Shown: positions 1 through 64,000 of the stretch, one piece after another
Position numbering within the stretch: the stretch's first letter is position 1
Layout of the letters: every line of letters begins with the position of its first letter
From: a virus
Taxonomy: Duplodnaviria > Caudoviricetes
Strand: one strand, 5' to 3'
IMG/VR virus record: IMGVR_UViG_3300012016_000004
Location: 1 to 64,000 of that record
Length of the DNA stretch: 64,000 nt
Translations under genes and position numbers: made by a program
Notes under the pieces: generated by a model
What the model was told of the DNA's origin: nothing
What the model saw: the letters and a program-made list of their open reading frames with translations, nothing else
Database searches by the model: none

Positions 1-45
1 CGAGAACGCGAGGCCGGCATACGCCCCGTTAGTCGCACTCCCGCC
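1..45 (-). other. Start of putative DGR variable region (VR1)
   Basis: Codons GGC GGG AGT GCG ACT AAC GGG GCG TAT GCC GGC CTC GCG TTC TCG fit adenine-mutated AAY codons alternating with fixed codons, within the LFGGxAxNGxxAG CLec motif. Confidence 0.7.
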
Positions 46-1275
46 GAACAAGACGGCCCTGATGCCAGTATTGGCAGTATAGTGATAGTCACACCAGTAG
101 GTGCTGCTACCACCACCGACTTCGCTGGCCATTATCTCGCCCTTGGCACCGAAGATGAGTGTCTTCGCGTAGCCTTCGGTAGCTTCACGACCGATATTGC
201 TCCACCCGCTGATGGAGGAGTCTCCGGCAGCGAACATGGTCGGATCATCGGTCACATATACTGGACGGACAGTGGCATCGGATTCCGGATAGACTCTGAT
301 GCCATCGGTAAACTCCCAAATATGGCCGAAAGGCAGCTCTATGCCTCTCCAGCGGTTGACGTGAACTTTGCTGTCACCAGTGGTCAGAGTCACGCCGTTG
401 TTCACATACTCGGAGGCGTTCTTAACCACCTCGCCGGAGTCATCGCCAAGCTCATTGGACGTACCGCAGAGAACGAACGGATTGTAACCGTTGAACTCAC
501 TCCAGTTGCTCACGTTGGAAACGCCGATACCAAGTCCACCTTGACGGAAGCCGTTGGCGTCACGTGCGGTGTTCACATCTGCCTGGGAGTCTCTGTTGGC
601 GTACTCTATCATATAGAGCCAAAACAGAGTCTTGCGCTGCAGGTAAGGGAGGATGTTCCACTGGGTGCTGCCGGACTTCCTGGCGCGGGCGGCATTGCGG
701 AATGCGGTCATCGAGATGCCGGTAGTAGGCTTCACTCCGGAGATGGAGCAGAGCTTGCCATTGCCGTCACGATAGGCTTCATAAGAAGCAACGTAGAACT
801 TCGGCACAAGGATGGCACCTTCGAACGGCTCAAGAGAGCAGAGTGCCATACGGTCACGGACTGTTCCGCTCGCCACTTGGTCCGGGAAGCGCCACCAAGA
901 GTCCGGCACTTCGACCATCACCTGGCCACGAGAGCCGTCGAGCGTGTGGTCGTTCCAACCTCCGGAGAGATACTCCACCACATTGCCGTTGTCATCCAGC
1001 AAGCATCCGCGCATAGCGTTCTGCACCGGCAGCTCCTGGTGGAGCTTGGTGCTGCCCACGCGAATCAATCCTTTCTGACCGGCAGTGTAACTCGGGTTGG
1101 TGTTCGTGCCAGTGAACCAGCGGACACCATAATACTTTTCATCACCGCCAAACATAGTGGCGGCATCGAAGGCACTCGGCTCACCCGTGGTCGGGTTGTA
1201 AAGCACGATGGCCTTTCCGGTCAGCAAATCCTTCGATTTGCCAACGGTCATTTTTGTTACATCTAAATCTGCCAT
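1..1275 (-). CDS. Tail adhesin/receptor-binding protein with C-type-lectin-like C-terminus, DGR target-like (3' end beyond window edge)
   Basis: Not in the ORF track. Hand translation from ATG 1275 stays open for 425 codons to base 1: MADLDVTK...YYGVRW...LHQELPVQNAMRGCLLDDNGNVVEYL...DGSRGQVMVEVP...RAVLFGGSATNGAYAGLAFS. Starts 28 nt after the tail gene stop. Confidence 0.85.
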   Translation of the reverse strand, partial: MADLDVTKMTVGKSKDLLTGKAIVLYNPTTGEPSAFDAATMFGGDEKYYGVRWFTGTNTNPSYTAGQKGLIRVGSTKLHQELPVQNAMRGCLLDDNGNVVEYLSGGWNDHTLDGSRGQVMVEVPDSWWRFPDQVASGTVRDRMALCSLEPFEGAILVPKFYVASYEAYRDGNGKLCSISGVKPTTGISMTAFRNAARARKSGSTQWNILPYLQRKTLFWLYMIEYANRDSQADVNTARDANGFRQGGLGIGVSNVSNWSEFNGYNPFVLCGTSNELGDDSGEVVKNASEYVNNGVTLTTGDSKVHVNRWRGIELPFGHIWEFTDGIRVYPESDATVRPVYVTDDPTMFAAGDSSISGWSNIGREATEGYAKTLIFGAKGEIMASEVGGGSSTYWCDYHYTANTGIRAVLFGGSATNGAYAGLAFS

Positions 1276-1303
1276 AATGTTTTATGAATAAAAGGTTACT
1301 TTA

Positions 1304-4300
1304 CTACGATAGTTTATATCCCCAGTAAGGGCCAAAGATGATGAAGTTAAAACTGCCTTCGTTTGGCGTTGTATCATCGTGCACATCCACACGGAAGTGG
1401 GTATAATCGCCTAACGTGTACTGATTAGTCACCGTAGCGATCAGAGCATAGTCGTTACTGTGTCCGGATGTATATCCATAACCACATACCATCATCATAC
1501 TCCCGCTCGGAATGATGGAGGAAAGAGCAGAGATGTCATAGATCCCCTCACTGACTCTCGTGATGATGAAAGGGTTGTTTTTCAACGAAGTTCCATAGCA
1601 GTTTCCTCCATCGCTCTTGTTCCAAATACTACCATTGATGGAACAGTTCGCAACAGTAGAGCCTCCCACGAACCTGCCCATAGCAAGAACAAGCGGGAAT
1701 CGGCCAAAGGCATTTTGGTTGATAAACTCCTGCTGTGAGAATCTCCCGGACAGTTCCCAGGCAGCATCAGTCCCACTCGAACTCGAAGATACCTTCACGC
1801 AGGTAAACTCTGCCCATTCTTCCGGCCTTACAATCGCATCATAACTGAACTGTGACCAAGAAATGCTTCCATCGCTTGATACACCAAATTTTTGGCACGA
1901 AATCTTGTAATTCTTATGAGTTCCAGCTTCTCCGGAATTGAACATTCTGATGACCTTGCCGATATGCTTAACATTCGCTTCAAGTGTGATTGTGCTCTCT
2001 GAAGAAACAGCTGGCAAGTAATAGATATTCGCGTCTTCAAAGCGTCCACTCGTAGCAGATGCGAGCTGAAGAACGCCAGTGAGGTTACCGGCTCCGGCAT
2101 AGAAAGAACCGTCCCTATACACACGGAACTTCGCATTGTTGGCACCGGCAAAGTTTTGTGCGCCGGCGAATATCATAGGCACTTCGTCAGCTCCAACCTT
2201 TCCATTCGTCATACCAGCGACAACGTGAGTATTATTGCTTCCCTTCACACCAATGACCTGGGACAAAACAACACCTTCTCCAATTTCCGTTGATGCGCCA
2301 TCTGGCATTGCATCCATCAGATATGCAAAGTCATCAGCCCTCACCTTCACGGCGCTGTCTATCGCATTTTCGAGAGATGCCCTCGATGAGAAATAACCAG
2401 TGATATAATTCCAACTATACGCGGCACCAGACTCGGTAACGATTGCAATGCTATCATTCCACGTGGCCGAATCAGTGTAATAGTTGATGGTCGCTAAAAA
2501 TGCTGTATAAGCCTGGTTATATGCTTGCAGAGCTGCGTAAACAGCTTGCTGAGATGCAGTACCGCTTGCGTTTGAGTATAGAGCAGCCGTGGCAATAAGG
2601 TTCGCATAGACCTGGGACTCATCCTGCTTCATCGTCACAAGCGACCGCTTCTCCACTGGCGAGATATAGCCGTCTGATGCCCACAACTCAAGGAAGCTCG
2701 TGTAGTCCTTCTGCGCGTTGGCGAGAAGCAACTGCTGAGCCTCATAGTACCGAGTGAACATACCGGACATAATAGTGCGGTCGAATCCCTCAGTCGAACC
2801 AGCATCGTACAGCTTCATACTCTGCAGATAGCTTCTGAGGTTATAGAACGCGGCCTTGAAGTCATCCATCCCGCGATACTTGAACAAGAGCTTGTTTCCG
2901 GCGAACGTCAGAAGGTAGTTGGCGAAAGACAGATGAACCTTCTCGCCTTCCGTATAGCCCAAACCGGCCACAATCTCCAGGGTGGTCTCAAACGAGCCGC
3001 TGGAGCCAGTGGATTCGAATCCCGGTTTACCGTTCACCTTCTCCCATTCCGTGCGAATATAGCCCTTCTCTGACTCATCCAGTACCTTGTCGGAGTTCAT
3101 CTTGCGAATTGCCTCCTGCGTGCTGGCAATCGATTCCTGGAGGGCCTCAATCGTATCGGCGTACAAGCCGTTGATGAACTCTGTCAGAGAGCTATCATCA
3201 GTGTACTTGACTTTCTTGGCCCAGTGAGCCTTGTTGAAGTTCACGGAGTCCTGCGTGGCAACAACGAGGTCACCGGTGGTGCATTCTGACGGAAGGTCGG
3301 CAGTAGCGATCTCCGGGCCGATAATCCACATATCCTTTGCGTGATAGTTGGCCGGCTTGACGATGTACAGAGATGCCTTTCCGTCAATCTCATCGAACAG
3401 CTGGTTTGGAATGTTCTGCTGAGCCCAGGAGAACGTTGGACTCTGCTCGGTTCCACCTTGTGTGTAGATGGCCGTCTTCATCGAGCCGATGCCACTCACA
3501 GCAGTACGGGCCGAGTTCAGCCACATATCTCCCACGTGCTCTTTCTTGGCCTCTGTTGTAGTCCAGGCGGCAGCAGGGTCAGAGCTTTGCACATAAGTCT
3601 CTGCCTTGCCATCAATCTGATTCTTTAGAGAATCGATGGCCGGCTGGTATGTATTCTGAATGAAGTCATTCAGCGTTGCGGTATCTACGTAGCTCAGAGG
3701 AGCGAACGTAGCAGGATTCGTGTTGATGCAGCGGTAGAAGTGATTCTGTTTGTAGGTCACACCACCCTGCGTAGTGTCTTCAGCCGGAATGAAGACGTCC
3801 CTAAGCTGGAGCTTTGACACGTTGTTGACGATCCAGGCATTCCACGTGACATATATGGCCGATTTGCCATCAATCTTGTCATAGACCTCCTGCGGAACTG
3901 TCTCATCGACAGACCAGGCGGTTCCGCTCCAAATAGCATCCTGGCCGGCCTTCACGCCGTTGATAGTGCTATTCGACGTGTTGTGCCAAATATCACCCTT
4001 GTGAGCAGCCTTGTCTTCGCCGGTAGTCCAGGCTGTCGAAGGGTCTGTAGCCTGGTACCACGTCTCGGCTTTCTTGTCAATGGAGTTGCGGATAGCCGTC
4101 AGGTTGCCGGAGTAGCCGTCCAGGAACGTGTTCAGTGCAGAATCGTCCGTATAGCGGACTTTCTTCGACCAGTGGGCCTTGTTGTAGGAGGTGGAGTCCG
4201 AAGATGCTACAAGCAGATCACCGACCTTCGCATCGGCAGGAACAAGGTCTGCAGTGAGGCCGCTCTCCATAATCCAAAGGTCATCCTTGTGATAGCACTT

Positions 4301-7300
4301 ACCATCGGCGCCGGCCGTATTCGGGATGGCAGTGTAGATGGTCTTCTTTCCATCAATCTTGTCAAACACGTCCTTCGGCACTGGGGTCTCCTCCCAGTAG
4401 TACGTGCTGGTGCTTTGGTCGTACCGATACACGGCAGTCGCGCCGGAAGACACACCGCTGACTGTCGAGTTGCCATTGTTCCACCAAATGTCTCCTACGT
4501 GCTGCTCGCGCACATCCGTGGGAGAAGTCCAACCGGAAGCCGGGTCTGTACTCTGAACGAATGTCTCGGCCTTCTTGTCGATGCTGGCCCTTACCGCCGC
4601 AATGTCGGAGGCGTACTCGCCTTCGATGAACGTCTGGACTGCCGACTGGGAAGCGGCATTTGCATAGTAGAACTGGCTGTTCTCAAGCAGAATCTCCTGG
4701 GCATCATAGTAGGTCGTGAAAAGAGAGGCCATATACTCCCGGTCATACCCCTCCGTGAAACCGTCATCATAGAGTTGCATACGGCGCAGGTAGTCTCTGA
4801 GGTTGAAGTACGCTGCATTGAAGCTATCCAAGCCGGTGTACTTGAACATAAGATTGTCCTGCCCTTCATTGAACTTCAGAATGTTCTGAGCGAATGACAG
4901 AGCGACCTGCTTTCCGGTTGCGTATCCGCTACGCTCCACAATGTCGAGAGTGCTGATATACGAGCCGTTGGCGCCCATATCATCCAGCGAAGGAAGGCCG
5001 TTCACGTTCTCCCACAGAGTACGGATATACGCCTTCTCCGTGGCATCGAAGACCTTGTCTGAATTCATCTTCTCCAGTACGGACTGGGTGGAGACCATCT
5101 GCGCCTCGAGAGCAGCGATGGCGTTCTCCATACCTTCCACGTCGAACTCTGATGCATCATTCAGAATGAGGATGCGCTGGGAATCCAGCAGTGTCGTGCC
5201 GTCTGTATCGTAGAGACGGAAGTCAATGTACTCCATTCCGCTGTTGATGGAAATCTGGCCGGAATAGGCCGTCTCAGCAGCCCCATCGATGGAATACTTC
5301 AGAACCTTCTCAGTTGTCTCGGCAGCTGCCTGGTTACCTACGATCTTGTACTTCTTGCAGGTAATAGTGGACGGAGTGATGGTGCCGCCCCACGTGCGCT
5401 TCACAACTGACACGGAAGGCTGAACCATATACAGAACGGCATCCTCACCCTTGATGAGACTCCAGTTATAATCGGACGGCGTTTGGCTGTCCTGCTCGTT
5501 CTCATCTACGTACTGACCGATGTAAGACTTGCCCTGGGAAACAGAGGTCGAGAAGTCCTCCGTACCATCCTGCGAGTTGGCATATGCTATATGCAGGTAG
5601 TACGTTGTTCCGTCCTCACCATCCTGGCCAGGAATACCTTGGTCACCATCTTCGCCCTTGAAGCGGCTCCAGGTGTAATCTGACGGGACTAACGAATCGA
5701 CCGGGTTGTAGTCCACATACGTTCCGATGTAGTCGGAAGGAGTTTCCGTCATCTGCTCGTCGGTAGGATTGGCAACCGGGCTGTACTTCACGTGGAAATA
5801 GGTCGTGCGTCCATCTTGACCGGCAGGGCCTTGAATACCCTGCTCACCCTTCGCACCGGTTATGCAGCAAGGGTCTGAGTAGTCCTCATCCCCGTCAGTG
5901 TACGTTGTGTGGGTGCGAGACCACATATACTTACCATTCACCCACGCCGGAGCCGTGGTGCTCCACTGGCCACCAATCAGCTGAGAAGACGATTCAGAAA
6001 GGTAGTATTCGACATCTACGCCGGCAATGCCGACACCATCATCGCCAGTAGAGCCCTTACCGCCGGTAACACATACCGGGTCGGTAGTGACAGAACTGGA
6101 GTCAGTGTACGTGATGACAGAGCGAGTCCAAATGTACTTGCCGTCCACCCACGTAGGAACAGTCGTTCCCCAGGAGCCTCCGCCAAGAGAGGTCGGTGAT
6201 GTGGACAAGTAGTATTCCTCCTCGATGGACTGGACACCCACGCCGGAGCCGCCGCCACGAACCTTGATGATGTTCATCGTGGTCTTTAACGTGGGGCAAT
6301 CTGTCTTTGTTGCGGTCACTTCTACTGTCGCATTGTCGGCTGTCAGACCAGTGACAGTGATGACGCCGTTGGCTACGGTGGCCGTACACCCGGTGCAGTT
6401 GAGCGAGAATGCCCATCCGCTTTGGAGCGAACCGCCATAGAAGACCTGGATAGCCGATGTGGGCAGGGCGCCAATCACCGTACCATCATAACGGCAAGCT
6501 ACACCCGCGTTCTCATTTGCAAGCAGGATGTTGTACGGAGTACGATTCTGAATCTCTGCGATGAGAGACGGATATTCAGTGAACTGAGCTAAGCCGGACG
6601 ATCCGGCGCCAATGACCACCTTACCCTTGATATGCACTCCATTCTCATCGAACTTGATGAACTGGGAGCCGTTTGGCAGTGACATATTCAGCTCGCCAGT
6701 CTGCAGGTCGAAGTAGTTTATGCCGTCGGATGCTACGATGCGGTCTGTCGTGATGCGCCCTGGCAGAACCTCCGTGTAGCCGTAGGTCTGAGCGAACGAG
6801 CGCGTTCCTTCAAACTCGCTATTGAGGATGCCCAGCAGCAGATGATAGTAGCCTGCAACCGACTCCATACCGATGGCCGTCTCCGACAGAATGAACTGGC
6901 CGGTGGTGCTGCTCTTACCGACCTTCGCGTACACATAATACTTCTTGTCAGTGTCGTTCAGATACTCGCTCACAAAGGCCGGGATGTCCCAGAAATGATA
7001 CTCTGCGGTATCGTGCTGGCTGCTCAACGTGGCAATCCCGATGGTCATGTGCTGGAGTATGCTTGCTCCGGAGGTCAGACCACCGGTGATGGCCAGCCGC
7101 TTGCTCACAGAATCGAATAGGATAGTGAAGTCGCTGTCCACGGTTATAGGCGACACCTTCGATGTGACAAAGCGGAACTGGAGACTTTCGTCCCCCGCGA
7201 TGAGCTGCATCGTCTGCACTGAAATCGGATTGATGGCCTCCGAGTAGTTCTCAATGGCCGCGGCCAGCATCTCCGCTGTCTCCTGGAGGTCACGCCAACG

Positions 7301-8851
7301 GCGCTTAGTGAACTGAATGGATTCCTGCACACGGCTGTCACGGGTCACTTCCTCTGCCTTATACTCATTGAGCTCCGTGGCGATGGAGGATGTGACCGTG
7401 GCATTCGAGAGCTGGAGCTCCGGATAGTGAGGCTTATTGACGTACTGCTTGATGCCGATGATGCGGATCAGCTCTGCTTCCGTCAAGAACTGGGTGTCCG
7501 AGAAAGAGACAATGCCTCCGAGGACAAGCCTTCCGGAGAGAACAGACCAACCAGCAGCAGCCCACCGACCGTCAAGTACGCCGTTGAATGAGAACCTGGG
7601 GTCTTCATTCTCGAACATGTACTTGACTGCCTGCTTGAACATGTCCCATGATGCGCCGGTGCGGGTCTGATTGTCGCAGATGTAGGAATCCGGCAGTGTG
7701 CATCCGAAGATAGCATACTCATCGCCGACAGCGGCCTTGAAGATGTCGTTCGGCATCGTCTGGCCGTCCAGCTCTGCTGGGACAATCTCGAACCGCCTGG
7801 TGGCATGGTCGTACTTGCTGAGGTCGAACTCCCGGCCGGCGAGCATGCCGGACTGGAAGATGACGGTCAGTGTCTCGCCCTCAATCATGTAGTTGTTATA
7901 GTCCAGAGCTGACGGGATGCTCGTATCAATGAAGTCGTACAGACCCTTGCTCGCATCTACAACCACCCATGACGAAACGGAGCCCACCCGCTTCGGGTAG
8001 CTCTCCGAGCAATCATAGCTATCCTCCGGAGCCAGTGATGAGAGTGTCTTATCGATTCTGCGGATGGACACGCCGTCATCATCCACGATGTATCTCCTGG
8101 CGCGGGATGCCACAAATCCTGGCTCTCCATCGAAGTGCTGGCCATCGTAGCTGAGTTCCTGCCCCTTCGGCAGAAGCAGTGTCTTGCTACCATATGTCGA
8201 GTAGTCAATGTTCCTCTCGCCGCCCTGAACGTACAGAATCTCAAAGGCCCGCGAGTTATCATAGTTCGACCGTCCAAGGCCGGGGATGAAGCCGTTCCCC
8301 TTTCCATAGGACAGCGCAATCGGATTCTCCTTGAACTTCTCCAGCTTGCCGAGACTGATGACCTTCCCTTCAATGGACCACTCTGTGTCAAACTCTTTCG
8401 CCACCATGTCCAGGGCCTCTGCGACCGTATTGTGGTTGAACGAAAGCAGCTTCTCGCCGGCCACGATGCAGCTGCCGACAGACCATCCGGAATCGCGCTG
8501 ATTCATGTTGGCCACGATCATCGTCAGGTACTCCTCCGGGCGTGATGCGGCCTCGAACTTTATGCGTCTGTCAACTGGATTCTTGAACCGATACAGAGAA
8601 AGTCTGCCGGAGTCAGCCTGCAATGTGAGGTCGTAGCTGAACTTCCTCGTGCCATTCTTCTTGAAGTTCGACGGCTTGAGCAAGTAATATGTCGTGCCGT
8701 CAAACACACAGTATGCGCCCACCGGGATGTTCAGATAGCCCTGGTACTCAAAGCTGAGATACAGAGCATCCTCTCCCATTATGCGCCGTGAGCGATAGGC
8801 TTTATCGTCAGGCTGAATCTCGATATACGAGCCGTTGAAATATATCTTCAT
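1304..8851 (-). CDS. Giant tail protein (baseplate hub/central fibre) with collagen-like and internal repeats
   Basis: 2515 aa directly after the Dit-like gene. N-terminus is of Bacteroidota tail-hub type; Gly-X-Y segments; repeated KAETxxQxxDP and KMNSDKV modules. Confidence 0.85.
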   Translation of the reverse strand: MKIYFNGSYIEIQPDDKAYRSRRIMGEDALYLSFEYQGYLNIPVGAYCVFDGTTYYLLKPSNFKKNGTRKFSYDLTLQADSGRLSLYRFKNPVDRRIKFEAASRPEEYLTMIVANMNQRDSGWSVGSCIVAGEKLLSFNHNTVAEALDMVAKEFDTEWSIEGKVISLGKLEKFKENPIALSYGKGNGFIPGLGRSNYDNSRAFEILYVQGGERNIDYSTYGSKTLLLPKGQELSYDGQHFDGEPGFVASRARRYIVDDDGVSIRRIDKTLSSLAPEDSYDCSESYPKRVGSVSSWVVVDASKGLYDFIDTSIPSALDYNNYMIEGETLTVIFQSGMLAGREFDLSKYDHATRRFEIVPAELDGQTMPNDIFKAAVGDEYAIFGCTLPDSYICDNQTRTGASWDMFKQAVKYMFENEDPRFSFNGVLDGRWAAAGWSVLSGRLVLGGIVSFSDTQFLTEAELIRIIGIKQYVNKPHYPELQLSNATVTSSIATELNEYKAEEVTRDSRVQESIQFTKRRWRDLQETAEMLAAAIENYSEAINPISVQTMQLIAGDESLQFRFVTSKVSPITVDSDFTILFDSVSKRLAITGGLTSGASILQHMTIGIATLSSQHDTAEYHFWDIPAFVSEYLNDTDKKYYVYAKVGKSSTTGQFILSETAIGMESVAGYYHLLLGILNSEFEGTRSFAQTYGYTEVLPGRITTDRIVASDGINYFDLQTGELNMSLPNGSQFIKFDENGVHIKGKVVIGAGSSGLAQFTEYPSLIAEIQNRTPYNILLANENAGVACRYDGTVIGALPTSAIQVFYGGSLQSGWAFSLNCTGCTATVANGVITVTGLTADNATVEVTATKTDCPTLKTTMNIIKVRGGGSGVGVQSIEEEYYLSTSPTSLGGGSWGTTVPTWVDGKYIWTRSVITYTDSSSVTTDPVCVTGGKGSTGDDGVGIAGVDVEYYLSESSSQLIGGQWSTTAPAWVNGKYMWSRTHTTYTDGDEDYSDPCCITGAKGEQGIQGPAGQDGRTTYFHVKYSPVANPTDEQMTETPSDYIGTYVDYNPVDSLVPSDYTWSRFKGEDGDQGIPGQDGEDGTTYYLHIAYANSQDGTEDFSTSVSQGKSYIGQYVDENEQDSQTPSDYNWSLIKGEDAVLYMVQPSVSVVKRTWGGTITPSTITCKKYKIVGNQAAAETTEKVLKYSIDGAAETAYSGQISINSGMEYIDFRLYDTDGTTLLDSQRILILNDASEFDVEGMENAIAALEAQMVSTQSVLEKMNSDKVFDATEKAYIRTLWENVNGLPSLDDMGANGSYISTLDIVERSGYATGKQVALSFAQNILKFNEGQDNLMFKYTGLDSFNAAYFNLRDYLRRMQLYDDGFTEGYDREYMASLFTTYYDAQEILLENSQFYYANAASQSAVQTFIEGEYASDIAAVRASIDKKAETFVQSTDPASGWTSPTDVREQHVGDIWWNNGNSTVSGVSSGATAVYRYDQSTSTYYWEETPVPKDVFDKIDGKKTIYTAIPNTAGADGKCYHKDDLWIMESGLTADLVPADAKVGDLLVASSDSTSYNKAHWSKKVRYTDDSALNTFLDGYSGNLTAIRNSIDKKAETWYQATDPSTAWTTGEDKAAHKGDIWHNTSNSTINGVKAGQDAIWSGTAWSVDETVPQEVYDKIDGKSAIYVTWNAWIVNNVSKLQLRDVFIPAEDTTQGGVTYKQNHFYRCINTNPATFAPLSYVDTATLNDFIQNTYQPAIDSLKNQIDGKAETYVQSSDPAAAWTTTEAKKEHVGDMWLNSARTAVSGIGSMKTAIYTQGGTEQSPTFSWAQQNIPNQLFDEIDGKASLYIVKPANYHAKDMWIIGPEIATADLPSECTTGDLVVATQDSVNFNKAHWAKKVKYTDDSSLTEFINGLYADTIEALQESIASTQEAIRKMNSDKVLDESEKGYIRTEWEKVNGKPGFESTGSSGSFETTLEIVAGLGYTEGEKVHLSFANYLLTFAGNKLLFKYRGMDDFKAAFYNLRSYLQSMKLYDAGSTEGFDRTIMSGMFTRYYEAQQLLLANAQKDYTSFLELWASDGYISPVEKRSLVTMKQDESQVYANLIATAALYSNASGTASQQAVYAALQAYNQAYTAFLATINYYTDSATWNDSIAIVTESGAAYSWNYITGYFSSRASLENAIDSAVKVRADDFAYLMDAMPDGASTEIGEGVVLSQVIGVKGSNNTHVVAGMTNGKVGADEVPMIFAGAQNFAGANNAKFRVYRDGSFYAGAGNLTGVLQLASATSGRFEDANIYYLPAVSSESTITLEANVKHIGKVIRMFNSGEAGTHKNYKISCQKFGVSSDGSISWSQFSYDAIVRPEEWAEFTCVKVSSSSSGTDAAWELSGRFSQQEFINQNAFGRFPLVLAMGRFVGGSTVANCSINGSIWNKSDGGNCYGTSLKNNPFIITRVSEGIYDISALSSIIPSGSMMMVCGYGYTSGHSNDYALIATVTNQYTLGDYTHFRVDVHDDTTPNEGSFNFIIFGPYWGYKLS
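2720..5075 (-). repeat. Internal A-B-B-B-A protein repeat array in the tail protein
   Basis: KMNSDKVxDxxEKxYIRTxWExVNG at ~5075 and ~3105; KAET(F/W/Y)xQxxDP...H(V/K)GD(I/M)W...DxIDGK at ~4580, ~4080 and ~3615. Boundaries approximate. Confidence 0.8.
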
Positions 8852-8857
8852 ATTGCT

Positions 8858-9796
8858 TTACTCTCCTTCGTAGAAACAAAGTGTGACGGTGAACTGACAC
8901 CAGATTTGGTTGTCGCCAAGCTTTACAAACTCTCCGAGGCTTTGGCTCTGATAGTAGCATTTGTAGGTCTTCCCCTTCCAGGTCAGAACACGGTTGCCGT
9001 TGGATGCGAATACGCCCAGCAAGCGCAGGTACTCCTTCCAGAATAGACTGGGATTAACCGCCCGCATGAGAAGCGGAATAGAGACCGTTTTAGCCCCCTT
9101 TACGGCGGTGTTGTCCGGGTATAGCTGGCCTTTCATCCCAGTGGCCTTAATGATGAGATTGTCCTTGAGCGGAGCAGCCTTCGTAATCTCATTGTCTGTC
9201 CCATCCAAAACATAGCAGCCGAAGTCTCCGAAGTCCTCGCCGTCCAGCAGGAGGCCGGTCTTCTTCTTGCTGATGACAGCATGGCTCTCCTGGCCGTCGT
9301 CATAATCCGTGAACACAAGCAGGTCTTTGTTGAAGACCAACCTGCTTCCGTTGCGCCGGAAAGTCAGATAGGCCGGAGTGCCAACATACGGCTCCATCTC
9401 ATCGAGGAAGTCAAAGTCGAAAGCGAACTCCAACGTGAAGCATTCCAGAGGAGCAATCTTATCACGAGACACGAGTGACTTGTATCTCAGTGGCATGGTT
9501 ACGCCAATCTCCTTGAAATTGAACACATGGTAGCTCTCGCTCTGGAGCATGGCGATGAAGGCATCAGTGCCGGTCGGTGCCGTCCTGCAGAAGAAGTCCA
9601 CTCTGATGCTATCCTTCGGCTCCAAACTAACCGAAAGGAGGTCCGGCTCTATGCCAGGCTCCTCCGGCCATTCGATATACTGCGGTGTCTTGAGTCTCGG
9701 CCATACGACAACACCGTCAAAGCCACCTTCTGCTATTGCGATTCCGTAATTGACGAGGGCATCATTGCCATCGATTAACAGCCTTCCGGTTCTCAT
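8858..9796 (-). CDS. Distal tail (Dit-like) protein
   Basis: 312 aa between tape measure and tail hub; two similar halves (LLIDGND.../LLLDGED...). Confidence 0.6.
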   Translation of the reverse strand: MRTGRLLIDGNDALVNYGIAIAEGGFDGVVVWPRLKTPQYIEWPEEPGIEPDLLSVSLEPKDSIRVDFFCRTAPTGTDAFIAMLQSESYHVFNFKEIGVTMPLRYKSLVSRDKIAPLECFTLEFAFDFDFLDEMEPYVGTPAYLTFRRNGSRLVFNKDLLVFTDYDDGQESHAVISKKKTGLLLDGEDFGDFGCYVLDGTDNEITKAAPLKDNLIIKATGMKGQLYPDNTAVKGAKTVSIPLLMRAVNPSLFWKEYLRLLGVFASNGNRVLTWKGKTYKCYYQSQSLGEFVKLGDNQIWCQFTVTLCFYEGE

Positions 9797-9807
9797 CTCC
9801 AGTCCTC

Positions 9808-12800
9808 CTATCGTTTGATGGTTACACCCTCTTGCTTCATCCGGCTGATGTCGCTACCGATGGAGTCGAGTCCATCGATGATGTCTCCGGCCTTCTCGTT
9901 CAAAGCCTCGGTATCCTTATGGATGCCCATCACATGCTTGAGGATTGAGCCGGTCATGCCAATCAGCGCAGAGTGAAGCTCGCGCATAGTACGGACATCC
10001 TGCTTCATCTCGTAGGTGTGTCCTTGGATGGTTGTCAGCCTGGCGTTCTGCTCATCTACGGAATCCTGCGATGCCGTGATGCCACTGTTGGTGGCGCCGG
10101 TCCTCGTAGTGTCTTCCTCGTTCATCTGGAGATTGAGTCCACGGAGGAACTGCGTGATGGCCGGGGCTTCCGAGTTGGCCTTATCCAGCAAGCTGTTGTA
10201 GAACTCAATGGCACCAGCGGCATCGTTCGCAAGGAGCATGTTCTTGATTTTCTCCTGGGCGTCCTTGTTGAACACATCTTCCATCAGCATGCTGGTCACA
10301 ACCGACTTGGCCATCTGCTTACCAAAGTCTTTGGCGAGGTCAGTCAAGTCTGCCAAAGCATCCCCGCTTTCGAGGAAGGCATCAACCATCGAGCTGGCCA
10401 CATTCTCCGCGACGCCATTGAACAAGTCGGAGAGGTACTGCGACATACCGTCCATAGCTTCCTCGTATCGCTCCCACTCGGACAAGATGGAATCTACCGT
10501 ATGCTTGGTCTGGTCATCCAGGTAGTCTCCGTACTGGTCATACCATGCCTTGAGCTTGTCCCCGTTCAGCTTGCCGTTCTCATCGTAGAAGTCTGCAAGG
10601 TCAGCAGTGACAATGTTCTTGGATGAGCCCCAGAACTTCTGCCAGCCACTACGCATATCGGCCACCAGTTGACCGGATACCTTGCCAACACCTTCGACCA
10701 CGCCCTTGAGGGCCATGAGGCCACCGCTGAACGGATCGCCGGTGACACCAAGGCCGGCAGTCATAAGGAGCGCACCCCAGTTCCGGAGTACCTTCTGATT
10801 GACCTTCATGCCTTTCTCCAGCTCATCGAGATTGTTGCTGGCCTCCTGCAGCTGCTTATTGAATGCGATGAACTGGCCGTAGCCGTCCTCGCCGAAGGCG
10901 TTCTTGAGTTTATCCAACCTCGCTGCATCATTCAGCTCCTCCAGGGCAATCTTGTATTTGCGGGCCGCTTCCGTAGCACGTTCCGTTGCTTCGTTGTTGG
11001 CCTTGATGATGGAGAAAATCGCCGTGACCACCTTGATAGCAGCCTTGATGATGAGCAGGATGACAGAGGCAGATTCTGCAGCACTGATGGCCTGGGCCGT
11101 CGCTTCGCTGGCCTGCTCTACTCCTTCTGACACTCCTTCTACGGTGTCCTGGAGACCACCAACAATATCCTCGCCCTCCTTGACGAAGATTTCAGTAATC
11201 TCCATTGCGGTGTCACCCACCTCCTCGAACAAGTCAATAGCATCGCCCAGAACCTTGGCAACATCATCATCGAATATGCCTACCAGCTCTACGGCACCAC
11301 CTGCAACCGTACTGATTGTGCCGCGAGCCTTGTTTAGCGCGGAGATGAATTTCATCGAGGAGCTGACAACCTTACCCTGGGCGTTGTTGAGCTTCGCGGT
11401 GCTCTTGGTGAGCTTGTCTTGGGCACCACCCAACTCCATCTGCGCAGACTTCAACTGCTCGTCATATTCCTCTTGGGTAAGAATGCCATCGTTGAGCATG
11501 CTGTCCAACGTGGACTTCTGAATAGCATAGTTGGCGTCAGCAAGAACCATCTCTTGCTGAGCCTTCTTGTATTCCTCCAGGGCAGCAACAGTCTCGTCTT
11601 TAGCGGCTGCTACCTCCTGCATGGAGATGCGCATGGCCGCGAAAGGATTGCGATTGGACAGTTCATCGGAGATGGAGGCGATGGCCTTTTCCATCTCGCT
11701 GATGTCCTTCACATCCATCGACCCTTTGTTCGAGGAGAGGAGAGCCCTCGCTTTTGCAAGGCTTTCAGTGAGAACCCGCGTGGACTGCTCGCCGATGTTA
11801 CCGAACAAGGCAGACCAGTTGATGCTGGACTGCATTCCTTTGAGCTTGACTCCGCTCAACTCCTCGTCCCTCTGTTTGGCCAGAGACTTCTTCTCCCACT
11901 CGTTATTGGACTTGGCAATCAGAGCATTGTACTTCTCTGTGATGGCCAGCTCCTGCTCCTTGATGTTTCCATACTCAGCAAGGTATTGCAAGCGGTGGTC
12001 ATTGAGGGCAAACAGTGCATCGTCCCTCTGCTTGGCCAGCATCTTCTTCTTATACTCGTCATCCTCCTTCTCGATGGCGGCATTGTAGCTCGCTTCGATA
12101 GCCTGCTCCTGCTCCTTGTAGTCACCATAGGTCATCAGATAGTTCCACTCGCTCTGGAGCTTCTCATCGAGGACCTCCTTGGTCTTTTTAGCGGCAATCT
12201 TCTCGGTGTCATCAATGCGCTTCTGGAACTGGGCAAGGGTAGTCTGATCTATCTTGTTTCCGGACTTCCTTCCAGCTTCTTCCAGCTTCTTTTGCTCATC
12301 CTTAATAGCAGCGATAGATTGGAGCTTTTCATTTTCAATCTCGGCCAGGCGCTTTTCGTAGCCATCCTCCATGGCCTCAATCTCCGTATTGGCAACAGAC
12401 ATCCACATATCGCGCACGGCCTGCTTGAATGCGTCGCCATATCGCTTGATTTCTTTCTTCTCCGCGTCTGTAAGAATCTTCTTCGGAGTAGTTGTCGTTG
12501 TCGTATTATCGTCTTTCTTATTGAAGCCGGGAGGAGGCATCGGACCAATGAAGTCATTCTCTGTCCTGGTACGTTCGCCAAAACGCCTATCTGCTTCGGC
12601 CATTACATCAGTAAGAGTCTGAGCAGCGCTCGCAGCGCGAGAGAGCTGCATCTGCATGGCGTTGGTCGTGTATGAATAACTCTGCGCGGCCGTACCCTGG
12701 ACATAGGAGACTGTCTTATCGAAGGAGTCAACGACAGACTTCAATTCATCGCTCATCTCCTGCTTTCCCTCAAGCACTGGCACAATCTTCCAGAAGTATG

Positions 12801-14607
12801 TCTCGGCAAGGCTTACGCCATCGCTGCCCTTCTGGTCGCCGAATTTCTCCTTGAGTAGTTTATAGACCTCCTCGCGAACATCAGCTATCGTCTTCCCATA
12901 ATCATCGGCAGCGGAAGCGGTGAAGCTCTCAAAGGCTCTGGCTTTTGCTGCTTTCGATGCCTCCTCCGTAATGGTCTTGTATGCAAGAGCAATATCATCA
13001 AGCGCGGTCTTCTCGTCACCAAGCTTAGTGAGATACTGACCGTACTTGGACATGATTTCCTGCTTTGCTCTATCGTACTCCTCCGTCCCTTCCCTTGCAG
13101 CCTTGAGCTTTGCGAACAGAGTGTCGATTTTCGCCGTTTCAGCGATGATTCCGGCAGTGGCATCCTTGTCTGCCTTATCGAGTTTCTTCATCGCTTTCTC
13201 GGCGTCAGAAGTGGCAGAGACCATCTTGTATATGCCGAAGGCAAGACCAGCCACGGCAGCAGCAGCAAGAGCATACGGATTCTTGAGGATGGTCTTATTC
13301 AAAGCCTTCTGCGCCTTATCAGCAGCAGTCAAAGCTGCGAAGTGAGCAATCTCGGCCCTGGTCCAACCCTTGGTGGCCATAGCAGCAGCGGCCTTCAATG
13401 CGTTAATAGTGATGAGAGCTGCCTTGTATGCACCGAATGTAGCTATCAGTTCCACAATCAGCCGACCGAACTCATCGGCGTTGTCCGTGACCTTGTTGAT
13501 GCCATCGGCAAGGGCTTCTATGGCATTGGCCATCGGGCCGTTGCTGTCCTGGAACTTCAACATGAGACCTTCCCATGCAGACTGGAGCTTCTTTGTGGCA
13601 CCAATGAGGTTCTCGGTCATCGTGCCGTACATCTGCTCCAGTGTACCATCTACACTGCCGAGAGCCTGGCGAAGTTCATCAGCCGATGCCGCTCCAGTGA
13701 TGAGGGCGTTAAATGCAGAGACGGAACGTTTGTCCGTCATCTCCAAAGTCTCGCTCAGGTCAATTCCACGAGCATTGCATTCCTTCAACGAATCGATAAT
13801 CTCCGGGAATGTACGAGCTGTATGACCAAGGCCCTTTGCAAGCTTTCCGTTTGCATCCGCAAGGTTGAGCAGGATGTTTCTCGTGGCCGTTGCTGCGGAA
13901 GAAGCATCAAAGCCAGCGTTGGACAAGGCGCCGAGCAGGGTCACGGTGTCTTCTACCGTGAGACCAAAGGTGTGAGCGATAGGCGCTACGATAGAGATGG
14001 AGGTCTCCAGCTTACTGAAATCCAGTGCTGACTTGGTTGTCGCAGCAGCCATTACATCCAGCAGATGAGTGGAATCCTTGGCTTCAAGGCCAAAGCCTCG
14101 CAGGGCTGCGCCAGCGAAATTAGCCGCCCTTCCAAGGTCGGCATTCACGGCAGCAGCGAACTGCAAAACTGTGCCCTGCATTTCCTTAATCTGTGTCTTT
14201 GTGAAGCCAAGGCGAGCGAGGGCCAGCTGGAGCTCAGTGACCTCCGAAGCAGTGAACTCAGTAACACGGCCAAGGTCTTCCGCAGCCTTCGACATGTCTT
14301 TGATGTCACGGATAGATGAGCCGAGGACAGAGGCAAGTTCTGCATTCTTCCTTTCGAAGTTCGCATTCAGCTCAACGGCGCTCTTACCGACACGTGTTAC
14401 CGCGCTGATGGCTGCTGCAACCGACAGATACCTTGCTGCAAGTGTACCGAGAGAGTCTCCGAGCTTGCTCGATGACTTATCCAGAGAATCGCCGAAATTC
14501 TTGACCTTCCTTTCAGCCTGGTCAAGTCGCTTTTCGAGTTTTGCAACCCCCCTATCAACCGGGGCGTCATCGACTCCCATTACTATTTTCAGTTTGCCAT
14601 CATCCAT
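9808..14607 (-). CDS. Tail tape measure protein
   Basis: 1599 aa, Ala/Lys/Glu-rich helical; N-terminal TP901-like region (GRVTEFTASEVTELQLALARLGF...GFDASSAATATRNIL). Confidence 0.93.
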   Translation of the reverse strand: MDDGKLKIVMGVDDAPVDRGVAKLEKRLDQAERKVKNFGDSLDKSSSKLGDSLGTLAARYLSVAAAISAVTRVGKSAVELNANFERKNAELASVLGSSIRDIKDMSKAAEDLGRVTEFTASEVTELQLALARLGFTKTQIKEMQGTVLQFAAAVNADLGRAANFAGAALRGFGLEAKDSTHLLDVMAAATTKSALDFSKLETSISIVAPIAHTFGLTVEDTVTLLGALSNAGFDASSAATATRNILLNLADANGKLAKGLGHTARTFPEIIDSLKECNARGIDLSETLEMTDKRSVSAFNALITGAASADELRQALGSVDGTLEQMYGTMTENLIGATKKLQSAWEGLMLKFQDSNGPMANAIEALADGINKVTDNADEFGRLIVELIATFGAYKAALITINALKAAAAMATKGWTRAEIAHFAALTAADKAQKALNKTILKNPYALAAAAVAGLAFGIYKMVSATSDAEKAMKKLDKADKDATAGIIAETAKIDTLFAKLKAAREGTEEYDRAKQEIMSKYGQYLTKLGDEKTALDDIALAYKTITEEASKAAKARAFESFTASAADDYGKTIADVREEVYKLLKEKFGDQKGSDGVSLAETYFWKIVPVLEGKQEMSDELKSVVDSFDKTVSYVQGTAAQSYSYTTNAMQMQLSRAASAAQTLTDVMAEADRRFGERTRTENDFIGPMPPPGFNKKDDNTTTTTTPKKILTDAEKKEIKRYGDAFKQAVRDMWMSVANTEIEAMEDGYEKRLAEIENEKLQSIAAIKDEQKKLEEAGRKSGNKIDQTTLAQFQKRIDDTEKIAAKKTKEVLDEKLQSEWNYLMTYGDYKEQEQAIEASYNAAIEKEDDEYKKKMLAKQRDDALFALNDHRLQYLAEYGNIKEQELAITEKYNALIAKSNNEWEKKSLAKQRDEELSGVKLKGMQSSINWSALFGNIGEQSTRVLTESLAKARALLSSNKGSMDVKDISEMEKAIASISDELSNRNPFAAMRISMQEVAAAKDETVAALEEYKKAQQEMVLADANYAIQKSTLDSMLNDGILTQEEYDEQLKSAQMELGGAQDKLTKSTAKLNNAQGKVVSSSMKFISALNKARGTISTVAGGAVELVGIFDDDVAKVLGDAIDLFEEVGDTAMEITEIFVKEGEDIVGGLQDTVEGVSEGVEQASEATAQAISAAESASVILLIIKAAIKVVTAIFSIIKANNEATERATEAARKYKIALEELNDAARLDKLKNAFGEDGYGQFIAFNKQLQEASNNLDELEKGMKVNQKVLRNWGALLMTAGLGVTGDPFSGGLMALKGVVEGVGKVSGQLVADMRSGWQKFWGSSKNIVTADLADFYDENGKLNGDKLKAWYDQYGDYLDDQTKHTVDSILSEWERYEEAMDGMSQYLSDLFNGVAENVASSMVDAFLESGDALADLTDLAKDFGKQMAKSVVTSMLMEDVFNKDAQEKIKNMLLANDAAGAIEFYNSLLDKANSEAPAITQFLRGLNLQMNEEDTTRTGATNSGITASQDSVDEQNARLTTIQGHTYEMKQDVRTMRELHSALIGMTGSILKHVMGIHKDTEALNEKAGDIIDGLDSIGSDISRMKQEGVTIKR

Positions 14608-14899
14608 AGGTCTCGCTGAATGCTTTAATCAGTTCAATGTTATTCGGGTCGCCGGCGTCGAACCGCTCATACCCATCGTCATTCTTATCATCGTCCAAGT
14701 CGTAGCTTGGTAGCACCGCGCTGTACATCATCAGATTGTGATAGCTGAGCTTGTAAATCACGTATTCGAACGAGAGTCCGTAAGCCTTCGCTATCCCTCC
14801 GACTACTGACCAGATGCTGTCGTTTTCGTAGTCTCGCCCACTTCCCTTTCGCTTCCTACGAGATTTACCGTGCGGAGGAAAGTGGTAAGCGCGAAAAAA
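14600..14899 (-). CDS. Tail assembly chaperone C-terminal extension (probable -1 frameshift product)
   Basis: The -1 frame is open from the T TTT TTC heptamer (14899-14893) to TGA at 14602-14600, which overlaps the TMP start. Encodes NDSIWSVVGGIAKAYGLSFEYVIYKLSYHNLMMYSAVLPSY. Confidence 0.65.
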   Translation of the reverse strand, partial: FFRAYHFPPHGKSRRKRKGSGRDYENDSIWSVVGGIAKAYGLSFEYVIYKLSYHNLMMYSAVLPSYDLDDDKNDDGYERFDAGDPNNIELIKAFSETYG

Positions 14900-15288
14900 T
14901 CCTCAAGCTCCGAATTGGATAGGATGGTTGTCACTGCATCATATATCTGCGTGGGAGAGAGCTGCAGCAGGAGGTAGTTCTCCAGCTTGATTACACTTTT
15001 GCGAAGGAAAAACGGCTTCCAACGGAATGGATTGCGGATAGCATCGGCGCCATAAAGAAGGATGGCCAGGATTCTCGCCACTTCACGTCCGCGAGTGCAT
15101 CCTGCCAGTATTTCCGGGATTTTCTTCTCCGGGGAGAAAGACGGCATGGCAACGATATATTCTGCCACCATAGTCAGTGTGCCGAGTGTGACTCGCGGAA
15201 CAACGAATTTCCGCTTGCCGACTATTACCGTCATCGGCGATTGAAGTAAGGCGTCAGCCACCTTTCCTTCGATGTTCTTCTTGCCCAT
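14803..15288 (-). CDS. Tail assembly chaperone
   Basis: Between tail tube and TMP; probable start MGKKNIE at 15288; ends TTASGQ. Confidence 0.7.
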   Translation of the reverse strand: MGKKNIEGKVADALLQSPMTVIVGKRKFVVPRVTLGTLTMVAEYIVAMPSFSPEKKIPEILAGCTRGREVARILAILLYGADAIRNPFRWKPFFLRKSVIKLENYLLLQLSPTQIYDAVTTILSNSELEDFFALTTFLRTVNLVGSEREVGETTKTTASGQ

Positions 15289-15430
15289 AGTCAATGATGC
15301 TTCGTTTGTTAACAATCACGCACTTGCTGTTGTCAAGCCGCACAAGACAGTTGTCACCATTGACCTTTTCTATCGTACCGTGCGCAGTTCCGTTGACCGC
15401 TGGCCACGATATTCTGCGACCTATCTCCAT
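15254..15430 (-). CDS. Small KOW/Tudor-like hypothetical protein
   Basis: 58 aa MEIGRRISWPAVNGTAHGTIEKVNGDNCLVRLD, starting just downstream of the tRNA-like element. Confidence 0.4.
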   Translation of the reverse strand: MEIGRRISWPAVNGTAHGTIEKVNGDNCLVRLDNSKCVIVNKRSIIDYGQEEHRRKGG

Positions 15431-15445
15431 AATCAGCAAGTGTGT

Positions 15446-15549
15446 TGGTCGCTCCGGGAGGACTCGAACCCCCGACCAAATCATCATCGGCGAAGTGGAT
15501 TCCATGGAAAACCGACGATGCAAAGCTCTACCTACTGAGCTACGGAGCG
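15446..15549 (-). ncRNA. tRNA-like RNA with elongated anticodon arm (104 nt)
   Basis: Acceptor CGCTCCG/CGGAGCG plus A-CCA; D-arm GCTC-AGTAGGTA-GAGC; T-arm GGGGG-TTCGAGT-CCTCC; 51 nt between D- and T-arms instead of ~23. Confidence 0.7.
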
Positions 15550-15597
15550 ATGGGTGCCGGGATTTGAACACCTCCCGGCGTAGGTGCGGTTTGAGGT

Positions 15598-16128
15598 TTA
15601 GAGGTCAACGGCAGTGTCGCCGAAGTCCATACCAACACCCTGGAGAGTGTAGGCATCGCCGGACTGGGCCTTGGTGGCCGTGATGGTGCCCCACTTCACA
15701 ATCTTCCCGCTCTCAGGAGCAAGGGCATTGTGAGTGTAGTTCCAGTTGGAACCATCGGCGGCGTTGAAGGGGTCTTCAACGGACACAGCGGTGCGCTCGA
15801 TGTAGAAGCCAGGGGCGCCGGTCTCCTCCGGAATGAGGGCCACGGCGTACTCGTGCTCTACAGTGCCATCGACATGCGAGATGGGCATATCGCGGTTGGC
15901 GAGCAGACGGATAGCATAGGCCAGCTCATAGGAGCTTTTCTTGTTCTTCCGTACTTCGGTCTCGCCTCCTTCAATCTTGCCCTCCAGCGCATCACCCTTG
16001 GTAGGGGTCAGCTGGGTCGAATCTTCTACGGGAGTGGGGATGATCTTCCACGCAGGGGTGGCCGCATTCAGATCCTTCACGAAAATCCTGGGCTTACCCC
16101 AAGACGGTGCTTTCTTCGTAGTAGGCAT
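15598..16128 (-). CDS. Major tail tube protein
   Basis: 176 aa, SWGKPRIFVKD...TPVEDSTQLTPTKGD...EGG type; position after the neck genes. Confidence 0.7.
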   Translation of the reverse strand: MPTTKKAPSWGKPRIFVKDLNAATPAWKIIPTPVEDSTQLTPTKGDALEGKIEGGETEVRKNKKSSYELAYAIRLLANRDMPISHVDGTVEHEYAVALIPEETGAPGFYIERTAVSVEDPFNAADGSNWNYTHNALAPESGKIVKWGTITATKAQSGDAYTLQGVGMDFGDTAVDL

Positions 16129-16159
16129 AATTCATTGACAGATTAAATGGTTTCACACA

Positions 16160-16570
16160 CTATTCCTCGTCAGCCTCCTGGATGTGTTCGAGGCTAAGCC
16201 GATTGTTGATTACGCGCACATGGCGGTCATTGACCTTGAACACGTGCTGTGACTGGAGACGGATTTTGAATCCATCGAAAACATTGCTTTCGAGGGCTTG
16301 CATGAAGACACGGCACAGAGGACGGAGCCTCGGCTGGTTTTCAATCCATTCGTTTTCGCGCTGGACATCATGCACGAAAACATTGACATTGATTGCGACT
16401 TCCTGGCGCTGCTTGGCATCTCCATCAAGGATGGAAATCTCCACATCCTCAAGCACCGAGTTGTCCGGCCGGTTATCCTTGTAGATTCGGCCAGAAATCT
16501 CCGTATGGAGACCTTTCTCACGCAGAAGTGTGTAGATGGTGTCCTTTATTTCGATGTCAGTCAGTGCCAT
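16160..16570 (-). CDS. Tail terminator-like protein
   Basis: 136 aa, ISGRIYKDNRPDNSVLEDVEI; synteny. Confidence 0.55.
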   Translation of the reverse strand: MALTDIEIKDTIYTLLREKGLHTEISGRIYKDNRPDNSVLEDVEISILDGDAKQRQEVAINVNVFVHDVQRENEWIENQPRLRPLCRVFMQALESNVFDGFKIRLQSQHVFKVNDRHVRVINNRLSLEHIQEADEE

Positions 16571-16928
16571 TGTCGTTCTCGTCAGAATGGATTAAACAAA
16601 CCCACGTTTTAGCATTTAACTGGCCTCTGTGGAAGCCTTTCGCTTCGTACCAGCCAGTGCATTCCCCTTCGGCATTGTAGAGCTTGAGGGTCTGACCATA
16701 GCTGATTTCCGGAATGTCGGTATCCAAGTACACGATGTAGTCGTACACGATGTCCTTACCGACACCTACCGGGACTGTACGTGCTTGGCCGTTCGGTTCA
16801 TACCTGCAAGGGTACTGCTCTGACCATTGCTCTCCACCCTGGATGTAGTCTCCGGTCTCCTCGTTATAGGAGCCGGGGACTACAGTCAGCAGGGAAATGG
16901 AATGCGGTCTGAATCGGACTGGAAGCAT
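16557..16928 (-). CDS. Head-closure/stopper-like protein
   Basis: 123 aa, YNEETGDY...PCRYEPNGQA; synteny. Confidence 0.55.
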   Translation of the reverse strand: MLPVRFRPHSISLLTVVPGSYNEETGDYIQGGEQWSEQYPCRYEPNGQARTVPVGVGKDIVYDYIVYLDTDIPEISYGQTLKLYNAEGECTGWYEAKGFHRGQLNAKTWVCLIHSDENDNGTD

Positions 16929-16948
16929 TGCGAATAGGCTTTCAGAGG

Positions 16949-17275
16949 TTAGTCTTCATCAATAGGCGTAACAGTCGGTATAGCCTCCAGGATAACGGAC
17001 TCCGGCTCAAACTTCGAATAGATACGGTTTGCGATGCCAATGAGCGATTTCCTATCCGTGTAGGAGATACTTACGCCTCCTTCAGACACACTTGTTGGTG
17101 TTGTGATGAAATTAGCAATCATATCAGCTATCGCGAGACGGAAGTTCGGCGTTTTGCCAATCGCTTTCGTGTACTCATCGTTGAGCTTGATACCTCTATC
17201 CTCGGCAATCACTCCCAGTGTTTTTTGGGACACCGGGAATGATACCTTACTTTCGAGTGCAGTCCTTACATCCAT
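16949..17275 (-). CDS. Head-tail connector/adaptor
   Basis: 108 aa following the capsid gene; SVSEGGVSIS motif. Confidence 0.6.
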   Translation of the reverse strand: MDVRTALESKVSFPVSQKTLGVIAEDRGIKLNDEYTKAIGKTPNFRLAIADMIANFITTPTSVSEGGVSISYTDRKSLIGIANRIYSKFEPESVILEAIPTVTPIDED

Positions 17276-17289
17276 AGGGCAGAGTCGGA

Positions 17290-18423
17290 CTATTCAGCGG
17301 GTTCGCCACCGTTCCAGTTGGTGACGTACTCCGTATTGAGGAAGTTGACGGTGCTGCGGTTGATGAGCACGCACTGCACGTAACCTTCGGCCAGAGTGAC
17401 CTCCAGCATCGGGTTGACCTGGGAGTAACGGGTCACCTTGTAGAAGGAGCCGTAGCTCTGCAGGGCCTCGGTGTTCCGCACCATGGGTACGGTCTTCCAG
17501 TAGGTCCAGCCCAGCTGGATGCTGGGAGCCAGGGTAACCACGTTCTCAGCCCAGGGCTTGATGGTGGTCACATTGCCTTCCTTGTCCTCGATACCGGCTT
17601 CGGTCTCAATCACCACGATAGTGGGATAGCCCTGGGAACGCATGAAGGCGTTCACGGCTTCGAGGGTCACGGAGTTCTGGGTCAGGATCATCGACTTGCC
17701 GGTGAGGGCGTTGTAGCCGGAGAGCTTCTGCATGGTGGCCTTCTGGGCGCAGAGGTGCTCGAAAGCAGCCTGCTCCATGATGGCGTAGCGGAGGGTCTTG
17801 CCGAGCTTACGCATCGCTTTGTAGCGATTGGCGATGTCGGAGATGCCGTCGGCCTGGTCGTGGTTGCTCCATACGACGGGAACGCCGTTGAAGTTCTCGG
17901 CAGGCACGTTGAAGTTGATGATGTCGGCGGTGGCGTTCTCGCCGTCGATGACGGCCGGGAAGTCCTGGACACCGTGGGAGCCGATTCGGCAGGAATCGAC
18001 CTCAATCTTGGTGTCCATACCCTCGTTCACATACGCGACATCGTCGTAAATCATGTCAACGAGCTCCATCTTTGCGGAGTTATCCTCGCCTTCCGGCAGG
18101 GATGCAACGATGGCTTCGAGGTCGTTGTACTCGTTGATGACTTCTTCGTCCTGCTCACGGGAGATGGCCACCTTGCCGAGCTTGCCGCTCCAGGAACCCA
18201 CAGTCTTGCGGGTCTTCACCGGAGCCTTCACGTTGAAGGCAATCTTATCGGCGGAGATGGGAACACCCTCCTTACCTGCCAGGGACTTGATGTCGAACTT
18301 GGAGGTAGGACGGAGCGGGAAGAACGTGGGCCATACCTTACCGGCACCAACCTCGTAGGAATCGATCTCAGCCTGCATGGAAGGCTGGTCGATGTCGAAA
18401 ATGGGCTTATGCATATCAGCCAT
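17290..18423 (-). CDS. Major capsid protein
   Basis: 377 aa, strongly biased codon usage, follows scaffold and decoration genes; lambda-E-like size and position. Confidence 0.85.
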   Translation of the reverse strand: MADMHKPIFDIDQPSMQAEIDSYEVGAGKVWPTFFPLRPTSKFDIKSLAGKEGVPISADKIAFNVKAPVKTRKTVGSWSGKLGKVAISREQDEEVINEYNDLEAIVASLPEGEDNSAKMELVDMIYDDVAYVNEGMDTKIEVDSCRIGSHGVQDFPAVIDGENATADIINFNVPAENFNGVPVVWSNHDQADGISDIANRYKAMRKLGKTLRYAIMEQAAFEHLCAQKATMQKLSGYNALTGKSMILTQNSVTLEAVNAFMRSQGYPTIVVIETEAGIEDKEGNVTTIKPWAENVVTLAPSIQLGWTYWKTVPMVRNTEALQSYGSFYKVTRYSQVNPMLEVTLAEGYVQCVLINRSTVNFLNTEYVTNWNGGEPAE

Positions 18424-18447
18424 AGTAAATTCTCCACTCCTTTAGGG

Positions 18448-19026
18448 TTAAACCAGGGAAATGCCCTTCATCATGTCTGCGATTTCCGCAGGGAAAAGGG
18501 CGGTCTCTTTGCGAACGTTGGCGCCGTTCACGAGCTTGGCCAGCTCATCGCCGCAGTTGGCGGGCAGGAACGTGCCGAGCACGAAAACAGGGGCAACCTT
18601 GGGTTCGGCAAGGACTGCGGGGTCATCGCCGGAGGCTTCAGCGGAAGCGGCCTTAGCCTGGTACAGAACTGCGCCTTTCTCGACTGCCACACCGAGGGTG
18701 GCGGTCAGAATGTCGTAGTCTGCGTGGGTGGTATCGATGGCGGTGATGGCGACGGCAACGCCGCTCTCGCCAACTCCGGAACCGACAAATTCACCAACGG
18801 CGAAGCCGTGGTCCTTGGCGACCTTGATGGTCGTGGATTCTGTGGTGATGGCTTCCACGAGGCGAGCACCTTTGAGGCACACGCCGTCAGCGGAAACAGC
18901 CAGACCGGGATGACGGTCATAGGCTGCGTTCTTAACGAGACCACCACCAACCTTCTCGGCGAAGATTTGGTCGAAGATGACCGGCTGCTTAGCCGGGGCT
19001 TCATTGTAGTGGAAATTCTTGTCCAT
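18448..19026 (-). CDS. Head decoration/fibre protein
   Basis: 192 aa between scaffold and capsid genes. Confidence 0.55.
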   Translation of the reverse strand: MDKNFHYNEAPAKQPVIFDQIFAEKVGGGLVKNAAYDRHPGLAVSADGVCLKGARLVEAITTESTTIKVAKDHGFAVGEFVGSGVGESGVAVAITAIDTTHADYDILTATLGVAVEKGAVLYQAKAASAEASGDDPAVLAEPKVAPVFVLGTFLPANCGDELAKLVNGANVRKETALFPAEIADMMKGISLV

Positions 19027-19072
19027 CTTTGAACAGAGTGTTAACGGTTAAACTTTGCCGTCGCACTGCTGC

Positions 19073-19810
19073 CTACTTCTTTGGTTCGAGACCACGGATT
19101 GAGGCACCAGGCTGTCCGGCTTTCTTTCTGCGCTCAATGCGAGCATTGACTGCCTCACTGGGTTTGTCTCCGGTAGGAGTTCCAGTCTTGGGAGGACGCA
19201 CACTTGTGAGAGAGCCAATCTTGAGCTTCTTGCTCATAGCTTCCCAACCTTCTTTGACCTCGGCTACGAATGAGTCAACATCCTCCTGCTTCTCGAACTT
19301 CTTGCCTTTCAGCATCAGTCCGTAGTAGGACTCGTCAACACCTTCGAGGGCAGCGATGGCTTTTTCGCGGAGAGTGGAATCCGTGCGTTCGCTGACCAGG
19401 CGTTTGTTCTCGGATTCCAGCTCGGAGATTCGCTTTTCCTGGTCGGCCTTGTACTGTTTGAACCATTCCGGTTCTTTCTTCTCGGCCTCCTTACGGCGCT
19501 CCTCCTCTTCCTTCGCTTTGCGTGCGGCTTCTTCTTTAGCCTTGCGCTCAGCCTCCTCTTCCTCCTTAGTCTTGGTGGGATGGTCTTTCTCAAATTGCGC
19601 CTTCAACCGTTCGTATGACCGATTGGCCGCACTCTGTGAAAGTTTCAGAAATGGAAGATGGTTGTCAACTACTTTGTCAACTTCTTCCTGGGTTGCTTCT
19701 TCTGGATGAAGCTTTGCGATGTTTTCGCTGGCTTCCCTGAGTTCTTCCTCACTGAACCCGTACGAAGCTGCTTTCGGTTTCAGTGCATCGAGGACTTGTT
19801 GAGTCTCCAT
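19073..19810 (-). CDS. Capsid scaffolding protein
   Basis: 245 aa, charged coiled coil (EEEAERKAKEEAARKAKEEEE), EPEWFK motif, upstream of capsid. Confidence 0.75.
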   Translation of the reverse strand: METQQVLDALKPKAASYGFSEEELREASENIAKLHPEEATQEEVDKVVDNHLPFLKLSQSAANRSYERLKAQFEKDHPTKTKEEEEAERKAKEEAARKAKEEEERRKEAEKKEPEWFKQYKADQEKRISELESENKRLVSERTDSTLREKAIAALEGVDESYYGLMLKGKKFEKQEDVDSFVAEVKEGWEAMSKKLKIGSLTSVRPPKTGTPTGDKPSEAVNARIERRKKAGQPGASIRGLEPKK

Positions 19811-19836
19811 AAATTTACTTTCGTTAAATTTTTAAT

Positions 19837-19875
19837 AAAAACTGGGGCGGCCACACGAATCGGAGACAGCCCCAG
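19837..19875 (-). terminator. Terminator-like hairpin in the scaffold gene leader
   Basis: CTGGGGC...GCCCCAG stem followed by TTTTT on the minus strand. Confidence 0.5.
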
Positions 19876-19922
19876 CGAAGTAAGTTTTACGAGACTTAGC
19901 CTGCGAATCGGGTAGCTCGGCG

Positions 19923-19960
19923 CAAATATAAGCAAAACCGTTGCGATTTGCAACGGTTTT
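19923..19960 (-). promoter_or_regulatory. Promoter of head/tail operon with palindromic operator
   Basis: TATATTTG -7 box (19930-19923); 11-bp inverted repeat AAAACCGTTGC-N5-GCAACGGTTTT (19934-19960). Confidence 0.65.
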
Positions 19961-20074
19961 AGGGAAAATTTTTTTCGCTTCCTTCCGAAAGCAAGAAATC
20001 CAAATAACCAACAGACGGTCAGAACGACCTAATTCGCAGACTCGCGTGGAAGCTCTCGAATCTTCCCTTTGATG

Positions 20075-20416
20075 CTATCTCTGGACTGGAGGAGCGATAA
20101 CATTGAAATCAGTTACGACCACCTCGTAGCCGTACCTCTCCGTTCCGTCCTGGGCAGTGAACTTATAGTTTCGGATTCGCCCGACCACGCTGACATTGGC
20201 CCCTTTCTCGATGGTCTCTACACTTTCCATCTGAGGATAGGGCTGCTGCCAAACGATGCAGTTGAACCACTGGACGTCAACTATCTGATTGCCATCCTTG
20301 TCATTGTAAGTGCGCTCTGTGCAGAGAGAGAAGCGACATGCCTTACGATTTCCATAGGTGGATACTTCGGCGCGACCCACCACCCCGCGCAATTCGATTT
20401 TGTTCAAATATTCCAT
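20075..20416 (-). CDS. ssb: Single-stranded DNA-binding protein
   Basis: LNKIELRGVVG...FSLCT...VQWFNCIVW...KGANVSVVGRIRNYKF OB-fold motifs; no acidic tail; probable start 20416. Confidence 0.85.
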   Translation of the reverse strand: MEYLNKIELRGVVGRAEVSTYGNRKACRFSLCTERTYNDKDGNQIVDVQWFNCIVWQQPYPQMESVETIEKGANVSVVGRIRNYKFTAQDGTERYGYEVVVTDFNVIAPPVQR

Positions 20417-20417
20417 A

Positions 20418-20798
20418 TCAGTTCTGTACTTTATACGTTCTTTCATCAGAGAATGAGAACCAGCAGCCGTTTCCGATGACAACGACATCTGTAAGGCTCA
20501 TCTGGACCGACCGGAGCATATTGGTAATGCCGGCCACCGATTCAATCTCCTTGGATGTCGGCTCCGGTGTGTTACGTGCAGTATCATAGACGAGAATGAC
20601 TGACCTGCAGTCCGGATTGTCAATGGCTTTGACGACCGGCGAATGATAGTCGGCCAGCAGGTCTCCGACAGTGTGGTCTGTGCCGATGACCTCGTACTGG
20701 GAGTTGAGCATGACTGCCGAAATGATTCCGGCATCGTGATTCTGGTGATACCGACCAACCAGGTCGAACACGTTCTTGGAGCATGTAATCTTTTCCAT
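20418..20798 (-). CDS. RadC-like JAB domain protein (degenerate)
   Basis: MLNSQYEVIG...SVILVY...PEPTSKEIE...LTDVVVIG..WFSFSD; the usual HNHP metal motif is replaced. Confidence 0.65.
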   Translation of the reverse strand: MEKITCSKNVFDLVGRYHQNHDAGIISAVMLNSQYEVIGTDHTVGDLLADYHSPVVKAIDNPDCRSVILVYDTARNTPEPTSKEIESVAGITNMLRSVQMSLTDVVVIGNGCWFSFSDERTYKVQN

Positions 20799-21431
20799 CT
20801 ACTTAACCTCCGCAATCTTGGTTAATTCATCAACGATACGGCGCCATTCTTCGGTGCGCCAGACGAGATTCTCCTCTGCCTTATTGGTGCCTGGGGCTGT
20901 GATGATGTCAATGGCATCCATCAAGTCATTCGGAGCATAGACATTGGATGGGAGCAGGCTGGCAGTCTGAATGGCCAGCTGGAAGGGCATCAGGAACTTC
21001 GAGAAGTCCGACTTTGAGAACTGATAGACATCGTAGCCGGATACTCCGTATGGACTGCGAATGCTTCCGTCAAGACCCAGCTCTCCGATAATGCAGAGTG
21101 AGCTGGTCATGTACTTCGTTTCTATCTGGCCGGATGCCAGCAGGAGCGCTATTGCAATCGGGAGGTCGAAGCCGGAGCCGAACGCCGTGGCATTGCCATA
21201 GACCGACTCAATGACGATGACCACCTTCTTTCCTGGGATGCGATAGCCTTTGGCCTCGATGGCGGTAACTGTGCGTAGCAGACTTTCTTTGACGGCCTGG
21301 TCTGCGAGACCGATAAGGTGGATGCCGATGCCGGGCGCGACCTCGCAACTGACTTTGAATTGGCGGTAATGCTGGCCGATTCTGATGACTGAGTGAACTA
21401 TTGCTTGCATAACTTTCTTACTATTTGTCAT
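20799..21431 (-). CDS. Stand-alone N-terminal domain of ComM/YifB Mg-chelatase-like protein
   Basis: GIHLIGLADQAVKES..R...AI...GYRIPGKKVV...GSGFDLPIAIALL...IIGELGLDGSIR; no Walker A/AAA+ part. Confidence 0.75.
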   Translation of the reverse strand: MTNSKKVMQAIVHSVIRIGQHYRQFKVSCEVAPGIGIHLIGLADQAVKESLLRTVTAIEAKGYRIPGKKVVIVIESVYGNATAFGSGFDLPIAIALLLASGQIETKYMTSSLCIIGELGLDGSIRSPYGVSGYDVYQFSKSDFSKFLMPFQLAIQTASLLPSNVYAPNDLMDAIDIITAPGTNKAEENLVWRTEEWRRIVDELTKIAEVK

Positions 21432-21756
21432 TATAAACTCTGATACCGAAACTACCGAGATAGCGCTGGAATTCTTCCTCGTCTCTGCAAAGCCCGTGAA
21501 CATCTACGATGGCTTCCTTCATCTGTCCGTATAGGATGGAGTTCGAATGATAGCTCTCCGCGAGAACGATGAATCCTCCGTCTTCATAGGGGCGAGCAGT
21601 GATGAGGCCATCCTCATCAAGACCGAAGACTTCGATATGCCCAACTTCATCCATCTTAAGGACATAGGCAATCAGCCGGACGATGTGCTGGTATTCAGAA
21701 TCGAAGGCGACCTTTGGCTCATTGAACTGAACGGTCTGCATTGATACTAAGTTCAT
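21421..21756 (-). CDS. Hypothetical protein
   Basis: 111-aa ORF tightly packed in the operon. Confidence 0.6.
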   Translation of the reverse strand: MNLVSMQTVQFNEPKVAFDSEYQHIVRLIAYVLKMDEVGHIEVFGLDEDGLITARPYEDGGFIVLAESYHSNSILYGQMKEAIVDVHGLCRDEEEFQRYLGSFGIRVYNDK

Positions 21757-21758
21757 GG

Positions 21759-22040
21759 CTACTCCTCCGCTATCTTTTGCCCGGCCTTGGTCTGGCGGTT
21801 ATCCTTGAATGCATCCGGCTCAATGATTTCCCAAACCTTGCAGCAAACTCCGATGACGATCATCCATAGGATGCGTTCGATGACGAACCAGGCGCCGGAG
21901 AATACGCCAAACATCTTGTCTGCCCAGTTGTACCATTCTTCGGTAGGTTCTCCTACCACACCGCAGAATGCGTAGAATCCGATGAGGAATAGAGCCACTT
22001 TCAGCAGGCCCTTTCCGATTGTGATAACTGTCTTCTTCAT
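21759..22040 (-). CDS. Small membrane protein
   Basis: 93 aa, two hydrophobic segments; leader motif upstream. Confidence 0.65.
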   Translation of the reverse strand: MKKTVITIGKGLLKVALFLIGFYAFCGVVGEPTEEWYNWADKMFGVFSGAWFVIERILWMIVIGVCCKVWEIIEPDAFKDNRQTKAGQKIAEE

Positions 22041-22063
22041 ATACTTACTTTCTTATTTGGTTC

Positions 22064-22330
22064 TTACTTCGTGAGGGGGTGAGCGATCAGTCGCTCGTCA
22101 AGGTCATCGGCCCAATACTTCAACAGACCGTGAAAGTGCTGAGCCACATTCCATAGATTCAAGCGGCCCTCTACCCGCATCCCTATCGTATCTATCCATC
22201 CGTGCTCGAATGGGTTGTAGCCTTCGTTCAGCTCCTCATCGCTGGCCTTGAACGTGACATACCAAACGTGGAGCAGTATCTCCTTGACCTCCAGCCTGGT
22301 CTTCATGGCTTCGTAAACTTCCTTCTTCAT
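22064..22330 (-). CDS. Hypothetical protein
   Basis: 88-aa ORF with start/stop overlap to neighbour. Confidence 0.6.
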   Translation of the reverse strand: MKKEVYEAMKTRLEVKEILLHVWYVTFKASDEELNEGYNPFEHGWIDTIGMRVEGRLNLWNVAQHFHGLLKYWADDLDERLIAHPLTK

Positions 22331-22611
22331 AGCTCAATATCTTTTGTTTTGATAGCGACTTTCACCGTGTCCAGCAGGTTCATTCTGATGGTCTTTGGCG
22401 TTGCATATCCTTTGCAAAGACCGTTGATATACAGCTCCATCGTCCGGTCTTCCATATCGACTATTTCAACTCTGATTCGATTGCCTTTCTTGCGAAGATA
22501 GAAGGCAGCATTGGTATTGAGCACCTCCGGGCGAGTCAAGCTCCCCCCGGTCTTCTCTGCGTATTCCTGCATGGGAATCGTATAGCTCCAGACATCAGCG
22601 AATGTGAACAT
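22327..22611 (-). CDS. Hypothetical protein
   Basis: 94-aa ORF in operon. Confidence 0.6.
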   Translation of the reverse strand: MFTFADVWSYTIPMQEYAEKTGGSLTRPEVLNTNAAFYLRKKGNRIRVEIVDMEDRTMELYINGLCKGYATPKTIRMNLLDTVKVAIKTKDIEL

Positions 22612-22623
22612 GTCTCGTCCTCC

Positions 22624-22857
22624 TTATTTCAAGATGCATACAATAGCGTCCTGCAACTCCGGACAGAACTGACGGCTACTAAGAATGGACATACCCATCT
22701 CCAGAATGGCATCTTCTTCGTCTTCTTCTTTGAGTGTAAACCAAGACCGGGGAGCGCCGGTCTCTTTCATTGCGCCGGCGATGAACCGCTCAGCACTTTC
22801 TTTGCTTTTGAACTGGAGTGGAGCCTTACGGCCTTTCAGATAGACTTTAGTCTTCAT
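22624..22857 (-). CDS. Hypothetical early protein
   Basis: 77 aa; first gene behind a promoter cassette. Confidence 0.65.
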   Translation of the reverse strand: MKTKVYLKGRKAPLQFKSKESAERFIAGAMKETGAPRSWFTLKEEDEEDAILEMGMSILSSRQFCPELQDAIVCILK

Positions 22858-22975
22858 AACTTGCTTACTTTCGTTTTGTTGTTGGTGTTATTTGGTACTG
22901 TAAAGATAGTCATTATTTGGGAATTATCCAAATTTAATCGCTTAATTTACAATAAATTACACAAGTTTTTTGCAG
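22858..22975 (-). promoter_or_regulatory. Repeated early promoter cassette, copy 1
   Basis: TTTG-N20-TATCTTTA, ATTTGG/CCAAAT palindrome, AACGAAAGTAAG leader. Confidence 0.7.
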
Positions 22976-22982
22976 TCAGACT

Positions 22983-23287
22983 TTAGGCCGAGAAGATGAG
23001 TTGTCCGACCATTTCGGACAACTTGACCGGAGCCTCAAACAAGTCCGGGGACTAAGATGGGACCAAGTTGCCATGATTCCATGAAAAACGGAGGCGCACT
23101 TCACAGCGGGCCTCCGAACCAAATAATAACCAACTGGAAAGCAAGTTCCAGAAGGGCTTGCAGCAGCCGCTCCAGGGTGGCGAATTTTTTAGTGTTCAGT
23201 TTTTTCGCACCTGGGCGACTGACGGGAAATCACAACTTATTCATTATTAACTAATTAACATTTAACCTCTTTACTCTATCGGCCTAA
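22983..23287. ncRNA. Candidate structured RNA / small-peptide locus
   Basis: Terminal 9-bp helix TTAGGCCGA/TCGGCCTAA enclosing several hairpins; no long ORF. Confidence 0.35.
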
Positions 23288-23294
23288 TCGGCGG

Positions 23295-23528
23295 TCAATC
23301 CCAGTAGGCATTGTTGGTCACGGTCAATCCTCCGAAGGGTGTTCCCCCGTACATGGAGCATTCCAAAGCCGTTCCAGTCATGTACGAAATCTCATCCGGA
23401 TTGAACTGGAGAAAGTCGCGGATGTAGAGCTCAACGTTGTTCTCATACTTCTCGGCAATTTCGTTTTCGTCTGCCTTGACGAAGACCACCTCTCCTGCAT
23501 TGTGGTCGAGGATGCAAATATCTATCAT
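23295..23528 (-). CDS. Hypothetical protein
   Basis: 77-aa ORF. Confidence 0.55.
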   Translation of the reverse strand: MIDICILDHNAGEVVFVKADENEIAEKYENNVELYIRDFLQFNPDEISYMTGTALECSMYGGTPFGGLTVTNNAYWD

Positions 23529-23530
23529 GG

Positions 23531-23722
23531 CTAAAACAGGTTTTCTGACTTGTCACACATGCTGGCAGAGAGTTTCCTCTTGTTCCAGTACAACTTCATG
23601 AAGCGCTTCTTGGCCTTTTCTGCGGCCTCCTGGTAGGTGTCTGCCTTGATATTGAAGAAGACATCGCGTGTGCCGGTATCTTCGACGGCCACCGTGTAGC
23701 TGTATTTCTTTTTCTGAGCCAT
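23531..23722 (-). CDS. Hypothetical protein
   Basis: 63-aa ORF. Confidence 0.55.
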   Translation of the reverse strand: MAQKKKYSYTVAVEDTGTRDVFFNIKADTYQEAAEKAKKRFMKLYWNKRKLSASMCDKSENLF

Positions 23723-23724
23723 AG

Positions 23725-24303
23725 CTATTTGATTTCAATAACGGCCTCCTTCCACCGATTGAGCAGGTCCTGCATCATGGCCTTGCAATCCTCCATGTCT
23801 TTGATGACTTCTCGCGGATCATCAGGCGCACCGTTAATTCCGTGGCCATCCACTGTCCATAGGGAGGCTTCATAGAACGGGTCGTAGCCTTCGATGTAGT
23901 CCTCAAGGCGTTCTATCATCTCCTGGGGCGTTTTCTTTTCAAGAATGATGGTGCAATTAAAGTCCTGCCCCTTGGGACTGAATTTCTCCATGTTGTAGTC
24001 ACACATAGATTCGTTGCCGTCCATAAAGACTTTCCATCCAAGTTCCTCGGCAATATCCGTCAGTCTTGCCATCCCATTGCGCTTGAAGGCGAAAATCGGT
24101 TCGACGTCGAGGGCCTTACAGTAATCTGCAAGCATAGTGAGAGTAATAGTCTCGGTACGACTATTTTCTATTTCCGAGATTCTTGAACGTGAAGTGCCAA
24201 TCCGGCGGGCTACCTCTGTGATGGTAAGGCCCTGGCGCTCACGTTCCTTTATGAGAGCGGAGAGGACTCTTATTCTTAATTGTTCCGAATGCATGCTTCC
24301 CAT
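23725..24303 (-). CDS. XRE-family HTH protein with extra C-terminal domain
   Basis: RERQGLTITEVARRIGTSRSRISEIEN HTH motif. Confidence 0.8.
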   Translation of the reverse strand: MGSMHSEQLRIRVLSALIKERERQGLTITEVARRIGTSRSRISEIENSRTETITLTMLADYCKALDVEPIFAFKRNGMARLTDIAEELGWKVFMDGNESMCDYNMEKFSPKGQDFNCTIILEKKTPQEMIERLEDYIEGYDPFYEASLWTVDGHGINGAPDDPREVIKDMEDCKAMMQDLLNRWKEAVIEIK

Positions 24304-24307
24304 ATCG

Positions 24308-24952
24308 CTATCCCTTTAATATGTCCCACAATTCAAGGATTACCACATTCTCTCCGAAGAACCACCATTTGAAGATAAACGCATCGTCTTCGTCTTCGAG
24401 GTCTGGGAACTGGAGGAAGTTTCCGGATTCCCAATAGCATCCCTGGGCTTCTTCCTCGGCCCACTCCTTGAATGACTCTGTGGTGTTAACATCCTTCCAT
24501 ATGTTTTCAACGGACGGGCGTACGCGCTTATCAAGGTATTCCTCGTCATTGAACGTTTCCGGAAGTGCGTCATTCACCTTTCCGAACTTCCACGTGAGGT
24601 TCGGCTTCTGCATGAACGTTTCGAGGGAGACCTGGGGCAAGCCAAGTGAAGTCAGACCTCTATTCAAGTCCTGCAGATAGCCGTTGGCGGGGTCACGGAA
24701 TTTCTTCACATCGATTTCTTTTCGCACGCTCCATAAATCCGGGTCATCCACTTTGTCGGTTTTGAGCCTCCAGTGTTCGAGAGGAAGGCTTTCCAAAGCG
24801 GCCCAGTTTGCGAGTGTCTGCTGGAGATGGGTTGCAGATTGAGCGACCGTACTGAGGTCGTAGAGTGCCGTTTGGCTGAATCGGATACTACTCATATTAC
24901 CTTCTGATAACGCCGCCTCCTTTGCGCAGCTTTTCGGTTGCTTCCTTATCAA
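24308..24952 (-). CDS. Hypothetical protein
   Basis: 214-aa ORF; start uncertain. Confidence 0.6.
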   Translation of the reverse strand: MIRKQPKSCAKEAALSEGNMSSIRFSQTALYDLSTVAQSATHLQQTLANWAALESLPLEHWRLKTDKVDDPDLWSVRKEIDVKKFRDPANGYLQDLNRGLTSLGLPQVSLETFMQKPNLTWKFGKVNDALPETFNDEEYLDKRVRPSVENIWKDVNTTESFKEWAEEEAQGCYWESGNFLQFPDLEDEDDAFIFKWWFFGENVVILELWDILKG

Positions 24953-25163
24953 CAGTCAGGCACTTCATGGGGATGACCGGTTCGAAGACCTGCACTTTGT
25001 TGCCGGGCAACTCTATATTACCGTACTTGACCTTGGCATAGCTGCCGAACAGACCTATGACCTCCGCAAGCTGGCCATCGTGCCGAGAGCCGGTGCCATG
25101 AATCTTTACGGCCATGCCAACCTTGATTTCACTGTCCTCCGTGACTTTCAAACTCCTAATCAT
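24897..25163 (-). CDS. KOW-like hypothetical protein
   Basis: IKVGMAVKIHGTGSRHDGQLAEVIG. Confidence 0.5.
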   Translation of the reverse strand: MIRSLKVTEDSEIKVGMAVKIHGTGSRHDGQLAEVIGLFGSYAKVKYGNIELPGNKVQVFEPVIPMKCLTVDKEATEKLRKGGGVIRR

Positions 25164-25338
25164 TGCGAACCCTCCTCTGGATTACGTGGAACGTGATGCC
25201 AGGATATTTCTTTTTCAGCTCATTCAGTGCCTTGCCGACCTCCGCCACCTGGTTGTCTTCGAAAGTCTGCTCGTCCTCCCACTTATGGGTGCGAGTGTCT
25301 CGGCGCTGAATTACGATGATGGTCTTCTTCTTGCTCAT
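25156..25338 (-). CDS. Hypothetical protein
   Basis: 60-aa ORF overlapping neighbours. Confidence 0.5.
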   Translation of the reverse strand: MSKKKTIIVIQRRDTRTHKWEDEQTFEDNQVAEVGKALNELKKKYPGITFHVIQRRVRND

Positions 25339-26262
25339 TTTGCGTAGTCGTATTGAAATTCGAACTTGATGCCTTCCGGCAGGAACACCTCGTCATCCCA
25401 GTCGGAATGATCGTCCTCGCTGACCGAATCCACAAATGCCTGGAACTCCTCGCGTGTCCAGTGCTTGCAGTAGTGAGCGAAGCGCTCCTCCGTGTGATTG
25501 AACACGACCGTATTCTTGTGCGTGTAGTAGATGATATTGTCAACGGTGCCGAGGCGGTCAAAGATGTAGAGAGAGACGGCCTTGTCAAGCACTGCCTCCT
25601 GCATTACCTTATCGTATCTGGAGACAATTCGGTCGCGCTCTTTCTCAAGTTTCTCGATGCGGGCCTTCTCCTCGCGTTCTGCGATGGCTTCTTTTTCCCA
25701 GTAGCCTTGTGCCAGGAGTGTCTCGACCTCTTGGCATTCTTCATCCGTGAGTGTGAGTGTGCGCTCCTCCTCCGGCTTGTATGGATTGACAAAGGTATCG
25801 CCGGACAACTCCTCCAGGTGCTTGATGGCGGCATCGGCCGCTTTCTGCCAGCGGTCAACGATTCCCATCTTGAAAAGCTGATATTTGAAGTACCGCTTGT
25901 CCGCAGAGAGCTGCATGGCCTCGGCCTTGCTGATGTGGAGATAATCGGCAGCTTTTTCTGCCCCCCCCCTCCTTCAACCAGTAGATGCCGTTCTCGACGG
26001 CATACATCGGAACGCCGTGGCAGTTCGAGAGATGCAAGGCAACAAAATCCTTGAACTCCGGGAAATGCTTGAGGATGGTGTCGTGGATGCATCCTCCTTC
26101 ATTATGAATCCATCGGCCGTTTTCCTTGATATAGGTTTCTCCAGTGATGGCAAAATCACAATGACCATTGTGGCATTCATCATCGAGTCGGATTTCCACG
26201 ACAATCTTCTTTCTGGAAGTCTCCTTCGTGGCGATGTGCATGATTCCGGTTTGTGTCTTCAT
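25335..26262 (-). pseudogene. Single gene split by a frameshift at a G9 tract
   Basis: ORF 25855..26262 reads ...IYWLKE GGG; removing one G from 25961-25969 joins it to AEKAADYLHISKAEAMQLSADKRYF... of ORF 25335..25916. Confidence 0.7.
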
Positions 26263-26273
26263 GGCCGTTCCTC

Positions 26274-26573
26274 CTACTCGTTATTCATACCGGCAATCAC
26301 GAACACCGTGTAGAGTGCAGTGATGGGAGTGACCTGGCAGACAGCCCCGTCAGAGAACTCCTTGTCCTGGAAATACGAGGCGAGGCCGTCGATGACCTCC
26401 TCCCGGCTGTTGGCATTCTTGTTGATGAAAAACTCAGCCTGGTCTTCTTCCTCCTCCAGATAGAAGGACGGCTCCGGGCGGTCTTCTCCTTCGACCCATT
26501 TCTTGGCGCCGAAGATTTCGGATAGGCGGGCGATGGCCTCCTTCCGTGTGATTTGAATTTTGCTTGTCTCCAT
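26274..26573 (-). CDS. Hypothetical protein
   Basis: 99 aa; leader motif upstream. Confidence 0.65.
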   Translation of the reverse strand: METSKIQITRKEAIARLSEIFGAKKWVEGEDRPEPSFYLEEEEDQAEFFINKNANSREEVIDGLASYFQDKEFSDGAVCQVTPITALYTVFVIAGMNNE

Positions 26574-26598
26574 AAATACTTACTTTCGTTATTGGTTA

Positions 26599-26835
26599 TT
26601 ACTTGTCTTCTATCTTGTAGCATTCGTAGCTATAATGCCAGTGATTAGCTTCGCACTTCCGCTGGACGATCTCGAACTGCTTCTCCAGGAACCAGGTCTT
26701 TGATTCAGCAGCGATGACAGTGAGAGTAATACCGCCATCATAATTTATCGGCATCTGAGACTTAACGAGAATCCGTGCCAGGTTGCTAAGCTCTGCGAGC
26801 GGTGCCTTGATGTAGTGTTTGTATATCTCCATCAC
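26599..26835 (-). CDS. Hypothetical protein
   Basis: 78-aa ORF. Confidence 0.55.
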   Translation of the reverse strand: MMEIYKHYIKAPLAELSNLARILVKSQMPINYDGGITLTVIAAESKTWFLEKQFEIVQRKCEANHWHYSYECYKIEDK

Positions 26836-27077
26836 TGTCTGAAATCAAAATACTGCTCGGCGCAAGCCTCGATAGTTTCCGGCTCAGCATCAACGATGCT
26901 TTCGTATATCCAGCCCTCCGGTGTGTCAAGATAACCGTCAATGACCTTGACCTCATAGGTTGCAGGATTGACGGCAAACTCATACACTTCCGGGATGTCA
27001 TCCTCGTAGGCTTCTGCCAGTGCGTTGTAGATATTGTCGCACAACTCCTTGAAACGATTGTACTCGGACTGCTTCAT
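26832..27077 (-). CDS. Hypothetical acidic protein
   Basis: 81-aa ORF. Confidence 0.6.
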   Translation of the reverse strand: MKQSEYNRFKELCDNIYNALAEAYEDDIPEVYEFAVNPATYEVKVIDGYLDTPEGWIYESIVDAEPETIEACAEQYFDFRQ

Positions 27078-27243
27078 CTTGACGCCCTCCTTCCTTTAGT
27101 TTGATTACGGCGATGGGCCTTTTTCTTCTTGCGGGTATCTTTACCTATCCCCACCCGATATTCGTGATGCTGATTCGGGAGCGAATCAGACCAGGCTTGA
27201 GCTACGCGCTCGATGTCTGAGAACCTCGTCATGACTGCTCCTC

Positions 27244-27543
27244 CTATTTCAGAACGAACTTGATAGCATCGCAGCTTTCCGGCTGGAAGATGTTCAGCTG
27301 CCGGTCATCGTAACCCATGCTCCGGAGAGCATAATACAGAGAGTAGCGGAGGTCGCTGAGCTGTGCTTCGAGAATCGACTGGGTGTCGTAATACGTGTAA
27401 ATCGTATTCTCCAGCTCCTCCCTTTCTTCGATGGGAGTTTCAGCGCGACGGCCTTTCAGCATTTCGCGATACTGTTCAGTGTGGGAGATTTCCTCTTTGT
27501 GAGCCTCGATCTGGGCTTTCAGATGTTCAATAACGGTCTTCAT
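27244..27543 (-). CDS. Hypothetical coiled-coil early protein
   Basis: 99 aa; first gene behind a promoter cassette. Confidence 0.65.
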   Translation of the reverse strand: MKTVIEHLKAQIEAHKEEISHTEQYREMLKGRRAETPIEEREELENTIYTYYDTQSILEAQLSDLRYSLYYALRSMGYDDRQLNIFQPESCDAIKFVLK

Positions 27544-27650
27544 AAACTTACTTTCGTTGAGTTGTTATTTGGTATTGCAAATCTAATCATTTTTTGGGAA
27601 TTTACCAAATAATAACGCATTTATTTACAGATAGTTATGCGAATTTTTGA
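27544..27650 (-). promoter_or_regulatory. Repeated early promoter cassette, copy 2
   Basis: TAGATTTG -7 box, TTTGG/CCAAA palindrome, AACGAAAGTAAG leader. Confidence 0.7.
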
Positions 27651-27944
27651 CGCATCAAAATCCGCAAGAATGAGAGGCACGAAAAGACGGAACACAGCGC
27701 GTTTTTCCTCCGGTATATCGTCCTCTGTCAAGCACCGACATATCAGACCTCCAAGCGAGATTTGCATCGCTTCTGCGAGCTTTTTGAGGTGTTCCTGCGT
27801 GGGAAAAGAATAGCCCTTTTCTATGCTCGACAGGGCGTTGGACGAGATGCCGGCCATAGCGGCGAGCTGCTTCTGCTTGAGGTGGCGCTCCTTTCGGACG
27901 AGCCGGATGGTCTCTCCAAGTTCTGCCATGACATCAGAAGTCAA
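27621..27944 (-). CDS. XRE-family HTH transcriptional regulator
   Basis: IRLVRKERHLKQKQLAAMAGISSNALSSIEKG. Confidence 0.85.
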   Translation of the reverse strand: MTSDVMAELGETIRLVRKERHLKQKQLAAMAGISSNALSSIEKGYSFPTQEHLKKLAEAMQISLGGLICRCLTEDDIPEEKRAVFRLFVPLILADFDASKIRITICK

Positions 27945-28167
27945 GAGAGAATACCCAATCCTTCAAGGAGCCGAAGTCCTTGCATTTCTTCGGGACTTTC
28001 AACGTGCGCTGGTGGCAGATGATTACCAGGGCCTTGCGGCCAGGCAACAGATGGCACTCCATGAACTTCTGTGCAAGTTCCTTGTTGAAACGAGAGATGT
28101 CAACCGGATGCGTCTTGATGAGTATCGGCGCCAGGTCTGACTTGACTGAGCAGGTGAAATTATCCAT
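27934..28167 (-). CDS. Hypothetical protein
   Basis: 77-aa ORF. Confidence 0.45.
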   Translation of the reverse strand: MDNFTCSVKSDLAPILIKTHPVDISRFNKELAQKFMECHLLPGRKALVIICHQRTLKVPKKCKDFGSLKDWVFSLDF

Positions 28168-28177
28168 ATATCTGGAT

Positions 28178-28504
28178 TTAGTTAAGGATGAAACTCATGT
28201 CGTACTTGGAGAACGGGTCTTCTACGGAGCCAGCTGCATGGCAGTTGAGAATGGCCGAGAACTTGTAGCTTCCGCATTCGATTTCCATCTTGTATTCTTT
28301 CCACTGAACACCGTCCGAGTTCTTTCTGTACCCACCGTTCTCGCACCAGACATCAACGTTGCATCCATTCTCACAGAGAGCATCGATGACATCGTTTTTG
28401 CCTTGCCACCATTCATCGTAGTACATCTTGGAAGTGAGCGGGCTGATGGAGCGGTAGAGTTGGTTCTTTGCTCCGGTCTTTGTCTGATAATTTGCAGCTT
28501 TCAT
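28178..28504 (-). CDS. Hypothetical early protein
   Basis: 108 aa; first gene behind a promoter cassette. Confidence 0.7.
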   Translation of the reverse strand: MKAANYQTKTGAKNQLYRSISPLTSKMYYDEWWQGKNDVIDALCENGCNVDVWCENGGYRKNSDGVQWKEYKMEIECGSYKFSAILNCHAAGSVEDPFSKYDMSFILN

Positions 28505-28620
28505 CTTACTTGCTTTCGTTAGAAGTTGGTGTATTATTTGGTACTGTAAAGATAGGCATTTTATTTGGATTTACCAAATTTAATCGCTTAATTATCAATG
28601 ATTTATGCAATTATTTTTCA
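28505..28620 (-). promoter_or_regulatory. Repeated early promoter cassette, copy 3
   Basis: Shares ttatttggtactgtaaagatag and ccaaatttaatcgcttaatt (plus strand) with copy 1. Confidence 0.7.
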
Positions 28621-28640
28621 TCGCGTAGCCTGGCGGGAAT

Positions 28641-28690
28641 TTACTCGCCTTACTCGGATTTTACTTACTCGAAAAGATTTACTACCTTTG
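28641..28690 (+). promoter_or_regulatory. Rightward promoter with three TTACTCG direct repeats
   Basis: TACCTTTG at 28683-28690; TTACTCG at 28641, 28650 and 28665. Confidence 0.55.
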
Positions 28691-28712
28691 TATCTACAAG
28701 CAAGTTAGAGAG

Positions 28713-28904
28713 ATGAAAGAAGAATTTACAACAGCAATGCACGAGGAACTCATCGGAAAGGAGATTCCTCATAGCGACCTTCTTATCGGCAGTGTTTACG
28801 GAGCAATCAAAAACGGCGTAAAGAAATCTGATGCGCTTGCAAAATACGGAGTATCAGAATCTGAGTACGACCAAAATATCCATCGTGTCTTATACTCCGT
28901 TTAG
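28713..28904 (+). CDS. Small protein, candidate immunity factor for the MuF toxin domain
   Basis: 63 aa; only supported plus-strand gene; own promoter; 3' end overlaps the MuF gene by 15 nt. Confidence 0.6.
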   Translation: MKEEFTTAMHEELIGKEIPHSDLLIGSVYGAIKNGVKKSDALAKYGVSESEYDQNIHRVLYSV

Positions 28905-30734
28905 ATAGCCCCTCAAGTATGACATCGCTTTCGGATCATCGAGAAACATTACTCCGTCCCAGCTACTTCCATACAAAATAGCCTTTGCTCCAGGAATCTC
29001 CGCAAATAAGCGCATCGGGAAAAGACCTCTATGGTCGATATAGTAGCTATCGTACGCCTTCTTGAAAGCTATACCAAGTTCAGTATTTTCTGCTTCTGCA
29101 AGACTGATAAACGCCCTTGCCGTTTTGCTATCGGTAGAGAATCCATATCTCGCCCAGCAATAGCCACCCACATCAATATTTGCACGTAAGTCAATCCGGC
29201 TGAATTTCGACCTCTTATACTCATTAAGGAACACATTGAAGACCTTCTTAGATGCACCCTTACCTTGAAACTGGGTTGCCAATTCAAAGCTTTGGTGCTC
29301 TACCCTTATCTCACCATCAAGCATAGAGAACTGGCGTTCCAATCTGAAATAATCTCCATCAAGAGTCAATCTAAAGGCATTCTGACCATCTACAACCACA
29401 CGTTTGAAAGACGCTCCGAATCCATATTCGTCATAGATTGACTGCATACCTCTCTCAATTCGAGGGAGATTAAAATGCGACAGAGGTACACAAGACTCGA
29501 TGGCCTGCAAAGCATCCTTTCCAACAAGCTGTTCGCCAGAATTTGTTTTGAAAGCATATCCGGAGGAAATCATCGACTGCACAGATTCAATACTCCATGA
29601 GAAACTCTGTTGCGCTTCTTTAACGATAGCATCTACAACTGCCTTATTGTCTTTGATGAAGTATGGGAGAGACCCTCGCATCTCAGCTTGCGTGATCCTA
29701 TCACTGTTGTCCGAAACCCAATCCTTGAAGTTGCCAGGCACATCGCTGATATAATTCTTCGACTGTGTTGTATCGTAATCTTCTCCATTGATGTAGGCCA
29801 GTGTCCTCGCCTCCATCTCCTCATCGGAAATCAGAATCGGCACCATGTAGCACCGGCAGTTCGGATGCCACCCATTCCACTTAAAGTCCTTTGGGTAACG
29901 TCCGGCCAGCGAAGCACACACCGGGCAATCGTAAGGATGGTTACTCCTCTTGATCTCAATACCGACAACATAGTCTTTCTCCAGATAGCTCAACTGCTCC
30001 GCGTTCCGGTAGGCCATGTTAATCTCCGTTCTGGCCAGGCGCTTTGCATTCTTGAAGGAGCTTCTGTAAACACCCTCGCCGGGGTTGTAGGCAGCGGCAT
30101 TCTTCGACAGATGGAGCATCCCAAACTCATCCCGCACCCTGCGGAACAGCTTACTCGGCTCATTCAGCAGTTCCTTCATGGATTCAGCCAGTTCGTCCGC
30201 GCTGGTGCCACTGGCTATGGAGCGGGCCAGTTCCGCTTCTATACGGCTCTGATTTGCAAGATTCCAAACCCTTGAAGAGAGATTGAGACCGCCAATCTGA
30301 CGGGTCTGGAAAGCCTTTAGCGCAGTTTCATGATTGTTCAGATGCTCACCAACCATCGAAGCCTTCAATTCGTCCGCAGAGATGCCCAGCTTCTTCATCC
30401 GGGAAGTGAGGCCGGTCTTCTGCATCACATACTCCAGGATACCGTCATTCGCATCCTGCGTACCATGCGCCCACTCGGCTGTGGTCCCAGTGATAATGGT
30501 TTGCCCCATACCGCGAGCGAGGCTGGCAACAAGGTTGTCAACCTCCCTCTTGATTTCCGGATAGTCGGAGAAATAGAACTGGCCGTCCTTTTCGCGGTCG
30601 TAGGATACACTTGTGGACAAGGAAATGAATCGACCAGTAGCCTTTCTCATTAGCGACTCAATGCGCTTGACATACTGCTCGATTCTCCTTAGGTTAGCGG
30701 CACCTAATCTCTGATAGCTGCCTTCGAGACTCAT
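28890..30734 (-). CDS. Minor head protein (MuF/SPP1 gp7-like) with C-terminal GNAT-like domain
   Basis: RLARTEINMAY...CPVCASLAGRYPKDFKWNGWHPNCRC MuF motifs; C-terminal FQGKGASK...GGYCWARYGF. Confidence 0.8.
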   Translation of the reverse strand: MSLEGSYQRLGAANLRRIEQYVKRIESLMRKATGRFISLSTSVSYDREKDGQFYFSDYPEIKREVDNLVASLARGMGQTIITGTTAEWAHGTQDANDGILEYVMQKTGLTSRMKKLGISADELKASMVGEHLNNHETALKAFQTRQIGGLNLSSRVWNLANQSRIEAELARSIASGTSADELAESMKELLNEPSKLFRRVRDEFGMLHLSKNAAAYNPGEGVYRSSFKNAKRLARTEINMAYRNAEQLSYLEKDYVVGIEIKRSNHPYDCPVCASLAGRYPKDFKWNGWHPNCRCYMVPILISDEEMEARTLAYINGEDYDTTQSKNYISDVPGNFKDWVSDNSDRITQAEMRGSLPYFIKDNKAVVDAIVKEAQQSFSWSIESVQSMISSGYAFKTNSGEQLVGKDALQAIESCVPLSHFNLPRIERGMQSIYDEYGFGASFKRVVVDGQNAFRLTLDGDYFRLERQFSMLDGEIRVEHQSFELATQFQGKGASKKVFNVFLNEYKRSKFSRIDLRANIDVGGYCWARYGFSTDSKTARAFISLAEAENTELGIAFKKAYDSYYIDHRGLFPMRLFAEIPGAKAILYGSSWDGVMFLDDPKAMSYLRGYLNGV

Positions 30735-32152
30735 TACTCAGCACCGGGGAAAAGTTCGATCTGACGTTCGGTCTCGGACTGCGCTGCTGCTTCCGTCTCA
30801 ATCTGCTCATAATCAGCCTCCGGGTCTTCCACCAGATTGGCCTCCATGACAGAAGCCTTGTGGGAGATGATGGCCTTGCCACCGTTCGCTTTCGTTAGAT
30901 TGTTGATGTCGGTGGTCGTGTCGTTCTGAATGAACGGCGTGATGACATGCTTGCATGTGGTGGTATGGACAAACGGCATCCACTCCGGGTTCTCATGTGC
31001 AACGATGGCCTTCACCACCTCAAACTCGCGGTCAAGGAACTCGATGATGTCATGGGATTCCTCCTTCACCTTGAGGTGTGCATCCGTCAGCAGGGTCTTC
31101 CTGGCCTCGCCGGACTGGGCACCAAGTCCCTTTATGTTCTCCAGCGAAAGGTCCGGAAGCTGCGTTACTTCGCAGTTGATTTGCTTGAGCATGTCCACAT
31201 GGGTCTTGCTGTCAGAAGTGGTCAGAGCCGGAGCTACGAGGTCAAGGTCACCTCCCTGCTCCAGCTTATACACCTGGCGAGATGTATCGCCGACTGGCAT
31301 GTCACCTTCAATCGTACCCATGATTTTCAGAATAGGCGTAGAGTTTTTCCGGATATTGTCAGAGTTACGACTGAGGGTAAACTCAATATCATCACGGTTC
31401 GTAGAGATACCGTCATAGATGGGAAGCGGACGGCACAGATAGATGGCCGGGATTTTATTTATGTCAATATCCACATCCTCCAGAATCCATTCGCTGCCCT
31501 CCTTTGTGAAATAGTAGGCTTTCTCTGCCGTAAACGCATCGAAGTGGTCCACACTATCGGCATCCCTATATTCAAAACTGAGGACGATAAGGTCATCCAT
31601 ATCGTCAAAGTACGGATAAATCTTTGCGGAGGTTATTTTCGAATACTTTTTCGGCATCGGCGAGAAACTCCTGCAGCGAATCTTGGACTTGGTGCTGAAT
31701 CCATACCTATTGTGCTCCTCTTTGCCCTCTACGACAAACCAGAACGTAGCGCATTCGCACCCGGCAAAATATGCGTAGAATCGCTTCGCATTCACACCAT
31801 CGATGCGAACGTATTCATACACCTTGTCAATGGCGTTCTGGAAAGCTTTTTCGCTATCGTTGGACGGTTTGCTGTATCGGCGCTTTACCGGGATGGAGAA
31901 TGCCATCTGGTTCATGCGACGGGCAGCAATCATTTCGGCAGGATAGACGAGCTTGGCCGGGACTTCCTTCTTGGCATTCTTTACTTTGACCCTCGGACGG
32001 CGAGACGGGTCTGCGATGATGTCGTGCAGCTTCGGGACAAAGTTCTTTTCCAGCTCGCCCCATGACGGACAATCCTTCCCCTGGCTGGATAGGATTTCCA
32101 TAATCTTCTCCGGCTTCAATCCTCCTTCAAAGATTTCTTCAAGAGACTTCAT
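30734..32152 (-). CDS. Portal protein (SPP1-like)
   Basis: 472 aa immediately after TerL; SGEARK...FLDREFEVVK. Confidence 0.85.
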   Translation of the reverse strand: MKSLEEIFEGGLKPEKIMEILSSQGKDCPSWGELEKNFVPKLHDIIADPSRRPRVKVKNAKKEVPAKLVYPAEMIAARRMNQMAFSIPVKRRYSKPSNDSEKAFQNAIDKVYEYVRIDGVNAKRFYAYFAGCECATFWFVVEGKEEHNRYGFSTKSKIRCRSFSPMPKKYSKITSAKIYPYFDDMDDLIVLSFEYRDADSVDHFDAFTAEKAYYFTKEGSEWILEDVDIDINKIPAIYLCRPLPIYDGISTNRDDIEFTLSRNSDNIRKNSTPILKIMGTIEGDMPVGDTSRQVYKLEQGGDLDLVAPALTTSDSKTHVDMLKQINCEVTQLPDLSLENIKGLGAQSGEARKTLLTDAHLKVKEESHDIIEFLDREFEVVKAIVAHENPEWMPFVHTTTCKHVITPFIQNDTTTDINNLTKANGGKAIISHKASVMEANLVEDPEADYEQIETEAAAQSETERQIELFPGAE

Positions 32153-32182
32153 AACTTACTTTCGTGAATTGGTTAACCGATG

Positions 32183-32215
32183 CAAAGATAATAAATTCCG
32201 TTTCAAAATGAAACG
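32183..32215 (-). promoter_or_regulatory. Portal operon promoter with palindromic operator
   Basis: TATCTTTG (32190-32183); CGTTTCA-N3-TGAAACG (32199-32215). Confidence 0.6.
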
Positions 32216-32216
32216 C

Positions 32217-33749
32217 TTAGTCCATATCTTCTTCAATTTCCTCGACCGACAGCCCCTTGCTGTCCTTCACCGGATAGAAAGTATTGCACAACGCATCCCA
32301 CTTATCTGGCGAGCGGCCAAGCCTTTCCTTGATGTCCTCCTTCTTCTCTATGAGGATGGAGCCGGTGCTGGTAAACGACCACTTGATGGCCGTCGCTTCC
32401 TCCAAAAGCATATCATCTGGCGGCAACATGGCACCAGTCTTGTTCTTCGGATTGAGCCAGTCTCTCACACACCAATGCAGATATGCCCTCATATTGGCAA
32501 ATTTGTACTGTCCGGTTTTATCGGACAGTCCGTTGGCGCCCTCGCTGAACTTACACGAATAGGCATTCTTAATATTCAGTTCCTGGAGCCGAGAGTACAC
32601 GCCGGCGCCTTCTCCGATGGTATCAATCAAGGCCCGCGACTTCTTCTTGCTCTGATGAAGGCCGTTGATAGTCATTCCGGCAACCTTCATGTGGTCGGCT
32701 TTGCCACCCGACTGATGCACCTGGAATCTGGAAACGTAGTTGTCGTAGCGGTAGCATAAGTTGGAGCTATCACGGCCCATACCAGCCACATCAACACCAA
32801 GGTCCAGATCCTCATCCGGAATCCAGTCATCGCCCATCTCCTCCTTTTTCTCCTTCCATCTCTCCTGGGCAAGAGTGACCCACTCGTAAGGGATGAGGCA
32901 GTCTTCGGAGGCGCGAGGGAATAGCCCAAGCACCTTTACACGGAAAAGGTCATTTGGACGATACAGCCCACCTTCCCATTTGAAGTCTCCCTCGCCCTCA
33001 TTGAAGTCATCCGGGTTGTAGATAGGGGTACACCAGTTTTCAACCTTATCGGCCACCCAGCGATAGTCCACCTGGCCGGGGAAAATCATCTGCTTCCTCA
33101 CGACATTCTCTGCATTCAGAGAGTTAAGCCGGAAGTGCTTGAATCGGTCAGAGGACATGGCCTTGGCCGCATAGCCGGAAGTGATATTCGGGTTAAACAC
33201 CAGCAGCAGCCGTGAATCGCCCTGCAGGTTACCTTCTATGGCATTGTACACCGTTTCCGAGATACCGGATGCTTCCGTCACGGCGAACATGATGTGGACG
33301 GCATGGAGACCGGACCAAGACTCTGTTTCCTCCGCTGCCTTGAAGCCGGTCAGAAACCATTCCTCATACGGAGTCTTAATCTTCGAGGACTGGAGTATGC
33401 CAGGAAGGAATCCGGCCCGGCGGTAGAGCCTGGAGATTTCCGGCATCATGATGTTATACACCTGCCGGCCGGTAGGCGCAGTCATGATGACCTTCGTATT
33501 CTCAACCAGCTCTCCCTTCTTGTTGAATCTGGGGGTCAGATATAGAAAGCAGAGGCATCCGCAGGCCGAGACAAAATCCTTGCCCCTTGAGGTCCCGGAT
33601 GCCACTGCTGTCATCGGATTCGTTTGGAGGGATTCGATGATGGCTTGCTGTTCTTTGTCAAGACGAGCACCAAGCACATCCCGGACAAACTTGTTCCAGT
33701 CTGCCCGCCAAGACATCATGTATTTCAGTCCTTTCTCGTTTACCTCCAT
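32217..33749 (-). CDS. Terminase large subunit
   Basis: VASGTSRGKD Walker A, FAVTEASG Walker B, LLVFNP motif, LGVDVAGMGRD and SPDKWDAL nuclease motifs. Confidence 0.92.
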   Translation of the reverse strand: MEVNEKGLKYMMSWRADWNKFVRDVLGARLDKEQQAIIESLQTNPMTAVASGTSRGKDFVSACGCLCFLYLTPRFNKKGELVENTKVIMTAPTGRQVYNIMMPEISRLYRRAGFLPGILQSSKIKTPYEEWFLTGFKAAEETESWSGLHAVHIMFAVTEASGISETVYNAIEGNLQGDSRLLLVFNPNITSGYAAKAMSSDRFKHFRLNSLNAENVVRKQMIFPGQVDYRWVADKVENWCTPIYNPDDFNEGEGDFKWEGGLYRPNDLFRVKVLGLFPRASEDCLIPYEWVTLAQERWKEKKEEMGDDWIPDEDLDLGVDVAGMGRDSSNLCYRYDNYVSRFQVHQSGGKADHMKVAGMTINGLHQSKKKSRALIDTIGEGAGVYSRLQELNIKNAYSCKFSEGANGLSDKTGQYKFANMRAYLHWCVRDWLNPKNKTGAMLPPDDMLLEEATAIKWSFTSTGSILIEKKEDIKERLGRSPDKWDALCNTFYPVKDSKGLSVEEIEEDMD

Positions 33750-33765
33750 TTCTCATAGTCGTACT

Positions 33766-34992
33766 CTATCGGACGATTCCTCGATACAGATAGTCGCGCA
33801 GCTCCGGCAAGGTCATCTTTCCGATGCCAAGGTAGTCAAGGCTGTACTTCGATGTGGCTCTGAGGTCTTTCTCATGGAAGGCAGAACCAATGACGATCAT
33901 CGAATCAATGACCGGAGTTGGAACGCCGAACTTCGCGCCCAGCTCGCTGTAAATCTTGCATCCGACCGGAATGTCCTCCGTGATGTAACGGTGGTTGATA
34001 TTGTCCGGTCCAGTATTGCCTTCATCGCACGGCTTGTCCAGAGGGAACACCACATTGTCCCTTCCGCTGGCATCAAGGCCCATGTACTCTGCCGTGAGGA
34101 TGCTGCGCCGGGAGAAGAACTGCTCGTACTCATACTCCGGGTACTTGATACCGATAGCATCGGCAATAGCGCACTCCTCTTTGTAGAACCGGTACTGTGT
34201 TCTGCAGATGGAAGGGCAAAGGCCATGCGAGTACATGGAATAGCTGCCGGGGGCATTCCCGTACACTTCCCAATTCTCCATGCTTGAAACGCCAAGCAAT
34301 GACGCAGGGACATGGATAACCGGGTTCACATTGGAGAAACCGATGTCAAGCATCGTATCGCCGACCACCGGACCGTCCCCCTTTGTCACAGACTCCATGC
34401 ACGGTAGATAGTCCACGGAATCCATGAACGTTGCAATGTCCGTCATCGGAAGGCAAGCACCGCGAAGACTGATGGCCCGATACTTAACACCAACATGGTT
34501 GGTCCAGAATCCGGCCACCTTCTCTATCCTCGTGCCGTAAGGAGCGGAAGACCATCCTCCAACGATAACATCCTTTGTACAACCGGCTTCACGCATCAGT
34601 TTCCTGAGCAGCAAGCTCGCGTAGTTGTCCGGGAACGTGTGGATAATCATTCCGTCCTCCAGCAGCGGGACGAGTTTCCGCAGGTAGTCTTCGTGGGCAA
34701 GCGCAGGGACAGAGATGAGTATGAGCTTTGCTCCTCTCACCGCCTCGGCCATGTCGTTCGTAACGACATCAAGAAATGCACGGCCAGAACGTTCGAATCC
34801 ATACAGATTGCGCTGGATACCGTCAAGCAGGATGCCGGTGCGCTCTACATACTGGATAGACTTCGGGCTACGCGAGTACAGACGGACCTCGCGGCCGGCC
34901 AGCTTGCAGTCAGCAGCGAGTGTCTTTCCGACGGCGCCACCACCGAGTACGGCGATGGGGCAGTCTTTCAGATAGGTTAAATTCTTCATCAT
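33766..34992 (-). CDS. NAD(P)-dependent opine (octopine/nopaline-type) dehydrogenase
   Basis: IAVLGGGAVG Rossmann fold; SNVNPVIH; C-terminal GPDNINHRYITEDIPVG...FGVPTPVIDSMI. Confidence 0.85.
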   Translation of the reverse strand: MMKNLTYLKDCPIAVLGGGAVGKTLAADCKLAGREVRLYSRSPKSIQYVERTGILLDGIQRNLYGFERSGRAFLDVVTNDMAEAVRGAKLILISVPALAHEDYLRKLVPLLEDGMIIHTFPDNYASLLLRKLMREAGCTKDVIVGGWSSAPYGTRIEKVAGFWTNHVGVKYRAISLRGACLPMTDIATFMDSVDYLPCMESVTKGDGPVVGDTMLDIGFSNVNPVIHVPASLLGVSSMENWEVYGNAPGSYSMYSHGLCPSICRTQYRFYKEECAIADAIGIKYPEYEYEQFFSRRSILTAEYMGLDASGRDNVVFPLDKPCDEGNTGPDNINHRYITEDIPVGCKIYSELGAKFGVPTPVIDSMIVIGSAFHEKDLRATSKYSLDYLGIGKMTLPELRDYLYRGIVR

Positions 34993-35019
34993 AAACTTAC
35001 TTTCGTTATTTGGGTACTA

Positions 35020-35361
35020 TTATTCCGGATTATCCGGGAGTTTCTTCATCATCTCCTCGAAGGGATTCAGCTGGACCTTGTTCTCCACCGTCTCCACATA
35101 GCCACGTTCTTTACCCTTCGTCTTTAAGAAGAAGATGAGGCAGGTATCGTTCCCCGCATCTATCTTCTCTATGAGCTTGGACTCTGCCCAGTCAATCAGA
35201 GACTCGTCAACGTCCTTGAGCATCTCCGCAAGTTTCGGAAACGACTTCCTCCAATGGTAGAACTGTGTGCGCCCACATCCGAGAGCAGTGCAGGTGGCAG
35301 ACACGTTGCCACCCTTCTTCTCATACACCTTTGCAATGGTTGCAAAACTTGGTCTTTTCAT
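35020..35361 (-). CDS. Terminase small subunit-like HTH protein
   Basis: GNVSATCTALGCGRTQFYHW...IFFLKTKGKERGYVE. Confidence 0.75.
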   Translation of the reverse strand: MKRPSFATIAKVYEKKGGNVSATCTALGCGRTQFYHWRKSFPKLAEMLKDVDESLIDWAESKLIEKIDAGNDTCLIFFLKTKGKERGYVETVENKVQLNPFEEMMKKLPDNPE

Positions 35362-35372
35362 ATCTTCTCCTC

Positions 35373-36224
35373 CTATTTTGTTGCGGTCTCAACGACCTTG
35401 CGAATAAATTCATCATATTCTATCCCGGCGCATTCTTTGGCGCAACCGGCCAGGTGGTCCGTGGCGCCGAGACATGGGTACAGATTGAGGTCAATGAGCA
35501 CGTAGTCTCCGTCCAGTGTCTGACGGAAGTCTATTCTCATGTATCTCTTGGCGCCGACCGCCCAGAAAGCGGCCCGTGCATAGCGGATCAGCTTATCATC
35601 AATCAGCGGATGGCAGACATCCACCTCCTTGAACTTGAGTTCGTGAGTGAGGATGCCGGACTTACTCTCATACTCAAGTATGACCGGCCAGCAATCCGGA
35701 ACGCCAGTCTTGTAATTGGCTACGAGGCCGACGGTGCAGTCGCGCCCTTCCACAAACTCCTCGATAATGGCATGGTCATTAAGGGTGGTCTCAATCTCCA
35801 CGACCTTCTTGCGGATTGCCTCGCGAGACGTGCAGATGGAGTCCTCGTCAATACAGTTGCTATCTTCGCCATGCATCGGCTTGACGAAATAACGGCCACC
35901 GTCACAAGGCTCTATGACGGTTTCTGGGACACGAACTCCGGCCTGCCGGAGCAAACCCTTACTGATTGCCTTATCGTGCGTCAGATGCACCGTTTCCCGG
36001 CTTTCTGCCGTAGTGTATGCGCACGTCGCAACAAGCTTGTCAATGATGGTGCGGTTCCTGGTCTGAACGAGAATCCTATCGCTGGGACAGATATAGTGAA
36101 AATCATCGTCCTCCGTGGCGAAGATTCTCTTGATATTGGAGCCGAACACCCTTTCAAGGTGGGCATACCTTTCGTCCGGCATGAAGGCGCTTTCCTCGCG
36201 CCTGGTGGTTACAACGTAAATCAT
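35373..36224 (-). CDS. ATP-grasp ligase (D-Ala-D-Ala ligase-like)
   Basis: DKAISKGLL..AGVRVP, YFVKPMHGEDS, IIEEFVEGRD.TV, RIDFR, DLNLYP. Confidence 0.85.
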   Translation of the reverse strand: MIYVVTTRREESAFMPDERYAHLERVFGSNIKRIFATEDDDFHYICPSDRILVQTRNRTIIDKLVATCAYTTAESRETVHLTHDKAISKGLLRQAGVRVPETVIEPCDGGRYFVKPMHGEDSNCIDEDSICTSREAIRKKVVEIETTLNDHAIIEEFVEGRDCTVGLVANYKTGVPDCWPVILEYESKSGILTHELKFKEVDVCHPLIDDKLIRYARAAFWAVGAKRYMRIDFRQTLDGDYVLIDLNLYPCLGATDHLAGCAKECAGIEYDEFIRKVVETATK

Positions 36225-36232
36225 ACTGATAC

Positions 36233-36964
36233 CTATTTCTTTCCCGCTGATTCAAAAGCCGTCATACTATCTCCTATTTGCATCAGAGCCAGCTCCAGAA
36301 TCTTCGAGAATATGATGTTTGAGGATTTGATTTCGAGCTTCTGATTTATCTCCTTGGAGAGCTTGAGATACAGCTCCTCGTTCGGCTCGTTCTCGGCCAT
36401 GACAACGACATCGCTTTTCTTGATAGCCTCACGCAACTCCCCGACCAGTTCCTCGAAATACTGCATGGCCTTGTTATACAGAACAAGCGTGACCGTGAAG
36501 GTCTCCTTCTCCAGAGGGGATGCGATGGAACCGACATCAATGTTGCCGATTTCGTCAATGTTGATGTGGGCGAACTTCTTGAAGTCAACACTCGAAATGC
36601 TTTCGAACAATTTCTTCAAGATGCTCTTGTTGTCTGTCCCATGCAAGGAGTTGTGGGAAAGCTGGATTGCTACAATCTCATCTTTCGTCAATTCTGACTC
36701 CAGGGCATAAAGAATGCCTATCTCTGTGAAGCCCTTCTTGCGACATGCATGGACACGATGATGACCACTGATGATAGTAAACCGGCCATTCTCCCGCTTA
36801 TAGCAGGTCGGCACCGAACTTAAACCACTCCGGCCGATGTTCTCGACCAACTGATTGAAGTCATCGTCAGACATCATGTTGGCATTCAACTCGGCATCGT
36901 CTATCATGTCGATGGGTACGACCTCGTACTTCCATCGGTTTTCCACTTTATCCTTTTGCTGCAT
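36233..36964 (-). CDS. ParB/Srx-like N-terminal domain protein
   Basis: LNANMMSDDDFNQLVENIGRSG...FTIISGHHRVHA...SHNSLHG. Confidence 0.85.
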   Translation of the reverse strand: MQQKDKVENRWKYEVVPIDMIDDAELNANMMSDDDFNQLVENIGRSGLSSVPTCYKRENGRFTIISGHHRVHACRKKGFTEIGILYALESELTKDEIVAIQLSHNSLHGTDNKSILKKLFESISSVDFKKFAHINIDEIGNIDVGSIASPLEKETFTVTLVLYNKAMQYFEELVGELREAIKKSDVVVMAENEPNEELYLKLSKEINQKLEIKSSNIIFSKILELALMQIGDSMTAFESAGKK

Positions 36965-39005
36965 CGTTGACAGATTTTAAGTATGTTTTGATGATTTCCT
37001 CGTTATCGGCAAACCGGCCAAGGTGGCCCACATAGAAAAGTGAGTTCGGAGTGCATCTCTCCTTCACCTTGTTGTACAGACCACGGTACTTCATGGACAC
37101 CGGCTTCTTCGTATAGGCAATAGTGAAGACTGACTCCGCTTCCATGCGATTGAAACGGGACAGAATCTTCTTTACCTCCTTTGACAGAAGGCACATCAGC
37201 ACCAGGCGGGACAGCCGGGGAACGGCATTGTTCGTGGCGAAATCACAGAGCTGCTCCATGTCATATTCCTTCGCCGGCGATTTGGTGAAGCCAAAACCAC
37301 CAAGCAGATAGTCTCCGTACATCACGACAAAGCTGAGCCTGGGGCTTTGGAATGAGTTGACCTTATACACGAAATGCTCCTGCAGGATTCGGAAGTCAAC
37401 GGCGCACCGTCTGATAGACAGCAGCGCGGGGTCATTGATATACAGATCATCCGGAGGCACCTTGTAATCCACCTGGTTCGGAAGCTGGTCGTTCACGATG
37501 ATGGCAGACGTCTTCGGCTTCGGATGGTTGCTATAAAGATACTTCCCGAAATCCTTCGAGCCATGCCCGGTGTCGAACAAGGCAATCTTGTGAAGGTTCA
37601 TCAGATACGGCGTCTCGCTGAACACATAGAAGTTCACATCGTCCGGGACACTCTCTACCAGGCCGTCATACTCCGTTGGCTTGACATCCCAGTCTTCCAC
37701 TTCGCAGTTCCTCCGATAGATGCCGAACGTGCGCTTTGAGGTCTTATCTCCGACCAGCTGGAAAAGGATGTTCTTTTCTCCGTTAGCGAGGGCATCATGG
37801 ACCGTCCCACGAACATACCGGCACGAGGTCAGCATGTCGATGTAGAACTGGGCCTGCTCACGCATGTTTGCGATGCTCTCGTGCATCTTCTCTCGGTAAG
37901 CGGCCACTTCATCATCCTTGAACTCGTTCCCGCCTTCTATGACCTTTCTGAGCTTCGTGACGATGAGAAGGAGCGACACCTGGCGCAAAGGCGTGTTGTC
38001 ATTATACTCCTCCAACCACGCGATGTCCTTCTTGAATGTCACGGTCATCTGTCCAGTGGCCAGCAGGTACAGCAGGTGGCAGTAATTGTTCTGATTGTAG
38101 ATGACAAGCTTCGGCACCTTCTTGAACAGAGCGCTCTCAAAGCCAAACATGTTCGGATTCACGCAGCAAATCTCATCGAGGTTCAAGTCAACGAGCGCCT
38201 TGACCATCTTCTGGTTGCTGTCGATGGCTTTCGCCATGAAGCATTCCTTGGGATGGTACGGATTGCCCATGTAAAGCAGCGGAGGGATGAGAGCCGGCAT
38301 CTCCTTCGGCAGCTTCGTAAGCGCCATGAACTCCTCGTAGGAGCGGATGGACTTGAAGTCTTCTTCGGTGTGATGGATGGCGTATTCAAACATCCGGTAG
38401 GCAGACAGAACACAGTTGAAGGCCAGTTCCGGAGACTGCGTAGCATTGAAGCAGCGGAACTCAACTGTCTTCGTCTTGAACACGGCTGCTATATTGATGA
38501 GGAAACGGATGTAGCCCTTCTTACTCTGGTTCGACAGAGTGTTTTGCAGGTCTTGCATCGTCTCGCACTTCTTCACACGCTCGTAGTAACTTGGAGTGAT
38601 GGCAGGCTGGCAGTTGAACACCTTGTCATTCCAGTCACCCCAGTTGTTATGCTGGTTGATATACGGCGTCAGAAAATACGTGAAGAAGAAAACGCGCTTC
38701 AATTCTTCAACGGTCAGGTCGCCGGCGTAGATGTGGACATGCGTATCGATAGACCACTTGAGCTTGCCACCATGCTTCTTCATCTGGTCGTATAGGTAAA
38801 CGAGGTCATCCCGGTCCTTCCAACAAAGATGAAGCGGAGGGGTGTTCACCTCGCCGCCGTATTGTTTGCTTACCTGGCCGTCGGTATTGAAAATTTGCTC
38901 ATCTGGGCTCCATGAATAACCTGCAGGGAGAGAGACGCGCGTTCGATCCACATTGCACATCTCTATCTCCATTCCGAAAGTCCTCTCTGTGATTTTCAGT
39001 TCCAT
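36948..39005 (-). CDS. Amidoligase (COOH-NH2 ligase) fused to a Mom-like GNAT domain
   Basis: N-terminal TFGMEIE, GGEVNTP, THVHI, TVEFRCF; C-terminal segment aligns by eye with phage Mu Mom motifs recalled from memory. Confidence 0.7.
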   Translation of the reverse strand: MELKITERTFGMEIEMCNVDRTRVSLPAGYSWSPDEQIFNTDGQVSKQYGGEVNTPPLHLCWKDRDDLVYLYDQMKKHGGKLKWSIDTHVHIYAGDLTVEELKRVFFFTYFLTPYINQHNNWGDWNDKVFNCQPAITPSYYERVKKCETMQDLQNTLSNQSKKGYIRFLINIAAVFKTKTVEFRCFNATQSPELAFNCVLSAYRMFEYAIHHTEEDFKSIRSYEEFMALTKLPKEMPALIPPLLYMGNPYHPKECFMAKAIDSNQKMVKALVDLNLDEICCVNPNMFGFESALFKKVPKLVIYNQNNYCHLLYLLATGQMTVTFKKDIAWLEEYNDNTPLRQVSLLLIVTKLRKVIEGGNEFKDDEVAAYREKMHESIANMREQAQFYIDMLTSCRYVRGTVHDALANGEKNILFQLVGDKTSKRTFGIYRRNCEVEDWDVKPTEYDGLVESVPDDVNFYVFSETPYLMNLHKIALFDTGHGSKDFGKYLYSNHPKPKTSAIIVNDQLPNQVDYKVPPDDLYINDPALLSIRRCAVDFRILQEHFVYKVNSFQSPRLSFVVMYGDYLLGGFGFTKSPAKEYDMEQLCDFATNNAVPRLSRLVLMCLLSKEVKKILSRFNRMEAESVFTIAYTKKPVSMKYRGLYNKVKERCTPNSLFYVGHLGRFADNEEIIKTYLKSVNDAAKG

Positions 39006-39026
39006 AATCCGCAGCTAATAAAAAAG

Positions 39027-39097
39027 AGCGGAGAGACCGATTCGAACAGCCGCCTCGATGCAGGAAGCACCGCGCTCTACCACTGAGCTATCTCCGC
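39027..39097 (-). tRNA. tRNA-Gly (TCC), atypical, CCA not encoded
   Basis: GCGGAGA/TCTCCGC acceptor, U73, D-arm GCTC-AGTGGTA-GAGC, anticodon arm CGGTG-CTTCCTG-CATCG, T-arm GGCTG-TTCGAAT-CGGTC. Confidence 0.85.
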
Positions 39098-39124
39098 TTT
39101 GGTGGGGACTTCATCGTCCCCTAT

Positions 39125-39571
39125 CTAAAACAACCCGTCAAAGAGGCTTGGCTCCTCAAGTACCGGCGTTTGCATCTGTTTTGCCACCTGCTCCTCAATC
39201 TGCTTCTGGTCCGGTTCCCATTCCTTGATTTCAAGTCCGGTCTCCCTGAGCATCCAGTCGGCGAACAGTCTGCGGTGGCAGAAGTCTCCAGGCTTTTCGT
39301 AACAGAGCAGAGCGGCATCCTTGCCTTGCGACATCCTTTCGATGTCAGCGATGACCTGGGCCGGATTCAGATGGCCTACGACATCTCTGTAGTACATCTG
39401 AATATACTGCTCCCTTGTTACCTCATCCTTCATCATATACCGTTTCGGCGCGAGGTACTGGAGATGCAATCCTTGAAAGAACTTCGGCGGCCAAAGTGCG
39501 ATTCCAATCGGGACTATGCCAGCCTCTCTTAATTTGCCCTGGCGGGCGAAATAGGATGTATAAATTTCCAT
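39125..39571 (-). CDS. DUF488-family protein
   Basis: MEIYTSYFA...LAP...ALLCYEKPGDFCHRRL; probable start 39571, just after a promoter. Confidence 0.8.
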   Translation of the reverse strand: MEIYTSYFARQGKLREAGIVPIGIALWPPKFFQGLHLQYLAPKRYMMKDEVTREQYIQMYYRDVVGHLNPAQVIADIERMSQGKDAALLCYEKPGDFCHRRLFADWMLRETGLEIKEWEPDQKQIEEQVAKQMQTPVLEEPSLFDGLF

Positions 39572-39586
39572 TTCCTTTTGTATATG

Positions 39587-39628
39587 CAAATCTACAAATA
39601 ATTTTCCAAATAGTTGCAAAATGAAACG
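39587..39628 (-). promoter_or_regulatory. Promoter of modification/terminase operon with palindromic operator
   Basis: TAGATTTG (39594-39587); AGTTGCA-N3-TGAAACG (39612-39628). Confidence 0.6.
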
Positions 39629-39647
39629 CTTTTTTGCAAAAAAATCG

Positions 39648-40304
39648 TCATTTTTTGGTCTGCAACTGCACTTCTTGCGGTTCTCCATGCGGACGGTCTT
39701 TGTACAGCCACTTAATCATCTTCTGGCAAAGAATGTCAACAGCCGCCACTATCGGCTTACTCTGATTCGGATTGACATGCCGGTCACTGACAGCACTGTG
39801 GAACAGATTCATGAACCTGGAGCTGGCCTTCTCGATTGCCTGGATATCCATGTTCTTCTGATTGTACAACGTTGATGTCTTATAGCAATTCCCCCAGACA
39901 ATCTGTGCAGACTGCGCCATGATGTTTGCAATCATCAGCTCTGCACATGTCTTCTGAATGTCGAAGTCAAGGTCCTGCAGGAAATTCATTATCTGGACTT
40001 TCGCAATCATCACATCGTTGGCAATCCAGTTGTCGAAGTCATCCATCTTGTCCACTACCTCATTCTGCTCATCCAGCGTGAATGCCCGGAAAAACTGCTT
40101 GTTCAGACGGTTGTATGCATCAATCCACCTCTGCTTCCACAACTTCATCTCATGCTTGCTTTCGAGCGGTCTGACCGTTTTAAGGAATATCTGATAATTG
40201 ACATCCAGCATCAGGAACGGAAGGATGGTCTCAAGGGTATGGCCCTGCACACGTTTCATGCCGATGGAAGCGAGCCATTTATCTACCATTTCATCGTTCG
40301 TCAT
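39648..40304 (-). CDS. Hypothetical protein
   Basis: 218-aa ORF. Confidence 0.65.
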   Translation of the reverse strand: MTNDEMVDKWLASIGMKRVQGHTLETILPFLMLDVNYQIFLKTVRPLESKHEMKLWKQRWIDAYNRLNKQFFRAFTLDEQNEVVDKMDDFDNWIANDVMIAKVQIMNFLQDLDFDIQKTCAELMIANIMAQSAQIVWGNCYKTSTLYNQKNMDIQAIEKASSRFMNLFHSAVSDRHVNPNQSKPIVAAVDILCQKMIKWLYKDRPHGEPQEVQLQTKK

Positions 40305-40783
40305 TTTTTCTCCTCCTCGCCAGCGATGAATTTCAGAAACTCCTCCTTCTTCTTGGTCTGATAATCGAGGTCAGACTGCATTTTGGTCAGTTGCGCGTCA
40401 GTATAAGGCCGTGGACAGCCTTTGCAGAAGGACGGATAGTTGATATGAACCAACTTGCCTTCTTCACGATTCGGCTTGTATAGGATTTCATAGTCCAGCT
40501 CGATATTTCTAAGCTTATCCTCGTAGTCGGAATACTGCTCGAATACCTCCTTCGGGACGGCATGGTCAATATCGTAGCGAATGGTGTCAAAGTCGATCCA
40601 GAGGTCTCCACCTCCAGGATTGACAACTGTGCCGATTCCGTCCTCTGAGCCAACCCAGTCTCTGGGATTGTATTCAAGGTCGTGCTTTTCGCAGAATAGC
40701 CGGAGATACTCATTTGCGATATTGGCAAAGGACTCCTTCATCATCTTGCCGAGCATACGTGCTCTACGTTCTTTCCCATCCAT
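40301..40783 (-). CDS. Hypothetical protein
   Basis: 160-aa ORF. Confidence 0.65.
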   Translation of the reverse strand: MDGKERRARMLGKMMKESFANIANEYLRLFCEKHDLEYNPRDWVGSEDGIGTVVNPGGGDLWIDFDTIRYDIDHAVPKEVFEQYSDYEDKLRNIELDYEILYKPNREEGKLVHINYPSFCKGCPRPYTDAQLTKMQSDLDYQTKKKEEFLKFIAGEEEKK

Positions 40784-40785
40784 GA

Positions 40786-41007
40786 CTACTTCTCCTCCTT
40801 CGTGTTCTTTAACACCTGGTCTGTAATGTCGAACATCTTACCATTGGCATTGGTCAGATAATGCGTCTCCTTTCCATTGAAGACGGAAACAGAGTGCTTG
40901 AGATACTTCCGGCAGAAAGTCTTCTCCGGCAGTGTCACCTTGATGCCCCGGCCACAAATCTTTTGGCCTTTCTGGGGACTTGAGATACATTCAGTACAAT
41001 TTGGCAT
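40786..41007 (-). CDS. Small Cys-containing hypothetical protein
   Basis: CTEC...C...C; 73 aa. Confidence 0.5.
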   Translation of the reverse strand: MPNCTECISSPQKGQKICGRGIKVTLPEKTFCRKYLKHSVSVFNGKETHYLTNANGKMFDITDQVLKNTKEEK

Positions 41008-41022
41008 AGCTAATATGTTTAA

Positions 41023-41598
41023 TCAAAATACTTCGTCAATGGAGGCGCCGGTAGCAGCCTTATACTCCGCCTTAAGAAAACCGACTTCATTTCGGAGTTG
41101 GCGGATGATTTCATCCTTATGGTCGTGCTTCCATCTGAGATGTGAATAGTTGTAATAGAACTTCTCCAGCAGATGTAAACTTTCATCAGAGAGCTTCTCG
41201 CCGTGCAGCTGATCCGGACACCTGACTAATAGTATCTGACCGTGGTCATCGACGGTACATATCCCGGCATAGTCTGGGATGAGGTCTCTTACTTTGTCAA
41301 GCAACTCTTTGGGAACGCAATACGAAAAGTAGTTCGGTTTCAGCCCTTCCGTCCGTCCCTCCAGGATGTCATACTTCTCCGACTTGTGCTTTCGGTCATT
41401 CTTGAAATCCGCACGTGAGATTTTCACTTCCACCTCATACCAATACCCAGCCTTGGTCTTCAAGAGGAAATCGCTTTCCCATGAGAACACGAACAGATTG
41501 GCAATGGCGTAGGCTGGATTACTCATGTAACCCAGACGGAGCCGTTCGAGGATATTCTGCTCTGTGAAGACAAAATTGCCCTTTCTTTGTATGCCCAT
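41023..41598 (-). CDS. MmcB-like PD-(D/E)XK nuclease-fold protein
   Basis: ESDFLL...YEVEVKISRADFKND...PNYFSYCVP. Confidence 0.7.
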   Translation of the reverse strand: MGIQRKGNFVFTEQNILERLRLGYMSNPAYAIANLFVFSWESDFLLKTKAGYWYEVEVKISRADFKNDRKHKSEKYDILEGRTEGLKPNYFSYCVPKELLDKVRDLIPDYAGICTVDDHGQILLVRCPDQLHGEKLSDESLHLLEKFYYNYSHLRWKHDHKDEIIRQLRNEVGFLKAEYKAATGASIDEVF

Positions 41599-41603
41599 AC
41601 TCT

Positions 41604-42047
41604 TTACAACAATTCGTCAACCTTGACAATGTGCATCATCCCTCTAACGTACTGGTGGCCGTCTTTCTCGTAATGAGCAATATCTATCAGCTTATCTTTA
41701 TACTTGACCAGCGCCTGGTGGAATCCTTCGATAATCCTCGCCTCATACTCCTTCAATTCGATGTCCTCGTGATAGAGTTCATCTCCTTGCTCAAGCAATA
41801 CCCCGAATTTTGCTGTCCGGGCGAAGTCTCCCGGAACGACCTCTCTCGCAACTCCACACACCTCGTATTCCGGTCCGACCAGTTCAAAGTCACCGCCATT
41901 CGGAAATACTTTCTCGATGTATTCCAGAGTGTCTTTGGCCTCGTTCATGGCACCGAACATCATGCGGTCTTTGGATTCATTGTACTTGGCTTCGTAGTCT
42001 GCAATTCGCTCCTTGAGCAACTGCTTGAATTTCTCGATTCTGTTCAT
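41604..42047 (-). CDS. Hypothetical protein
   Basis: 147-aa ORF. Confidence 0.6.
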   Translation of the reverse strand: MNRIEKFKQLLKERIADYEAKYNESKDRMMFGAMNEAKDTLEYIEKVFPNGGDFELVGPEYEVCGVAREVVPGDFARTAKFGVLLEQGDELYHEDIELKEYEARIIEGFHQALVKYKDKLIDIAHYEKDGHQYVRGMMHIVKVDELL

Positions 42048-42080
42048 CTCTTTTTCCTATTTGAATACTAAGTCTATCGT

Positions 42081-42500
42081 TCATTTCAGCTCTTTTACAT
42101 ATTGAATCAGATGTTCATCCTCGCCATCGAATGAGTAACCAAGCCGTTGATACCAGGCGGCAGTGAAGCTATCTTTCTCGGAGCTGATTAAAGCTATGTT
42201 TGCACCAAGATAGCGAGCCTCATCCTCGGCTGCGTCAATAAGGTCTGACGCATATCCTTTCCTCCGCTTTGACGGGATAACGGATAATGCGTGGATTGTA
42301 GCGACATTCGGATCATCGTCTTCAACGGATACAGAAACACTTCCAGCGCCATCGTCTGTGATGATGTGTGTCGAATATCCCCACCAGTTCCTATTCCGAT
42401 GATAGACATAGCGAATATCAGCATCGTTCCCTTCACTGCATCTTAAAACGGCAACCGTAATAGCGATGCCAAGGACAAAACCAATTATCAGTAGCATCAT
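42081..42500 (-). CDS. GNAT acetyltransferase
   Basis: IHALSVIPSKRRKGYASDLI...AWYQRLGY. Confidence 0.85.
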   Translation of the reverse strand: MMLLIIGFVLGIAITVAVLRCSEGNDADIRYVYHRNRNWWGYSTHIITDDGAGSVSVSVEDDDPNVATIHALSVIPSKRRKGYASDLIDAAEDEARYLGANIALISSEKDSFTAAWYQRLGYSFDGEDEHLIQYVKELK

Positions 42501-43075
42501 GATAACCTCTCTCCAAGTTTGATGACAAAATACTTCTTACCTGGCTCTGCACCCCATTCCGGATTCCCGAAACCGACAAACACATGTTCAATCTTAAACC
42601 GCATCTTGGTATTCGTATAGCCTCGATGAAAGGTTACAATCGAATGTTTACACCACACACCTGCATCATGGCAGTTGATGTTGGCCTTGCAAACCTCCTT
42701 CATTTTGCATACAGACTGATATTGGCAGATCCTTTTTCTCCAGAATGGCGTTATATCACGGTACTCCTCCAGCTTGATTCCTTTATCAATGAGGTCGTAA
42801 TACTCAGCCTTCAAAACCAACTCAAGGGACGGCTCTGTTATGCTACATCCTTCGACCTCGCTCAAAGCATCCATGCCTTTGAAGGTCACAACATAATCGA
42901 TGAAGCGACCGCTCCCTTCCATAGTTGCCAGTCCCTGCGCTACGAGTTCATCCCAGACATGGGAACCTCCTTCTGTACGGAAGTAGTTGCGATACGGAAC
43001 GTAGCGACCTCGGACCGGGTGCTTATGGTCAAGGCCAATCGCATGCTTCAGTTCGCTAATCTGTCTCGGTGTCAT
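42497..43075 (-). CDS. Protein with C-terminal ASCH-like domain
   Basis: LVLKAEYYDLIDKGIKLEEYR...VTFHRGY...GFGNPEWGAE...YFVIKLG. Confidence 0.7.
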   Translation of the reverse strand: MTPRQISELKHAIGLDHKHPVRGRYVPYRNYFRTEGGSHVWDELVAQGLATMEGSGRFIDYVVTFKGMDALSEVEGCSITEPSLELVLKAEYYDLIDKGIKLEEYRDITPFWRKRICQYQSVCKMKEVCKANINCHDAGVWCKHSIVTFHRGYTNTKMRFKIEHVFVGFGNPEWGAEPGKKYFVIKLGERLS

Positions 43076-43214
43076 ATCTATTTCCTCCTTTTTTTCTTCG
43101 GTGGTGTATAATTGGAGCCACGATTACCGGCACCACATTCTTTCCGGTCATTCTGCGAGCCAGTACATTTGTTAAGCTCGCAACTCCATTTCTTGCAGCA
43201 ATCACATCCCATAA

Positions 43215-43511
43215 CTATTCAATCTTAATGGTTATCGAGCAAGGCGTAGCCTTCTCGTCCTCCCACTTGACAGACGGGAACTCCGTGTCTTTGAGCCGGA
43301 GAATCGGATTGTTCCAGGATGAAGTCCAGTGGCCATGTTTATAGCATGGCGCACAAGGCAACTTGATTGGCTCAACGGTGAAGACGGCAAGACTACCATT
43401 TTCATCTCGCGCTACAAATCCGTCGATGACCTTTTCCTTCTTGTGGCCATGGAAAATCTTAGCGACCATATCCTTGGCCCAGTTCATTTTTTCTTCTCTT
43501 GTGTGTGGCAT
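43215..43511 (-). CDS. Hypothetical protein
   Basis: FVARDENGSLAVF...P; 98 aa. Confidence 0.6.
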   Translation of the reverse strand: MPHTREEKMNWAKDMVAKIFHGHKKEKVIDGFVARDENGSLAVFTVEPIKLPCAPCYKHGHWTSSWNNPILRLKDTEFPSVKWEDEKATPCSITIKIE

Positions 43512-43858
43512 TATTCTGTATCTTTAACAAAATTGCTTAAACGTGCGAGGCTATCGCATTCTTGGTCGAGAATATCTCTGAGTTCATGGAAGATGCTCCA
43601 CACTGCCTCCGGTGGAACCTCTATTTCTTCCGGCTTTTCTCGACGATTTACGAAGACTTTGAATAGAAAAGACTTCTTCTCCTTTTTCGGCAATTCCAGC
43701 AAGGCTCTGCCATCTTTATAGAACCAGAGCAACTGCTGCAAGAAAAAGTGGAGCTTGGAAATTTCTTTGGCTGCTGGCAACTCAATTCCGAATAGATTTT
43801 TTGAGTATGAGAGCAACTTCTTGATTTGCTCATCTGTCCATTTCTTTCCCATAATCAC
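43511..43858 (-). CDS. Hypothetical protein
   Basis: 115-aa ORF. Confidence 0.55.
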   Translation of the reverse strand: MIMGKKWTDEQIKKLLSYSKNLFGIELPAAKEISKLHFFLQQLLWFYKDGRALLELPKKEKKSFLFKVFVNRREKPEEIEVPPEAVWSIFHELRDILDQECDSLARLSNFVKDTE

Positions 43859-44646
43859 ATCCCTATATTGAAGATGTCGATAGGCTCCTGGGCCGGAAGA
43901 CCGAGATAGTCCGTGAGACTTTTCTTCAAGTACACGTTGCGGCCTCTTGACAAAATAGCCTCTGTCATCCGCTCAACCTCGTCGCGATTATACGTCGAGA
44001 GACTGATTCCGCTTTGCAGCCCAACTTTGAACAGGTCACAGCAGTCTTCTATTTGGTAGAACACACTGAGAGTTGATACCGGATCAATCACGGGTTCCAG
44101 AGAGGCGAACGTTCGGAACCCATTCTTCTTGAGTAGGTGCATTGTCTTTACCCGTTTCGTATTGTCAGATGCACCTGGCTCCAAATCATCACGTCCGGTG
44201 AGGGTGAATCCAAAAGCGAGGTACTCGCTATAATGTAACCCACTCGTGTTAGACACAATGCGACTTAATGCTTCATCCAAGATGAAGTCCGCATTCTTTG
44301 TGAGGAGCTGGCACCTTACGCGGCGCTGGATTGCGTAGTCAATACACCTTACGTTCAAAGCTCGTGTCTCCGGAATTAGCGGGTCGCTTGAGAATGTAAA
44401 GAACAGACTCGACTGACGGATCGCATCAATGTTCGAGTCCAGCTCTTTGACAAATACCTCGAAAGCGTGCTGCTCGTTGCGGAAGCAGGATTTCAGTTTA
44501 GCAACGGGGCCACCCATTACATGAGCGAGGACACCCCTCTTGCAGTAGCAGTAGTAGCAGTTGTTGCTGCATCCAACGTACAGATTGCAGGCCCATTCGG
44601 CATACTCGCCGGCCTTGCCTTTCGGCTTGTAGATAGCTTTACTCAT
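43855..44646 (-). CDS. Radical SAM protein (SPL-like)
   Basis: NLYVGCSNNCYYCYC CxxxCxxC motif; SDP, LLTK, ASLEP. Confidence 0.85.
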   Translation of the reverse strand: MSKAIYKPKGKAGEYAEWACNLYVGCSNNCYYCYCKRGVLAHVMGGPVAKLKSCFRNEQHAFEVFVKELDSNIDAIRQSSLFFTFSSDPLIPETRALNVRCIDYAIQRRVRCQLLTKNADFILDEALSRIVSNTSGLHYSEYLAFGFTLTGRDDLEPGASDNTKRVKTMHLLKKNGFRTFASLEPVIDPVSTLSVFYQIEDCCDLFKVGLQSGISLSTYNRDEVERMTEAILSRGRNVYLKKSLTDYLGLPAQEPIDIFNIGM

Positions 44647-44927
44647 TTCTTTCTCAGTTTGATTCTCAGTTTGATACAGACCCTGCGGAGGTTAGACTTG
44701 GCTTCAAGCAGCCTCACGTAGAGCAGGATGGCTTGATAAAACAGCTGGCGCTTCACGAAGTAGTACAGCAGTATCGGGAAGAAGACCGGGCCGAAAATAA
44801 TCGACGTCCGAATGTCCGGGGTAAACGGGAGCTCGGAATCATCCGCGAGCCATTTCGACAACCATGCCGTCAGTAGGCCGGATACGAACCATGCAGGGAT
44901 GATGTAGATTGCTTTACTCATTAGCAA
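44643..44927 (-). CDS. Small membrane protein
   Basis: Hydrophobic segments; 94 aa. Confidence 0.5.
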   Translation of the reverse strand: MLMSKAIYIIPAWFVSGLLTAWLSKWLADDSELPFTPDIRTSIIFGPVFFPILLYYFVKRQLFYQAILLYVRLLEAKSNLRRVCIKLRIKLRKK

Positions 44928-45640
44928 AGAACTTTAATCGTGTCCATGGCCTCACGGATTTCGTCAAGGTGCTCCTCTACATACTTATCGAAGGAACCTT
45001 CCCCACCATAGATTTCGTCAAGGCGTTTTGCAACTTGGCCCAAAGGATTGAGCCATGAATCATTCTTGACAATATCCTGCGGCTCATATAGAGCGATGAG
45101 ATGGTTGTTACGACCGAAGTGGGCAATCATCCCAGCATAAGCAGTGAGCTTGTTATCAGCCTCAATAGAGTATCTGGAACTCATGGCGCCGTATTCGTAT
45201 GTCTGAATCTTGAGCAACCGCTCCACATCCTGGATTGAAAGTGCGATGCCATCCAGAAGACCATACATCAGCTCCGGTTCAATGGAACTTCCCGGAGGGA
45301 TAAACGCGATAACCCTTTTTCCCGCACCCTTCATCCAACCAGCTTCAAGATGAGCACTCCTTCCGCAAGGAAGACAGAGAACACAGATGTCAGCTTCTTT
45401 CATGGCATCGAAATCCCGATTGAAGCCAAACTTTGCATAGTCATCTTTCAGCGCCTTGCGGTACTGTTCCATTGACCAGTTCTGCCATTTTTCATCGAGC
45501 TTGCTCCATTTGAACCCCGGCTTTCCGTCATCCGGATGTTTGAAATCATAAACATCATAGCCCATTAAGCGCAGCTCTTTTACAAGGCTTTCCTGAGCCT
45601 CATTGCGCCAGCTGCTGGCAACATATACTTTCTTTTTCAT
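44921..45640 (-). CDS. Nucleoside 2-deoxyribosyltransferase-like protein with C-terminal extension
   Basis: KVYVASSWRN...DFDAMKEADICVLCLPCGRSAHLEAGWMKG. Confidence 0.8.
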   Translation of the reverse strand: MKKKVYVASSWRNEAQESLVKELRLMGYDVYDFKHPDDGKPGFKWSKLDEKWQNWSMEQYRKALKDDYAKFGFNRDFDAMKEADICVLCLPCGRSAHLEAGWMKGAGKRVIAFIPPGSSIEPELMYGLLDGIALSIQDVERLLKIQTYEYGAMSSRYSIEADNKLTAYAGMIAHFGRNNHLIALYEPQDIVKNDSWLNPLGQVAKRLDEIYGGEGSFDKYVEEHLDEIREAMDTIKVLC

Positions 45641-45657
45641 ATGCTTCCTTTCTTGAG

Positions 45658-45867
45658 TTAATTATCTATCGTATAATCGAAGTTACGCGGGTGCCAAATA
45701 TGCCCACATTCACGACACACGCAATTTGTTCTTACGTGTTCACCACCATCGTCTGCGCCCTCCGCTGTCACTATTCCATCCTCGACCTCGTATATGTAGC
45801 CAGTCACACAATAATCGACGATTTGAAAGCACCGGCTCCCGCATTTCGGGCATTTCTTGTCTGTCAT
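45658..45867 (-). CDS. Small zinc-ribbon protein
   Basis: CPKCG...CRECG. Confidence 0.6.
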   Translation of the reverse strand: MTDKKCPKCGSRCFQIVDYCVTGYIYEVEDGIVTAEGADDGGEHVRTNCVCRECGHIWHPRNFDYTIDN

Positions 45868-46343
45868 TTCTGCCCCTCCTTTCTTGCGTTAAGTCCAAGT
45901 TCGTAGAAGTGGCGAGCAATTTCTTTTATATCGCCAACCGTCATGCTCTGGTTGCCGAAATGGTTGCAAGTACAAAGCCCCAAATCTTCGTCAATGGTCA
46001 TGTCTGGCAATTCAAGGATAAGGAGTTTCTCCAAATCCACCTCCGGCCGCTCCTGCTCAATGGAATCATTACGGATATATTCTATTGCAGTCATATCTTG
46101 CGGGGCGTAAGACATATCAATTGTCTTGTTATCTTTTGTTCTCGCATATAGGTATTTAGGGAAGACAAATTTCCCGCTTTGAACCTCCGGCTGCTCTTGC
46201 TGGAGGGACTCAACAATATCTATAGCTTGTAGCAATCCAGCATCCTTACCTTGTTCCCACTCATCGTAATCCCTATCAACAACGGTTGGTATTAGATGCT
46301 TTCTTAACTCGGAAATCAGTTTGTCTGCGTCAATGCACTTCAT
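45864..46343 (-). CDS. Hypothetical protein
   Basis: MKCIDADKLI...; two QQEQP-like repeats. Confidence 0.6.
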   Translation of the reverse strand: MKCIDADKLISELRKHLIPTVVDRDYDEWEQGKDAGLLQAIDIVESLQQEQPEVQSGKFVFPKYLYARTKDNKTIDMSYAPQDMTAIEYIRNDSIEQERPEVDLEKLLILELPDMTIDEDLGLCTCNHFGNQSMTVGDIKEIARHFYELGLNARKEGQK

Positions 46344-46539
46344 ATAATCTGTTATGTCTTAAAGTTATCGGCCACCATTTGGCTTTCCAGAGAGAACGGC
46401 AGTTAAGATGATTGATTTCATCTCCATAAATGTTTTCCATCCATTCAGCATGATTCTCTGGATTCTTACAGTTCTTGAAGAATAGTTCTATGATAAGTGT
46501 CAATATAATCATAGGGCCAGGTGTTTTCGTGGAAAACAA
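46330..46539 (-). CDS. Hypothetical protein
   Basis: 69-aa ORF. Confidence 0.45.
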   Translation of the reverse strand: MFSTKTPGPMIILTLIIELFFKNCKNPENHAEWMENIYGDEINHLNCRSLWKAKWWPITLRHNRLYEVH

Positions 46540-46547
46540 AATTCATA

Positions 46548-47381
46548 TTACTCGAACATTTGAGCTTCACACCAGTACAGAGGATAACAGTCCTGCTCGG
46601 CAATACCGATTTGTTGGGCAACATCATCTGCGCCCTGGCTCCATATTACACGGATTATCCGACGATCGCCAAGGAACAAGAATACATCCATACCGTCATC
46701 CGGCTTCTTTTCTGCAATCTTCTTCCAATGGCCATAGTCCTTCTTCTCGCTCTCACGAGGCGCTATCCGAGAATGGCACCAACGATGGTAGTGCTCCAAT
46801 ACCGTGTCCTCTGTTTCGTACGGCTCTACCAAGATTGAGGCACTGTTAAAGGACAACATAATAGGACGTCCTTCTTCTTTAACCATCTCGACTGCTTCCT
46901 TTGCAGCCTTCTGAATAGTGGTGCCGGCAATCGGTCTGAATACGCGAATCGTGTCTTTATGCGTTTGACGAATATCCTTATATGGCTTTAATCGAAGTTC
47001 TTTAATAAGTGCGTCTGCATATGAGATTGCATTACACATTACGTGCTTCTTGAAATATGCGTTGTCAAACTGAGCGGCAACTGAGTGGCCACTGAAACGC
47101 TTATACCACATAGGGTTCGCAAGGATGGATGCTGCAAATCGAGTGGCCGCTTCTTTTCTGAATTCAGAGACAGAATCTGATTCTTCTCCAGTCAGAACCT
47201 GGAGGCAGGATGGGAACATATATGCCTGGTGGCCATCCTCTGTACGACAGAGGAAAAGCCGACCGCCTGGGATATTCCAAATGCCTTCTGAATCCGTCTC
47301 CATCCCTGGGACGATCTCAACCACATCTCCCTTCTTGAAGTTCGGGGAGTACGGAGTTTCTTCTATTACTTTTGCTTTCAT
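46548..47381 (-). CDS. Hypothetical multi-domain protein
   Basis: Probable start MKAKVIEE at 47381; mosaic of short modules. Confidence 0.6.
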   Translation of the reverse strand: MKAKVIEETPYSPNFKKGDVVEIVPGMETDSEGIWNIPGGRLFLCRTEDGHQAYMFPSCLQVLTGEESDSVSEFRKEAATRFAASILANPMWYKRFSGHSVAAQFDNAYFKKHVMCNAISYADALIKELRLKPYKDIRQTHKDTIRVFRPIAGTTIQKAAKEAVEMVKEEGRPIMLSFNSASILVEPYETEDTVLEHYHRWCHSRIAPRESEKKDYGHWKKIAEKKPDDGMDVFLFLGDRRIIRVIWSQGADDVAQQIGIAEQDCYPLYWCEAQMFE

Positions 47382-47635
47382 TTCTTTAACATCTTTTCTG
47401 TGACATACATTGCGGTATAGCATCCGAGGAAGTTCGTAAATGCTTGGACTAAGAGAGCTGTCAGCAAGTCATAGTCTGCAATAAACTTGATAACGACCGC
47501 TGAGAAAGTATAGCAGATGCAATTGGCGAAGCTACCTACCAGCTTTGATGGGTGCTTGATTATGACTATGTTCTTTGCAGTATGCAGGAACACGTTCAAA
47601 AAACCGACAACGATATAAACGAGTAAACGAATCAT
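47378..47635 (-). CDS. Small multi-pass membrane protein
   Basis: Three hydrophobic segments in 85 aa. Confidence 0.65.
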   Translation of the reverse strand: MIRLLVYIVVGFLNVFLHTAKNIVIIKHPSKLVGSFANCICYTFSAVVIKFIADYDLLTALLVQAFTNFLGCYTAMYVTEKMLKK

Positions 47636-48138
47636 TTCTTCCTGAACTTATTTGACTGGTAGCGTGCAAACTTGTGCTGCTCTCGTAAAGCGTTAGCCCT
47701 TTTTCTCCTATCGTCTTCGATACGGACTTCGACTTGGGAGAAGAAATCTTTGATGTCTATCTTCGGCTCGAAACATTCTTCTTTGGGCTGAAAGCTTTCT
47801 GTTACTATTTCGTCCGGAATAACGCTTGTAATGTCTTTGATTTCTTTTGGAAGAGTCTGAATACCGATGTCATCACCTATCTCTGGTCTAACGACTATTC
47901 TTACCACGTTGTATTCTTTTGCAAAGAACGCTACCGATTTTGTAACATCGGAACTCCCAACAAAAAGGACAATCGGGTTTTTGCTCGCCTTTGCACGAAT
48001 AAGCGATTCGACTTCTTCACGAAATTCACACTCCTCCGTGCAGCCAACACAACGGGCCTTGTACTTCACTTGACCACGTCCGTATTTCAGTGTTGGGCAA
48101 TACGGATTTCCAAGCAGATCAAACTCTATCTTTGACAT
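47632..48138 (-). CDS. Hypothetical protein
   Basis: Probable start MSKIEF at 48138; Cys cluster near the N-terminus. Confidence 0.5.
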   Translation of the reverse strand: MSKIEFDLLGNPYCPTLKYGRGQVKYKARCVGCTEECEFREEVESLIRAKASKNPIVLFVGSSDVTKSVAFFAKEYNVVRIVVRPEIGDDIGIQTLPKEIKDITSVIPDEIVTESFQPKEECFEPKIDIKDFFSQVEVRIEDDRRKRANALREQHKFARYQSNKFRKK

Positions 48139-48146
48139 CTTGTGAG

Positions 48147-48986
48147 TTATTTCGAATACTTCAAATAGCCTTCGACGATAAAATACTCGTCCGAACACGT
48201 GCCGTCAGTGAAGTAGTTCAGACTATTGATAGACGTCTCCACCGTTCGCCAAAAATTGACTTCCTTGCCATAGAGCATATATCTCTGCGCAAGGTGGAAA
48301 TCTGTTATTCTATCCTGCTTATGCGCATCAGAGAACTTCTCATAGAAGCGCTCATACAGAGTAATGTCTTCTTCCAGCAGTTCGTACCTTGTGTCGGTGG
48401 ATATTCTTCTAACTTGGATGTATCGAACGTTTTCAAACTTGCTGATATACTTGATGAGGTCATCGAATTCATCCACGTTATATCTGCAGAGAACGATTGA
48501 AATTCGAACATTATCTCCGCTTGCAGGAATGATATAATCCCAGTCCGGAATCGTACTGAAGCCCATTATCTTCTTGTTGACGTCCGGCTTCAATGTGTGG
48601 ATGGAATACGCAATCTCGTCCTTCATTGCGTGAATGCAATCCATCTTCTGTTTGGCAAGGATGCCGTTGGTTCTGACACCAACGAGGAAGCCCTGGCCCT
48701 GCAGAAAATCAATAATCTCGGCCAAATACTTGTACTGGAGACCGTCAGCCGTTTGGCCGGTCAGATAGAGCTTCTTGATTCCTTCCTCTTTACATGTCTC
48801 AAGGAACGTATCAAAGTTCTTCCACTCTGAAAAGTGTACGTTCAGCTGGTTCTTTCCAGCGAGATTCTCGCTGATGTCTTTTCCAAGGCAGAAATAGCAA
48901 TTTGCATTGCAGGCGCCAAGCAGGTTGATGTTCGCGAAAGAGAATCCTTCGCGGTTTCTATTCTTTTTGATTTCAACTTTTTCCAT
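48147..48986 (-). CDS. Radical SAM protein
   Basis: NLLGACNANCYFC; YLTG; RTNG. Confidence 0.85.
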   Translation of the reverse strand: MEKVEIKKNRNREGFSFANINLLGACNANCYFCLGKDISENLAGKNQLNVHFSEWKNFDTFLETCKEEGIKKLYLTGQTADGLQYKYLAEIIDFLQGQGFLVGVRTNGILAKQKMDCIHAMKDEIAYSIHTLKPDVNKKIMGFSTIPDWDYIIPASGDNVRISIVLCRYNVDEFDDLIKYISKFENVRYIQVRRISTDTRYELLEEDITLYERFYEKFSDAHKQDRITDFHLAQRYMLYGKEVNFWRTVETSINSLNYFTDGTCSDEYFIVEGYLKYSK

Positions 48987-48999
48987 AATTCAAACTTTT

Positions 49000-49197
49000 T
49001 TACCCCCGCACCATTCTTCCAACATTGTTCAGATGATTCTGGACGGCCAGAGCGATGTCGTGGCATACCTTCTTGCTGCGGATTTTAATCCGGCAGTCCC
49101 CGGTCACACCGTCATAGCCGGGGATGACAATTTCCACGACCGGGGACTGCCGAATAGCCTCGACAAGAATCCTTTCGTTCTTCTCAAGACCTTTCAT
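49000..49197 (-). CDS. Hypothetical protein
   Basis: MKGLEKNE..., 65 aa, starting right at the upstream stop. Confidence 0.45.
   Translation of the reverse strand: MKGLEKNERILVEAIRQSPVVEIVIPGYDGVTGDCRIKIRSKKVCHDIALAVQNHLNNVGRMVRG
49091..49152. repeat. 15-bp perfect inverted repeat
   Basis: cggcagtccccggtc (49091-49105) / gaccggggactgccg (49138-49152), 32-nt spacer. Confidence 0.85.
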
Positions 49198-49198
49198 G

Positions 49199-49747
49199 CT
49201 ACTTCTCCTCCAGAAGAAGGTAATCTGCGTAGAGTTGCGTGAACGTGGTCGCTGCGTAAAGCGCGAGGTCGCTACTTTTGAAGCAAAGCCGAGAGCCGAA
49301 GTGCGCATACGTATGCGAGGGGGCGTTAGGCGAGTACGAGCACGCGAGGCCGGCAGTATTCTTTATTCCTTGGACACGGACTACGGTGTAGCCATTTCTG
49401 CGGTATTCATCGAACTCGTTTTCCTTGAGCATGATGAACCAGGGCCAATAGACATAGCATTCACCGCGCTTCTGAGGATGCTCCCATCCTTCATTCAGAG
49501 CCTTAGTGATGGTCTCCAGCTTGAGCATTGCAGAGACATGGCGCTTTTCTCGCTCCGGGAGATAATCGAAGTTGACCGGCTTGATTCCGAGAACCTTGCA
49601 GGCATCTTCATAGGACTTTACGACATCGGTAATCTTGACCTTGCAGTCATTGCCGAACAGATGCTCCAGCATTTCGCGCTGGGATGGATTACCATTTCTC
49701 CAGGCATCCTGGACGGACTCTTGCGAGACCACTAATTCTTTCTTCAT
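49199..49747 (-). CDS. Small early protein with a DGR VR-like C-terminal motif
   Basis: ...KLETITKALNEGW...YWPWF...AGLACSYSPNAPSHTYAHFGSRLCFKS; first gene behind a promoter cassette. Confidence 0.8.
   Translation of the reverse strand: MKKELVVSQESVQDAWRNGNPSQREMLEHLFGNDCKVKITDVVKSYEDACKVLGIKPVNFDYLPEREKRHVSAMLKLETITKALNEGWEHPQKRGECYVYWPWFIMLKENEFDEYRRNGYTVVRVQGIKNTAGLACSYSPNAPSHTYAHFGSRLCFKSSDLALYAATTFTQLYADYLLLEEK
49280..49357 (-). other. Putative second DGR variable region (VR2)
   Basis: 18/19-nt identity (49337-49355) with bases 1-19; codon pattern consistent with adenine-mutated AAY codons. Confidence 0.6.
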
Positions 49748-49855
49748 AAACCACTTTCGTTAATTTGTTTTTTTGGTATTGTAAATCTAATCATTATTTT
49801 GGAAATATCAAAATATAATCAGCTTATTTTCAAGCATTTGCACACATATTTGCAA
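49748..49855 (-). promoter_or_regulatory. Repeated early promoter cassette, copy 4
   Basis: TAGATTTA box, tggtattgtaaatctaatcatt core (plus strand), AACGAAAGT leader. Confidence 0.65.
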
Positions 49856-51140
49856 TGCGCTGGATTCTTCCCATATTGCGGTTAACCAACCGGACAATCC
49901 GCTTGTGATAAGGACTCGAAGTGTCTCCATAGCCACGAGACTGGAGGACAATGAACTCCTTTGTGCTGATCTCGACCGTTTCAGCACGCTTTCCGTCAAC
50001 CCTCGCTGTCATCAGAAGGGTTCCGTTCTTGTAGTATTCGCAACGGAAGACGCAGTGACCGAGATGGTTTCCTTCCTCCAGGACTTCCTTGACAGAGCGC
50101 AGCGTTCTGATGGTCAGCTCGTGGTCAGTGAACTCCAGTCCGAAGTAAGGAGCCATCTTCTTGACGTAAGCCGGGTTATCTCGTTCTGCTTTGGCCAGGT
50201 CTTCCTTCTTGGTTGTCTTCTTGGCGCGTCTCGCCTGCATCTGGAAGTGAGTCCGGGCCAGGTCATCCGGGCAAAGGTAGTAGGGGCTATGAATGTCCAG
50301 CCCCAGCTCCTGCAGGTCTCCGATATAGTCGCACCACGTCCTTACATCAGTGAACTTGTACTTGTGCCTGGTGGCAACATTGATGGCCTCCCAGGGAACG
50401 TTGATGAGCTTCGAGTCGGCCCTCAGCCGTTCAACGAATAGATTGCGGTAGCCTCTCTTGAGCAGAATCTCAGAGATGGGGTCTGTCAGCACAGAGACGA
50501 TCTGGCGCCATGAGCAGACCTCGTCAGAAAGCCTCGTAAGACCTCTCTGCTTGACGGACGGCAGGAACTTGCATCCGCTGGCGATATATCCTCCGATACC
50601 ACTATACCGACGGTGCCAGCATCGAAGCTCCATCGATGACTCGAACCTCCATAGGTCGTAGTACAGATTGCTCATATTCGTCAGCTTGGCGAAGACAGTT
50701 GTCTTCCCATCCTGGCCTATCCAAATCTGACAGACCTCATCAATGAAGTCACGTTTCTGCTCCTCTCTGATTGACGTTCCGTAGAACTTGACCGGCCTGG
50801 TTCTGTGGGTGCTGACAAAGAACATCCTCTGAATCTGGAACTCGCCGGCCACATCCATCAGTTCGTAGTAATACCGGCTCTCTATTGAGTGCTTTTGCGT
50901 GTTCCTTACCGGGAGGCGCTTGTGGCAGTGCGGGCAAACTGAGCGGCCATTGTCAAGGGCCTTCTTCCATACCTGGGTATCTTCCCAAATGTGACCGCAG
51001 TCAGTACACCACGCCTCCTTCTTGGTTGCTATGATTTCGCCGTTCTTATGGAATGCTTCTTCCTTCTGCCTTGCCGTCAGAGGGCGTAGCAAGGGACGAA
51101 GCTCGATGCAACGGCGTTCTCTATCAGTGGTGGGTTTCAT
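49830..51140 (-). CDS. PcfJ-domain protein
   Basis: Zn-ribbon N-terminus; C-terminal LRSVKEVLEEGNHLGHCVF...YY...RVDGKRAETVE...QSRG. Confidence 0.85.
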   Translation of the reverse strand: MKPTTDRERRCIELRPLLRPLTARQKEEAFHKNGEIIATKKEAWCTDCGHIWEDTQVWKKALDNGRSVCPHCHKRLPVRNTQKHSIESRYYYELMDVAGEFQIQRMFFVSTHRTRPVKFYGTSIREEQKRDFIDEVCQIWIGQDGKTTVFAKLTNMSNLYYDLWRFESSMELRCWHRRYSGIGGYIASGCKFLPSVKQRGLTRLSDEVCSWRQIVSVLTDPISEILLKRGYRNLFVERLRADSKLINVPWEAINVATRHKYKFTDVRTWCDYIGDLQELGLDIHSPYYLCPDDLARTHFQMQARRAKKTTKKEDLAKAERDNPAYVKKMAPYFGLEFTDHELTIRTLRSVKEVLEEGNHLGHCVFRCEYYKNGTLLMTARVDGKRAETVEISTKEFIVLQSRGYGDTSSPYHKRIVRLVNRNMGRIQRIANMCANA

Positions 51141-51143
51141 AGG

Positions 51144-51614
51144 CTACTCGTCGAACAAGAACATCACTCCACTCTCCTCCTCCTTCTGACGCTTCTCTTT
51201 TGACTTCTGACGGCGTTTCTCCTCCTCAGCCTTAATCTTCCTCGCCTCCTCCTCCGCGAGTCGCTCTATGGCCTTCTCTCGCGCCTTAGCTTTGTCTTCC
51301 TCACTCAGCTCCACTCCCGGAGTTGCGGTTGCGACCGAACCGACGCCATCCATCTTGCGAATCTCAATCTTCTCCTCATCGTAGTAGTGGACGGCGAGGC
51401 CGAAGCACTCCTGGCGTGACGGCATGGCAACGGCGACGCGCTTTCCGCCCGCCTCCTTGACGTACTTGTGAAATATCTCGCCCTCGATGAACTCAAGGCA
51501 CTTGTCTATGCTCTTGTCCGGGTTGGCGAGCTTCTGGGCGAAAACCGGATCACCGGCAGCATAGGTTTCAAGGTACGCTTGAATCGCCTCCTGGATTGTC
51601 TGAAACTGGCTCAT
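51144..51614 (-). CDS. PcfK-like / AcrIIA9-family protein
   Basis: IQAYLE...DPVFAQKLANPDKSIDKCLEFI...ECFGLAVHYYDEEKIE; adjacent to PcfJ. Confidence 0.75.
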   Translation of the reverse strand: MSQFQTIQEAIQAYLETYAAGDPVFAQKLANPDKSIDKCLEFIEGEIFHKYVKEAGGKRVAVAMPSRQECFGLAVHYYDEEKIEIRKMDGVGSVATATPGVELSEEDKAKAREKAIERLAEEEARKIKAEEEKRRQKSKEKRQKEEESGVMFLFDE

Positions 51615-51643
51615 AATACTTACTTTCGTTATGGATGGTTATC

Positions 51644-51847
51644 CTATTTGCTTACTTGGCTTAATTGGATGCAGTTGTAACCGCCACAAGGCATGCATGC
51701 AATCGTGGGCTTCGTGCATCCCGTGATGTAAAGGTCTCCGGTATCACATCCGACCACAATCTGGAAAACGCCGGTCTTTGTCTCGATATTGATGCGATTG
51801 GCTTCTGTCTCATAGACCACATCGCCGACGGAATCTGTCACTTTCAT
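51644..51847 (-). CDS. Hypothetical protein
   Basis: 67-aa ORF. Confidence 0.5.
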   Translation of the reverse strand: MKVTDSVGDVVYETEANRINIETKTGVFQIVVGCDTGDLYITGCTKPTIACMPCGGYNCIQLSQVSK

Positions 51848-52572
51848 AGGCCGAGCAACTTATTCGTATCCGGAACACGTAGGATGTCAACCTTGCATTG
51901 ACGAGTGAATCCTCCTGCCTCAGTAGCCGTGTAGTGTAACTCCAAAAGCTGATACTTGATTCTGCATTCGCACATCCACCCGTCATCAAGGATATGGAGC
52001 CATGCATCCGGGAATCTTTTCTTCACGGCCTCCTGGAACTCGTGGTTCTTTGCATTAGCCGTCTCGATATACTCCCGCTTGGCATCGTTCTCATTGAGGA
52101 GATACTCTACCCAGGCTTCAATCTTCTTCTTGGATGCCTTGCCGATGAAATTCGGCCTTTCCTCATCATTGTACTTGAAGTCTCTTAAACGGCCTTCAAC
52201 CTTGTCTTCTCTGTCCAAGAAAAGGCCGAATGTCTTGGCATTCCATGAATCCTTCCACGGAACCAGCACCAAGCCGGGCTTAATCCTTGGATTATCAGAC
52301 TTGATGATGCGGATGCAATACTGGGCTATCTCGAAACTGATGTACGTCTCAGGCTCGCCGTTGAACGTATTCCCGCATTGTTCGCGGAACTCATAGACAT
52401 CGACCACCTCAGAGAAACCTTCGATTTCGAAGGCATCTTTGAGGACCTGGAGATTGTCATCAAGATAGTGGCGATGCGCCCCGTTCTCGATGTCACTCAG
52501 ATAGTAGTCTTTCAAGTAGGTGCAATGCTCACGGGCAAATTGCAGAGCTTGTTCTTTTCCGATTACATTCAT
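51844..52572 (-). CDS. Hypothetical protein
   Basis: 242 aa; leader motif upstream. Confidence 0.7.
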   Translation of the reverse strand: MNVIGKEQALQFAREHCTYLKDYYLSDIENGAHRHYLDDNLQVLKDAFEIEGFSEVVDVYEFREQCGNTFNGEPETYISFEIAQYCIRIIKSDNPRIKPGLVLVPWKDSWNAKTFGLFLDREDKVEGRLRDFKYNDEERPNFIGKASKKKIEAWVEYLLNENDAKREYIETANAKNHEFQEAVKKRFPDAWLHILDDGWMCECRIKYQLLELHYTATEAGGFTRQCKVDILRVPDTNKLLGL

Positions 52573-52608
52573 AAACTTACTTCGTTATCTTGTTAAACTT
52601 ACTTTCTA

Positions 52609-53037
52609 TCAATAATGTGGGTCGATGCTGTGCATCTGATAGTGGAGCATCAGTATGACCGAATGCGGAGATGTTTCCTGCCCATCCATATACCAACGTC
52701 CGTTTCTGCGTAGAGTGAAGCGGTCTGTACGACCTTCCTCCAGCTCTGGTAGAATCTCGTAGTTATCAGCAAAGTAATCGATGCACTTCGTCTTGTTATG
52801 AGTGACAATGACGGCTTTGGGCTTGCCAGCCTTCGTGTACTCAACTTCGGTGATGGTAGCAGCTCTCTTGTCAGAATAGTAGCAGATCGTGCATCCACGA
52901 CCGACCTCTGGAATGATTTCCCGGATGGCCAGCTCTTTCTCCTTCCGGAGTGCGGATGCATCTTCTCTCGTCTTATACGCATTCTTGATGCGCTCAGTCA
53001 ACTTTTCGACCCTCTCGTATGATTCTGCAGGTGTCAT
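52609..53037 (-). CDS. Hypothetical protein
   Basis: 142 aa; PEVG.G.T...SD..AATI...FTLRRNGRW. Confidence 0.7.
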   Translation of the reverse strand: MTPAESYERVEKLTERIKNAYKTREDASALRKEKELAIREIIPEVGRGCTICYYSDKRAATITEVEYTKAGKPKAVIVTHNKTKCIDYFADNYEILPELEEGRTDRFTLRRNGRWYMDGQETSPHSVILMLHYQMHSIDPHY

Positions 53038-53042
53038 AGCTA

Positions 53043-53564
53043 TTAGTCTCTATCGTAATACCATCCATTCCAGTTGCTATCCATAAACACATTACGGTGG
53101 TAGCCTTTCAAGCAAAGGGCAATCTCTTTCAGCTGGTCATAGCTGAGCTGGCAGTCCTTGTCAATCCGGAACACGCTCTTTTTGAAGTCATCCCTGGAGC
53201 AATACCTCCGGTTCTTCTCGACGTAGTAGCGAATTTCGCCGGAGTAGAACTGCCCAGTTCGCTCGCGCTCCTCCTTGGAGTTCTCCGTCTTCTTGATTCC
53301 CATAACATCCCAGTTCCTGCAGGGATTGTCGGAACCGAACAGAATCGCATTCCCATCCGCATCCTTCATCGGATGCTCATTCGTCTTGGACTTGAGGTGC
53401 AGCGGCTGCTTGGCATACGATACCTCGTTGAACCGTGCTATGATGTAGGCAATCAGTTCCGCTCTGAGAGTCTTCTCAAGCTCCTCGCGGGCCTTGGCCA
53501 CCTGCTCATTGAACTTCTCAATGGCTTTGGTGGTTCTTTCGATAGCGTCAGTCATCTTTTCCAT
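53043..53564 (-). CDS. Hypothetical protein
   Basis: Probable start MEKMTD at 53564. Confidence 0.6.
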   Translation of the reverse strand: MEKMTDAIERTTKAIEKFNEQVAKAREELEKTLRAELIAYIIARFNEVSYAKQPLHLKSKTNEHPMKDADGNAILFGSDNPCRNWDVMGIKKTENSKEERERTGQFYSGEIRYYVEKNRRYCSRDDFKKSVFRIDKDCQLSYDQLKEIALCLKGYHRNVFMDSNWNGWYYDRD

Positions 53565-53568
53565 AGCC

Positions 53569-54075
53569 TTACACCTCCATTCCTCTGTTATACTTGAAAT
53601 GGTCGATGACAGCCGTGACTGACATAAGGCCGTCTGACAGATTCCATCTTTTTTCGTGGTCTCCTGCCATAATCGCATCCTCAATGAGTTTGTCGTAGAA
53701 AAGGACAATCTCATCGCGCTTATCCTTGAGCTGCTCGTTGGTCAGACCAGCCAGGTCGAGCTTTTCGGCAATCATCTTGATTTCTTCTTCGCTGGTGAAA
53801 TGCTTGTCTTTCGGCTGATAGTCTTTCAGCCAGTCCAGAGAACCAAGCAACTCAGTATGCTGGAGGTTTCCCCATCCATCTGACTTCCTTGCGGAAGACC
53901 AGTATTCGGTGTACTCATCATCACCCCACTGAACCGGTTTGTCCAGGGCGATCTTTACTGAGACAGTGTACTCGTCTTCGTTGATTTCGGTGATGGTTCC
54001 AGTGACGGCCATTGCGGTGAAAACACCCTTGACCTTGCGTCCGATGATGGACTGATTGACTTCTTGGACTTTCAT
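53569..54075 (-). CDS. Hypothetical early protein
   Basis: 168 aa; first gene behind a promoter cassette. Confidence 0.7.
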   Translation of the reverse strand: MKVQEVNQSIIGRKVKGVFTAMAVTGTITEINEDEYTVSVKIALDKPVQWGDDEYTEYWSSARKSDGWGNLQHTELLGSLDWLKDYQPKDKHFTSEEEIKMIAEKLDLAGLTNEQLKDKRDEIVLFYDKLIEDAIMAGDHEKRWNLSDGLMSVTAVIDHFKYNRGMEV

Positions 54076-54180
54076 CTTACTTTCGTTTTTAGTGGTTGTT
54101 ATTTGGTACTGTAAAGGTAGTCATTTTATTTGTTAATTCCAAATTTAATCCGCTAAAAATCAATAAGTTACACGAAATTT
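54076..54180 (-). promoter_or_regulatory. Repeated early promoter cassette, copy 5
   Basis: ttatttggtactgtaaag core and ccaaatttaatc (plus strand) shared with copies 1 and 3. Confidence 0.7.
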
Positions 54181-54555
54181 TTAATCGTCAATCGTCACTA
54201 TCCGGAACTCAACTCTTGGGTTCACTTTGTCAATGAACTTCTCGGCCACGATCTTCACGCAGCGGTTGTCGTTCTTCAATGTCTTGGTATGCTGCAAGCA
54301 GTCCTCCAGCACTTTGAGGGCGTTATCCAGGTCGCTGCTCATGGTGGGATAGTACACCCGGACATAGAACTCATACAGAGAATCTATCTCCAGGTTCCGG
54401 AGAGAGCCAACCTGCATATAGAACGAGCGCTCATAGTCCCTGATTCTGTCGGACTTAACTATCGTGCCGTGGCCATTTCTGGATGCGACACGATAGCTGT
54501 TCGACTTTGATGGGACTTTACCGATAATGGTCTTCCATCCGTAGTCCATGGGCAT
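54181..54555 (-). CDS. rusA: RusA-family Holliday junction resolvase
   Basis: PSKSN...DLDNALKVLEDCLQ...NDNRCVKIVAEKFIDKVNPRVEF. Confidence 0.85.
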   Translation of the reverse strand: MPMDYGWKTIIGKVPSKSNSYRVASRNGHGTIVKSDRIRDYERSFYMQVGSLRNLEIDSLYEFYVRVYYPTMSSDLDNALKVLEDCLQHTKTLKNDNRCVKIVAEKFIDKVNPRVEFRIVTIDD

Positions 54556-54851
54556 CAGTTCTGAATGGGATTCTTCTTGCGAGACTTCTTTGGTGCCGGT
54601 CCCTCCGGGATGCCGGCCATTGCCGAGATGTCATATACACCAAGTGTAGCAGAAGCACGAAATCCGTGTCCTTTCGTCTCGACAACCTCGAACTTAATGA
54701 GGCCGTTGGCAATGATTCCGCTGACGATACGGTTGATGCACTCTTGCTCCAGCTCCGTCAGAGCCTGGGCTTTTTCCTCTTGGGATTTGCCGGAGAAATC
54801 AGTCTTGTCCTCCAGTGTTACTTTCAGTCTTTTTAGCTGCATAATCTTCAA
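54555..54851 (-). CDS. Hypothetical protein
   Basis: 98-aa ORF. Confidence 0.55.
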   Translation of the reverse strand: MKIMQLKRLKVTLEDKTDFSGKSQEEKAQALTELEQECINRIVSGIIANGLIKFEVVETKGHGFRASATLGVYDISAMAGIPEGPAPKKSRKKNPIQN

Positions 54852-55290
54852 ATTTTAACAGTTTTCCTTTCATTCTTTCTGGGTGTCCTTCAAGAACACT
54901 TCCGATACAGTTTGCAATCCATTGGATTAAGTAGGCATGTGGTTCATCCTCATTCAGTGTAGGCGGGCTGATTCCGATCCAGTCACATAGCATCGTGACC
55001 ACATGCAGAGCCTCGTGCGATACAACTCCCCAGCGACATTTCTTTGGCCGATACAGAATGATGAGATACTTCATATACTCCGTCTCCTTATCAACCACAC
55101 ACAGAGTTTTTGCCGTGAGAGTTGGGAAAGCCAGAAGCTCATCTGCATCTAACGACATCATCGTTTTCTTATCAACGACCTTGTTGTACCTCTGCGCAAT
55201 CTCTGCTGACGTCACACCAGGAACGTACTTGCATACAATCACCGGGAAGGGGTACACCACCGGGTCGAACTCAAACAGCTTCGTCTTCAT
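54799..55290 (-). CDS. HExxH metallopeptidase-like protein
   Basis: VSHEALHVV...EPHAYLI. Confidence 0.65.
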   Translation of the reverse strand: MKTKLFEFDPVVYPFPVIVCKYVPGVTSAEIAQRYNKVVDKKTMMSLDADELLAFPTLTAKTLCVVDKETEYMKYLIILYRPKKCRWGVVSHEALHVVTMLCDWIGISPPTLNEDEPHAYLIQWIANCIGSVLEGHPERMKGKLLKFEDYAAKKTESNTGGQD

Positions 55291-55538
55291 CTCTTTTTTT
55301 CACGTTCATTGAATCTACTATCAATAAAATCAGCATATTCTAAAATCCATACACAGACAATGAGCGGAGCAACCAGTGGCGCGAAGAATAGAGCTTTGAA
55401 AGCATTCTCAGCCAATTTGGAGAGCATAATCTCTTTCCTGGCAGAAAAAAGCCTTGTGAGCCTTATTACCGAATCTATAACGAAGACCAGATAGCTCACC
55501 GCCCAGACGATAGATACGATGTCCCAAAACTTGCTCAT
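55287..55538 (-). CDS. Small membrane protein
   Basis: Two hydrophobic segments. Confidence 0.55.
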   Translation of the reverse strand: MSKFWDIVSIVWAVSYLVFVIDSVIRLTRLFSARKEIMLSKLAENAFKALFFAPLVAPLIVCVWILEYADFIDSRFNEREKKR

Positions 55539-56068
55539 AGGATTATTATCTCATTCTCATGCCGGCGTGAGATGTAGGCAAAGACCTCATCCCGCTGCAC
55601 AAGGCGTTCTTTCACTTTACGACCATGTGCCTTGGCATAGGCAAGGCACCATTCGAAATCAGTAGTCCACGATATGCCTGGGTCTGGTATTCTGTCATAG
55701 GCCCGCCAGACTTTCAGAGGGAAAGTCATCTCCTCCAAAGTCTTCGCATCTTCAACGGTCATAAACCAGCCCTTGCATGGCCTTTTTGACTGGAAGAACG
55801 GACGGAACTTATCTGCCAGGTCAGTTGAACCAACTCCCACCCAAACAGTGCGAAGCAGCTCCCAGTAGCGAGGATTAGAGAGGAGCCTGGACTTTCTGAA
55901 CCAAATGTCCAGTGTCTTTTCCTCTGACTGCTCTACATCATACGCATTGACGAGCTGGCGGGCAATCTTTGCATCCATCGCCAGCTGCTTATTCGACAGC
56001 GCCGGGATTCTTCGCGTGAACTCCGTCTGGTCAGTATTCGGCCTGGTATGGTTATAGACGGTTATCAT
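55535..56068 (-). CDS. Hypothetical protein
   Basis: 177 aa; VWRAY...GISWTTD...RHENEIII. Confidence 0.65.
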   Translation of the reverse strand: MITVYNHTRPNTDQTEFTRRIPALSNKQLAMDAKIARQLVNAYDVEQSEEKTLDIWFRKSRLLSNPRYWELLRTVWVGVGSTDLADKFRPFFQSKRPCKGWFMTVEDAKTLEEMTFPLKVWRAYDRIPDPGISWTTDFEWCLAYAKAHGRKVKERLVQRDEVFAYISRRHENEIIIL

Positions 56069-56547
56069 CTTCCGGAACTCCCATAACCGTTGGCGCCGCG
56101 CTCCGTGGAATCCAGCTCATCAACTTCGATGAACTCGATGTCGCACGTAAAGCCGATCTTGATTTGTCCGATTCTATCTCCGACGTGATACCTGGGCATG
56201 TTGGGCATCACGTGATAGAACACCGCGCTTATCTCGCCGGTATAGCCTTCATCTATTGTTCCAGTGCAGTTCGACAGAACCATACCTGTCTTCCATACTG
56301 ATGAGCGAGGACGAAGGTCGATTGATAACCTTCCCTGGTTTACGTACACCCTATGAGATTTCGTCTCATAAGCGATGGAAGTCAGTTGCTCCTTGTCAAT
56401 CTGCAGAGCGAAACCAAGCCCATAGCGCCAAACATTCGGAGCTATTTCCTCCTCAGTGACGGCAGTCACATCATAACAGAAATCTGTCTTATTTGCTTTT
56501 GTAGGGATGACTGCATCCGGGTGCAGTCTCTTAAATTTAAGTATCAT
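56065..56547 (-). CDS. dut: dUTPase (trimeric)
   Basis: RPRSS, GTIDEGYTGEI, RIGQI, RGANGYGSSG motifs. Confidence 0.92.
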   Translation of the reverse strand: MILKFKRLHPDAVIPTKANKTDFCYDVTAVTEEEIAPNVWRYGLGFALQIDKEQLTSIAYETKSHRVYVNQGRLSIDLRPRSSVWKTGMVLSNCTGTIDEGYTGEISAVFYHVMPNMPRYHVGDRIGQIKIGFTCDIEFIEVDELDSTERGANGYGSSGR

Positions 56548-57743
56548 CTTTTATCTTCTGCTTTGAAGTTATACACTGGCTTGATGATATTCACGACGTC
56601 AACAGTCGGAGCAATACACTCGATGATTTCCTCCATCGGCTTGTAGGCCATCGGAGACTCGTCGATAGTTCCTTTGCCGACCGTGGTCGAAAAGATTCCG
56701 GCCATGGTCCGCTTGAAATCATCAACGGACAGAGACTCCTTTGCTTTAGCGCGTGACATGAGACGGCCGGCGCCATGCGGAGCAGAGTAGTTCCAGTCCG
56801 GATTGCCCTTGCCCACACAAATCAGCGAGCCGTCTCGCATGTTCATCGGGATGATGAGCTTCTCGTCAGCGTCAGCCCGGACCGCGCCTTTGCGGAGAAT
56901 CATGGCCTTCGTGTCAATGTAGTTGTGAATCGTCTCGAAGTACAGCTTCGGATTCCAGTGCATACCGGCAAAGATGAATCCGGCCATCGTCATTCGGTTC
57001 ACAGATGCATACCGCTGAACGATCTCCATGTCGTGGATGTAGTCGGCGAAGTCCTGCCCTTCCAGGTGGGCCAGCTCTTTATTGCATGCAGGTTTCTGGA
57101 GCTTCTTCAACTCAGTCTGGATGTCCTTTTCTCGGCCCTCTGCTTTCAGTTTGCGCACCAGATCATCCTTGACCTTACCAATCTCATTCAGCTTCTTATA
57201 AGCGAGGTCCTGGTAATACTTGCAGACCTGCACTCCGAGGTTTCTTGAGCCGGAATGAATGACAAGGTAATACTTCCCAGTCTTCTCGTCAATATCCAGC
57301 TCTATGAAGTGATTCCCACCACCGAGCGAGCCGAGAGAAAGGGATGCTCTCTCCAAGTCCACATGCTTTGCGCAGCGAAGTAATTCCAGCTGCGGAAACT
57401 TAGCAATCGGGAAGTCATGGACATTGAATCCGGACGGGATACCGGTCTTGATGAGATCGTCCAAGAAGGCCAAATCCGGATGTATTCTTGACCCTAACTC
57501 GGCAACATACATCCCGCATCCGATGTCCACTCCAACAAGGTTCGGCGTGACCTTGCCATGCAGTGTCATCGTGGTGCCAATCGTGCATCCCGCGCCGGCG
57601 TGGGCATCAGGCATGATGCGGATGGTGGATTCTTTGTACGGCTCGTAGTTGGCCAGCGCCTTCACCTGGTCATACGCCTCATATTCGAAGGTCTTGGCAA
57701 ACACCTTTACGACCGACCCATTTTCGCGTTTAATCTCTATCAT
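56544..57743 (-). CDS. rtcB: RtcB RNA ligase
   Basis: MPDAHAG, GVDIGCG, GGGNHF, IHSGSR, HNY, SAPHGAGR, DESPMAYK. Confidence 0.95.
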   Translation of the reverse strand: MIEIKRENGSVVKVFAKTFEYEAYDQVKALANYEPYKESTIRIMPDAHAGAGCTIGTTMTLHGKVTPNLVGVDIGCGMYVAELGSRIHPDLAFLDDLIKTGIPSGFNVHDFPIAKFPQLELLRCAKHVDLERASLSLGSLGGGNHFIELDIDEKTGKYYLVIHSGSRNLGVQVCKYYQDLAYKKLNEIGKVKDDLVRKLKAEGREKDIQTELKKLQKPACNKELAHLEGQDFADYIHDMEIVQRYASVNRMTMAGFIFAGMHWNPKLYFETIHNYIDTKAMILRKGAVRADADEKLIIPMNMRDGSLICVGKGNPDWNYSAPHGAGRLMSRAKAKESLSVDDFKRTMAGIFSTTVGKGTIDESPMAYKPMEEIIECIAPTVDVVNIIKPVYNFKAEDKR

Positions 57744-58420
57744 ACTTCATCAAATAGCGACAGTTCCTTTATTACCTTTCCGGACGGAGTGTGGAACGTC
57801 AATAAACACTCCTCCTCGAATCTTTTCTGCTGGGCCTCGAAATACTTCGGGTCAATCTCGCATCCGTAGAAGTCATAACCCATTTGGTAGGCCACTATCC
57901 TGCTTGAGCCGGAGCCAAGATGGGTGTCGAGTATCTTACCCCCCCCCTTGAAGTAGTTCTCCAGTATCCATCTGTACAGAGACTTTGGTTTCTCATGTGG
58001 ATGGATGCCACTCCGCTTCTCGCACCTGCAGCAGCCATTCCATATCAGCGAGACAATACGTACCGGGATGTTGAATGATGTCCATGCAAGCTCTGCTTCG
58101 GATAGGTGCTGCGTTGGGAAGTCTATCTGCTTGTCCCAAACAATCCAGCTGTTCCTCGCCGGCAAGTGCTCCGTGTAGTAGTTGGCTCCCCAGATAATCT
58201 GATTCTTGCTCACCCGGAACAATTCTTTGAAATACTCCGGGCCTGGTATCGAATCATTCATGTACGTGGAATCTTCACGATAGAACTTGCTATGCTTATC
58301 CTTCCTCCAGTTACGGCCAATGCCGTATGGCGGATCAACGAGCGCGAGGTCGAAATGCTTATCCGGCATCGTTCTCATGTATGCGAGGCAGTCGCAGTTG
58401 TATGTTTCACTTATCGGCAT
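57740..58420 (-). CDS. DNA amino-methyltransferase (beta class)
   Basis: DPPY motif, HPHEKP, ILDTHLGSGS. Confidence 0.9.
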   Translation of the reverse strand: MPISETYNCDCLAYMRTMPDKHFDLALVDPPYGIGRNWRKDKHSKFYREDSTYMNDSIPGPEYFKELFRVSKNQIIWGANYYTEHLPARNSWIVWDKQIDFPTQHLSEAELAWTSFNIPVRIVSLIWNGCCRCEKRSGIHPHEKPKSLYRWILENYFKGGGKILDTHLGSGSSRIVAYQMGYDFYGCEIDPKYFEAQQKRFEEECLLTFHTPSGKVIKELSLFDEV

Positions 58421-58535
58421 ATATTATCTTTGTAAACAAATGTGCGGTGGAGCTATATGGTCTCGATTCTATCTATTGCGTAAAAGATGCTCCTGCTTGA
58501 TTCACACCGAGCTTTTCCGCACATTCGTTAAGCCT

Positions 58536-58724
58536 CTATTCTTTAATCAGCCTCTCAGCGAAGCTTTCAAGAACACCACGGGCGCCACTAAGCATTCCTT
58601 TGAGGTTTGTAAGGTCTTTCTCGTCTTGCTCAGATTCCGCTTCGACATACATGAGCGAGACATATTGTTCATTGATGACTCTGCGGATTTCCAAGAGTCT
58701 ATTGACCGTTTCTTCGTTCTTCAT
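58536..58724 (-). CDS. Hypothetical protein
   Basis: Probable start MKNEET at 58724. Confidence 0.5.
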   Translation of the reverse strand: MKNEETVNRLLEIRRVINEQYVSLMYVEAESEQDEKDLTNLKGMLSGARGVLESFAERLIKE

Positions 58725-58783
58725 AAACTTTTGAGTTAAGAGGAGGCGTAGCAGAGCCAGGCTGATACGCCCCCTCAAACGAA

Positions 58784-59524
58784 CTACACTTCGATGATGG
58801 CGATGTCCGGGGCAATCTCGCGGATGGCTGTCAGCTGTGCGTCGATTTCCGTGGCCTTGATTTCTTCGATGAGAGCAGCAGCATCCGGAGCGCTGAGAAC
58901 GCATGTCACATCCCGGCCGGAGATTTTCGCAAAGGTCTCGACGTCGATTTCTTCGGGCTTGCCACCCTTGAGCACAGGAATCATGAGCTTGAACGATTCC
59001 GGGAGGTTGGAGTTAACTGTCTGACGGAACTCGTCACCACGATCGCCGTTCTGTTTAATGCTGTTCTGCAGAGAACTGTTCACGGTGGCAGTGAAGTTCA
59101 TCAGAGTGGACACAAGCTCCATGCACTGGTTACGGTCGGGGAAGTAGGTTCGGTTCATCTTGATGAACAATCCCAGTTCTGCCGGTTGCCAGACAATAGA
59201 CGAGTTGTTGATGCCGAACTCATCGAACTTGGGGTTGGTCTCGATGACACCGGCCACCTGGCCCATCCTATAAGCATCGCGCTCGTTAAAGATGAGATGG
59301 ATGACACCTTTGTCGCGGTTCACGAGGATGTGGCAGTCCTTCTGTTCGAACTGACCAGAGTTAACTCTCTTAGAGAGATACTCCTGCACGGCGCCAATCG
59401 TGCCTTTGATTTCGACAGCCACCGGGGCTTTTTCGTCCAACTGCTTGGGGGCATTGCCTTCGAGCTGTACAACGGTCAACTTGTCTTGACCAGGGGCGCA
59501 ATGGATTTCTAATTCTTTTGCCAT
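58784..59524 (-). CDS. Conserved phage hypothetical protein
   Basis: 246 aa, paired with the next gene. Confidence 0.7.
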   Translation of the reverse strand: MAKELEIHCAPGQDKLTVVQLEGNAPKQLDEKAPVAVEIKGTIGAVQEYLSKRVNSGQFEQKDCHILVNRDKGVIHLIFNERDAYRMGQVAGVIETNPKFDEFGINNSSIVWQPAELGLFIKMNRTYFPDRNQCMELVSTLMNFTATVNSSLQNSIKQNGDRGDEFRQTVNSNLPESFKLMIPVLKGGKPEEIDVETFAKISGRDVTCVLSAPDAAALIEEIKATEIDAQLTAIREIAPDIAIIEV

Positions 59525-59536
59525 AACGATTCTGAT

Positions 59537-59998
59537 TTAGCTTGCGATTACACGTGATTCTTTCTGCTCCTCTTTTTCGACCATGTGGATGCTTGGACGG
59601 AACAGCTGTCCCTGCATCTCGTCGGCTGTGGCCTGGCGCATCTCAATCAGATCGCCAAGCGAGTTGTAGAAGCCGGTCTCTCCGGCATCCTGGTCCGTGA
59701 TGCGATAGCATTCCTCCGTGACCAGTTCGGCTTTCGCTTTGATGTTGCCTACCAGCTGGGCCTTCTGCTCATAGAGAGGCTTGAGCTTTCCCTTGATTTC
59801 TGCGAGCATGGCTTTCTTCTCGGCCTCCAACTCGGAGATTTCAATCTCGATGCTGGTAAGGTCCTCTTTCTTGCCCTGCAGCTCCGGAACGGTGTACTGC
59901 TTCATGTAGGTCTTCTTCACTACCTCGTCCGCATTGTCAGAGATGAAGATTTTCCTACGATTGACATCTTGAATGTCTTTTCCTAATGATTTTTCCAT
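59537..59998 (-). CDS. Conserved phage hypothetical protein
   Basis: Start MEKSLG at 59998, preceded by the leader motif. Confidence 0.7.
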   Translation of the reverse strand: MEKSLGKDIQDVNRRKIFISDNADEVVKKTYMKQYTVPELQGKKEDLTSIEIEISELEAEKKAMLAEIKGKLKPLYEQKAQLVGNIKAKAELVTEECYRITDQDAGETGFYNSLGDLIEMRQATADEMQGQLFRPSIHMVEKEEQKESRVIAS

Positions 59999-60099
59999 AA
60001 ACTTACTTTCGTTTTTGAATTGGGTTTCTTTCTGAACTATCTGATTCTCCAGGTCATAGGAGGAGAACGGGGGGGGGTAAATGTCTTCATGAACTTTCA

Positions 60100-60387
60100 T
60101 CAATAGTTCTTACGTTTCTGTTCCTCCTCAAGCAGAGCGAAGAAATTCTCCGCATACTTGCCCGTCAGACCTCCTTTGCACTGGAAATATCCACTCCATG
60201 GATAGAAATACAATTTCTCAGTTCGGTACATGACCACGAAGTAGTCCAGAGTCTCCTCAATAATCCGGACACCCATCTTGTCCAGACGGCTACGGATATA
60301 GGACATGCGTCCTACCATCTTTTCCCGGCGCCTGGCTCTCCATTCGGACTTGGGAGGGTATCTTTTATGCTTGCGAGTGTGTGGCAT
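60100..60387 (-). CDS. Hypothetical protein
   Basis: 95 aa, basic. Confidence 0.6.
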   Translation of the reverse strand: MPHTRKHKRYPPKSEWRARRREKMVGRMSYIRSRLDKMGVRIIEETLDYFVVMYRTEKLYFYPWSGYFQCKGGLTGKYAENFFALLEEEQKRKNY

Positions 60388-61099
60388 AGTCGCTTACTTT
60401 CTTAAATGTCTTTCCGTTGCTGTATGCCCGTTCAAACACGTCCAGCAGAGATTCGCCTTCCTTTGCAAATCCTTTCTGTTGCAGGTAGGTTATCCTCATC
60501 CTGCCGTAGTCATAGCAGGAAAACGGCATACCGATAACCTCTCCAATGGATACGGGGTCATTCTTTCTGGGCTTGATGACGCCTTTCTTGATGGCTTCAA
60601 GTCTTTTCACCATGGCATCCTTATACTCGCAGAACTCTGACCAAGCATCGGCTGTCATCCGCTTGAAATCCTCCTCCTTCATCTCATGGGCCGGAAGTTG
60701 CTTCGGTTTCTCTCTGTGGTCTTCCACATACTGACCAATAGCCTCACGGCGCTCCTGGTGCTTGATGTAGCCTTCAACCCAGCGGATCAGACTCTTGTAA
60801 GTCAGAACGATGTCCTTATCTGTTCCGAGACGGCCCTTCATTCCATTGGAGAAGATGTAGGGAATCTCCTTGTCACGGATTGACTTGTAAACCGGGTCTG
60901 TCACGAGTTCCTGGTACAGAGCAACAGCACATGTACGGACTTCCTCTTTGAAGGCATCCGGCTGCATCTGGCGATGGAGACCGTTCATCACATAGACGGT
61001 CATTATGTCATTGTTCAGCTTTGTCAGAGCTTCGACCTCCGGGATGTCCCGGAGAGGCCGGCCTTCTTCAATCAGCACTTTGATAAACTTCTTGTCCAT
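60365..61099 (-). CDS. Replication-associated hypothetical protein
   Basis: 244 aa directly after the initiator-like gene. Confidence 0.6.
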   Translation of the reverse strand: MDKKFIKVLIEEGRPLRDIPEVEALTKLNNDIMTVYVMNGLHRQMQPDAFKEEVRTCAVALYQELVTDPVYKSIRDKEIPYIFSNGMKGRLGTDKDIVLTYKSLIRWVEGYIKHQERREAIGQYVEDHREKPKQLPAHEMKEEDFKRMTADAWSEFCEYKDAMVKRLEAIKKGVIKPRKNDPVSIGEVIGMPFSCYDYGRMRITYLQQKGFAKEGESLLDVFERAYSNGKTFKKVSDYATHSQA

Positions 61100-61101
61100 A
61101 G

Positions 61102-62013
61102 CTATTCTCCCAAAAGTTTGGTGATGTCAAGCGAACCTTCCATTCCGGTTGCCGGGATGGCCGTTGCCTGAACTACTTCGGAAATCTTGCTTCCTCTGCG
61201 GGCTTGGCGCCCGGAACCGAATCCTTGCTCCGCCTTTTTCTTCCACGTTGCCAACCGGCCTCCGATATTGAATACACCGCCCCTGGTTTTTGCAATCTCA
61301 AACCGCATCTTCTTGCCTCCCTCGTTATGTTCCGTCCAATAGTCGAAGAACTCACGTATCATGCTTTGGCCGTACTTCTCGACGTATGGGATGAGTGCCA
61401 CGCCGAAATCATGCTTCCTCTCCTCAAGAGTCTTTTTCTTGGCCGGAGTTTTCTCAGAATCGTCGGCATTTTCACTGGGGGGGACTATCTCGTTAGAGAT
61501 AGGGGGGGTATTTACTTTTATTTCCTTTACTTTACTTTGTTGCATTTCTTCCGTAATAATTCCGGAGAAACCGGGTATTTCTTCGGAAGAAATTCCATTT
61601 TGTTCAGCAAAAATTGTCGGTTCGAGGAGATTAAACTGACCAATCGTAGCTTTCCGTTTGCTTGTCTCGCAAACCTTCTTATATCGAACTTGGATTGCTA
61701 TCGAGGTCAAGACCCCTCCTTCTGAATAGGAAGCTTCGTCAAACAGACCAATGGAGATGCACGTCTTGATGACTTCGAGTACATAGCCCTCATCATAACC
61801 CGAACCTAAATCGTCCGATATTATGAACGGCAACTCATCATCCCACAGAATGTAGTACCCATGTCCACCATAGATACGACACAGCAGGTCGATGTACACA
61901 AGCGCAGCCTTTCCTCCCTGGTACTTAATCAGCTTCCTTATCTTGATGTCGCTGAAAAAGGAACGTTCGAAAGGGAAATAATCGAGACCAGTATGAATCG
62001 GTCTTCCACTCAT
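61102..62013 (-). CDS. Replication initiator-like protein (DUF4373-type N-terminus)
   Basis: GLDYFPF...DIKIRKLIKYQGGKA...GLFDE...GVLTSIAIQVRY; C-terminal EFFDYWTE. Confidence 0.8.
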   Translation of the reverse strand: MSGRPIHTGLDYFPFERSFFSDIKIRKLIKYQGGKAALVYIDLLCRIYGGHGYYILWDDELPFIISDDLGSGYDEGYVLEVIKTCISIGLFDEASYSEGGVLTSIAIQVRYKKVCETSKRKATIGQFNLLEPTIFAEQNGISSEEIPGFSGIITEEMQQSKVKEIKVNTPPISNEIVPPSENADDSEKTPAKKKTLEERKHDFGVALIPYVEKYGQSMIREFFDYWTEHNEGGKKMRFEIAKTRGGVFNIGGRLATWKKKAEQGFGSGRQARRGSKISEVVQATAIPATGMEGSLDITKLLGE

Positions 62014-62016
62014 ATC

Positions 62017-62343
62017 CTACCTTGCAGAAATCTTGTCTGTCGCGTGGATGCTCGCCCATGTTGCCAGCTCGTCGTCCAGCTCCAGGCCGTGCTTCTTTGC
62101 GAATGCTTCTGGGATGTAGTACGCCTTGACCCTCTTGTCAGTCGGAGTCGTAATCCGGACTGAATCGAAAGGGACATTATCCTTCTTGAGGTCTGTCATT
62201 CGGCTTGCCAGACGGAAGCACTTGAACAGCTCCAAGGCTTCGAGCGATGTGATGGTCTCGCCATCCTCAAGATACTTGCGTATCTTTGCTTTCTGTGACT
62301 CCGAACTGACTTCGTTCGGATTGTCATTCTCATTGGTCATCAT
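62017..62343 (-). CDS. Winged-HTH protein
   Basis: KIRKYLEDGETITSLEALELFKCFRLASRMTDLK. Confidence 0.8.
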   Translation of the reverse strand: MMTNENDNPNEVSSESQKAKIRKYLEDGETITSLEALELFKCFRLASRMTDLKKDNVPFDSVRITTPTDKRVKAYYIPEAFAKKHGLELDDELATWASIHATDKISAR

Positions 62344-62427
62344 AACACTTACTTTCGTTAATTTTTTTTGATATGTAAATCTAAGCATAATTATCTGAAA
62401 ATCAAAGTATTATGCCGATAAATTGCA
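62344..62427 (-). promoter_or_regulatory. Repeated early promoter cassette, copy 6 (diverged)
   Basis: TAGATTTA box and AACGAAAGTAAG leader. Confidence 0.55.
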
Positions 62428-62844
62428 TCAGTATCCGCGCCGTGTGAGTGATAATTGCTCCTTGGCAAAACTGACCTGGGTGCGGATATTGTCGCTCTGG
62501 TGGACACATGCCTTGTTGATGCGCTCGATCCACGCGACATAGTAGTTCTCGCTCTCGCACTGCGATGAGATGAACTTCGTGCTCACTGTGGCCGGCATCT
62601 TCAAAATCATATTGGAGTAGGCTGCGAACACTCCTGCAGTGGCATTGTCAAGGTCTGCCTTTGCCTCTGCCAGCAGGAAGCCGGTCCTGGCCATGTAGGC
62701 GTTCAGATAGGTAATCCTTTCCACGAGGGCATTCGGGTCATCGCCTGGTGCCTCGATTTCGAGGAACTCCTGGATTTGCTTCAACTCCTCTACAATCTGT
62801 GGAGTGATGTGTCTGGTAGGCTTATTGTCTTCCATAGCATTCAA
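62428..62844 (-). CDS. Conserved phage recombination-module protein
   Basis: 138 aa; ...ERINKACVHQSDNIRTQVSFAKE. Confidence 0.65.
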   Translation of the reverse strand: MNAMEDNKPTRHITPQIVEELKQIQEFLEIEAPGDDPNALVERITYLNAYMARTGFLLAEAKADLDNATAGVFAAYSNMILKMPATVSTKFISSQCESENYYVAWIERINKACVHQSDNIRTQVSFAKEQLSLTRRGY

Positions 62845-63590
62845 ATCAAATTTCTGTTGAACGGAATGTCAAGTCCCTTGTCTGCCACGAATACCAGTTT
62901 CCCGGTTGCCTCCTCTACGGCCTTCTTGAAGTCGGCCGGGCTGGAGTTGTTGTGGGAGAGGTGCAGGAGCACCACCGTATTCACTCTTGACAAGTCGTTT
63001 GCAAGCAGGGTGGAAATATGGGTTTCCAGAGACATGTGCGAGCGGAAAACCCTATCACGGTAGAACGGAGGAATGACCTTGTTCTGGACGTTCCGCTCTA
63101 TGATTCCGCTCTCATAGTTGCACTCAAGCATGATGTGCGTGAGGTTCGGGAACTGGTACTTCAAGTAGTACGTGTCAGTGGCGAAAAGAATCTGACCCAT
63201 CTCCTCATGATAGACCAGGAAGCCGAATGGCTCCGCGCAATCATGCTCAGTATCGAAAGGCAGAACCTTGAATCTTCCGACCTCGAACAACTGCTGGTTG
63301 GCAACCGGCGTCATCTTGAGGAGCTTCTTCTTGAAAAGCTGCTCCTCGGCCTTACACGTTCCCTCGCTGGCATACACCTTTATTCCGGCTTCGAGATACT
63401 GCTCCACATACTTGGCATGGTCTTGATGCTCATGGGTTACCAGGGCACCGACAATCCACTCACGGTGGAAGTCAATGGCCCGGAGGCACTGGCTGTACGG
63501 AACACCGCACTCGATAACCAGCGCCTCGTGGTCATTGTACAAAACGTAGCCGTTTCCGGATGAGCCGGATGCCAGTACATGAAGTCTCAT
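62841..63590 (-). CDS. Metallo-beta-lactamase-fold hydrolase/nuclease
   Basis: LASGSSGNGY, THEHQDH, HDCAEP, ATDT, ECNY, HMS, LHLS; start MRLHVL at 63590. Confidence 0.9.
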   Translation of the reverse strand: MRLHVLASGSSGNGYVLYNDHEALVIECGVPYSQCLRAIDFHREWIVGALVTHEHQDHAKYVEQYLEAGIKVYASEGTCKAEEQLFKKKLLKMTPVANQQLFEVGRFKVLPFDTEHDCAEPFGFLVYHEEMGQILFATDTYYLKYQFPNLTHIMLECNYESGIIERNVQNKVIPPFYRDRVFRSHMSLETHISTLLANDLSRVNTVVLLHLSHNNSSPADFKKAVEEATGKLVFVADKGLDIPFNRNLI

Positions 63591-63594
63591 CTCG

Positions 63595-64000
63595 CTATCC
63601 CTGCATAAAGAGTGGCATTTCCTTACTCTCGCCGAGCGGCTTCTCATTCTGTTCGGCTGACGGCTGTTCGGCTGCGGCTGCTGCAGGAGCTGCGGTCTCC
63701 TCCTTAGGAGCCTCAGAGCCGTCCCCCTCGATGCCATTGATCTGAATCTTCTGGCGGTTGGCTTTGGCAGCAATCTCCTGCTTGTACTCCGGAGGTGTCT
63801 GATCATCGACATCCTCAATCTCCTCGGTGGTCATCAGGCCCATGGAAATCTCCGGGCAGTACACTCTCTGCCAGAAGGCGGCGGCACGGTAACGGAGCAT
63901 CTGATTTGGCATGGTCTGCCACTTGCTACCGTTCTTGGAGTACCATCCTTCCTTCTTGGCCATGTCAATGGAGACCCAATCGCCGAACAGCGGTTCCTTG
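63595..64000 (-). CDS. RecT-like single-strand annealing protein (5' part beyond window)
   Basis: Frame open to the window edge; MAKKEGW..KNGSKWQTMPNQMLRYRAAAFWQRVYCPEISMG. Confidence 0.75.
   Translation of the reverse strand, partial: KEPLFGDWVSIDMAKKEGWYSKNGSKWQTMPNQMLRYRAAAFWQRVYCPEISMGLMTTEEIEDVDDQTPPEYKQEIAAKANRQKIQINGIEGDGSEAPKEETAAPAAAAAEQPSAEQNEKPLGESKEMPLFMQG

Follow-up and report, generated by a model that had tools for sequence, protein, structure and literature searches.

A tRNA-shaped RNA and pseudoknot behind the tail-tube gene of Bacteroidales phages, best read as a previously undescribed variant of tRNA-like processing signals

Why should a phage carry, within its tail operon, an RNA that has the acceptor end and elbow of a tRNA built around a greatly enlarged anticodon arm? 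We addressed this question for one such RNA in a window of 64,000 nt, the first part of the 72-kb IMG/VR virus record IMGVR_UViG_3300012016_000004, in which nearly all genes lie on the minus strand. A preliminary description had read the stretch at 15446-15549 as a tRNA mimic rather than a decoding tRNA and had offered three roles for it: a decoy for anticodon nucleases or tRNA-sensing defences, an RNase P/Z processing signal in the late transcript, or a substrate for the phage-encoded RNA ligase RtcB. These coordinates were borne out, and we can add the strand: the tRNA-shaped RNA is 104 nt long and lies on the minus strand, with its 5' end at 15549 and a 3' CCA at 15448-15446. It scored 41.9 bits against the Rfam model RF00005 (gathering threshold 29; E-value 1.7e-05 over the 64-kb window), and the acceptor, D and T arms all aligned to the model. 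ARAGORN at default settings made no call for it in the window.

The minimum-energy fold of the element (-40.5 kcal/mol, z -2.4) and the RF00005 alignment together confirmed the 7-bp acceptor stem, the encoded CCA and the canonical D and T arms that had first been noticed. The acceptor stem pairs 15549-15543 with 15456-15450, the D arm at 15540-15525 includes G18 and G19, and the T arm at 15473-15457 consists of a 5-bp stem and the loop UUCGAGU. The 3' end carries a discriminator A at 15449 followed by the CCA, so that ACCA is encoded in full. What sets the element apart is the position of the anticodon arm, which holds 45 nt as opposed to 17 nt in the RF00005 model and thus has the 28 additional nucleotides previously claimed for it. 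The long arm at 15520-15482 is built on an outer helix of 10 bp (RNA positions 30-39 with 59-68, or 15520-15511 with 15491-15482), which contains the 9-bp stem described earlier and extends it by one U-G pair. Unpaired linkers, UUUG and AUUUGGUC, lie on either side of the arm (15524-15521 for the first linker; 15481-15474 for the second together with the variable region), and at the arm base three positions per side do not pair. The arm tip displays CAU, and a three-fold GAU repeat occupies the 3' strand of the arm. The inner hairpin that had been drawn within the outer helix held up less well: since the same two G's are used by both structures, the two cannot both fully form, and the hairpin is energetically marginal and is not conserved in relatives.

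Canonical tRNA genes that are co-transcribed with mRNAs, including a phage tRNA-Met(CAU), share with the element the acceptor, D and T arms and the nucleotides of the tertiary pairs. Unlike them, it does not present a 5-bp anticodon stem whose 7-nt loop carries U33 and a purine at position 37; their place is taken by 45 nt, of which 3 on each side form a non-pairing linker. One could suppose that it is nevertheless a real decoding tRNA whose insert is removed by a hitherto unrecognized splicing route, in which the phage RtcB might do the sealing; the CAU at the arm tip, the presence of RtcB in the genome and the encoded ACCA are all consistent with this. However, an exhaustive single-deletion test of the window and of L009 and L010, the two closest distinct relatives, returned no 5-bp stem with a 7-nt loop that has U33 and a purine at 37; among shuffled cores, by comparison, 7% yielded a solution. 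This upholds the earlier statement that removal of one intron restores no normal tRNA. The non-pairing positions at the arm base also argue against splicing, as does the insert itself, which measures 28 nt in the window, 41 nt in L009 and 12 nt in L010 and differs in sequence among these close relatives. Nor does it appear to belong to a recognizable intron type: Rfam intron families gave no match to the element at E-values up to 10, an insert of 28 nt is far below the size of a group I intron, and bulge-helix-bulge splicing is, to our knowledge, absent from bacterial hosts, here the Bacteroidales. Collectively, the sequence evidence already largely refutes a spliced decoding tRNA, which we regard as extremely unlikely. 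The predicted RNA is instead a tRNA-shaped molecule with no decoding role, neither an ordinary nor a simply intron-bearing tRNA, and in this respect the core of the mimic proposal is supported by the deletion test and by an arm that differs among close relatives while the top half is conserved.

Two further identities were considered and rejected. With introns allowed, ARAGORN proposed a tRNA-Glu with a 7-nt 'intron' and a long variable arm, which we set aside as contrived and implausible, and a tmRNA was dismissed given that neither ARAGORN nor Rfam found one in the window. The phage has a single tRNA of ordinary length, a tRNA-Gly(UCC) at 39027-39097 on the minus strand (Rfam 52.1 bits), whose CCA is not encoded and which is directly followed by a T run. 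Because the CCA and the T run differ between them, the 3' ends of this tRNA and of the tRNA mimic appear to be made differently.

The element occupies a well-defined place in the operon. Upstream of it lies a gene for a 176-aa protein at 15598-16128 on the minus strand (phrog_17745), whose product is predicted to have a tail-tube fold: the best Foldseek matches of its AlphaFold2 model (pLDDT 86.8) in the PDB were all phage or tailocin tail-tube proteins, with E-values of 2e-4 to 1e-2, and a homologue cluster is titled 'Phage tail protein' in Phocaeicola dorei. On the operon strand, the element sits 48 nt past the tube stop codon and 15 nt ahead of the next start codon, which belongs to a small ORF of 58 aa at 15254-15430 (minus strand). 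This ORF is conserved at the protein level in L005, L009 and L010, where it measures 58, 64 and 53 aa, respectively, and it overlaps the start of the following 161-aa gene by 35 nt. Only members of the window's clade have this ORF, which there separates the tRNA-like element from the chaperone-position gene; its match to a Pfam SH3-like domain is sub-threshold (17.7 bits against a cut-off of 27). The 161-aa gene at 14803-15288 and a 53-aa gene at 14600-14761, both also called in relatives, occupy the position of tail-assembly chaperones, and a chaperone role for the former is suggested by position only. They are followed by a tape-measure gene of 1599 aa with a PhageMin_Tail domain at 9808-14607. 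All three lie on the minus strand, and the assignments phrog_12247 and phrog_25685 apply jointly to this region of chaperone-position and tape-measure genes. The original placement between tail tube and chaperone genes is thus correct on the upstream side, but the chaperone-like gene does not adjoin the element, as the 58-codon ORF intervenes.

The element appears to be co-transcribed with these genes in a single long late message, because the region 13946-17049 contains neither a Bacteroidetes -7 promoter motif, on whichever strand, nor a minus-strand site resembling a terminator. The nearest upstream -7 motif on the minus strand is at 19923-19930. A search of the 72-kb record for a reverse transcriptase (RVT_1) gave no match, and the idea that the element primes such an enzyme was rejected on this basis. 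The same absence bears on the idea of a diversity-generating retroelement in this genome.

Relatives were found via the tail-tube protein, and their loci, numbered with the prefix L, were taken from public assemblies. A profile of the tube protein gave at least 354 viral loci, 80 of which were kept, in addition to 36 loci in the genomes of Prevotella, Bacteroides, Parabacteroides, Porphyromonadaceae and other Bacteroidales. Other searches were less productive: an annotated phage collection contained no similar DNA, a single-protein locus search returned zero relatives, two pattern scans found no closer relatives of the window-type element, and a looser pattern for its 3' half matched only an unrelated tRNA-Met and coding sequence. 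The element is retained at the same place in L005-L010. Identity between the window and L009 amounts to 95% in the tRNA top half, 80% in the tube gene DNA and 52% in the arm; for L010 the corresponding values are 81%, 72% and 41%. The outer arm helix is maintained between the window and L009 through compensatory changes. Because the top half is better conserved than the neighbouring coding DNA and the arm less so, these comparisons indicate that the top half is under selection and is not decaying. A non-conserved arm had been named beforehand as the mark of a decaying pseudogene; the arm does vary, yet the outcome as a whole comes out against decay.

To define how far this arrangement extends, we used a strict scan that required a T arm of 5 bp and 7 nt with a 7-bp acceptor stem immediately around it, at most 330 nt past the tube stop codon. 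Such an acceptor and T-arm element was present in at least 42 of 76 distinct loci, compared with 3 of 76 on the reverse strand and 10 of 76 in the 990 nt upstream, which is three times as much DNA. Several further elements, including those of L009 and L010, were seen by eye beyond the strict scan. A relaxed detector of the same two arms gave many false matches in coding DNA and was left out in favour of the strict scan and a hand-curated set. Pairs were counted by script on end-anchored stems, as MAFFT failed to align such heterogeneous elements in register. Across 33 distinct syntenic elements, the acceptor and T stems were 93.7% paired, with every Watson-Crick type occurring at each position, whereas a shifted-partner control gave 43-56%. 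The covariation across relatives that had been suggested as a check is therefore observed for both stems.

The remainder of the element takes markedly different forms from clade to clade. A near-canonical CAU loop is found in L115 (63 bits), L105 (57 bits) and L106, with scores in the range of 57-63 bits. Other elements are 70 nt long, are called 'tRNA-Gly(ACC)' by ARAGORN and could close their loop to a triloop via pairs 32-38 and 33-37; some have a degenerate T loop; the D arm is missing in L011 and L091-L096; L121, at 57 nt, has no anticodon arm at all; and swollen arms characterize the window's clade. Independent lineages drop different middle parts and never the acceptor/T-arm stack, which on present comparisons is the only universal part of the syntenic elements. 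Conservation across the family does not extend to the 3' CCA. The elements of L105, L106 and L115, which lie in Prevotella and Paludibacteraceae prophages, resemble an initiator tRNA-Met in their 1-72 mismatch and CUCAUAA loop, but their anticodon stems do not have the three G-C pairs that mark an initiator.

Arm tips in several clades carry an apical loop with CCA, of the UUCCA, UACCA, AACCA or AUCCA type, on stems that covary. Such tips are found at 15502-15510 in the window and in L009, L102, L103, L016, L067, L108 and L114, a pattern suggesting that in some clades the loop acts in a sequence-specific manner. A second copy or a complement of the arm tip was not found elsewhere in the window. 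Inspection by eye showed no consistent base pairing across clades between the arm tip and the start codon downstream, and this idea was dropped.

Just ahead of the element, the same strand is predicted to fold into an H-type pseudoknot at 15556-15586 (minus strand), for which we considered the fold, the geometry and a shuffle control (shuffle frequency 0.04 in the window, 0.01-0.09 per locus). Stem 2 is a hairpin of 7 bp (15579-15573 with 15562-15556), and stem 1 comprises 4 bp between 15586-15583 and the first four bases of the hairpin loop at 15572-15569. Loops 1, 2 and 3 measure 3, 0 and 6 nt, the last being A-rich, and 6 nt separate the end of the pseudoknot from the tRNA-like 5' end. The same geometry, with a stem 1 of at least 4 Watson-Crick pairs, occurs in 14 of 28 distinct loci; the predicted stem 1 covaries, with at least seven different sequences that include CACC/GGUG, CGCC/GGCG, AGCC/GGCU and ACCC/GGGU. 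A G+C-rich hairpin ends 1-6 nt ahead of the element in 18 of 19 representatives, by a measure that 40% of random positions in the same loci also pass, so that this adjacency counts for little by itself.

In L119 and L126, the pseudoknot-hairpin of the L016 group is followed by a U-run and there is no tRNA-like element, an arrangement predicted to be an ordinary terminator. The terminator and the tRNA-like element may thus be two routes to the same capped 3' end. A clean alternation in which a terminator replaces the element was not found across loci, with a hairpin and U-tract present in 8 of 48 loci that have the tRNA-like element and in 9 of 27 that do not. A read-through or frameshift signal in the pseudoknot was rejected as well, given that its distance to the stop codon ranges from 0 to 11 nt among relatives and that there is no slippery site.

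RNase P measures the stack of acceptor and T arm together with the elbow, and not the anticodon arm (PMC4919913). The parts that the element has kept are those by which tRNA ends are recognized for processing, namely the acceptor/T-arm stack, the elbow of D loop and T loop and the encoded ACCA. Across the family, selection likewise falls on this recognition half: the acceptor and T stems are universal and covary, and the D and anticodon arms have been lost or remodelled by clade. The element combines a non-canonical fold with an intact stack, stands beside protein genes and appears to be embedded in one transcript with them. We therefore favour, with a probability of roughly 0.5, the reading that it serves as a cis-acting processing or 'punctuation' signal in the late polycistronic transcript, cut by host RNase P. 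Taken together with the pseudoknot, it is best read as a phage variant, not described before, of a known type of tRNA-like processing signal; no phage device of this kind came to light in a search of the full-text literature.

On this model, host RNase P would cut between 15550 and 15549, and the head-to-tube message would then end in the pseudoknot and a 6-nt tail, on which 3'-to-5' exonucleases would act poorly. Because this end would resist degradation, the capped head-to-tube message would be long-lived, as would suit a very abundant tube protein. The tRNA-like 3' end would be trimmed to CCA by the host pathway for tRNA 3' ends. The downstream message, with the small ORF at 15254-15430 as its first gene, followed by the chaperone-like genes and the tape measure, would encode low-copy proteins, possess an unprotected 5' end and decay faster. 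A swollen or closed anticodon arm may be tolerated or even favoured, as it would keep a CCA-ended look-alike out of translation. Among the three roles originally proposed, only that of an RNase P/Z signal gains comparative support, from the fixed position of the element, its universal acceptor/T part and the pseudoknot 1-6 nt upstream; the cutting itself we infer from sequence. A minihelix would do for cutting, and the full D arm, intact elbow and long arm seen in this lineage are left unexplained by the processing model. The recurrence of CCA loops at arm tips and the variable 3' CCA likewise weigh against it.

Known systems provide precedents for such a signal. At the t-elements of plant mitochondria, the upstream mRNA owes its 3' end to RNase P and the downstream mRNA its 5' end to RNase Z (Forner et al. 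2007, PMC1920247). Like the phage element, t-elements are non-canonical tRNA-like cloverleaves within longer transcripts beside protein genes, with a conserved T arm. They differ in that they are organellar and have experimentally mapped ends, where those of the phage element are predicted, and in that they have neither a paired upstream pseudoknot nor a fixed gene context across a large family. A second parallel comes from mammals. RNase P cleavage at the 5' side of the MALAT1 mascRNA creates a protected 3' end, and the anticodon arm of mascRNA is aberrant. The 3' module of MALAT1 and MEN-beta consists of a triple helix (ENE) followed by the tRNA-like mascRNA (PMC8457004, PMC4824109). The order of parts is the same as in the phage, with a compact protective structure, a few nucleotides and then a tRNA-like element; however, MALAT1 is a mammalian nuclear lncRNA with a U-A-U triple helix, and the phage module uses an H-type pseudoknot whose third loop is A-rich. 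The Rfam mascRNA model gave 13.6 bits for the element against a threshold of 42.5 and hence no match, and the resemblance is one of analogy, not homology.

The tRNA-like Y RNAs of the YrlA type offer a different comparison, as they also consist of a tRNA-shaped module with a long additional helix attached (Chen et al. 2014, PMC4201824) and often occur in genomes that encode RtcB as well. The two ends of a YrlA RNA lie in its Ro60-binding stem, whereas those of the phage element lie in the acceptor stem. With no TROVE/Ro60 gene in the phage genome and no Rfam Y-RNA match at the element, identity with a Y RNA was rejected.

Against the processing signal we weighed several other explanations, of which two relate to the origin of the element and to the hairpin beside it. 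In its D arm, variable loop and T arm, the element is nearly identical to a canonical phage tRNA-Met(CAU) found in L135, and its frame probably descends from a gene of that type. Such an ancestor is plausible because of this match, the CAU loops of syntenic relatives and the GAU repeat in the arm; the arm may then have expanded from it by insertion or slippage. Taken further, the element could be a functionless remnant whose anticodon arm was wrecked by insertions and slippage, and the near-canonical tRNAs at this site in L115 and L105, the match to L135 and the repeat, such as slippage would leave, would all accord with that view. We consider it very improbable nonetheless, in light of a top half that is more conserved than the flanking coding DNA, acceptor and T stems that covary across clades and independent losses that affect varied middle parts and never the acceptor/T-arm stack. 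A structural roadblock or attenuator that works without cutting is improbable as well; here the pseudoknot and the compact tRNA fold would pause or partly terminate RNA polymerase, or block exonucleases, and in this way set the ratio of upstream to downstream expression. Many relatives have a plain hairpin at the site, with or without a U-tract, and the eight loci with a tRNA-like element that are also U-rich past the hairpin could be understood in this way, but the window hairpin is followed by no U-tract. A roadblock would also have no need of the tRNA-specific features that are conserved and covarying, namely the stack of 7 and 5 bp, the T-loop sequence, G18 and G19 and the partners of the Levitt pair.

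The other explanations attribute a function to the excised RNA. It might be the actual product, a stable CCA-ended decoy, sponge or regulator acting in trans, with the fast-evolving arm as its business end and a defence nuclease, a modification enzyme, the CCA-adding enzyme or RtcB, of host or phage, as candidate partners. This would account for the retention of a full elbow, D arm and ACCA in this lineage, though a minihelix suffices for cutting, and for an arm helix preserved by compensatory changes between the window and L009; the rapid change of the arm could reflect an arms race, and CCA loops recur at arm tips in several clades. The phage also encodes RtcB, at 56544-57743 on the minus strand (Pfam 207 bits). 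This ligase is absent, however, from all five related phage records with a syntenic tRNA-like element, four of which are at least 90% complete, so that the proposed link between element and RtcB is unsupported. The suggestion of a decoy for anticodon nucleases finds no support either, because the anticodon loop, the part that a decoy would present, is the least conserved, and the arm is absent or replaced in relatives. A trans-acting RNA would moreover not require strict synteny behind the tube gene and pseudoknot, and the genome has no Ro60/TROVE gene and the element no match to a Y-RNA, tmRNA or other Rfam family. On balance, we regard a purely trans-acting RNA as unlikely, if still a serious candidate. 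Somewhat more doubtful is a dual role, in which the element would punctuate the late mRNA and also release a stable CCA-ended RNA whose hypervariable arm, often tipped by a loop with CCA, engages a tRNA-binding factor; this partner would come from host or phage, for example from a tRNA-targeting defence system. If the dual role is true, tail operons of Bacteroidales phages would hide a rapidly evolving family of RNAs that mimic tRNAs and serve in counter-defence or regulation. The RtcB gene is itself neighboured by a DNA methylase gene and a dUTPase-like gene (57740-58420 and 56065-56547).

Returning to the processing signal, if RNase P does cut here, the phage element would be the bacterial-virus counterpart of t-elements and of the MALAT1 triple-helix/mascRNA device, and host tRNA-trimming enzymes would split the late message in two, a stable part for the tube and a shorter-lived one for tail proteins of low copy number. 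The module is widespread in phages and prophages of gut Bacteroidales from humans and animals, including Prevotella, Bacteroides, Phocaeicola and Parabacteroides. Such elements are probably mis-annotated as odd tRNAs, the 'tRNA-Gly(ACC)' calls being one example, or missed. The series from near-canonical to closed-loop, arm-less and swollen-arm forms would represent a natural record of a tRNA gene becoming a pure processing signal.

Two minor observations emerged from the same comparisons. In two divergent clades (L016 to L090 groups), a second hairpin with a conserved loop containing GUGAAGAUA lies about 60-110 nt past the tRNA-like element, between it and the next gene (about 2200-2235 in L016); this hairpin is absent from the window's clade. 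A pattern for tRNAs with a long middle also matched two IMG/VR contigs and a giant-virus MAG, where about 20 extra nucleotides lie in the anticodon region. These long-middle tRNA-like genes, at 6430-6506 (minus strand) in L003, 2115-2191 (plus strand) in L004 and 9754-9829 (plus strand) in L002, are unrelated to this phage family.

Follow-up and report, generated by a model that had tools for sequence, protein, structure and literature searches.

The Mom protein of phage Mu modifies the N6 position of adenine in double-stranded DNA late in infection (PMC13219725). It uses Gly-tRNA-Gly on double-stranded DNA and accepts all Gly isoacceptors, but not glycine carried on tRNA-Ala (Silva et al. 2026, PMC13219725); the donor to which the initial annotation of the locus described below had appealed is a published one. 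Staphylococci possess a non-proteogenic tRNA-Gly that is charged by the normal GlyRS, fits EF-Tu and the ribosome poorly and feeds the Fem transferases, and a TGC T-loop marks this poor EF-Tu binder (PMC7826273). Elsewhere, the targets of tRNA-dependent GNATs are peptidoglycan precursors, lipids, and proteins (PMC13219725, Fig. 5 legend; PMC7826273). In the post-replicative thymidine hypermodification clusters of phages, DNA bases receive groups derived from amino acids, and the tailoring enzymes are combinatorial (Lee et al. 2021, PMC8989533); amidoligase domains are untested companions in these clusters (PMC8989533).

The locus analyzed here belongs to a rumen phage and lies in the window, a stretch of 64,000 nt (positions 1 to 64,000 of the IMG/VR record IMGVR_UViG_3300012016_000004), just ahead of the DNA-packaging genes. 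The explanation to which we give slightly better than even chances is a late, packaging-linked module in which a GNAT enzyme would move glycine from Gly-tRNA-Gly onto a base of the phage's double-stranded DNA, where it would then be elaborated. The system is without a published description. It had been read initially as a tRNA-Gly-dependent DNA hypermodification operon, a reading that was partly supported: the GNAT fold, the conservation of the cluster and the donor of Mom hold, but membership in the Mom family does not.

Like Mom, the C-terminal part of the window's central protein has a GNAT fold, and Mom is its best or near-best solved match. Mom takes glycine whatever the anticodon, and the window's GNAT family is tied to tRNA-Gly genes of varying anticodon. 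In contrast, Mom is a single-domain protein with an essential HTH-like insertion that draws on host tRNA, whereas the window's GNAT, which does not belong to the Mom family by sequence, is fused to a Dam-like and an amidoligase domain. Unlike Mom, the window system also has an obligate ParB-like neighbour and a DUF488 gene, often with its own tRNA, and the ligases and dehydrogenase beside its GNAT imply further chemistry. The thymidine hypermodification clusters resemble the locus as multi-enzyme, natural-product-like clusters with tailoring enzymes, but they begin at 5-hydroxymethyl-dU with a DNA kinase and aGPT-Pplase enzymes, and no tRNA is used.

Organization of the locus

All genes named in the initial annotation were found on the minus strand, in the order DUF488-N3a, tRNA-Gly(UCC), a 685-aa fusion protein, ParB-like protein, Ddl-like ATP-grasp, TerS, opine dehydrogenase, and TerL, followed by the portal gene. 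Spacings calculated from the coordinates were 27, 20, -17 (overlap), 8, 11, 27, and 16 nt, which matches the tight packing (gaps of 8-27 nt or overlaps) described before. An A+T-rich spacer of 76 nt with two TTGCAA boxes (39572-39647, minus strand, by sequence reading) is a plausible putative promoter of the operon, or possibly an operator. While the previously proposed promoter at ~39590 is compatible with this composition, a scan for the sigma-70 consensus returned no site there or elsewhere in the spacer.

The DUF488-N3a gene (39125-39571, minus strand) matched PF22751 with 35.3 bits (cut-off 27) and phrog_2450 with an E-value of 4e-31. Its longest reading frame starts at 39688; the start was set at the alternative ATG at 39571 (MEIYTSYF), giving about 148 aa, because the relatives measure 132-149 aa and this N-terminus fits them. 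The gene lies upstream of the fusion gene in nearly all relatives, and gp65 of Mycobacterium phage Jeon, two genes before the tRNA-Gly of that phage, is a weak DUF488-N3a match. A 2023 paper from the Aravind laboratory reportedly proposed that the DUF488/DUF4326 clade acts on ribose-linked phosphates and on RNA or DNA termini, and the gene of this operon might likewise work at the end of an RNA or DNA.

Domains of the fusion protein

The fusion gene (36948-39005, minus strand) had been described as an amidoligase joined to a GNAT. Both domains were recovered, but the protein is not built of two parts, as a third domain, DAM-like-phage2, lies between them. The N-terminal Amidoligase_2 domain (residues ~1-225; 38331-39005) matched PF12224 with 51.6 bits (cut-off 22); all 24 cluster representatives, with identities as low as 23%, share its residues E13, E15, H91, R167, E182, and R184. 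The middle domain (residues ~226-500; 37506-38330) matched PF22556 (E 2.8e-33; model pLDDT 91) and has E. coli Dam and DpnM as best solved matches (E 1e-3, TM 0.40). It holds few conserved residues, and the PPTY stretch kept in the Dam-like domain of the two-domain relatives, including those of actinophages, is absent from it. The middle domain is thus probably degenerate and no longer a methylase. Since it lacks motif stretches that its relatives keep, base binding by this domain is putative.

The C-terminal domain (residues ~520-685; 36951-37448) matched GNAT-phage-like PF22559 (E 1.7e-29; model pLDDT 90). Mu Mom (8bv8) was the best VIA match to its structure (Z 10.7, rmsd 3.1 over 135 residues, 16% identity) and ranked 3 in Foldseek, with a lead over ordinary, CoA-using GNATs of less than one Z unit, which amounts to a tie with other GNATs. 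The claim of a Mom/GNAT-like domain therefore stands for the fold, for which Mom leads the solved matches or comes close to doing so, and not for the sequence family: the domain gave no match to PF25680, and hhalign against Mu Mom returned a probability of 0.2%. Residues G569, D588, S637, K639, Y640, R641, and G642 are invariant. The stretch after strand 4, DFxTNNxVPRLSKL, is conserved, and no R/Q-x-x-G-x-G/A CoA loop was seen there by reading of the alignment. In relatives, the GNAT domain rarely occurs without a Dam-like domain fused to it.

The tRNA-Gly and its linkage to the GNAT gene

The tRNA-Gly(UCC) (39026-39097, minus strand) was called by ARAGORN and scored 52.1 bits with the Rfam tRNA model (cut-off 29). 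No second tRNA was found in the whole 72-kb virus record. CCA is not encoded, and the anticodon loop reads CUUCCUG with U37; the tRNA of the 84% relative has A33 besides U37. The cloverleaf is normal and the D-loop (GG) and T-loop (TTC) are canonical, so the tRNA might still read GGA/GGG, codons that account for 35% of Gly codons in the phage. Its acceptor stem, GCGGAGA/UCUCCGC with U73, is common to tRNAs of relatives with other anticodons. Across the Gly-type tRNAs the GCG start and the CGC-U end are kept while the anticodons drift through UCC, ACC, CCC, GCC, and one ACG variant, with 6- and 8-nt loops occurring with UCC. An ACC anticodon is unusual in bacteria. A TGC T-loop occurred in 18 of 57 distinct Gly-type sequences, 16 of which also lacked GG in the D-loop. 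These relatives' tRNAs resemble the staphylococcal tRNA-Gly in that loop, whereas the window tRNA keeps the canonical loops and is odd in its U37; the staphylococcal system further differs in its acceptor, a peptidoglycan precursor, and its Fem-type enzymes. By these features, the tRNA-Gly genes of the window and its relatives look to be under selection for charging rather than decoding.

The strongest evidence is comparative. At 172 loci, Gly-type tRNAs on the strand of the gene were counted in the 2.5 kb upstream of it, and 147 of 177 upstream tRNA calls were Gly-type. Such a tRNA preceded 94 of 113 three-domain loci. A set of 80 loci in genomes of many phyla gave 27 tRNA calls, each on the strand of the gene and 26 of them Gly-type; across five host phyla, a tRNA adjoining this gene family is nearly always a Gly tRNA. 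Both close (84%) and distant (47%) relatives have the fusion gene directly preceded by one or two tRNA-Gly genes. Two-domain Dam-like/GNAT genes are likewise preceded by a tRNA-Gly, at a distance of 13-69 nt, both in Jeon (annotated gene 67/68) and at loci in Gleimia, Anaerolineaceae, two Oscillospiraceae, and Muribaculaceae genomes. The succession of tRNA-Gly and GNAT recurs independently in unrelated lineages. The expectation that homologous clusters keep the tRNA and the enzymes was borne out, unrelated phage lineages included, but the tRNA is not obligatory: a 73%-identical relative, 15 of 113 three-domain loci and the majority of two-domain loci lack it. In a few relatives, the tRNAs at its position are exclusively of the Met, Asn, Lys, Arg, or Ser type.

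Partner genes

The ParB/Srx-like gene (36233-36964, minus strand) overlaps the fusion gene by 17 nt. It matched phrog_7405 (E 1.7e-63) and ParB-like PHROGs (E about 1e-11), with Pfam ParB_N at 16.9 bits, under the cut-off. Its family has an invariant G-x-H-R box. In every lineage and locus checked, a member of it adjoins and follows the GNAT gene; Jeon (gp69) and Gordonia phage Soos (gp27) are among these. The D-Ala-D-Ala-ligase-like ATP-grasp (35373-36224, minus strand; PF07478, 38.1 bits, cut-off 24; PDB Ddl matches, E 5e-5) was found by tblastn at the same position in 80 of 80 IMG/VR relatives. The small HTH protein (35020-35361, minus strand), likely the terminase small subunit, matched phrog_309 (E 4e-6), with HTH Pfam matches below cut-off, and lies directly before TerL in many relatives. 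TerL itself (32217-33749, minus strand; phrog_2, E 4.6e-24), to which the TerL of relatives is 62-76% identical, ends the run. The position of the module before TerS/TerL recurs in unrelated phages.

Between TerS and TerL lies the opine (octopine/nopaline-type) dehydrogenase (33766-34992, minus strand), with 110.8 bits to PF02317 and a match to PDB 1bg6, N-(1-D-carboxylethyl)-L-norvaline dehydrogenase (E 3e-23). In relatives the Octopine_DH gene is placed elsewhere in the module, 3 kb upstream at one locus (L003) and between the tRNA and the fusion gene at three (L038, L021, and L033), and in one variable slot it alternates with an alanine-racemase/PLP-like enzyme. One relative carries an extra, classic N-terminal acetyltransferase. 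Such variation is the pattern of a predicted tailoring pathway.

Proposed mechanism and alternative explanations

What was observed of the module is its genes, their folds and conserved residues, and the linkage of tRNA-Gly, GNAT, ParB, and DUF488 in genomes. In the glycine-transfer explanation, the phage-supplied tRNA-Gly would serve as glycine carrier and would be charged by the host GlyRS, given that it retains C35/C36 and the identity elements of the acceptor stem. The GNAT core would take glycine from the charged tRNA, like Mu Mom, and the acceptor would most likely be a base in the double-stranded DNA of the phage itself, with adenine N6 as best guess. The Dam-like domain, its methylase activity probably lost, would supply binding of DNA or of a flipped base, and the ParB-like protein, an obligate partner with an intact NTP-binding box, probably brings the enzyme onto DNA or keeps it there. 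In this Bacteroidota-phage version, the fused amidoligase, the Ddl-like ATP-grasp and a tailoring enzyme that can be exchanged would then build on the glycyl group. The tailoring enzyme of the window, the opine dehydrogenase, would reductively join the free amine to a 2-keto acid, and a peptide- or opine-like adduct would result. We infer the donor, as well as the number and order of later steps, and read from domain content that DNA is the target, which base is modified, and that glycylation leads on to ligation and reductive alkylation.

The usual substrates of amidoligases, ATP-grasp ligases, and opine dehydrogenases are small molecules or peptides, and Fem transferases, PacB, and L/F-transferase use aminoacyl-tRNA outside the ribosome. 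Gly-tRNA-Gly might similarly be used here on a small molecule, a peptide, or a protein of the packaging/head or host, which we consider unlikely. Amidoligase_2, the Ddl-like ATP-grasp, the opine dehydrogenase, and the alanine-racemase-like enzyme are classic amino-acid/peptide enzymes, the acceptors of other tRNA-dependent GNATs point the same way, and so does the loss of motif stretches from the window's Dam-like domain. Against such an acceptor speak the near-constant fusion of GNAT to a Dam-like domain, the ParB-like gene with intact NTP box that always follows the GNAT gene, the placement among packaging genes, and the solved matches, E. coli Dam for the middle domain and Mom for the GNAT. 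A target in RNA, either the tRNA itself or a host RNA, with the Dam-like domain binding RNA adenine and DUF488 acting on an RNA end, is very unlikely: while some GNATs act on aminoacyl-tRNA (TacT on Gly-tRNA-Gly) and the phage has a gene for an RtcB RNA ligase, this gene belongs to a different module at a distance of 17 kb, the ParB-like partners and Dam-like folds speak for DNA, and the tRNA is dispensable in many loci. The proposed action of the DUF488/DUF4326 clade on ribose-linked phosphates and RNA/DNA termini, in the part of PMC9503650 that cites Aravind-lab work, would fit an RNA target.

It is scarcely probable that the tRNA is an ordinary translation helper located here by chance and that the GNAT uses acyl-CoA. 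Phages often carry tRNAs, other tRNAs occupy the same spot in some relatives, and the window tRNA, normal in cloverleaf, D-loop, and T-loop, could read GGA/GGG. However, the preference for Gly next to this gene family across five host phyla argues against chance, as do the drift of anticodons (ACC and the 6- and 8-nt loops included) over a kept acceptor stem and the TGC T-loops that many relatives share with a non-ribosomal tRNA-Gly. The conserved DFxTNNxVPRLSKL in place of a CoA loop speaks against acyl-CoA.

Two-domain relatives in actinophages

Among the closest known systems are the two-domain proteins Jeon gp68 and Soos gp26 (DAM-like-phage1 + GNAT-phage-like), whose Dam-like and GNAT parts are homologous to those of the window protein (hhalign E 2.9e-52). 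The same ParB-like family comes next in order in both phages, and in Jeon a tRNA-Gly(UCC) lies directly upstream. In contrast to the window, amidoligase, ATP-grasp, and opine dehydrogenase were not seen with the actinophage two-domain proteins. These proteins are annotated as hypothetical or as "methyltransferase".

Glycine tRNA genes ahead of the fusion gene

The main result of the analysis is the link between tRNA-Gly and the gene of a 685-aa fusion protein (36948-39005, minus strand). The tRNA-Gly(UCC) that precedes this gene scored 52.1 bits by Rfam and is the sole tRNA of the whole record. Relatives of 84% identity likewise carry tRNA-Gly(UCC), 25 nt before the gene, and 47% relatives have two tRNA-Gly genes there, with ACC and CCC anticodons. 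Across the 172 surveyed loci, 177 tRNAs were called upstream; 147 of them are Gly-type, and 13 of the others are tRNA-Cys accompanying a Gly-type tRNA. In the 80 genome loci, Gly-type tRNAs made up 26 of the 27 calls, and every call lay on the strand of the gene.

The order of tRNA-Gly followed by a Dam-like/GNAT gene recurred, with gaps of 13-69 nt, in lineages that have no further genes in common with the window phage, including Gleimia europaea, an Anaerolineaceae MAG, two Oscillospiraceae MAGs, and Muribaculaceae and Bacteroidales MAGs. In Mycobacterium phage Jeon, gene 67 is annotated as tRNA-Gly and gene 68 encodes DAM-like-phage1 plus GNAT; an Rfam tRNA search of this record was blank and was disregarded, as ARAGORN and the record's annotation both show the tRNA. 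Glycine accounts for a small share of tRNA genes in general, so at least seven independent coincidences would be very unlikely.

The co-occurrence of tRNA and enzyme genes in related phages, which the initial annotation proposed to check, held for 94 of 113 three-domain loci (Gly-type, at most 2.5 kb upstream, same strand), but not for the 73% relative, where DUF488 abuts the fusion gene and no tRNA lies within 18 kb, nor for most loci of the two-domain form (Dam-like and GNAT only), which are without a Gly-type tRNA. After dereplication at 90% identity, a Gly-type tRNA was present in only 27 of 91 clusters, and four loci had solely Met, Asn, Lys, Arg or Ser tRNAs at the position. Such incomplete linkage fits a donor that can also be supplied by the host, as for Mu.

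Other tRNA-like features were seen at the related loci. A family of tRNA-like genes whose acceptor stem starts with TAGCAGT lies upstream of the fusion gene, at a distance of about 1.2-1.7 kb, in L053, L054, L056, L061 and L029, with differing anticodons (Asn GTT, Ile GAT, Ser GCT, Arg CCT); tRNA-Gly is absent in L053 and L054, and the other three have an additional Gly-type tRNA. L033 and L034, also without tRNA-Gly, carry ordinary-looking Met or Asn tRNAs. In Gordonia phage Soos (L096, 3819-3893), a 75-nt stretch before gp26 reads GCGCGAC...GUCGCGC-U-CCA, with a hairpin loop holding CCC. It occupies the tRNA-Gly position of other lineages and is followed by an intrinsic-terminator-like hairpin; neither ARAGORN nor Rfam called a tRNA in it, and its fold z-score was only -1.9.

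Charging and decoding features of the phage tRNAs

Judged by their sequences, the phage tRNAs look built for charging, not for decoding. Bacterial GlyRS identity elements are G1:C72, C2:G71, G3:C70 and U73; nearly all of these tRNAs start with GCG and end with CGC-U, and C35 and C36 are also retained. The first anticodon base among these is U, A, C or G, and several hold UCC within anticodon loops of 6 or 8 nt. At L017, an ACC-type copy 199-126 nt upstream of the fusion gene has an ACG anticodon, one base changed, and was called tRNA-Arg by ARAGORN; this copy is a case of anticodon drift on an unchanged body. A conserved acceptor stem with drifting anticodons matches the acceptor-end recognition suggested by the authors of work on phage Mu Mom, which accepts all three E. 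coli Gly isoacceptors and rejects glycine on tRNA-Ala (PMC13219725).

The non-proteogenic tRNA-Gly of staphylococci, which binds EF-Tu poorly and feeds Fem transferases, has TGC or TGT in place of TTC as its hallmark (PMC7826273). A TGC T-loop of this type was present in 18 of 57 distinct Gly-type sequences, 16 of which were also without GG in the D-loop. In contrast, the mark is absent from the window's tRNA, with T-loop GTTCGAAT and GG in the D-loop. This tRNA is the least deviant one, with canonical D- and T-loops but with U37 and with G-U pairs at 50-64 and 52-62; the tRNA of the 84% relative has, in addition, A33. Because its D- and T-loops are canonical, the window's tRNA could still decode GGA and GGG, which account for 35% of the Gly codons counted in 26 genes of the phage.

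Organisation of the gene run

The gene run extends from 39688 to 32217 on the minus strand in the order DUF488-N3a, tRNA-Gly(UCC), 685-aa fusion, ParB-like, Ddl-like ATP-grasp, HTH/TerS, Octopine_DH, TerL and portal, and the 72-kb IMG/VR record from which the window derives is rated complete by CheckV. The small HTH protein is of the terminase-small-subunit type. Coordinates from DUF488 onward gave spacings of 27, 20, -17, 8, 11, 27 and 16 nt, confirming the tight packing described in the initial annotation. The DUF488 start most likely lies at 39571 rather than 39688, because the relatives' proteins are 132-149 aa long. This start leaves a 76-nt A+T-rich spacer (39572-39647, minus strand) with two TTGCAA boxes, whose sequence, TTGCAAAAAAGCGTTTCATTTTGCAA, is a near-palindrome. 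The promoter previously placed at about 39590 is plausible in view of this spacer but unproven, because a sigma-70 consensus scan gave no site there.

DUF488-N3a matched PF22751 with 35.3 bits (cut-off 27), and its CYEKPGDFCHR stretch is common to the relatives. A 2023 paper from the Aravind laboratory reportedly proposed that the DUF488 clade acts on ribose-linked phosphates and nucleic-acid ends. DUF488 is placed in a rhodanese-phosphatase clade, with the same proposed action on ribose-linked phosphates and nucleic-acid ends (PMC9503650).

In RNA-labelled libraries of three studies, short contigs matched parts of the operon at 95-100% identity (window 33608-33891, 34130-34491, 36031-36328, 36821-37219, 37729-39032 and 39136-39566), and include stretches of the genes for DUF488, the fusion and the opine dehydrogenase, with a depth of 14 for the DUF488 piece. 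They are a weak hint of operon transcription only, because DNA carry-over is possible.

Domains of the fusion protein

The protein described as an amidoligase+GNAT fusion contains both of these domains, but it has three parts, with a Dam-like domain in between. Residues 1-225 matched Amidoligase_2 (PF12224, glutamine-synthetase-like COOH-NH2 ligases; 51.6 bits, cut-off 22). In this part, E13, E15, H91, R167, E182 and R184 do not vary among 24 cluster representatives, the most distant of which are 23% identical; by analogy with the family, a catalytic role is assumed for these residues. The following part, about residues 226-500, matched DAM-like-phage2 (PF22556; 115.7 bits, cut-off 27), and residues ~520-685 matched GNAT-phage-like (PF22559; 103.2 bits, cut-off 27). 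This succession of Dam-like and then GNAT was repeated in more than 30 cluster representatives. A phmmer search of the fusion against PDB sequences gave no match at E 1.

The model of the Dam-like domain had a pLDDT of 91, and its top solved Foldseek matches were E. coli Dam and DpnM (E 1e-3, probability 0.99, TM 0.40), a weak match that is consistent with a predicted Dam-like fold. Invariant residues are nearly absent from this domain. By reading of the alignments, VNPxxF follows its first strand, and neither an FxGxG SAM-binding loop nor a (D/N)PP(Y/F) motif was found at the expected places; in a profile alignment, the PPTY stretch of the two-domain relatives had no counterpart in it. Because the SAM loop and the catalytic motif are absent, the middle domain was not filed as an active methylase, and it is read as a putative DNA- or base-binding scaffold.

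The GNAT model (pLDDT 90) has a clear GNAT fold. The Mom structure 8bv8 was ranked first for it by VIA (Z 10.7, rmsd 3.1, 135 residues, 16% identity), with dozens of CoA-using GNATs within one Z unit, and third by Foldseek. No sequence comparison placed the domain in the Mom family: the Mom profile PF25680, which gave 253 bits for Mu Mom itself, had no match in the fusion at E 0.01, BLASTP gave no significant match (E 1.8), and hhalign of the fusion-family profile against Mu Mom was not significant (probability 0.2%). The likeness to Mom expected by the initial annotation is therefore limited to fold and context. Mom has an essential HTH-like insertion and the residues R111, S124, D149 and R151. 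The invariant residues of the window's GNAT family form a set of their own (D588, S637, K639, Y640 and R641), and the secondary-structure list of the GNAT model contains no obvious inserted helix pair.

ParB-like protein, ligase and exchangeable enzymes

The ParB-like protein scored 16.9 bits with PF02195, below the cut-off of 26.3, and matched PHROG ParB-like families at E ~1e-11. It (phrog_7405) aligns with the gene 3' of GNAT in distant Bacteroidota-type loci, with Jeon gp69 and with Soos gp27, the latter annotated as a ParB-like nuclease. Invariant across the aligned lineages are N27, A28, M31, G67-x-H69-R70 and an LSxNS box. The G67-x-H69-R70 stretch fits G-x-x-R, the pattern of the nucleotide-binding box in ParB/Srx folds (bioRxiv 10.1101/2025.10.10.680097). 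When a complex was predicted between the ParB-like protein and the Dam-like/GNAT part, the score was 0.01, compared with a mark of 0.32; this is evidence neither for nor against an interaction. As a separate observation, a DUF4417 gene follows TerS in L005 (12003-12779), L006 and L007, relatives without opine dehydrogenase, and DUF4417 is reported to be often fused to ParB folds in phage proteins (bioRxiv 10.1101/2025.10.10.680097).

The ATP-grasp protein is of the D-Ala-D-Ala ligase C-terminal type (PF07478; 38.1 bits, cut-off 24), matches PDB Ddl chains at E 5e-5, and was found by tblastn at the equivalent position in 80 of 80 close relatives and also in a 36% relative. The opine dehydrogenase matched PF02317 (110.8 bits), NAD-binding domains and 1bg6 (E 3e-23 over residues 13-399). 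Its position varies: it fills the TerS-TerL gap in the window, lies 3 kb upstream in 84% relatives, and in most 45% relatives follows the tRNA and precedes the fusion gene (E 1e-27 to 1e-29). In two sublineages, the slot before the fusion holds in its place a PLP protein with weak matches to alanine racemase/D-serine dehydratase-like proteins (L079, 5130-5990; L092, 2897-3745). Together with the Ddl-like ligase, this protein hints at D-amino-acid chemistry. Phage thymidine-hypermodification clusters likewise combine a constant core with an interchangeable position for tailoring enzymes, and amidoligases were noted in them as untested companions (PMC8989533).

Distribution of related loci

The three-domain architecture gave 734 matches in 90%-identity clusters and about 30 full-length representatives in 50%-identity clusters, and relatives of the fusion are encoded on more than 480 IMG/VR contigs. 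The alignment of the fusion matched 185 places in bacterial and archaeal genomes of many phyla. Three-domain matches in bacterial genomes were almost all from Bacteroidota (Prevotella, Alistipes, Muribaculaceae, Paludibacteraceae, Capnocytophaga and Dysgonomonas), and many of these loci are plausibly prophages. At least ten studies yielded contigs of the window phage itself, from the gut metagenomes of cattle, sheep, goats and other sources.

The TerL proteins of 80 IMG/VR relatives are 62-76% identical to that of the window, and the gene order in these relatives was DUF488, tRNA(s), Octopine_DH where present, fusion, ParB-like, ATP-grasp, TerS and TerL. Distant members (23-36% identity, some with another terminase) had DUF488-N3a upstream and the ParB-like gene directly downstream. 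The two-domain form, about 430-500 aa long, occurs in actinophages and in genomes of many phyla and its homology to the fusion spans the two domains (hhalign E 2.9e-52). With a 12-kb query, megablast gave no match among GenBank phages, and tblastn of the fusion matched the GNAT part only, in ten mycobacteriophage records.

Further variation was seen among the relatives. In P0143 (873 aa), a classic acetyltransferase domain is fused N-terminal to the amidoligase, and in P0182 (770 aa), an HNH endonuclease, possibly a homing element, lies inside the DAM-like-phage1 domain. A PcfJ gene occurs just upstream of DUF488 in L002 and L092.

Discussion

The folds, the conserved residues, the linkage of GNAT to tRNA-Gly, ParB-like and DUF488 genes, and the position before the packaging genes are observed, and a candidate mechanism can be outlined around them. 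The phage tRNA would be charged by the host GlyRS, and the GNAT domain would transfer the glycine to a nucleobase amine of double-stranded DNA held by the Dam-like domain. We infer Gly-tRNA-Gly as the donor and adenine N6 of double-stranded DNA as the acceptor, the target base being a guess by analogy with Mom. The ParB-like protein might recruit or clamp the enzyme on DNA late in infection. The ATP-grasp protein and the fused amidoligase could then elongate the free amine of the glycyl group, or a carboxylate derived from that amine, and the opine dehydrogenase could reductively couple an amine to a 2-keto acid; the formation of an N-carboxyethyl product from glycine and pyruvate is known opine chemistry.

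This mechanism of DNA modification is modestly favoured. A further-reaching reading, possible but less likely than not, is a widespread modular phage pathway of DNA hypermodification in the style of natural products. In it, a private non-ribosomal tRNA-Gly would prime a chain of peptide or opine type on a base of the DNA, ATP-dependent ligases and exchangeable tailoring enzymes (opine dehydrogenase, PLP enzyme, acetyltransferase) would lengthen this chain, and a ParB-like loader would couple the process to packaging. An acceptor other than DNA, that is, a peptide, a small molecule or a protein, appears unlikely, and RNA as the target very unlikely. That the tRNA is merely translational and the GNAT domain uses CoA is most improbable, although for this phage the window's tRNA could still read GGA/GGG.

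Under the favoured DNA-modification pathway, the module would modify DNA in the tRNA-dependent manner of Mom, with a new architecture, tRNAs of its own and additional chemistry. To our knowledge, Mom has until now been the lone example of DNA modified from a charged tRNA. The module suggests that such modification is widespread, that private tRNA-Gly carriers have evolved in phages for this chemistry, and that larger adducts are built from the glycyl group. If true, it would provide a new class of hypermodified bases, probably blocking restriction enzymes, which could affect the sequencing and cloning of gut phage DNA, as well as a second natural case of translation-excluded tRNAs, after the staphylococcal cell-wall tRNAs, and new enzymes for site-directed DNA derivatisation. 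The literature search found no paper on the gene set or on PF22559, PF22556, PF22555 and PF22751; a computational mention may exist, and the domains have already been delineated by someone, since the Pfam families exist. The two-domain core is directly testable because cultured carriers exist (Mycobacterium phage Jeon and Gordonia phage Soos).

Elsewhere in the window, a 2515-aa tail protein (1304-8851, minus strand) gave weak Prophage_tail and BppU-like matches, and a PcfJ-like protein is encoded at 49830-51140 (minus strand). An RtcB-type RNA ligase (56544-57743, minus strand; PF01139, E 6e-61) lies in the early or replication region and may have a tRNA-repair function, which might be relevant to a phage relying on a tRNA co-substrate.

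Follow-up and report, generated by a model that had tools for sequence, protein, structure and literature searches.

An amidoligase, a Dam-like domain and a GNAT domain in one phage protein beside a tRNA-Gly gene: a candidate enzyme of DNA hypermodification

In a gut-type phage, the gene at positions 36948..39005 (- strand) of the window, i.e., the whole stretch of 64,000 nucleotides that was analysed, encodes a polypeptide of 685 aa in which an amide ligase of the ATP-dependent kind is joined to a Dam-like domain that looks catalytically dead and to an acyltransferase domain. In our best reading, for which the chances appear about even, this fusion is an enzyme of three domains that belongs to a module for the hypermodification of phage DNA. 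The chemistry suggested by the combined analysis, for which belief and doubt are likewise balanced, would be a tRNA-Gly-dependent aminoacylation of DNA (at adenine) by a Mom-type transfer, followed by extension through ligases. The gene context, especially the adjacent tRNA-Gly gene, constitutes the strongest support for such a Mom-like, Gly-tRNA-dependent chemistry.

Domain structure of the fusion protein

The reading frame of the fusion gene (P0001; phrog_2443, "amidoligase enzyme") is intact, and its start codon is consistent with the alignment of homologues. As the original prediction had proposed, the protein is a three-part fusion: Amidoligase_2, DAM-like-phage2 and GNAT-phage-like are found in Pfam, each past its curated cut-off, and no NCBIfam model matches the protein. 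The AF2 model of the whole protein has a pLDDT of 87.3 and a pTM of 0.72. A homologue search yielded 734 matches, with about 30 clusters (at 50% identity) possessing the full architecture. In a phage collection, zero matches were obtained by nucleotide search, and by protein search, hypothetical proteins of mycobacteriophages, 28% identical to the GNAT part, were the only matches. An origin from a prophage or a bacterium was considered and rejected; the source record is a virus contig of 72,008 bp that is rated complete.

Domain 1 (aa 1-235; 38301..39005, - strand) is a GS/YbdK-like COOH-NH2 amidoligase, and the proposed N-terminal ligase could thus be confirmed in fold as well as in motifs, the latter being located at residues 10-15 (FGMEIE), 50-56 (GGEVNTP), 89-92 (HVHI), and 181-184 (VEFR). 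Amidoligase_2 (PF12224) matches aa 44-189 (1.5e-13; 51.6 bits vs a cut-off of 22), and residues 1-235 align in VIA-align with YbdK (1tt4 and 1r8g, Z 11.8 and 11.3, respectively) and with glutamine synthetases (Z about 10). Among 27 full-length homologues, down to 23% identity, no variation is seen at E13, E15, G50, T55, P57, H91, R167, T180, E182, and R184, and hardly any at E52; the acidic, His and Arg residues conserved here would be those expected to bind metal and ATP, and may correspond to the catalytic roles known from GS.

Concerning domain 2 (aa 236-500; 37506..38300, - strand), the middle part of about 250 aa had been regarded as unassigned. It is not, since DAM-like-phage2 (PF22556) matches aa 238-407 above the Pfam cut-off (2.8e-33); PF22555 matches the domain as well (5.5e-08), and E. 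coli Dam structures align with aa 259-497 (about 180 residues, Z about 10), such that the middle is best described as a degenerate Dam-like fold. The domain is also related to the N-domain of a group of two-domain phage proteins (99.7%, E 5e-26 in hhalign), which consist of DAM-like-phage1 and GNAT-phage-like within about 430 aa (phrog_7858). A regular-expression search of residues 236-500 found neither [DNS]PP[YFW] nor the FxGxG SAM loop, and few residues are invariant in the homologue alignment. In hhalign, the Dam-like profiles gave nothing significant against the single sequence of E. coli Dam; in this colinear, non-significant alignment, ILFQLVGD is situated opposite VVYCDPPY of Dam. Presumably, domain 2 is not a methylase. 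As the domain is degenerate, it is only the fold and the context that point to DNA, and to adenine, as the target. The following linker (aa 501-522; 37440..37505, - strand) is modelled at low confidence (pLDDT <50 at aa 499-510 in AF2), and its PPDDL motif is conserved across the aligned homologues.

Domain 3 (aa 523-685; 36951..37439, - strand) exhibits the beta-alpha-beta core of the GNAT fold according to both the structure search and GNAT-phage-like (PF22559; aa 537-677, 1.7e-29 in Pfam), and modelled alone it reaches a pLDDT of 91.3. In a comparison of this model with 48,161 chains, Mu Mom (8bv8) ranks first (Z 10.4, rmsd 3.1, 136 aligned residues; Z 10.9 with the model of the whole fusion), in a tie with generic GNATs and acetyltransferases, whose scores lie within 1 Z; 75 chains reach Z of at least 8, and the best 50 of these 75 are almost all of the GNAT fold. 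Mom is a GNAT that moves glycine from Gly-tRNA-Gly onto the N6-adenine of dsDNA (Silva et al., Nat Commun 2026, PMC13219725). A motif search of all 685 aa found the Q/RxxGxG/A motif, which binds the pyrophosphate of acyl-CoA, nowhere in the protein, which is what one would expect if the donor is not acyl-CoA.

The Mom-like character of the C-terminus, as originally predicted, is only partly supported: the GNAT fold and the first rank of Mom among its structural neighbours, shared with other GNATs, stand, whereas the family profile of Mom (PF25680), which matches Mu Mom itself at 2.4e-75, has no match to the fusion protein at E <= 1. The C-terminal strings on which the prediction was based are indeed present (aa about 528-642), and the Mom strings quoted there agree with the actual Mom sequence. 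The parallel drawn between them by eye, however, is statistically unsupported, with E of 0.89 to 17 in BLASTP against Mom and about 2% probability over 25 columns when the fusion family is compared with the Mom family profile in hhalign, and therefore carries no weight as evidence; a weak alignment is confined to the beta2-beta3 segment. Searches of PDB sequences by phmmer and by profile yielded no relative, Mom included, the best matches being chance ones to antiterminator Q (E >= 0.12). By sequence, the fusion protein is hence not a member of the Mom family.

Within 32 C-terminal homologues, G569, D588, S637, K639, Y640, R641, and Y658 are invariant or nearly so, and D588, K600 and the SMKYRG motif are invariant among the homologues of domain 3; in the fusion protein itself, beta4 is followed by TNNAVPRLSRL. 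R111 and S124 are indispensable to Mom (PMC13219725); at their secondary-structure positions (end of beta4 and start of alpha3), the invariant D588 and K600 are found here, with no significant alignment spanning them. Both enzymatic end domains look active, given that the ligase and GNAT residues are invariant or nearly so in homologues down to 23% identity. That transfer and ligation are coupled in one polypeptide, as had been suggested, would be plausible.

Gene neighbourhood and the adjacent tRNA-Gly

At 39026..39097 (- strand), 21 nt upstream of the start of the fusion gene, ARAGORN detected a tRNA-Gly(UCC), the only tRNA it found within the window. The gene forms a normal cloverleaf (52.1 bits with the Rfam tRNA model), with an anticodon loop CUUCCUG that contains U37 and G38. 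A Gly-type tRNA is situated upstream in 74 of 80 loci of three-domain homologues; these loci are not independent, as all come from a single phage lineage (TerL identity 61-69%). A nearby tRNA-Gly is absent from the other 6 of the 80 close loci and likewise from every distant three-domain locus that was examined (L082-L087). For the two-domain relatives, of which 80 loci were covered, Gly-type tRNAs occur in about 35 loci and account for 36 of the 38 tRNAs found; they form 22 clusters that are less than 80% identical to one another, and are mostly located 18-175 nt upstream.

Upstream of the tRNA follows a gene of the DUF488 N3a 'active' subclade (39125..39571, - strand; PF22751 1.6e-08, phrog_2450 4e-31). 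Its open reading frame extends to 39688, and the ATG at 39571 is the likely start, the phrog_2450 match beginning at residue 34 of the frame and homologues being 132-148 aa long. The DUF488 gene is found in 77/80 three-domain and 60/80 two-domain loci. For enzymes of the DUF488 clade, Burroughs and Aravind reportedly predicted in 2023 that the termini of sugars or RNA are the targets; their paper probably introduced the DUF488-N3a family and may have covered this system too. On the other side of the fusion gene, a ParB-N-like gene (36233..36964, - strand; phrog_7405 1.7e-63, further ParB-like PHROGs, and a weak ParB_N match) begins before the fusion gene has ended, with an overlap of 17 nt; it is present in 80/80 loci of the three-domain set and of the two-domain set alike. 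The trio of DUF488, fusion and ParB-like genes is kept at 23-30% identity and lies beside the terminase in one examined set of loci.

Further along the same strand, a gene for a Ddl-like ATP-grasp ligase (35373..36224, -; Dala_Dala_lig_C 1.5e-09, also matched by NCBIfam Ddl models) is followed by a TerS-like HTH gene (35020..35361, -; phrog_309 4.4e-06, HTH matches in Pfam), an opine dehydrogenase gene of the octopine/nopaline type (33766..34992, -; Octopine_DH 8e-32), and the gene of the large terminase (32217..33749, -; phrog_2 4.6e-24). The ATP-grasp gene occurs in 80/80 three-domain vs 0/80 two-domain loci. The opine dehydrogenase gene, here placed between the TerS-like and TerL genes, is situated directly upstream of the fusion gene in relatives; it often accompanies the amidoligase version, and both ATP-grasp ligase and opine dehydrogenase are found only with the amidoligase fusion.

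Proposed chemistry and alternative explanations

In the proposed route, the module would be expressed together with the packaging genes, and the GlyRS of the host would charge the tRNA-Gly of the phage. With the aid of the ParB-like protein, the Dam-like domain, itself dead as an enzyme, would bind DNA and present a base, most likely adenine at N6, onto which the GNAT domain would move glycine from Gly-tRNA-Gly in the fashion of Mu Mom. Further amide bonds may then be formed on the glycyl adduct by the amidoligase domain and by the ATP-grasp ligase encoded nearby, possibly after the opine dehydrogenase has condensed the glycyl amine with a keto acid and so provided a carboxylate for the ligases. 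The two-domain relatives do without any ligase, which suggests the transfer of plain glycine as the ancestral first step.

The alternative that survives best, though unlikely, likewise assumes the use of Gly-tRNA-Gly, but with an acceptor other than DNA and the Dam-like domain as a mere scaffold; the product would be a glycine-containing peptide, an opine-like metabolite, a modified protein (e.g., of head or packaging), or a modified tRNA 3' end. Amidoligase_2, ATP-grasp and opine dehydrogenase enzymes are typical of small-molecule and peptide biosynthesis, the catalytic motifs are gone from the Dam-like domain, and action on sugar or RNA termini is what has reportedly been predicted for the DUF488 clade. 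Furthermore, the tRNA-dependent FemX, L/F-transferase and PacB use non-DNA acceptors (PMC13219725). Against a mere scaffold speaks that the Dam-like fold is fused to a GNAT domain throughout both architectures without exception, always with the ParB-like gene adjoining, and that the two-domain relatives keep the methylase-like motifs FPPTY and SND; the location of the module at the packaging genes and the rank of Mom as top structural neighbour of the GNAT domain equally argue for DNA.

A reversed order of events is improbable to a higher degree: amidoligase, ATP-grasp ligase and opine dehydrogenase would first make either a glycyl-tRNA that is N-substituted or an acyl donor in free form, from which the GNAT domain would transfer the finished group to DNA in one step. 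A ligase-transferase fusion allows channelling in either direction, and the consideration that an N-substituted glycyl amine would block the Mom-type rearrangement, as that reaction is described in PMC13219725, also counts for this order, whereas the existence of two-domain relatives that work without any ligase speaks for transfer first.

Slightly more doubtful still is an ordinary acyl-CoA-dependent acyltransferase, with DNA or something different as its substrate, beside a translational tRNA that happens to lie in a tRNA hot spot. This explanation would be in accordance with the generic acetyltransferases found within 1 Z of Mom, with the normal cloverleaf of the tRNA in the window (52 bits in Rfam), and with the tRNA site of some relatives, which carries a Met, Asn, Ser, Arg or Cys tRNA or none. 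It fits poorly, however, with the predominance of Gly-type tRNAs right beside the gene in the independent two-domain set and with the absence of the CoA pyrophosphate-binding loop from the GNAT domain. In addition, many of the Gly-type tRNAs, as seen in the three-domain set, bear features unfit for decoding (A34, anticodon loops of 6 nt, aberrant T or D loops), yet they keep G1-C2-G3, U73 and C35C36, and thus the identity elements for GlyRS. Finally, a decaying, non-functional gene is very unlikely from the outset, as nothing except the degenerate methylase motifs speaks for it, whereas the frame is intact, homologues and full-architecture clusters are numerous (734 and about 30 at 50% identity), residues of active-site type are invariant, and synteny is conserved.

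Returning to the tRNA-Gly-dependent modification of DNA, a wider generalization may be put forward, with rather less confidence than an even chance would warrant: phages of several lineages would feed a DNA-aminoacylating Dam-like/GNAT enzyme from a private, non-translational tRNA-Gly, and in the phage studied here, two ATP-dependent ligases and an opine dehydrogenase would elaborate the glycyl group into a peptide- or opine-like adenine adduct, i.e., an undescribed class of DNA hypermodification in which the viral tRNA serves as cofactor and not in translation.

To our knowledge, Mom is the only enzyme that modifies DNA with a charged tRNA. Its chemistry has recently been explained (PMC13219725). 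The fusion and its relatives, of which there are hundreds of homologues in phages of the gut, the rumen and the environment, suggest that such chemistry occurs far more widely, and also that phages encode dedicated tRNA-Gly cofactors and form an adduct that ligases can extend. If true, this would mean new DNA hypermodifications that bear on restriction evasion and on phage-host range in Bacteroidota-type hosts, with relevance to sequencing artefacts and to tools for enzymatic DNA labelling; it would also provide a function for the PHROG family 'amidoligase enzyme' and for PF22555, PF22556, PF22559, and PF22751, for which no tested function was found. In the literature on phage amidoligases, DUF488, ParB and hypermodification, no paper on such a fusion was found, although an earlier description may exist; the words 'amidoligase' and 'fusion' are absent from Silva et al. 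2026 (PMC13219725).

Comparison with known systems

Domain 1 shares its fold and its acidic, His and Arg residues with YbdK/GCS2, glutamine synthetase and Amidoligase_2 (PF12224), but differs from them in being the N-terminal module of a putatively DNA-directed multidomain protein. Phage Amidoligase_2 proteins have been proposed to act on cell-wall or peptide substrates, as Iyer et al. 2009 are cited in PMC11318856. With N6-adenine DNA methyltransferases such as E. coli Dam, domain 2 has the overall fold and the Pfam label DAM-like in common, whereas the DPPY-type motif and the FxGxG SAM loop are missing and the sequence alignment with E. coli Dam is not significant.

The FemXAB enzymes of staphylococci are GNAT-type transferases which use non-proteinogenic tRNA-Gly that has diverged from the translational tRNAs. 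The fusion may be likened to them in the dedicated tRNA-Gly as source of glycine; however, the acceptor of FemXAB is a peptidoglycan precursor and not DNA, and these enzymes are cellular and not encoded by phages.

Among the relatives are the two-domain phage proteins, whose Dam-like and GNAT domains are homologous to those of the fusion (99.7% in hhalign for the Dam-like part), with which they share the motifs SDF, RLSKL and SMKYRG as well as the company of DUF488, ParB-like and tRNA-Gly genes. They differ by lacking the amidoligase domain and the ATP-grasp and opine dehydrogenase neighbours, and their Dam-like domain retains more methylase-like motifs (FPPTY, SND) than that of the fusion.

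With Mu Mom (PF25680, 8bv8), domain 3 shares the GNAT fold, Mom being its nearest structural neighbour (Z 10.4-10.9, rmsd 3.0-3.1, 134-136 residues), and both are devoid of the canonical CoA loop; furthermore, both are of phage origin, and their genes are expressed together with those for late functions or packaging. The link to tRNA-Gly is biochemical for Mom, whereas for the fusion it is one of gene neighbourhood. Sequence kinship between the two is not detectable, and R111 and S124 of Mom are without recognisable counterparts in the fusion. Mom is a single domain that uses a host tRNA, whereas the fusion includes the Dam-like and amidoligase domains, is accompanied by a phage-encoded tRNA-Gly, and is partnered with DUF488, a ParB-like protein, an ATP-grasp ligase and an opine dehydrogenase, and its product would be expected to be larger than the N6-carbamoylmethyl-dA of Mom.

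Domain composition and predicted structure of the fusion protein

The fusion gene, an intact ORF at 36948-39005 (-) with a product of 685 aa, is situated in a complete 72-kb virus contig, among genes for a MuF-like head protein, portal, TerL, and a TerS-like protein. All motifs quoted in the original prediction are found in this product, and the Mom strings given there agree with the real Mu Mom sequence. The proposed three-part fusion corresponds to three Pfam domains, each above its curated cut-off: Amidoligase_2 (residues 44-189), DAM-like-phage2 (residues 238-407; DAM-like-phage1 also matches, more weakly), and GNAT-phage-like (residues 537-677); the second of these occupies the part that had been considered unassigned. 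In PHROGs, the whole protein is assigned to phrog_2443 'amidoligase enzyme' (1e-92). Since its domain families are already catalogued in Pfam and PHROGs, the protein belongs to an already known sequence family; a literature search found no paper on its function, which may nevertheless have been described before.

The AlphaFold2 model (27 homologues as alignment input; pLDDT 87.3, pTM 0.72) was compared with known structures by VIA-align. Residues 1-235 resemble YbdK/GCS2 structures at Z 11.8 and 11.3 and, at Z about 10, glutamine synthetases, residues 259-497 resemble E. coli Dam (Z about 10), and residues 523-664 resemble Mu Mom (8bv8; Z 10.9, rmsd 3.0, 134 residues). When the C-terminal domain was modelled separately (pLDDT 91.3) and compared, without Foldseek, with 48,161 PDB representatives, Mom ranked first (Z 10.4, rmsd 3.1, 136 residues, 13% identity); many ordinary GNATs follow less than 1 Z behind, such that the modelled fold on its own is that of a GNAT, not of Mom in particular.

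Judged from its residues, the ligase domain looks active, since E13, E15, G50, T55, P57, H91, R167, T180, E182, and R184 are conserved in homologues down to 23% identity. The Dam-like domain exhibits few invariant residues and possesses neither a (D/N/S)PP(Y/F/W) motif nor an FxGxG loop. It is clearly homologous (hhalign 99.7%) to the N-terminal domain of Dam-like/GNAT proteins of ~430 aa, a larger family than the three-domain one. As these two-domain relatives (alignment A4, e.g., protein P0297) retain FPPTYKGGYE at the position of Dam's DPPY and an invariant Asp within SNDVSLYS, their Dam-like domain may have kept the ability to bind a flipped adenine. The three-domain proteins have lost the two motifs, and we infer that the Dam-like domain of the fusion protein is a non-catalytic module for DNA binding or base presentation. 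The linker that joins the Dam-like to the GNAT domain is mostly modelled with low confidence and contains a PPDDL motif (aa 517-521; 37443-37457), conserved across most three-domain homologues.

Association with tRNA-Gly genes

The decisive evidence for a tRNA-dependent reading is gene context. In the window, a tRNA-Gly(UCC) gene with the anticodon loop CUUCCUG (U37 and G38) is situated 21 nt upstream of the fusion start codon. Among 80 IMG/VR three-domain loci (38-73% identity), 74 contain Gly-type tRNAs upstream on the same strand; of the other six, four contain other tRNAs and two none. Many of the Gly-type tRNAs have the anticodon ACC (A34), 6-nt anticodon loops (e.g., AUUCCA), UGCG T loops (UGCGGCU), or D loops without GG; G1-C2-G3, U73, and C35C36 are retained in all Gly-type tRNAs. 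These 80 loci represent one phage lineage (TerL 61-69% identical) and are therefore not independent samples. The two-domain relatives, with 80 diverse loci, served as an independent test set: 36 of their 38 tRNAs are Gly-type, forming 22 clusters below 80% identity and mostly lying 18-175 nt upstream of the gene, and the remaining two, both Met tRNAs, are at distances above 3 kb. The association of this GNAT family with tRNA-Gly is thus specific and recurrent. No tRNA was found in the distant three-domain loci L082-L087, whose phages may, like Mu, use the tRNA-Gly of the host.

The tRNA-Gly-like genes of loci L004-L081 retain a GCG...CGC-U acceptor end throughout (e.g., L062:4748-4821, L060:4563-4633), and one copy has ACG replacing ACC. 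A second tRNA-like gene of the window, at 15449-15549 (-), was detected by Rfam (tRNA, 41.9 bits) and missed by ARAGORN. It encodes CCA and has normal acceptor, D, and T arms, but in place of the 17-nt anticodon arm it carries 45 nt that form a long stem with a large, UUCCA-containing loop. The gene is not Gly-type, because its discriminator is A.

Partner genes

A ParB-N-like gene follows immediately downstream in all 80 three-domain and all 80 two-domain loci, and DUF488 (N3a subclade) lies upstream in 77 and 60 of them, respectively, an arrangement that persists at 23-30% identity. In the window, the DUF488 protein from its likely start (ATG 39571) begins MEIYTSYF; the ORF is open for 39 further codons upstream (39572-39688, (-)), an extension that runs into the gene before it and into an AT-rich sequence resembling a promoter, whose TTTG boxes are of the kind typical of Bacteroidota.

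All 80 three-domain loci encode a Ddl-like ATP-grasp ligase, which none of the 80 two-domain loci does. In many relatives an opine dehydrogenase gene directly precedes the fusion gene (L028:4929-5993, L014:4854-5990); that of the window (33766-34992, (-)) is flanked by the TerS-like gene and the TerL gene. The amidoligase domain thus comes along with extra amide-forming and amine-tailoring enzymes. In one relative, the same upstream slot holds an alanine-racemase/D-Ser-dehydratase-like PLP enzyme (L072:5130-5987), which suggests that tailoring enzymes in this slot are interchangeable.

Elsewhere in the window, the MuF-like head protein (28890-30734, (-); 614 aa) also matches the PHROG 'Bxa ADP-ribosyl transferase' (2.2e-66), and the about 240 residues beyond its MuF-like region may be an injected effector domain. 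The structural region includes giant ORFs of 2515 aa (1304-8851, (-)) and 1599 aa (9808-14607, (-)).

Proposed reaction and comparison with Mom

The following scheme is inferred throughout, and we give it as a whole about an even chance. The phage tRNA-Gly would be charged by the host GlyRS, positioning of the DNA would fall to the Dam-like domain together with the ParB-like protein, and the GNAT domain would transfer tRNA-borne glycine to the amino group of a base, most likely adenine N6 by analogy with Mom (PMC13219725). The adduct would then be extended by the amidoligase and the ATP-grasp ligases, and a carboxylate may come from the opine dehydrogenase, which would reductively condense the glycyl amine with a keto acid. 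Of the main rival readings, an acceptor other than DNA seems unlikely, the same steps in reverse order are still less probable, and an ordinary acyl-CoA GNAT accompanied by tRNAs through coincidence is the least probable of the three.

The C-terminus had been predicted to be Mom-like, which holds for its GNAT fold and its first structural match and does not extend to a significant sequence or profile relation. The fusion protein has no match to the Pfam Mom family, which Mom itself matches at 2.4e-75, and BLASTP against Mom was not significant. In a profile-profile comparison (32-102 C-terminal homologues, 24 Mom homologues), the beta2-beta3 hairpin alone aligned, with about 2% probability, and a profile search of PDB sequences did not recover Mom. 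G569, D588, S637, K639, Y640, R641, and Y658 are invariant in the GNAT family, and F589, K600, and T632 nearly so; evident counterparts of R111 and S124, essential in Mom (PMC13219725), were not found in the GNAT domain. The CoA-binding Q/RxxGxG/A loop is absent from this domain, likewise from Mom. Such fusions are not mentioned in the Mom paper (PMC13219725), and under the proposed scheme the module would be a variant of Mom-type tRNA-dependent DNA modification.
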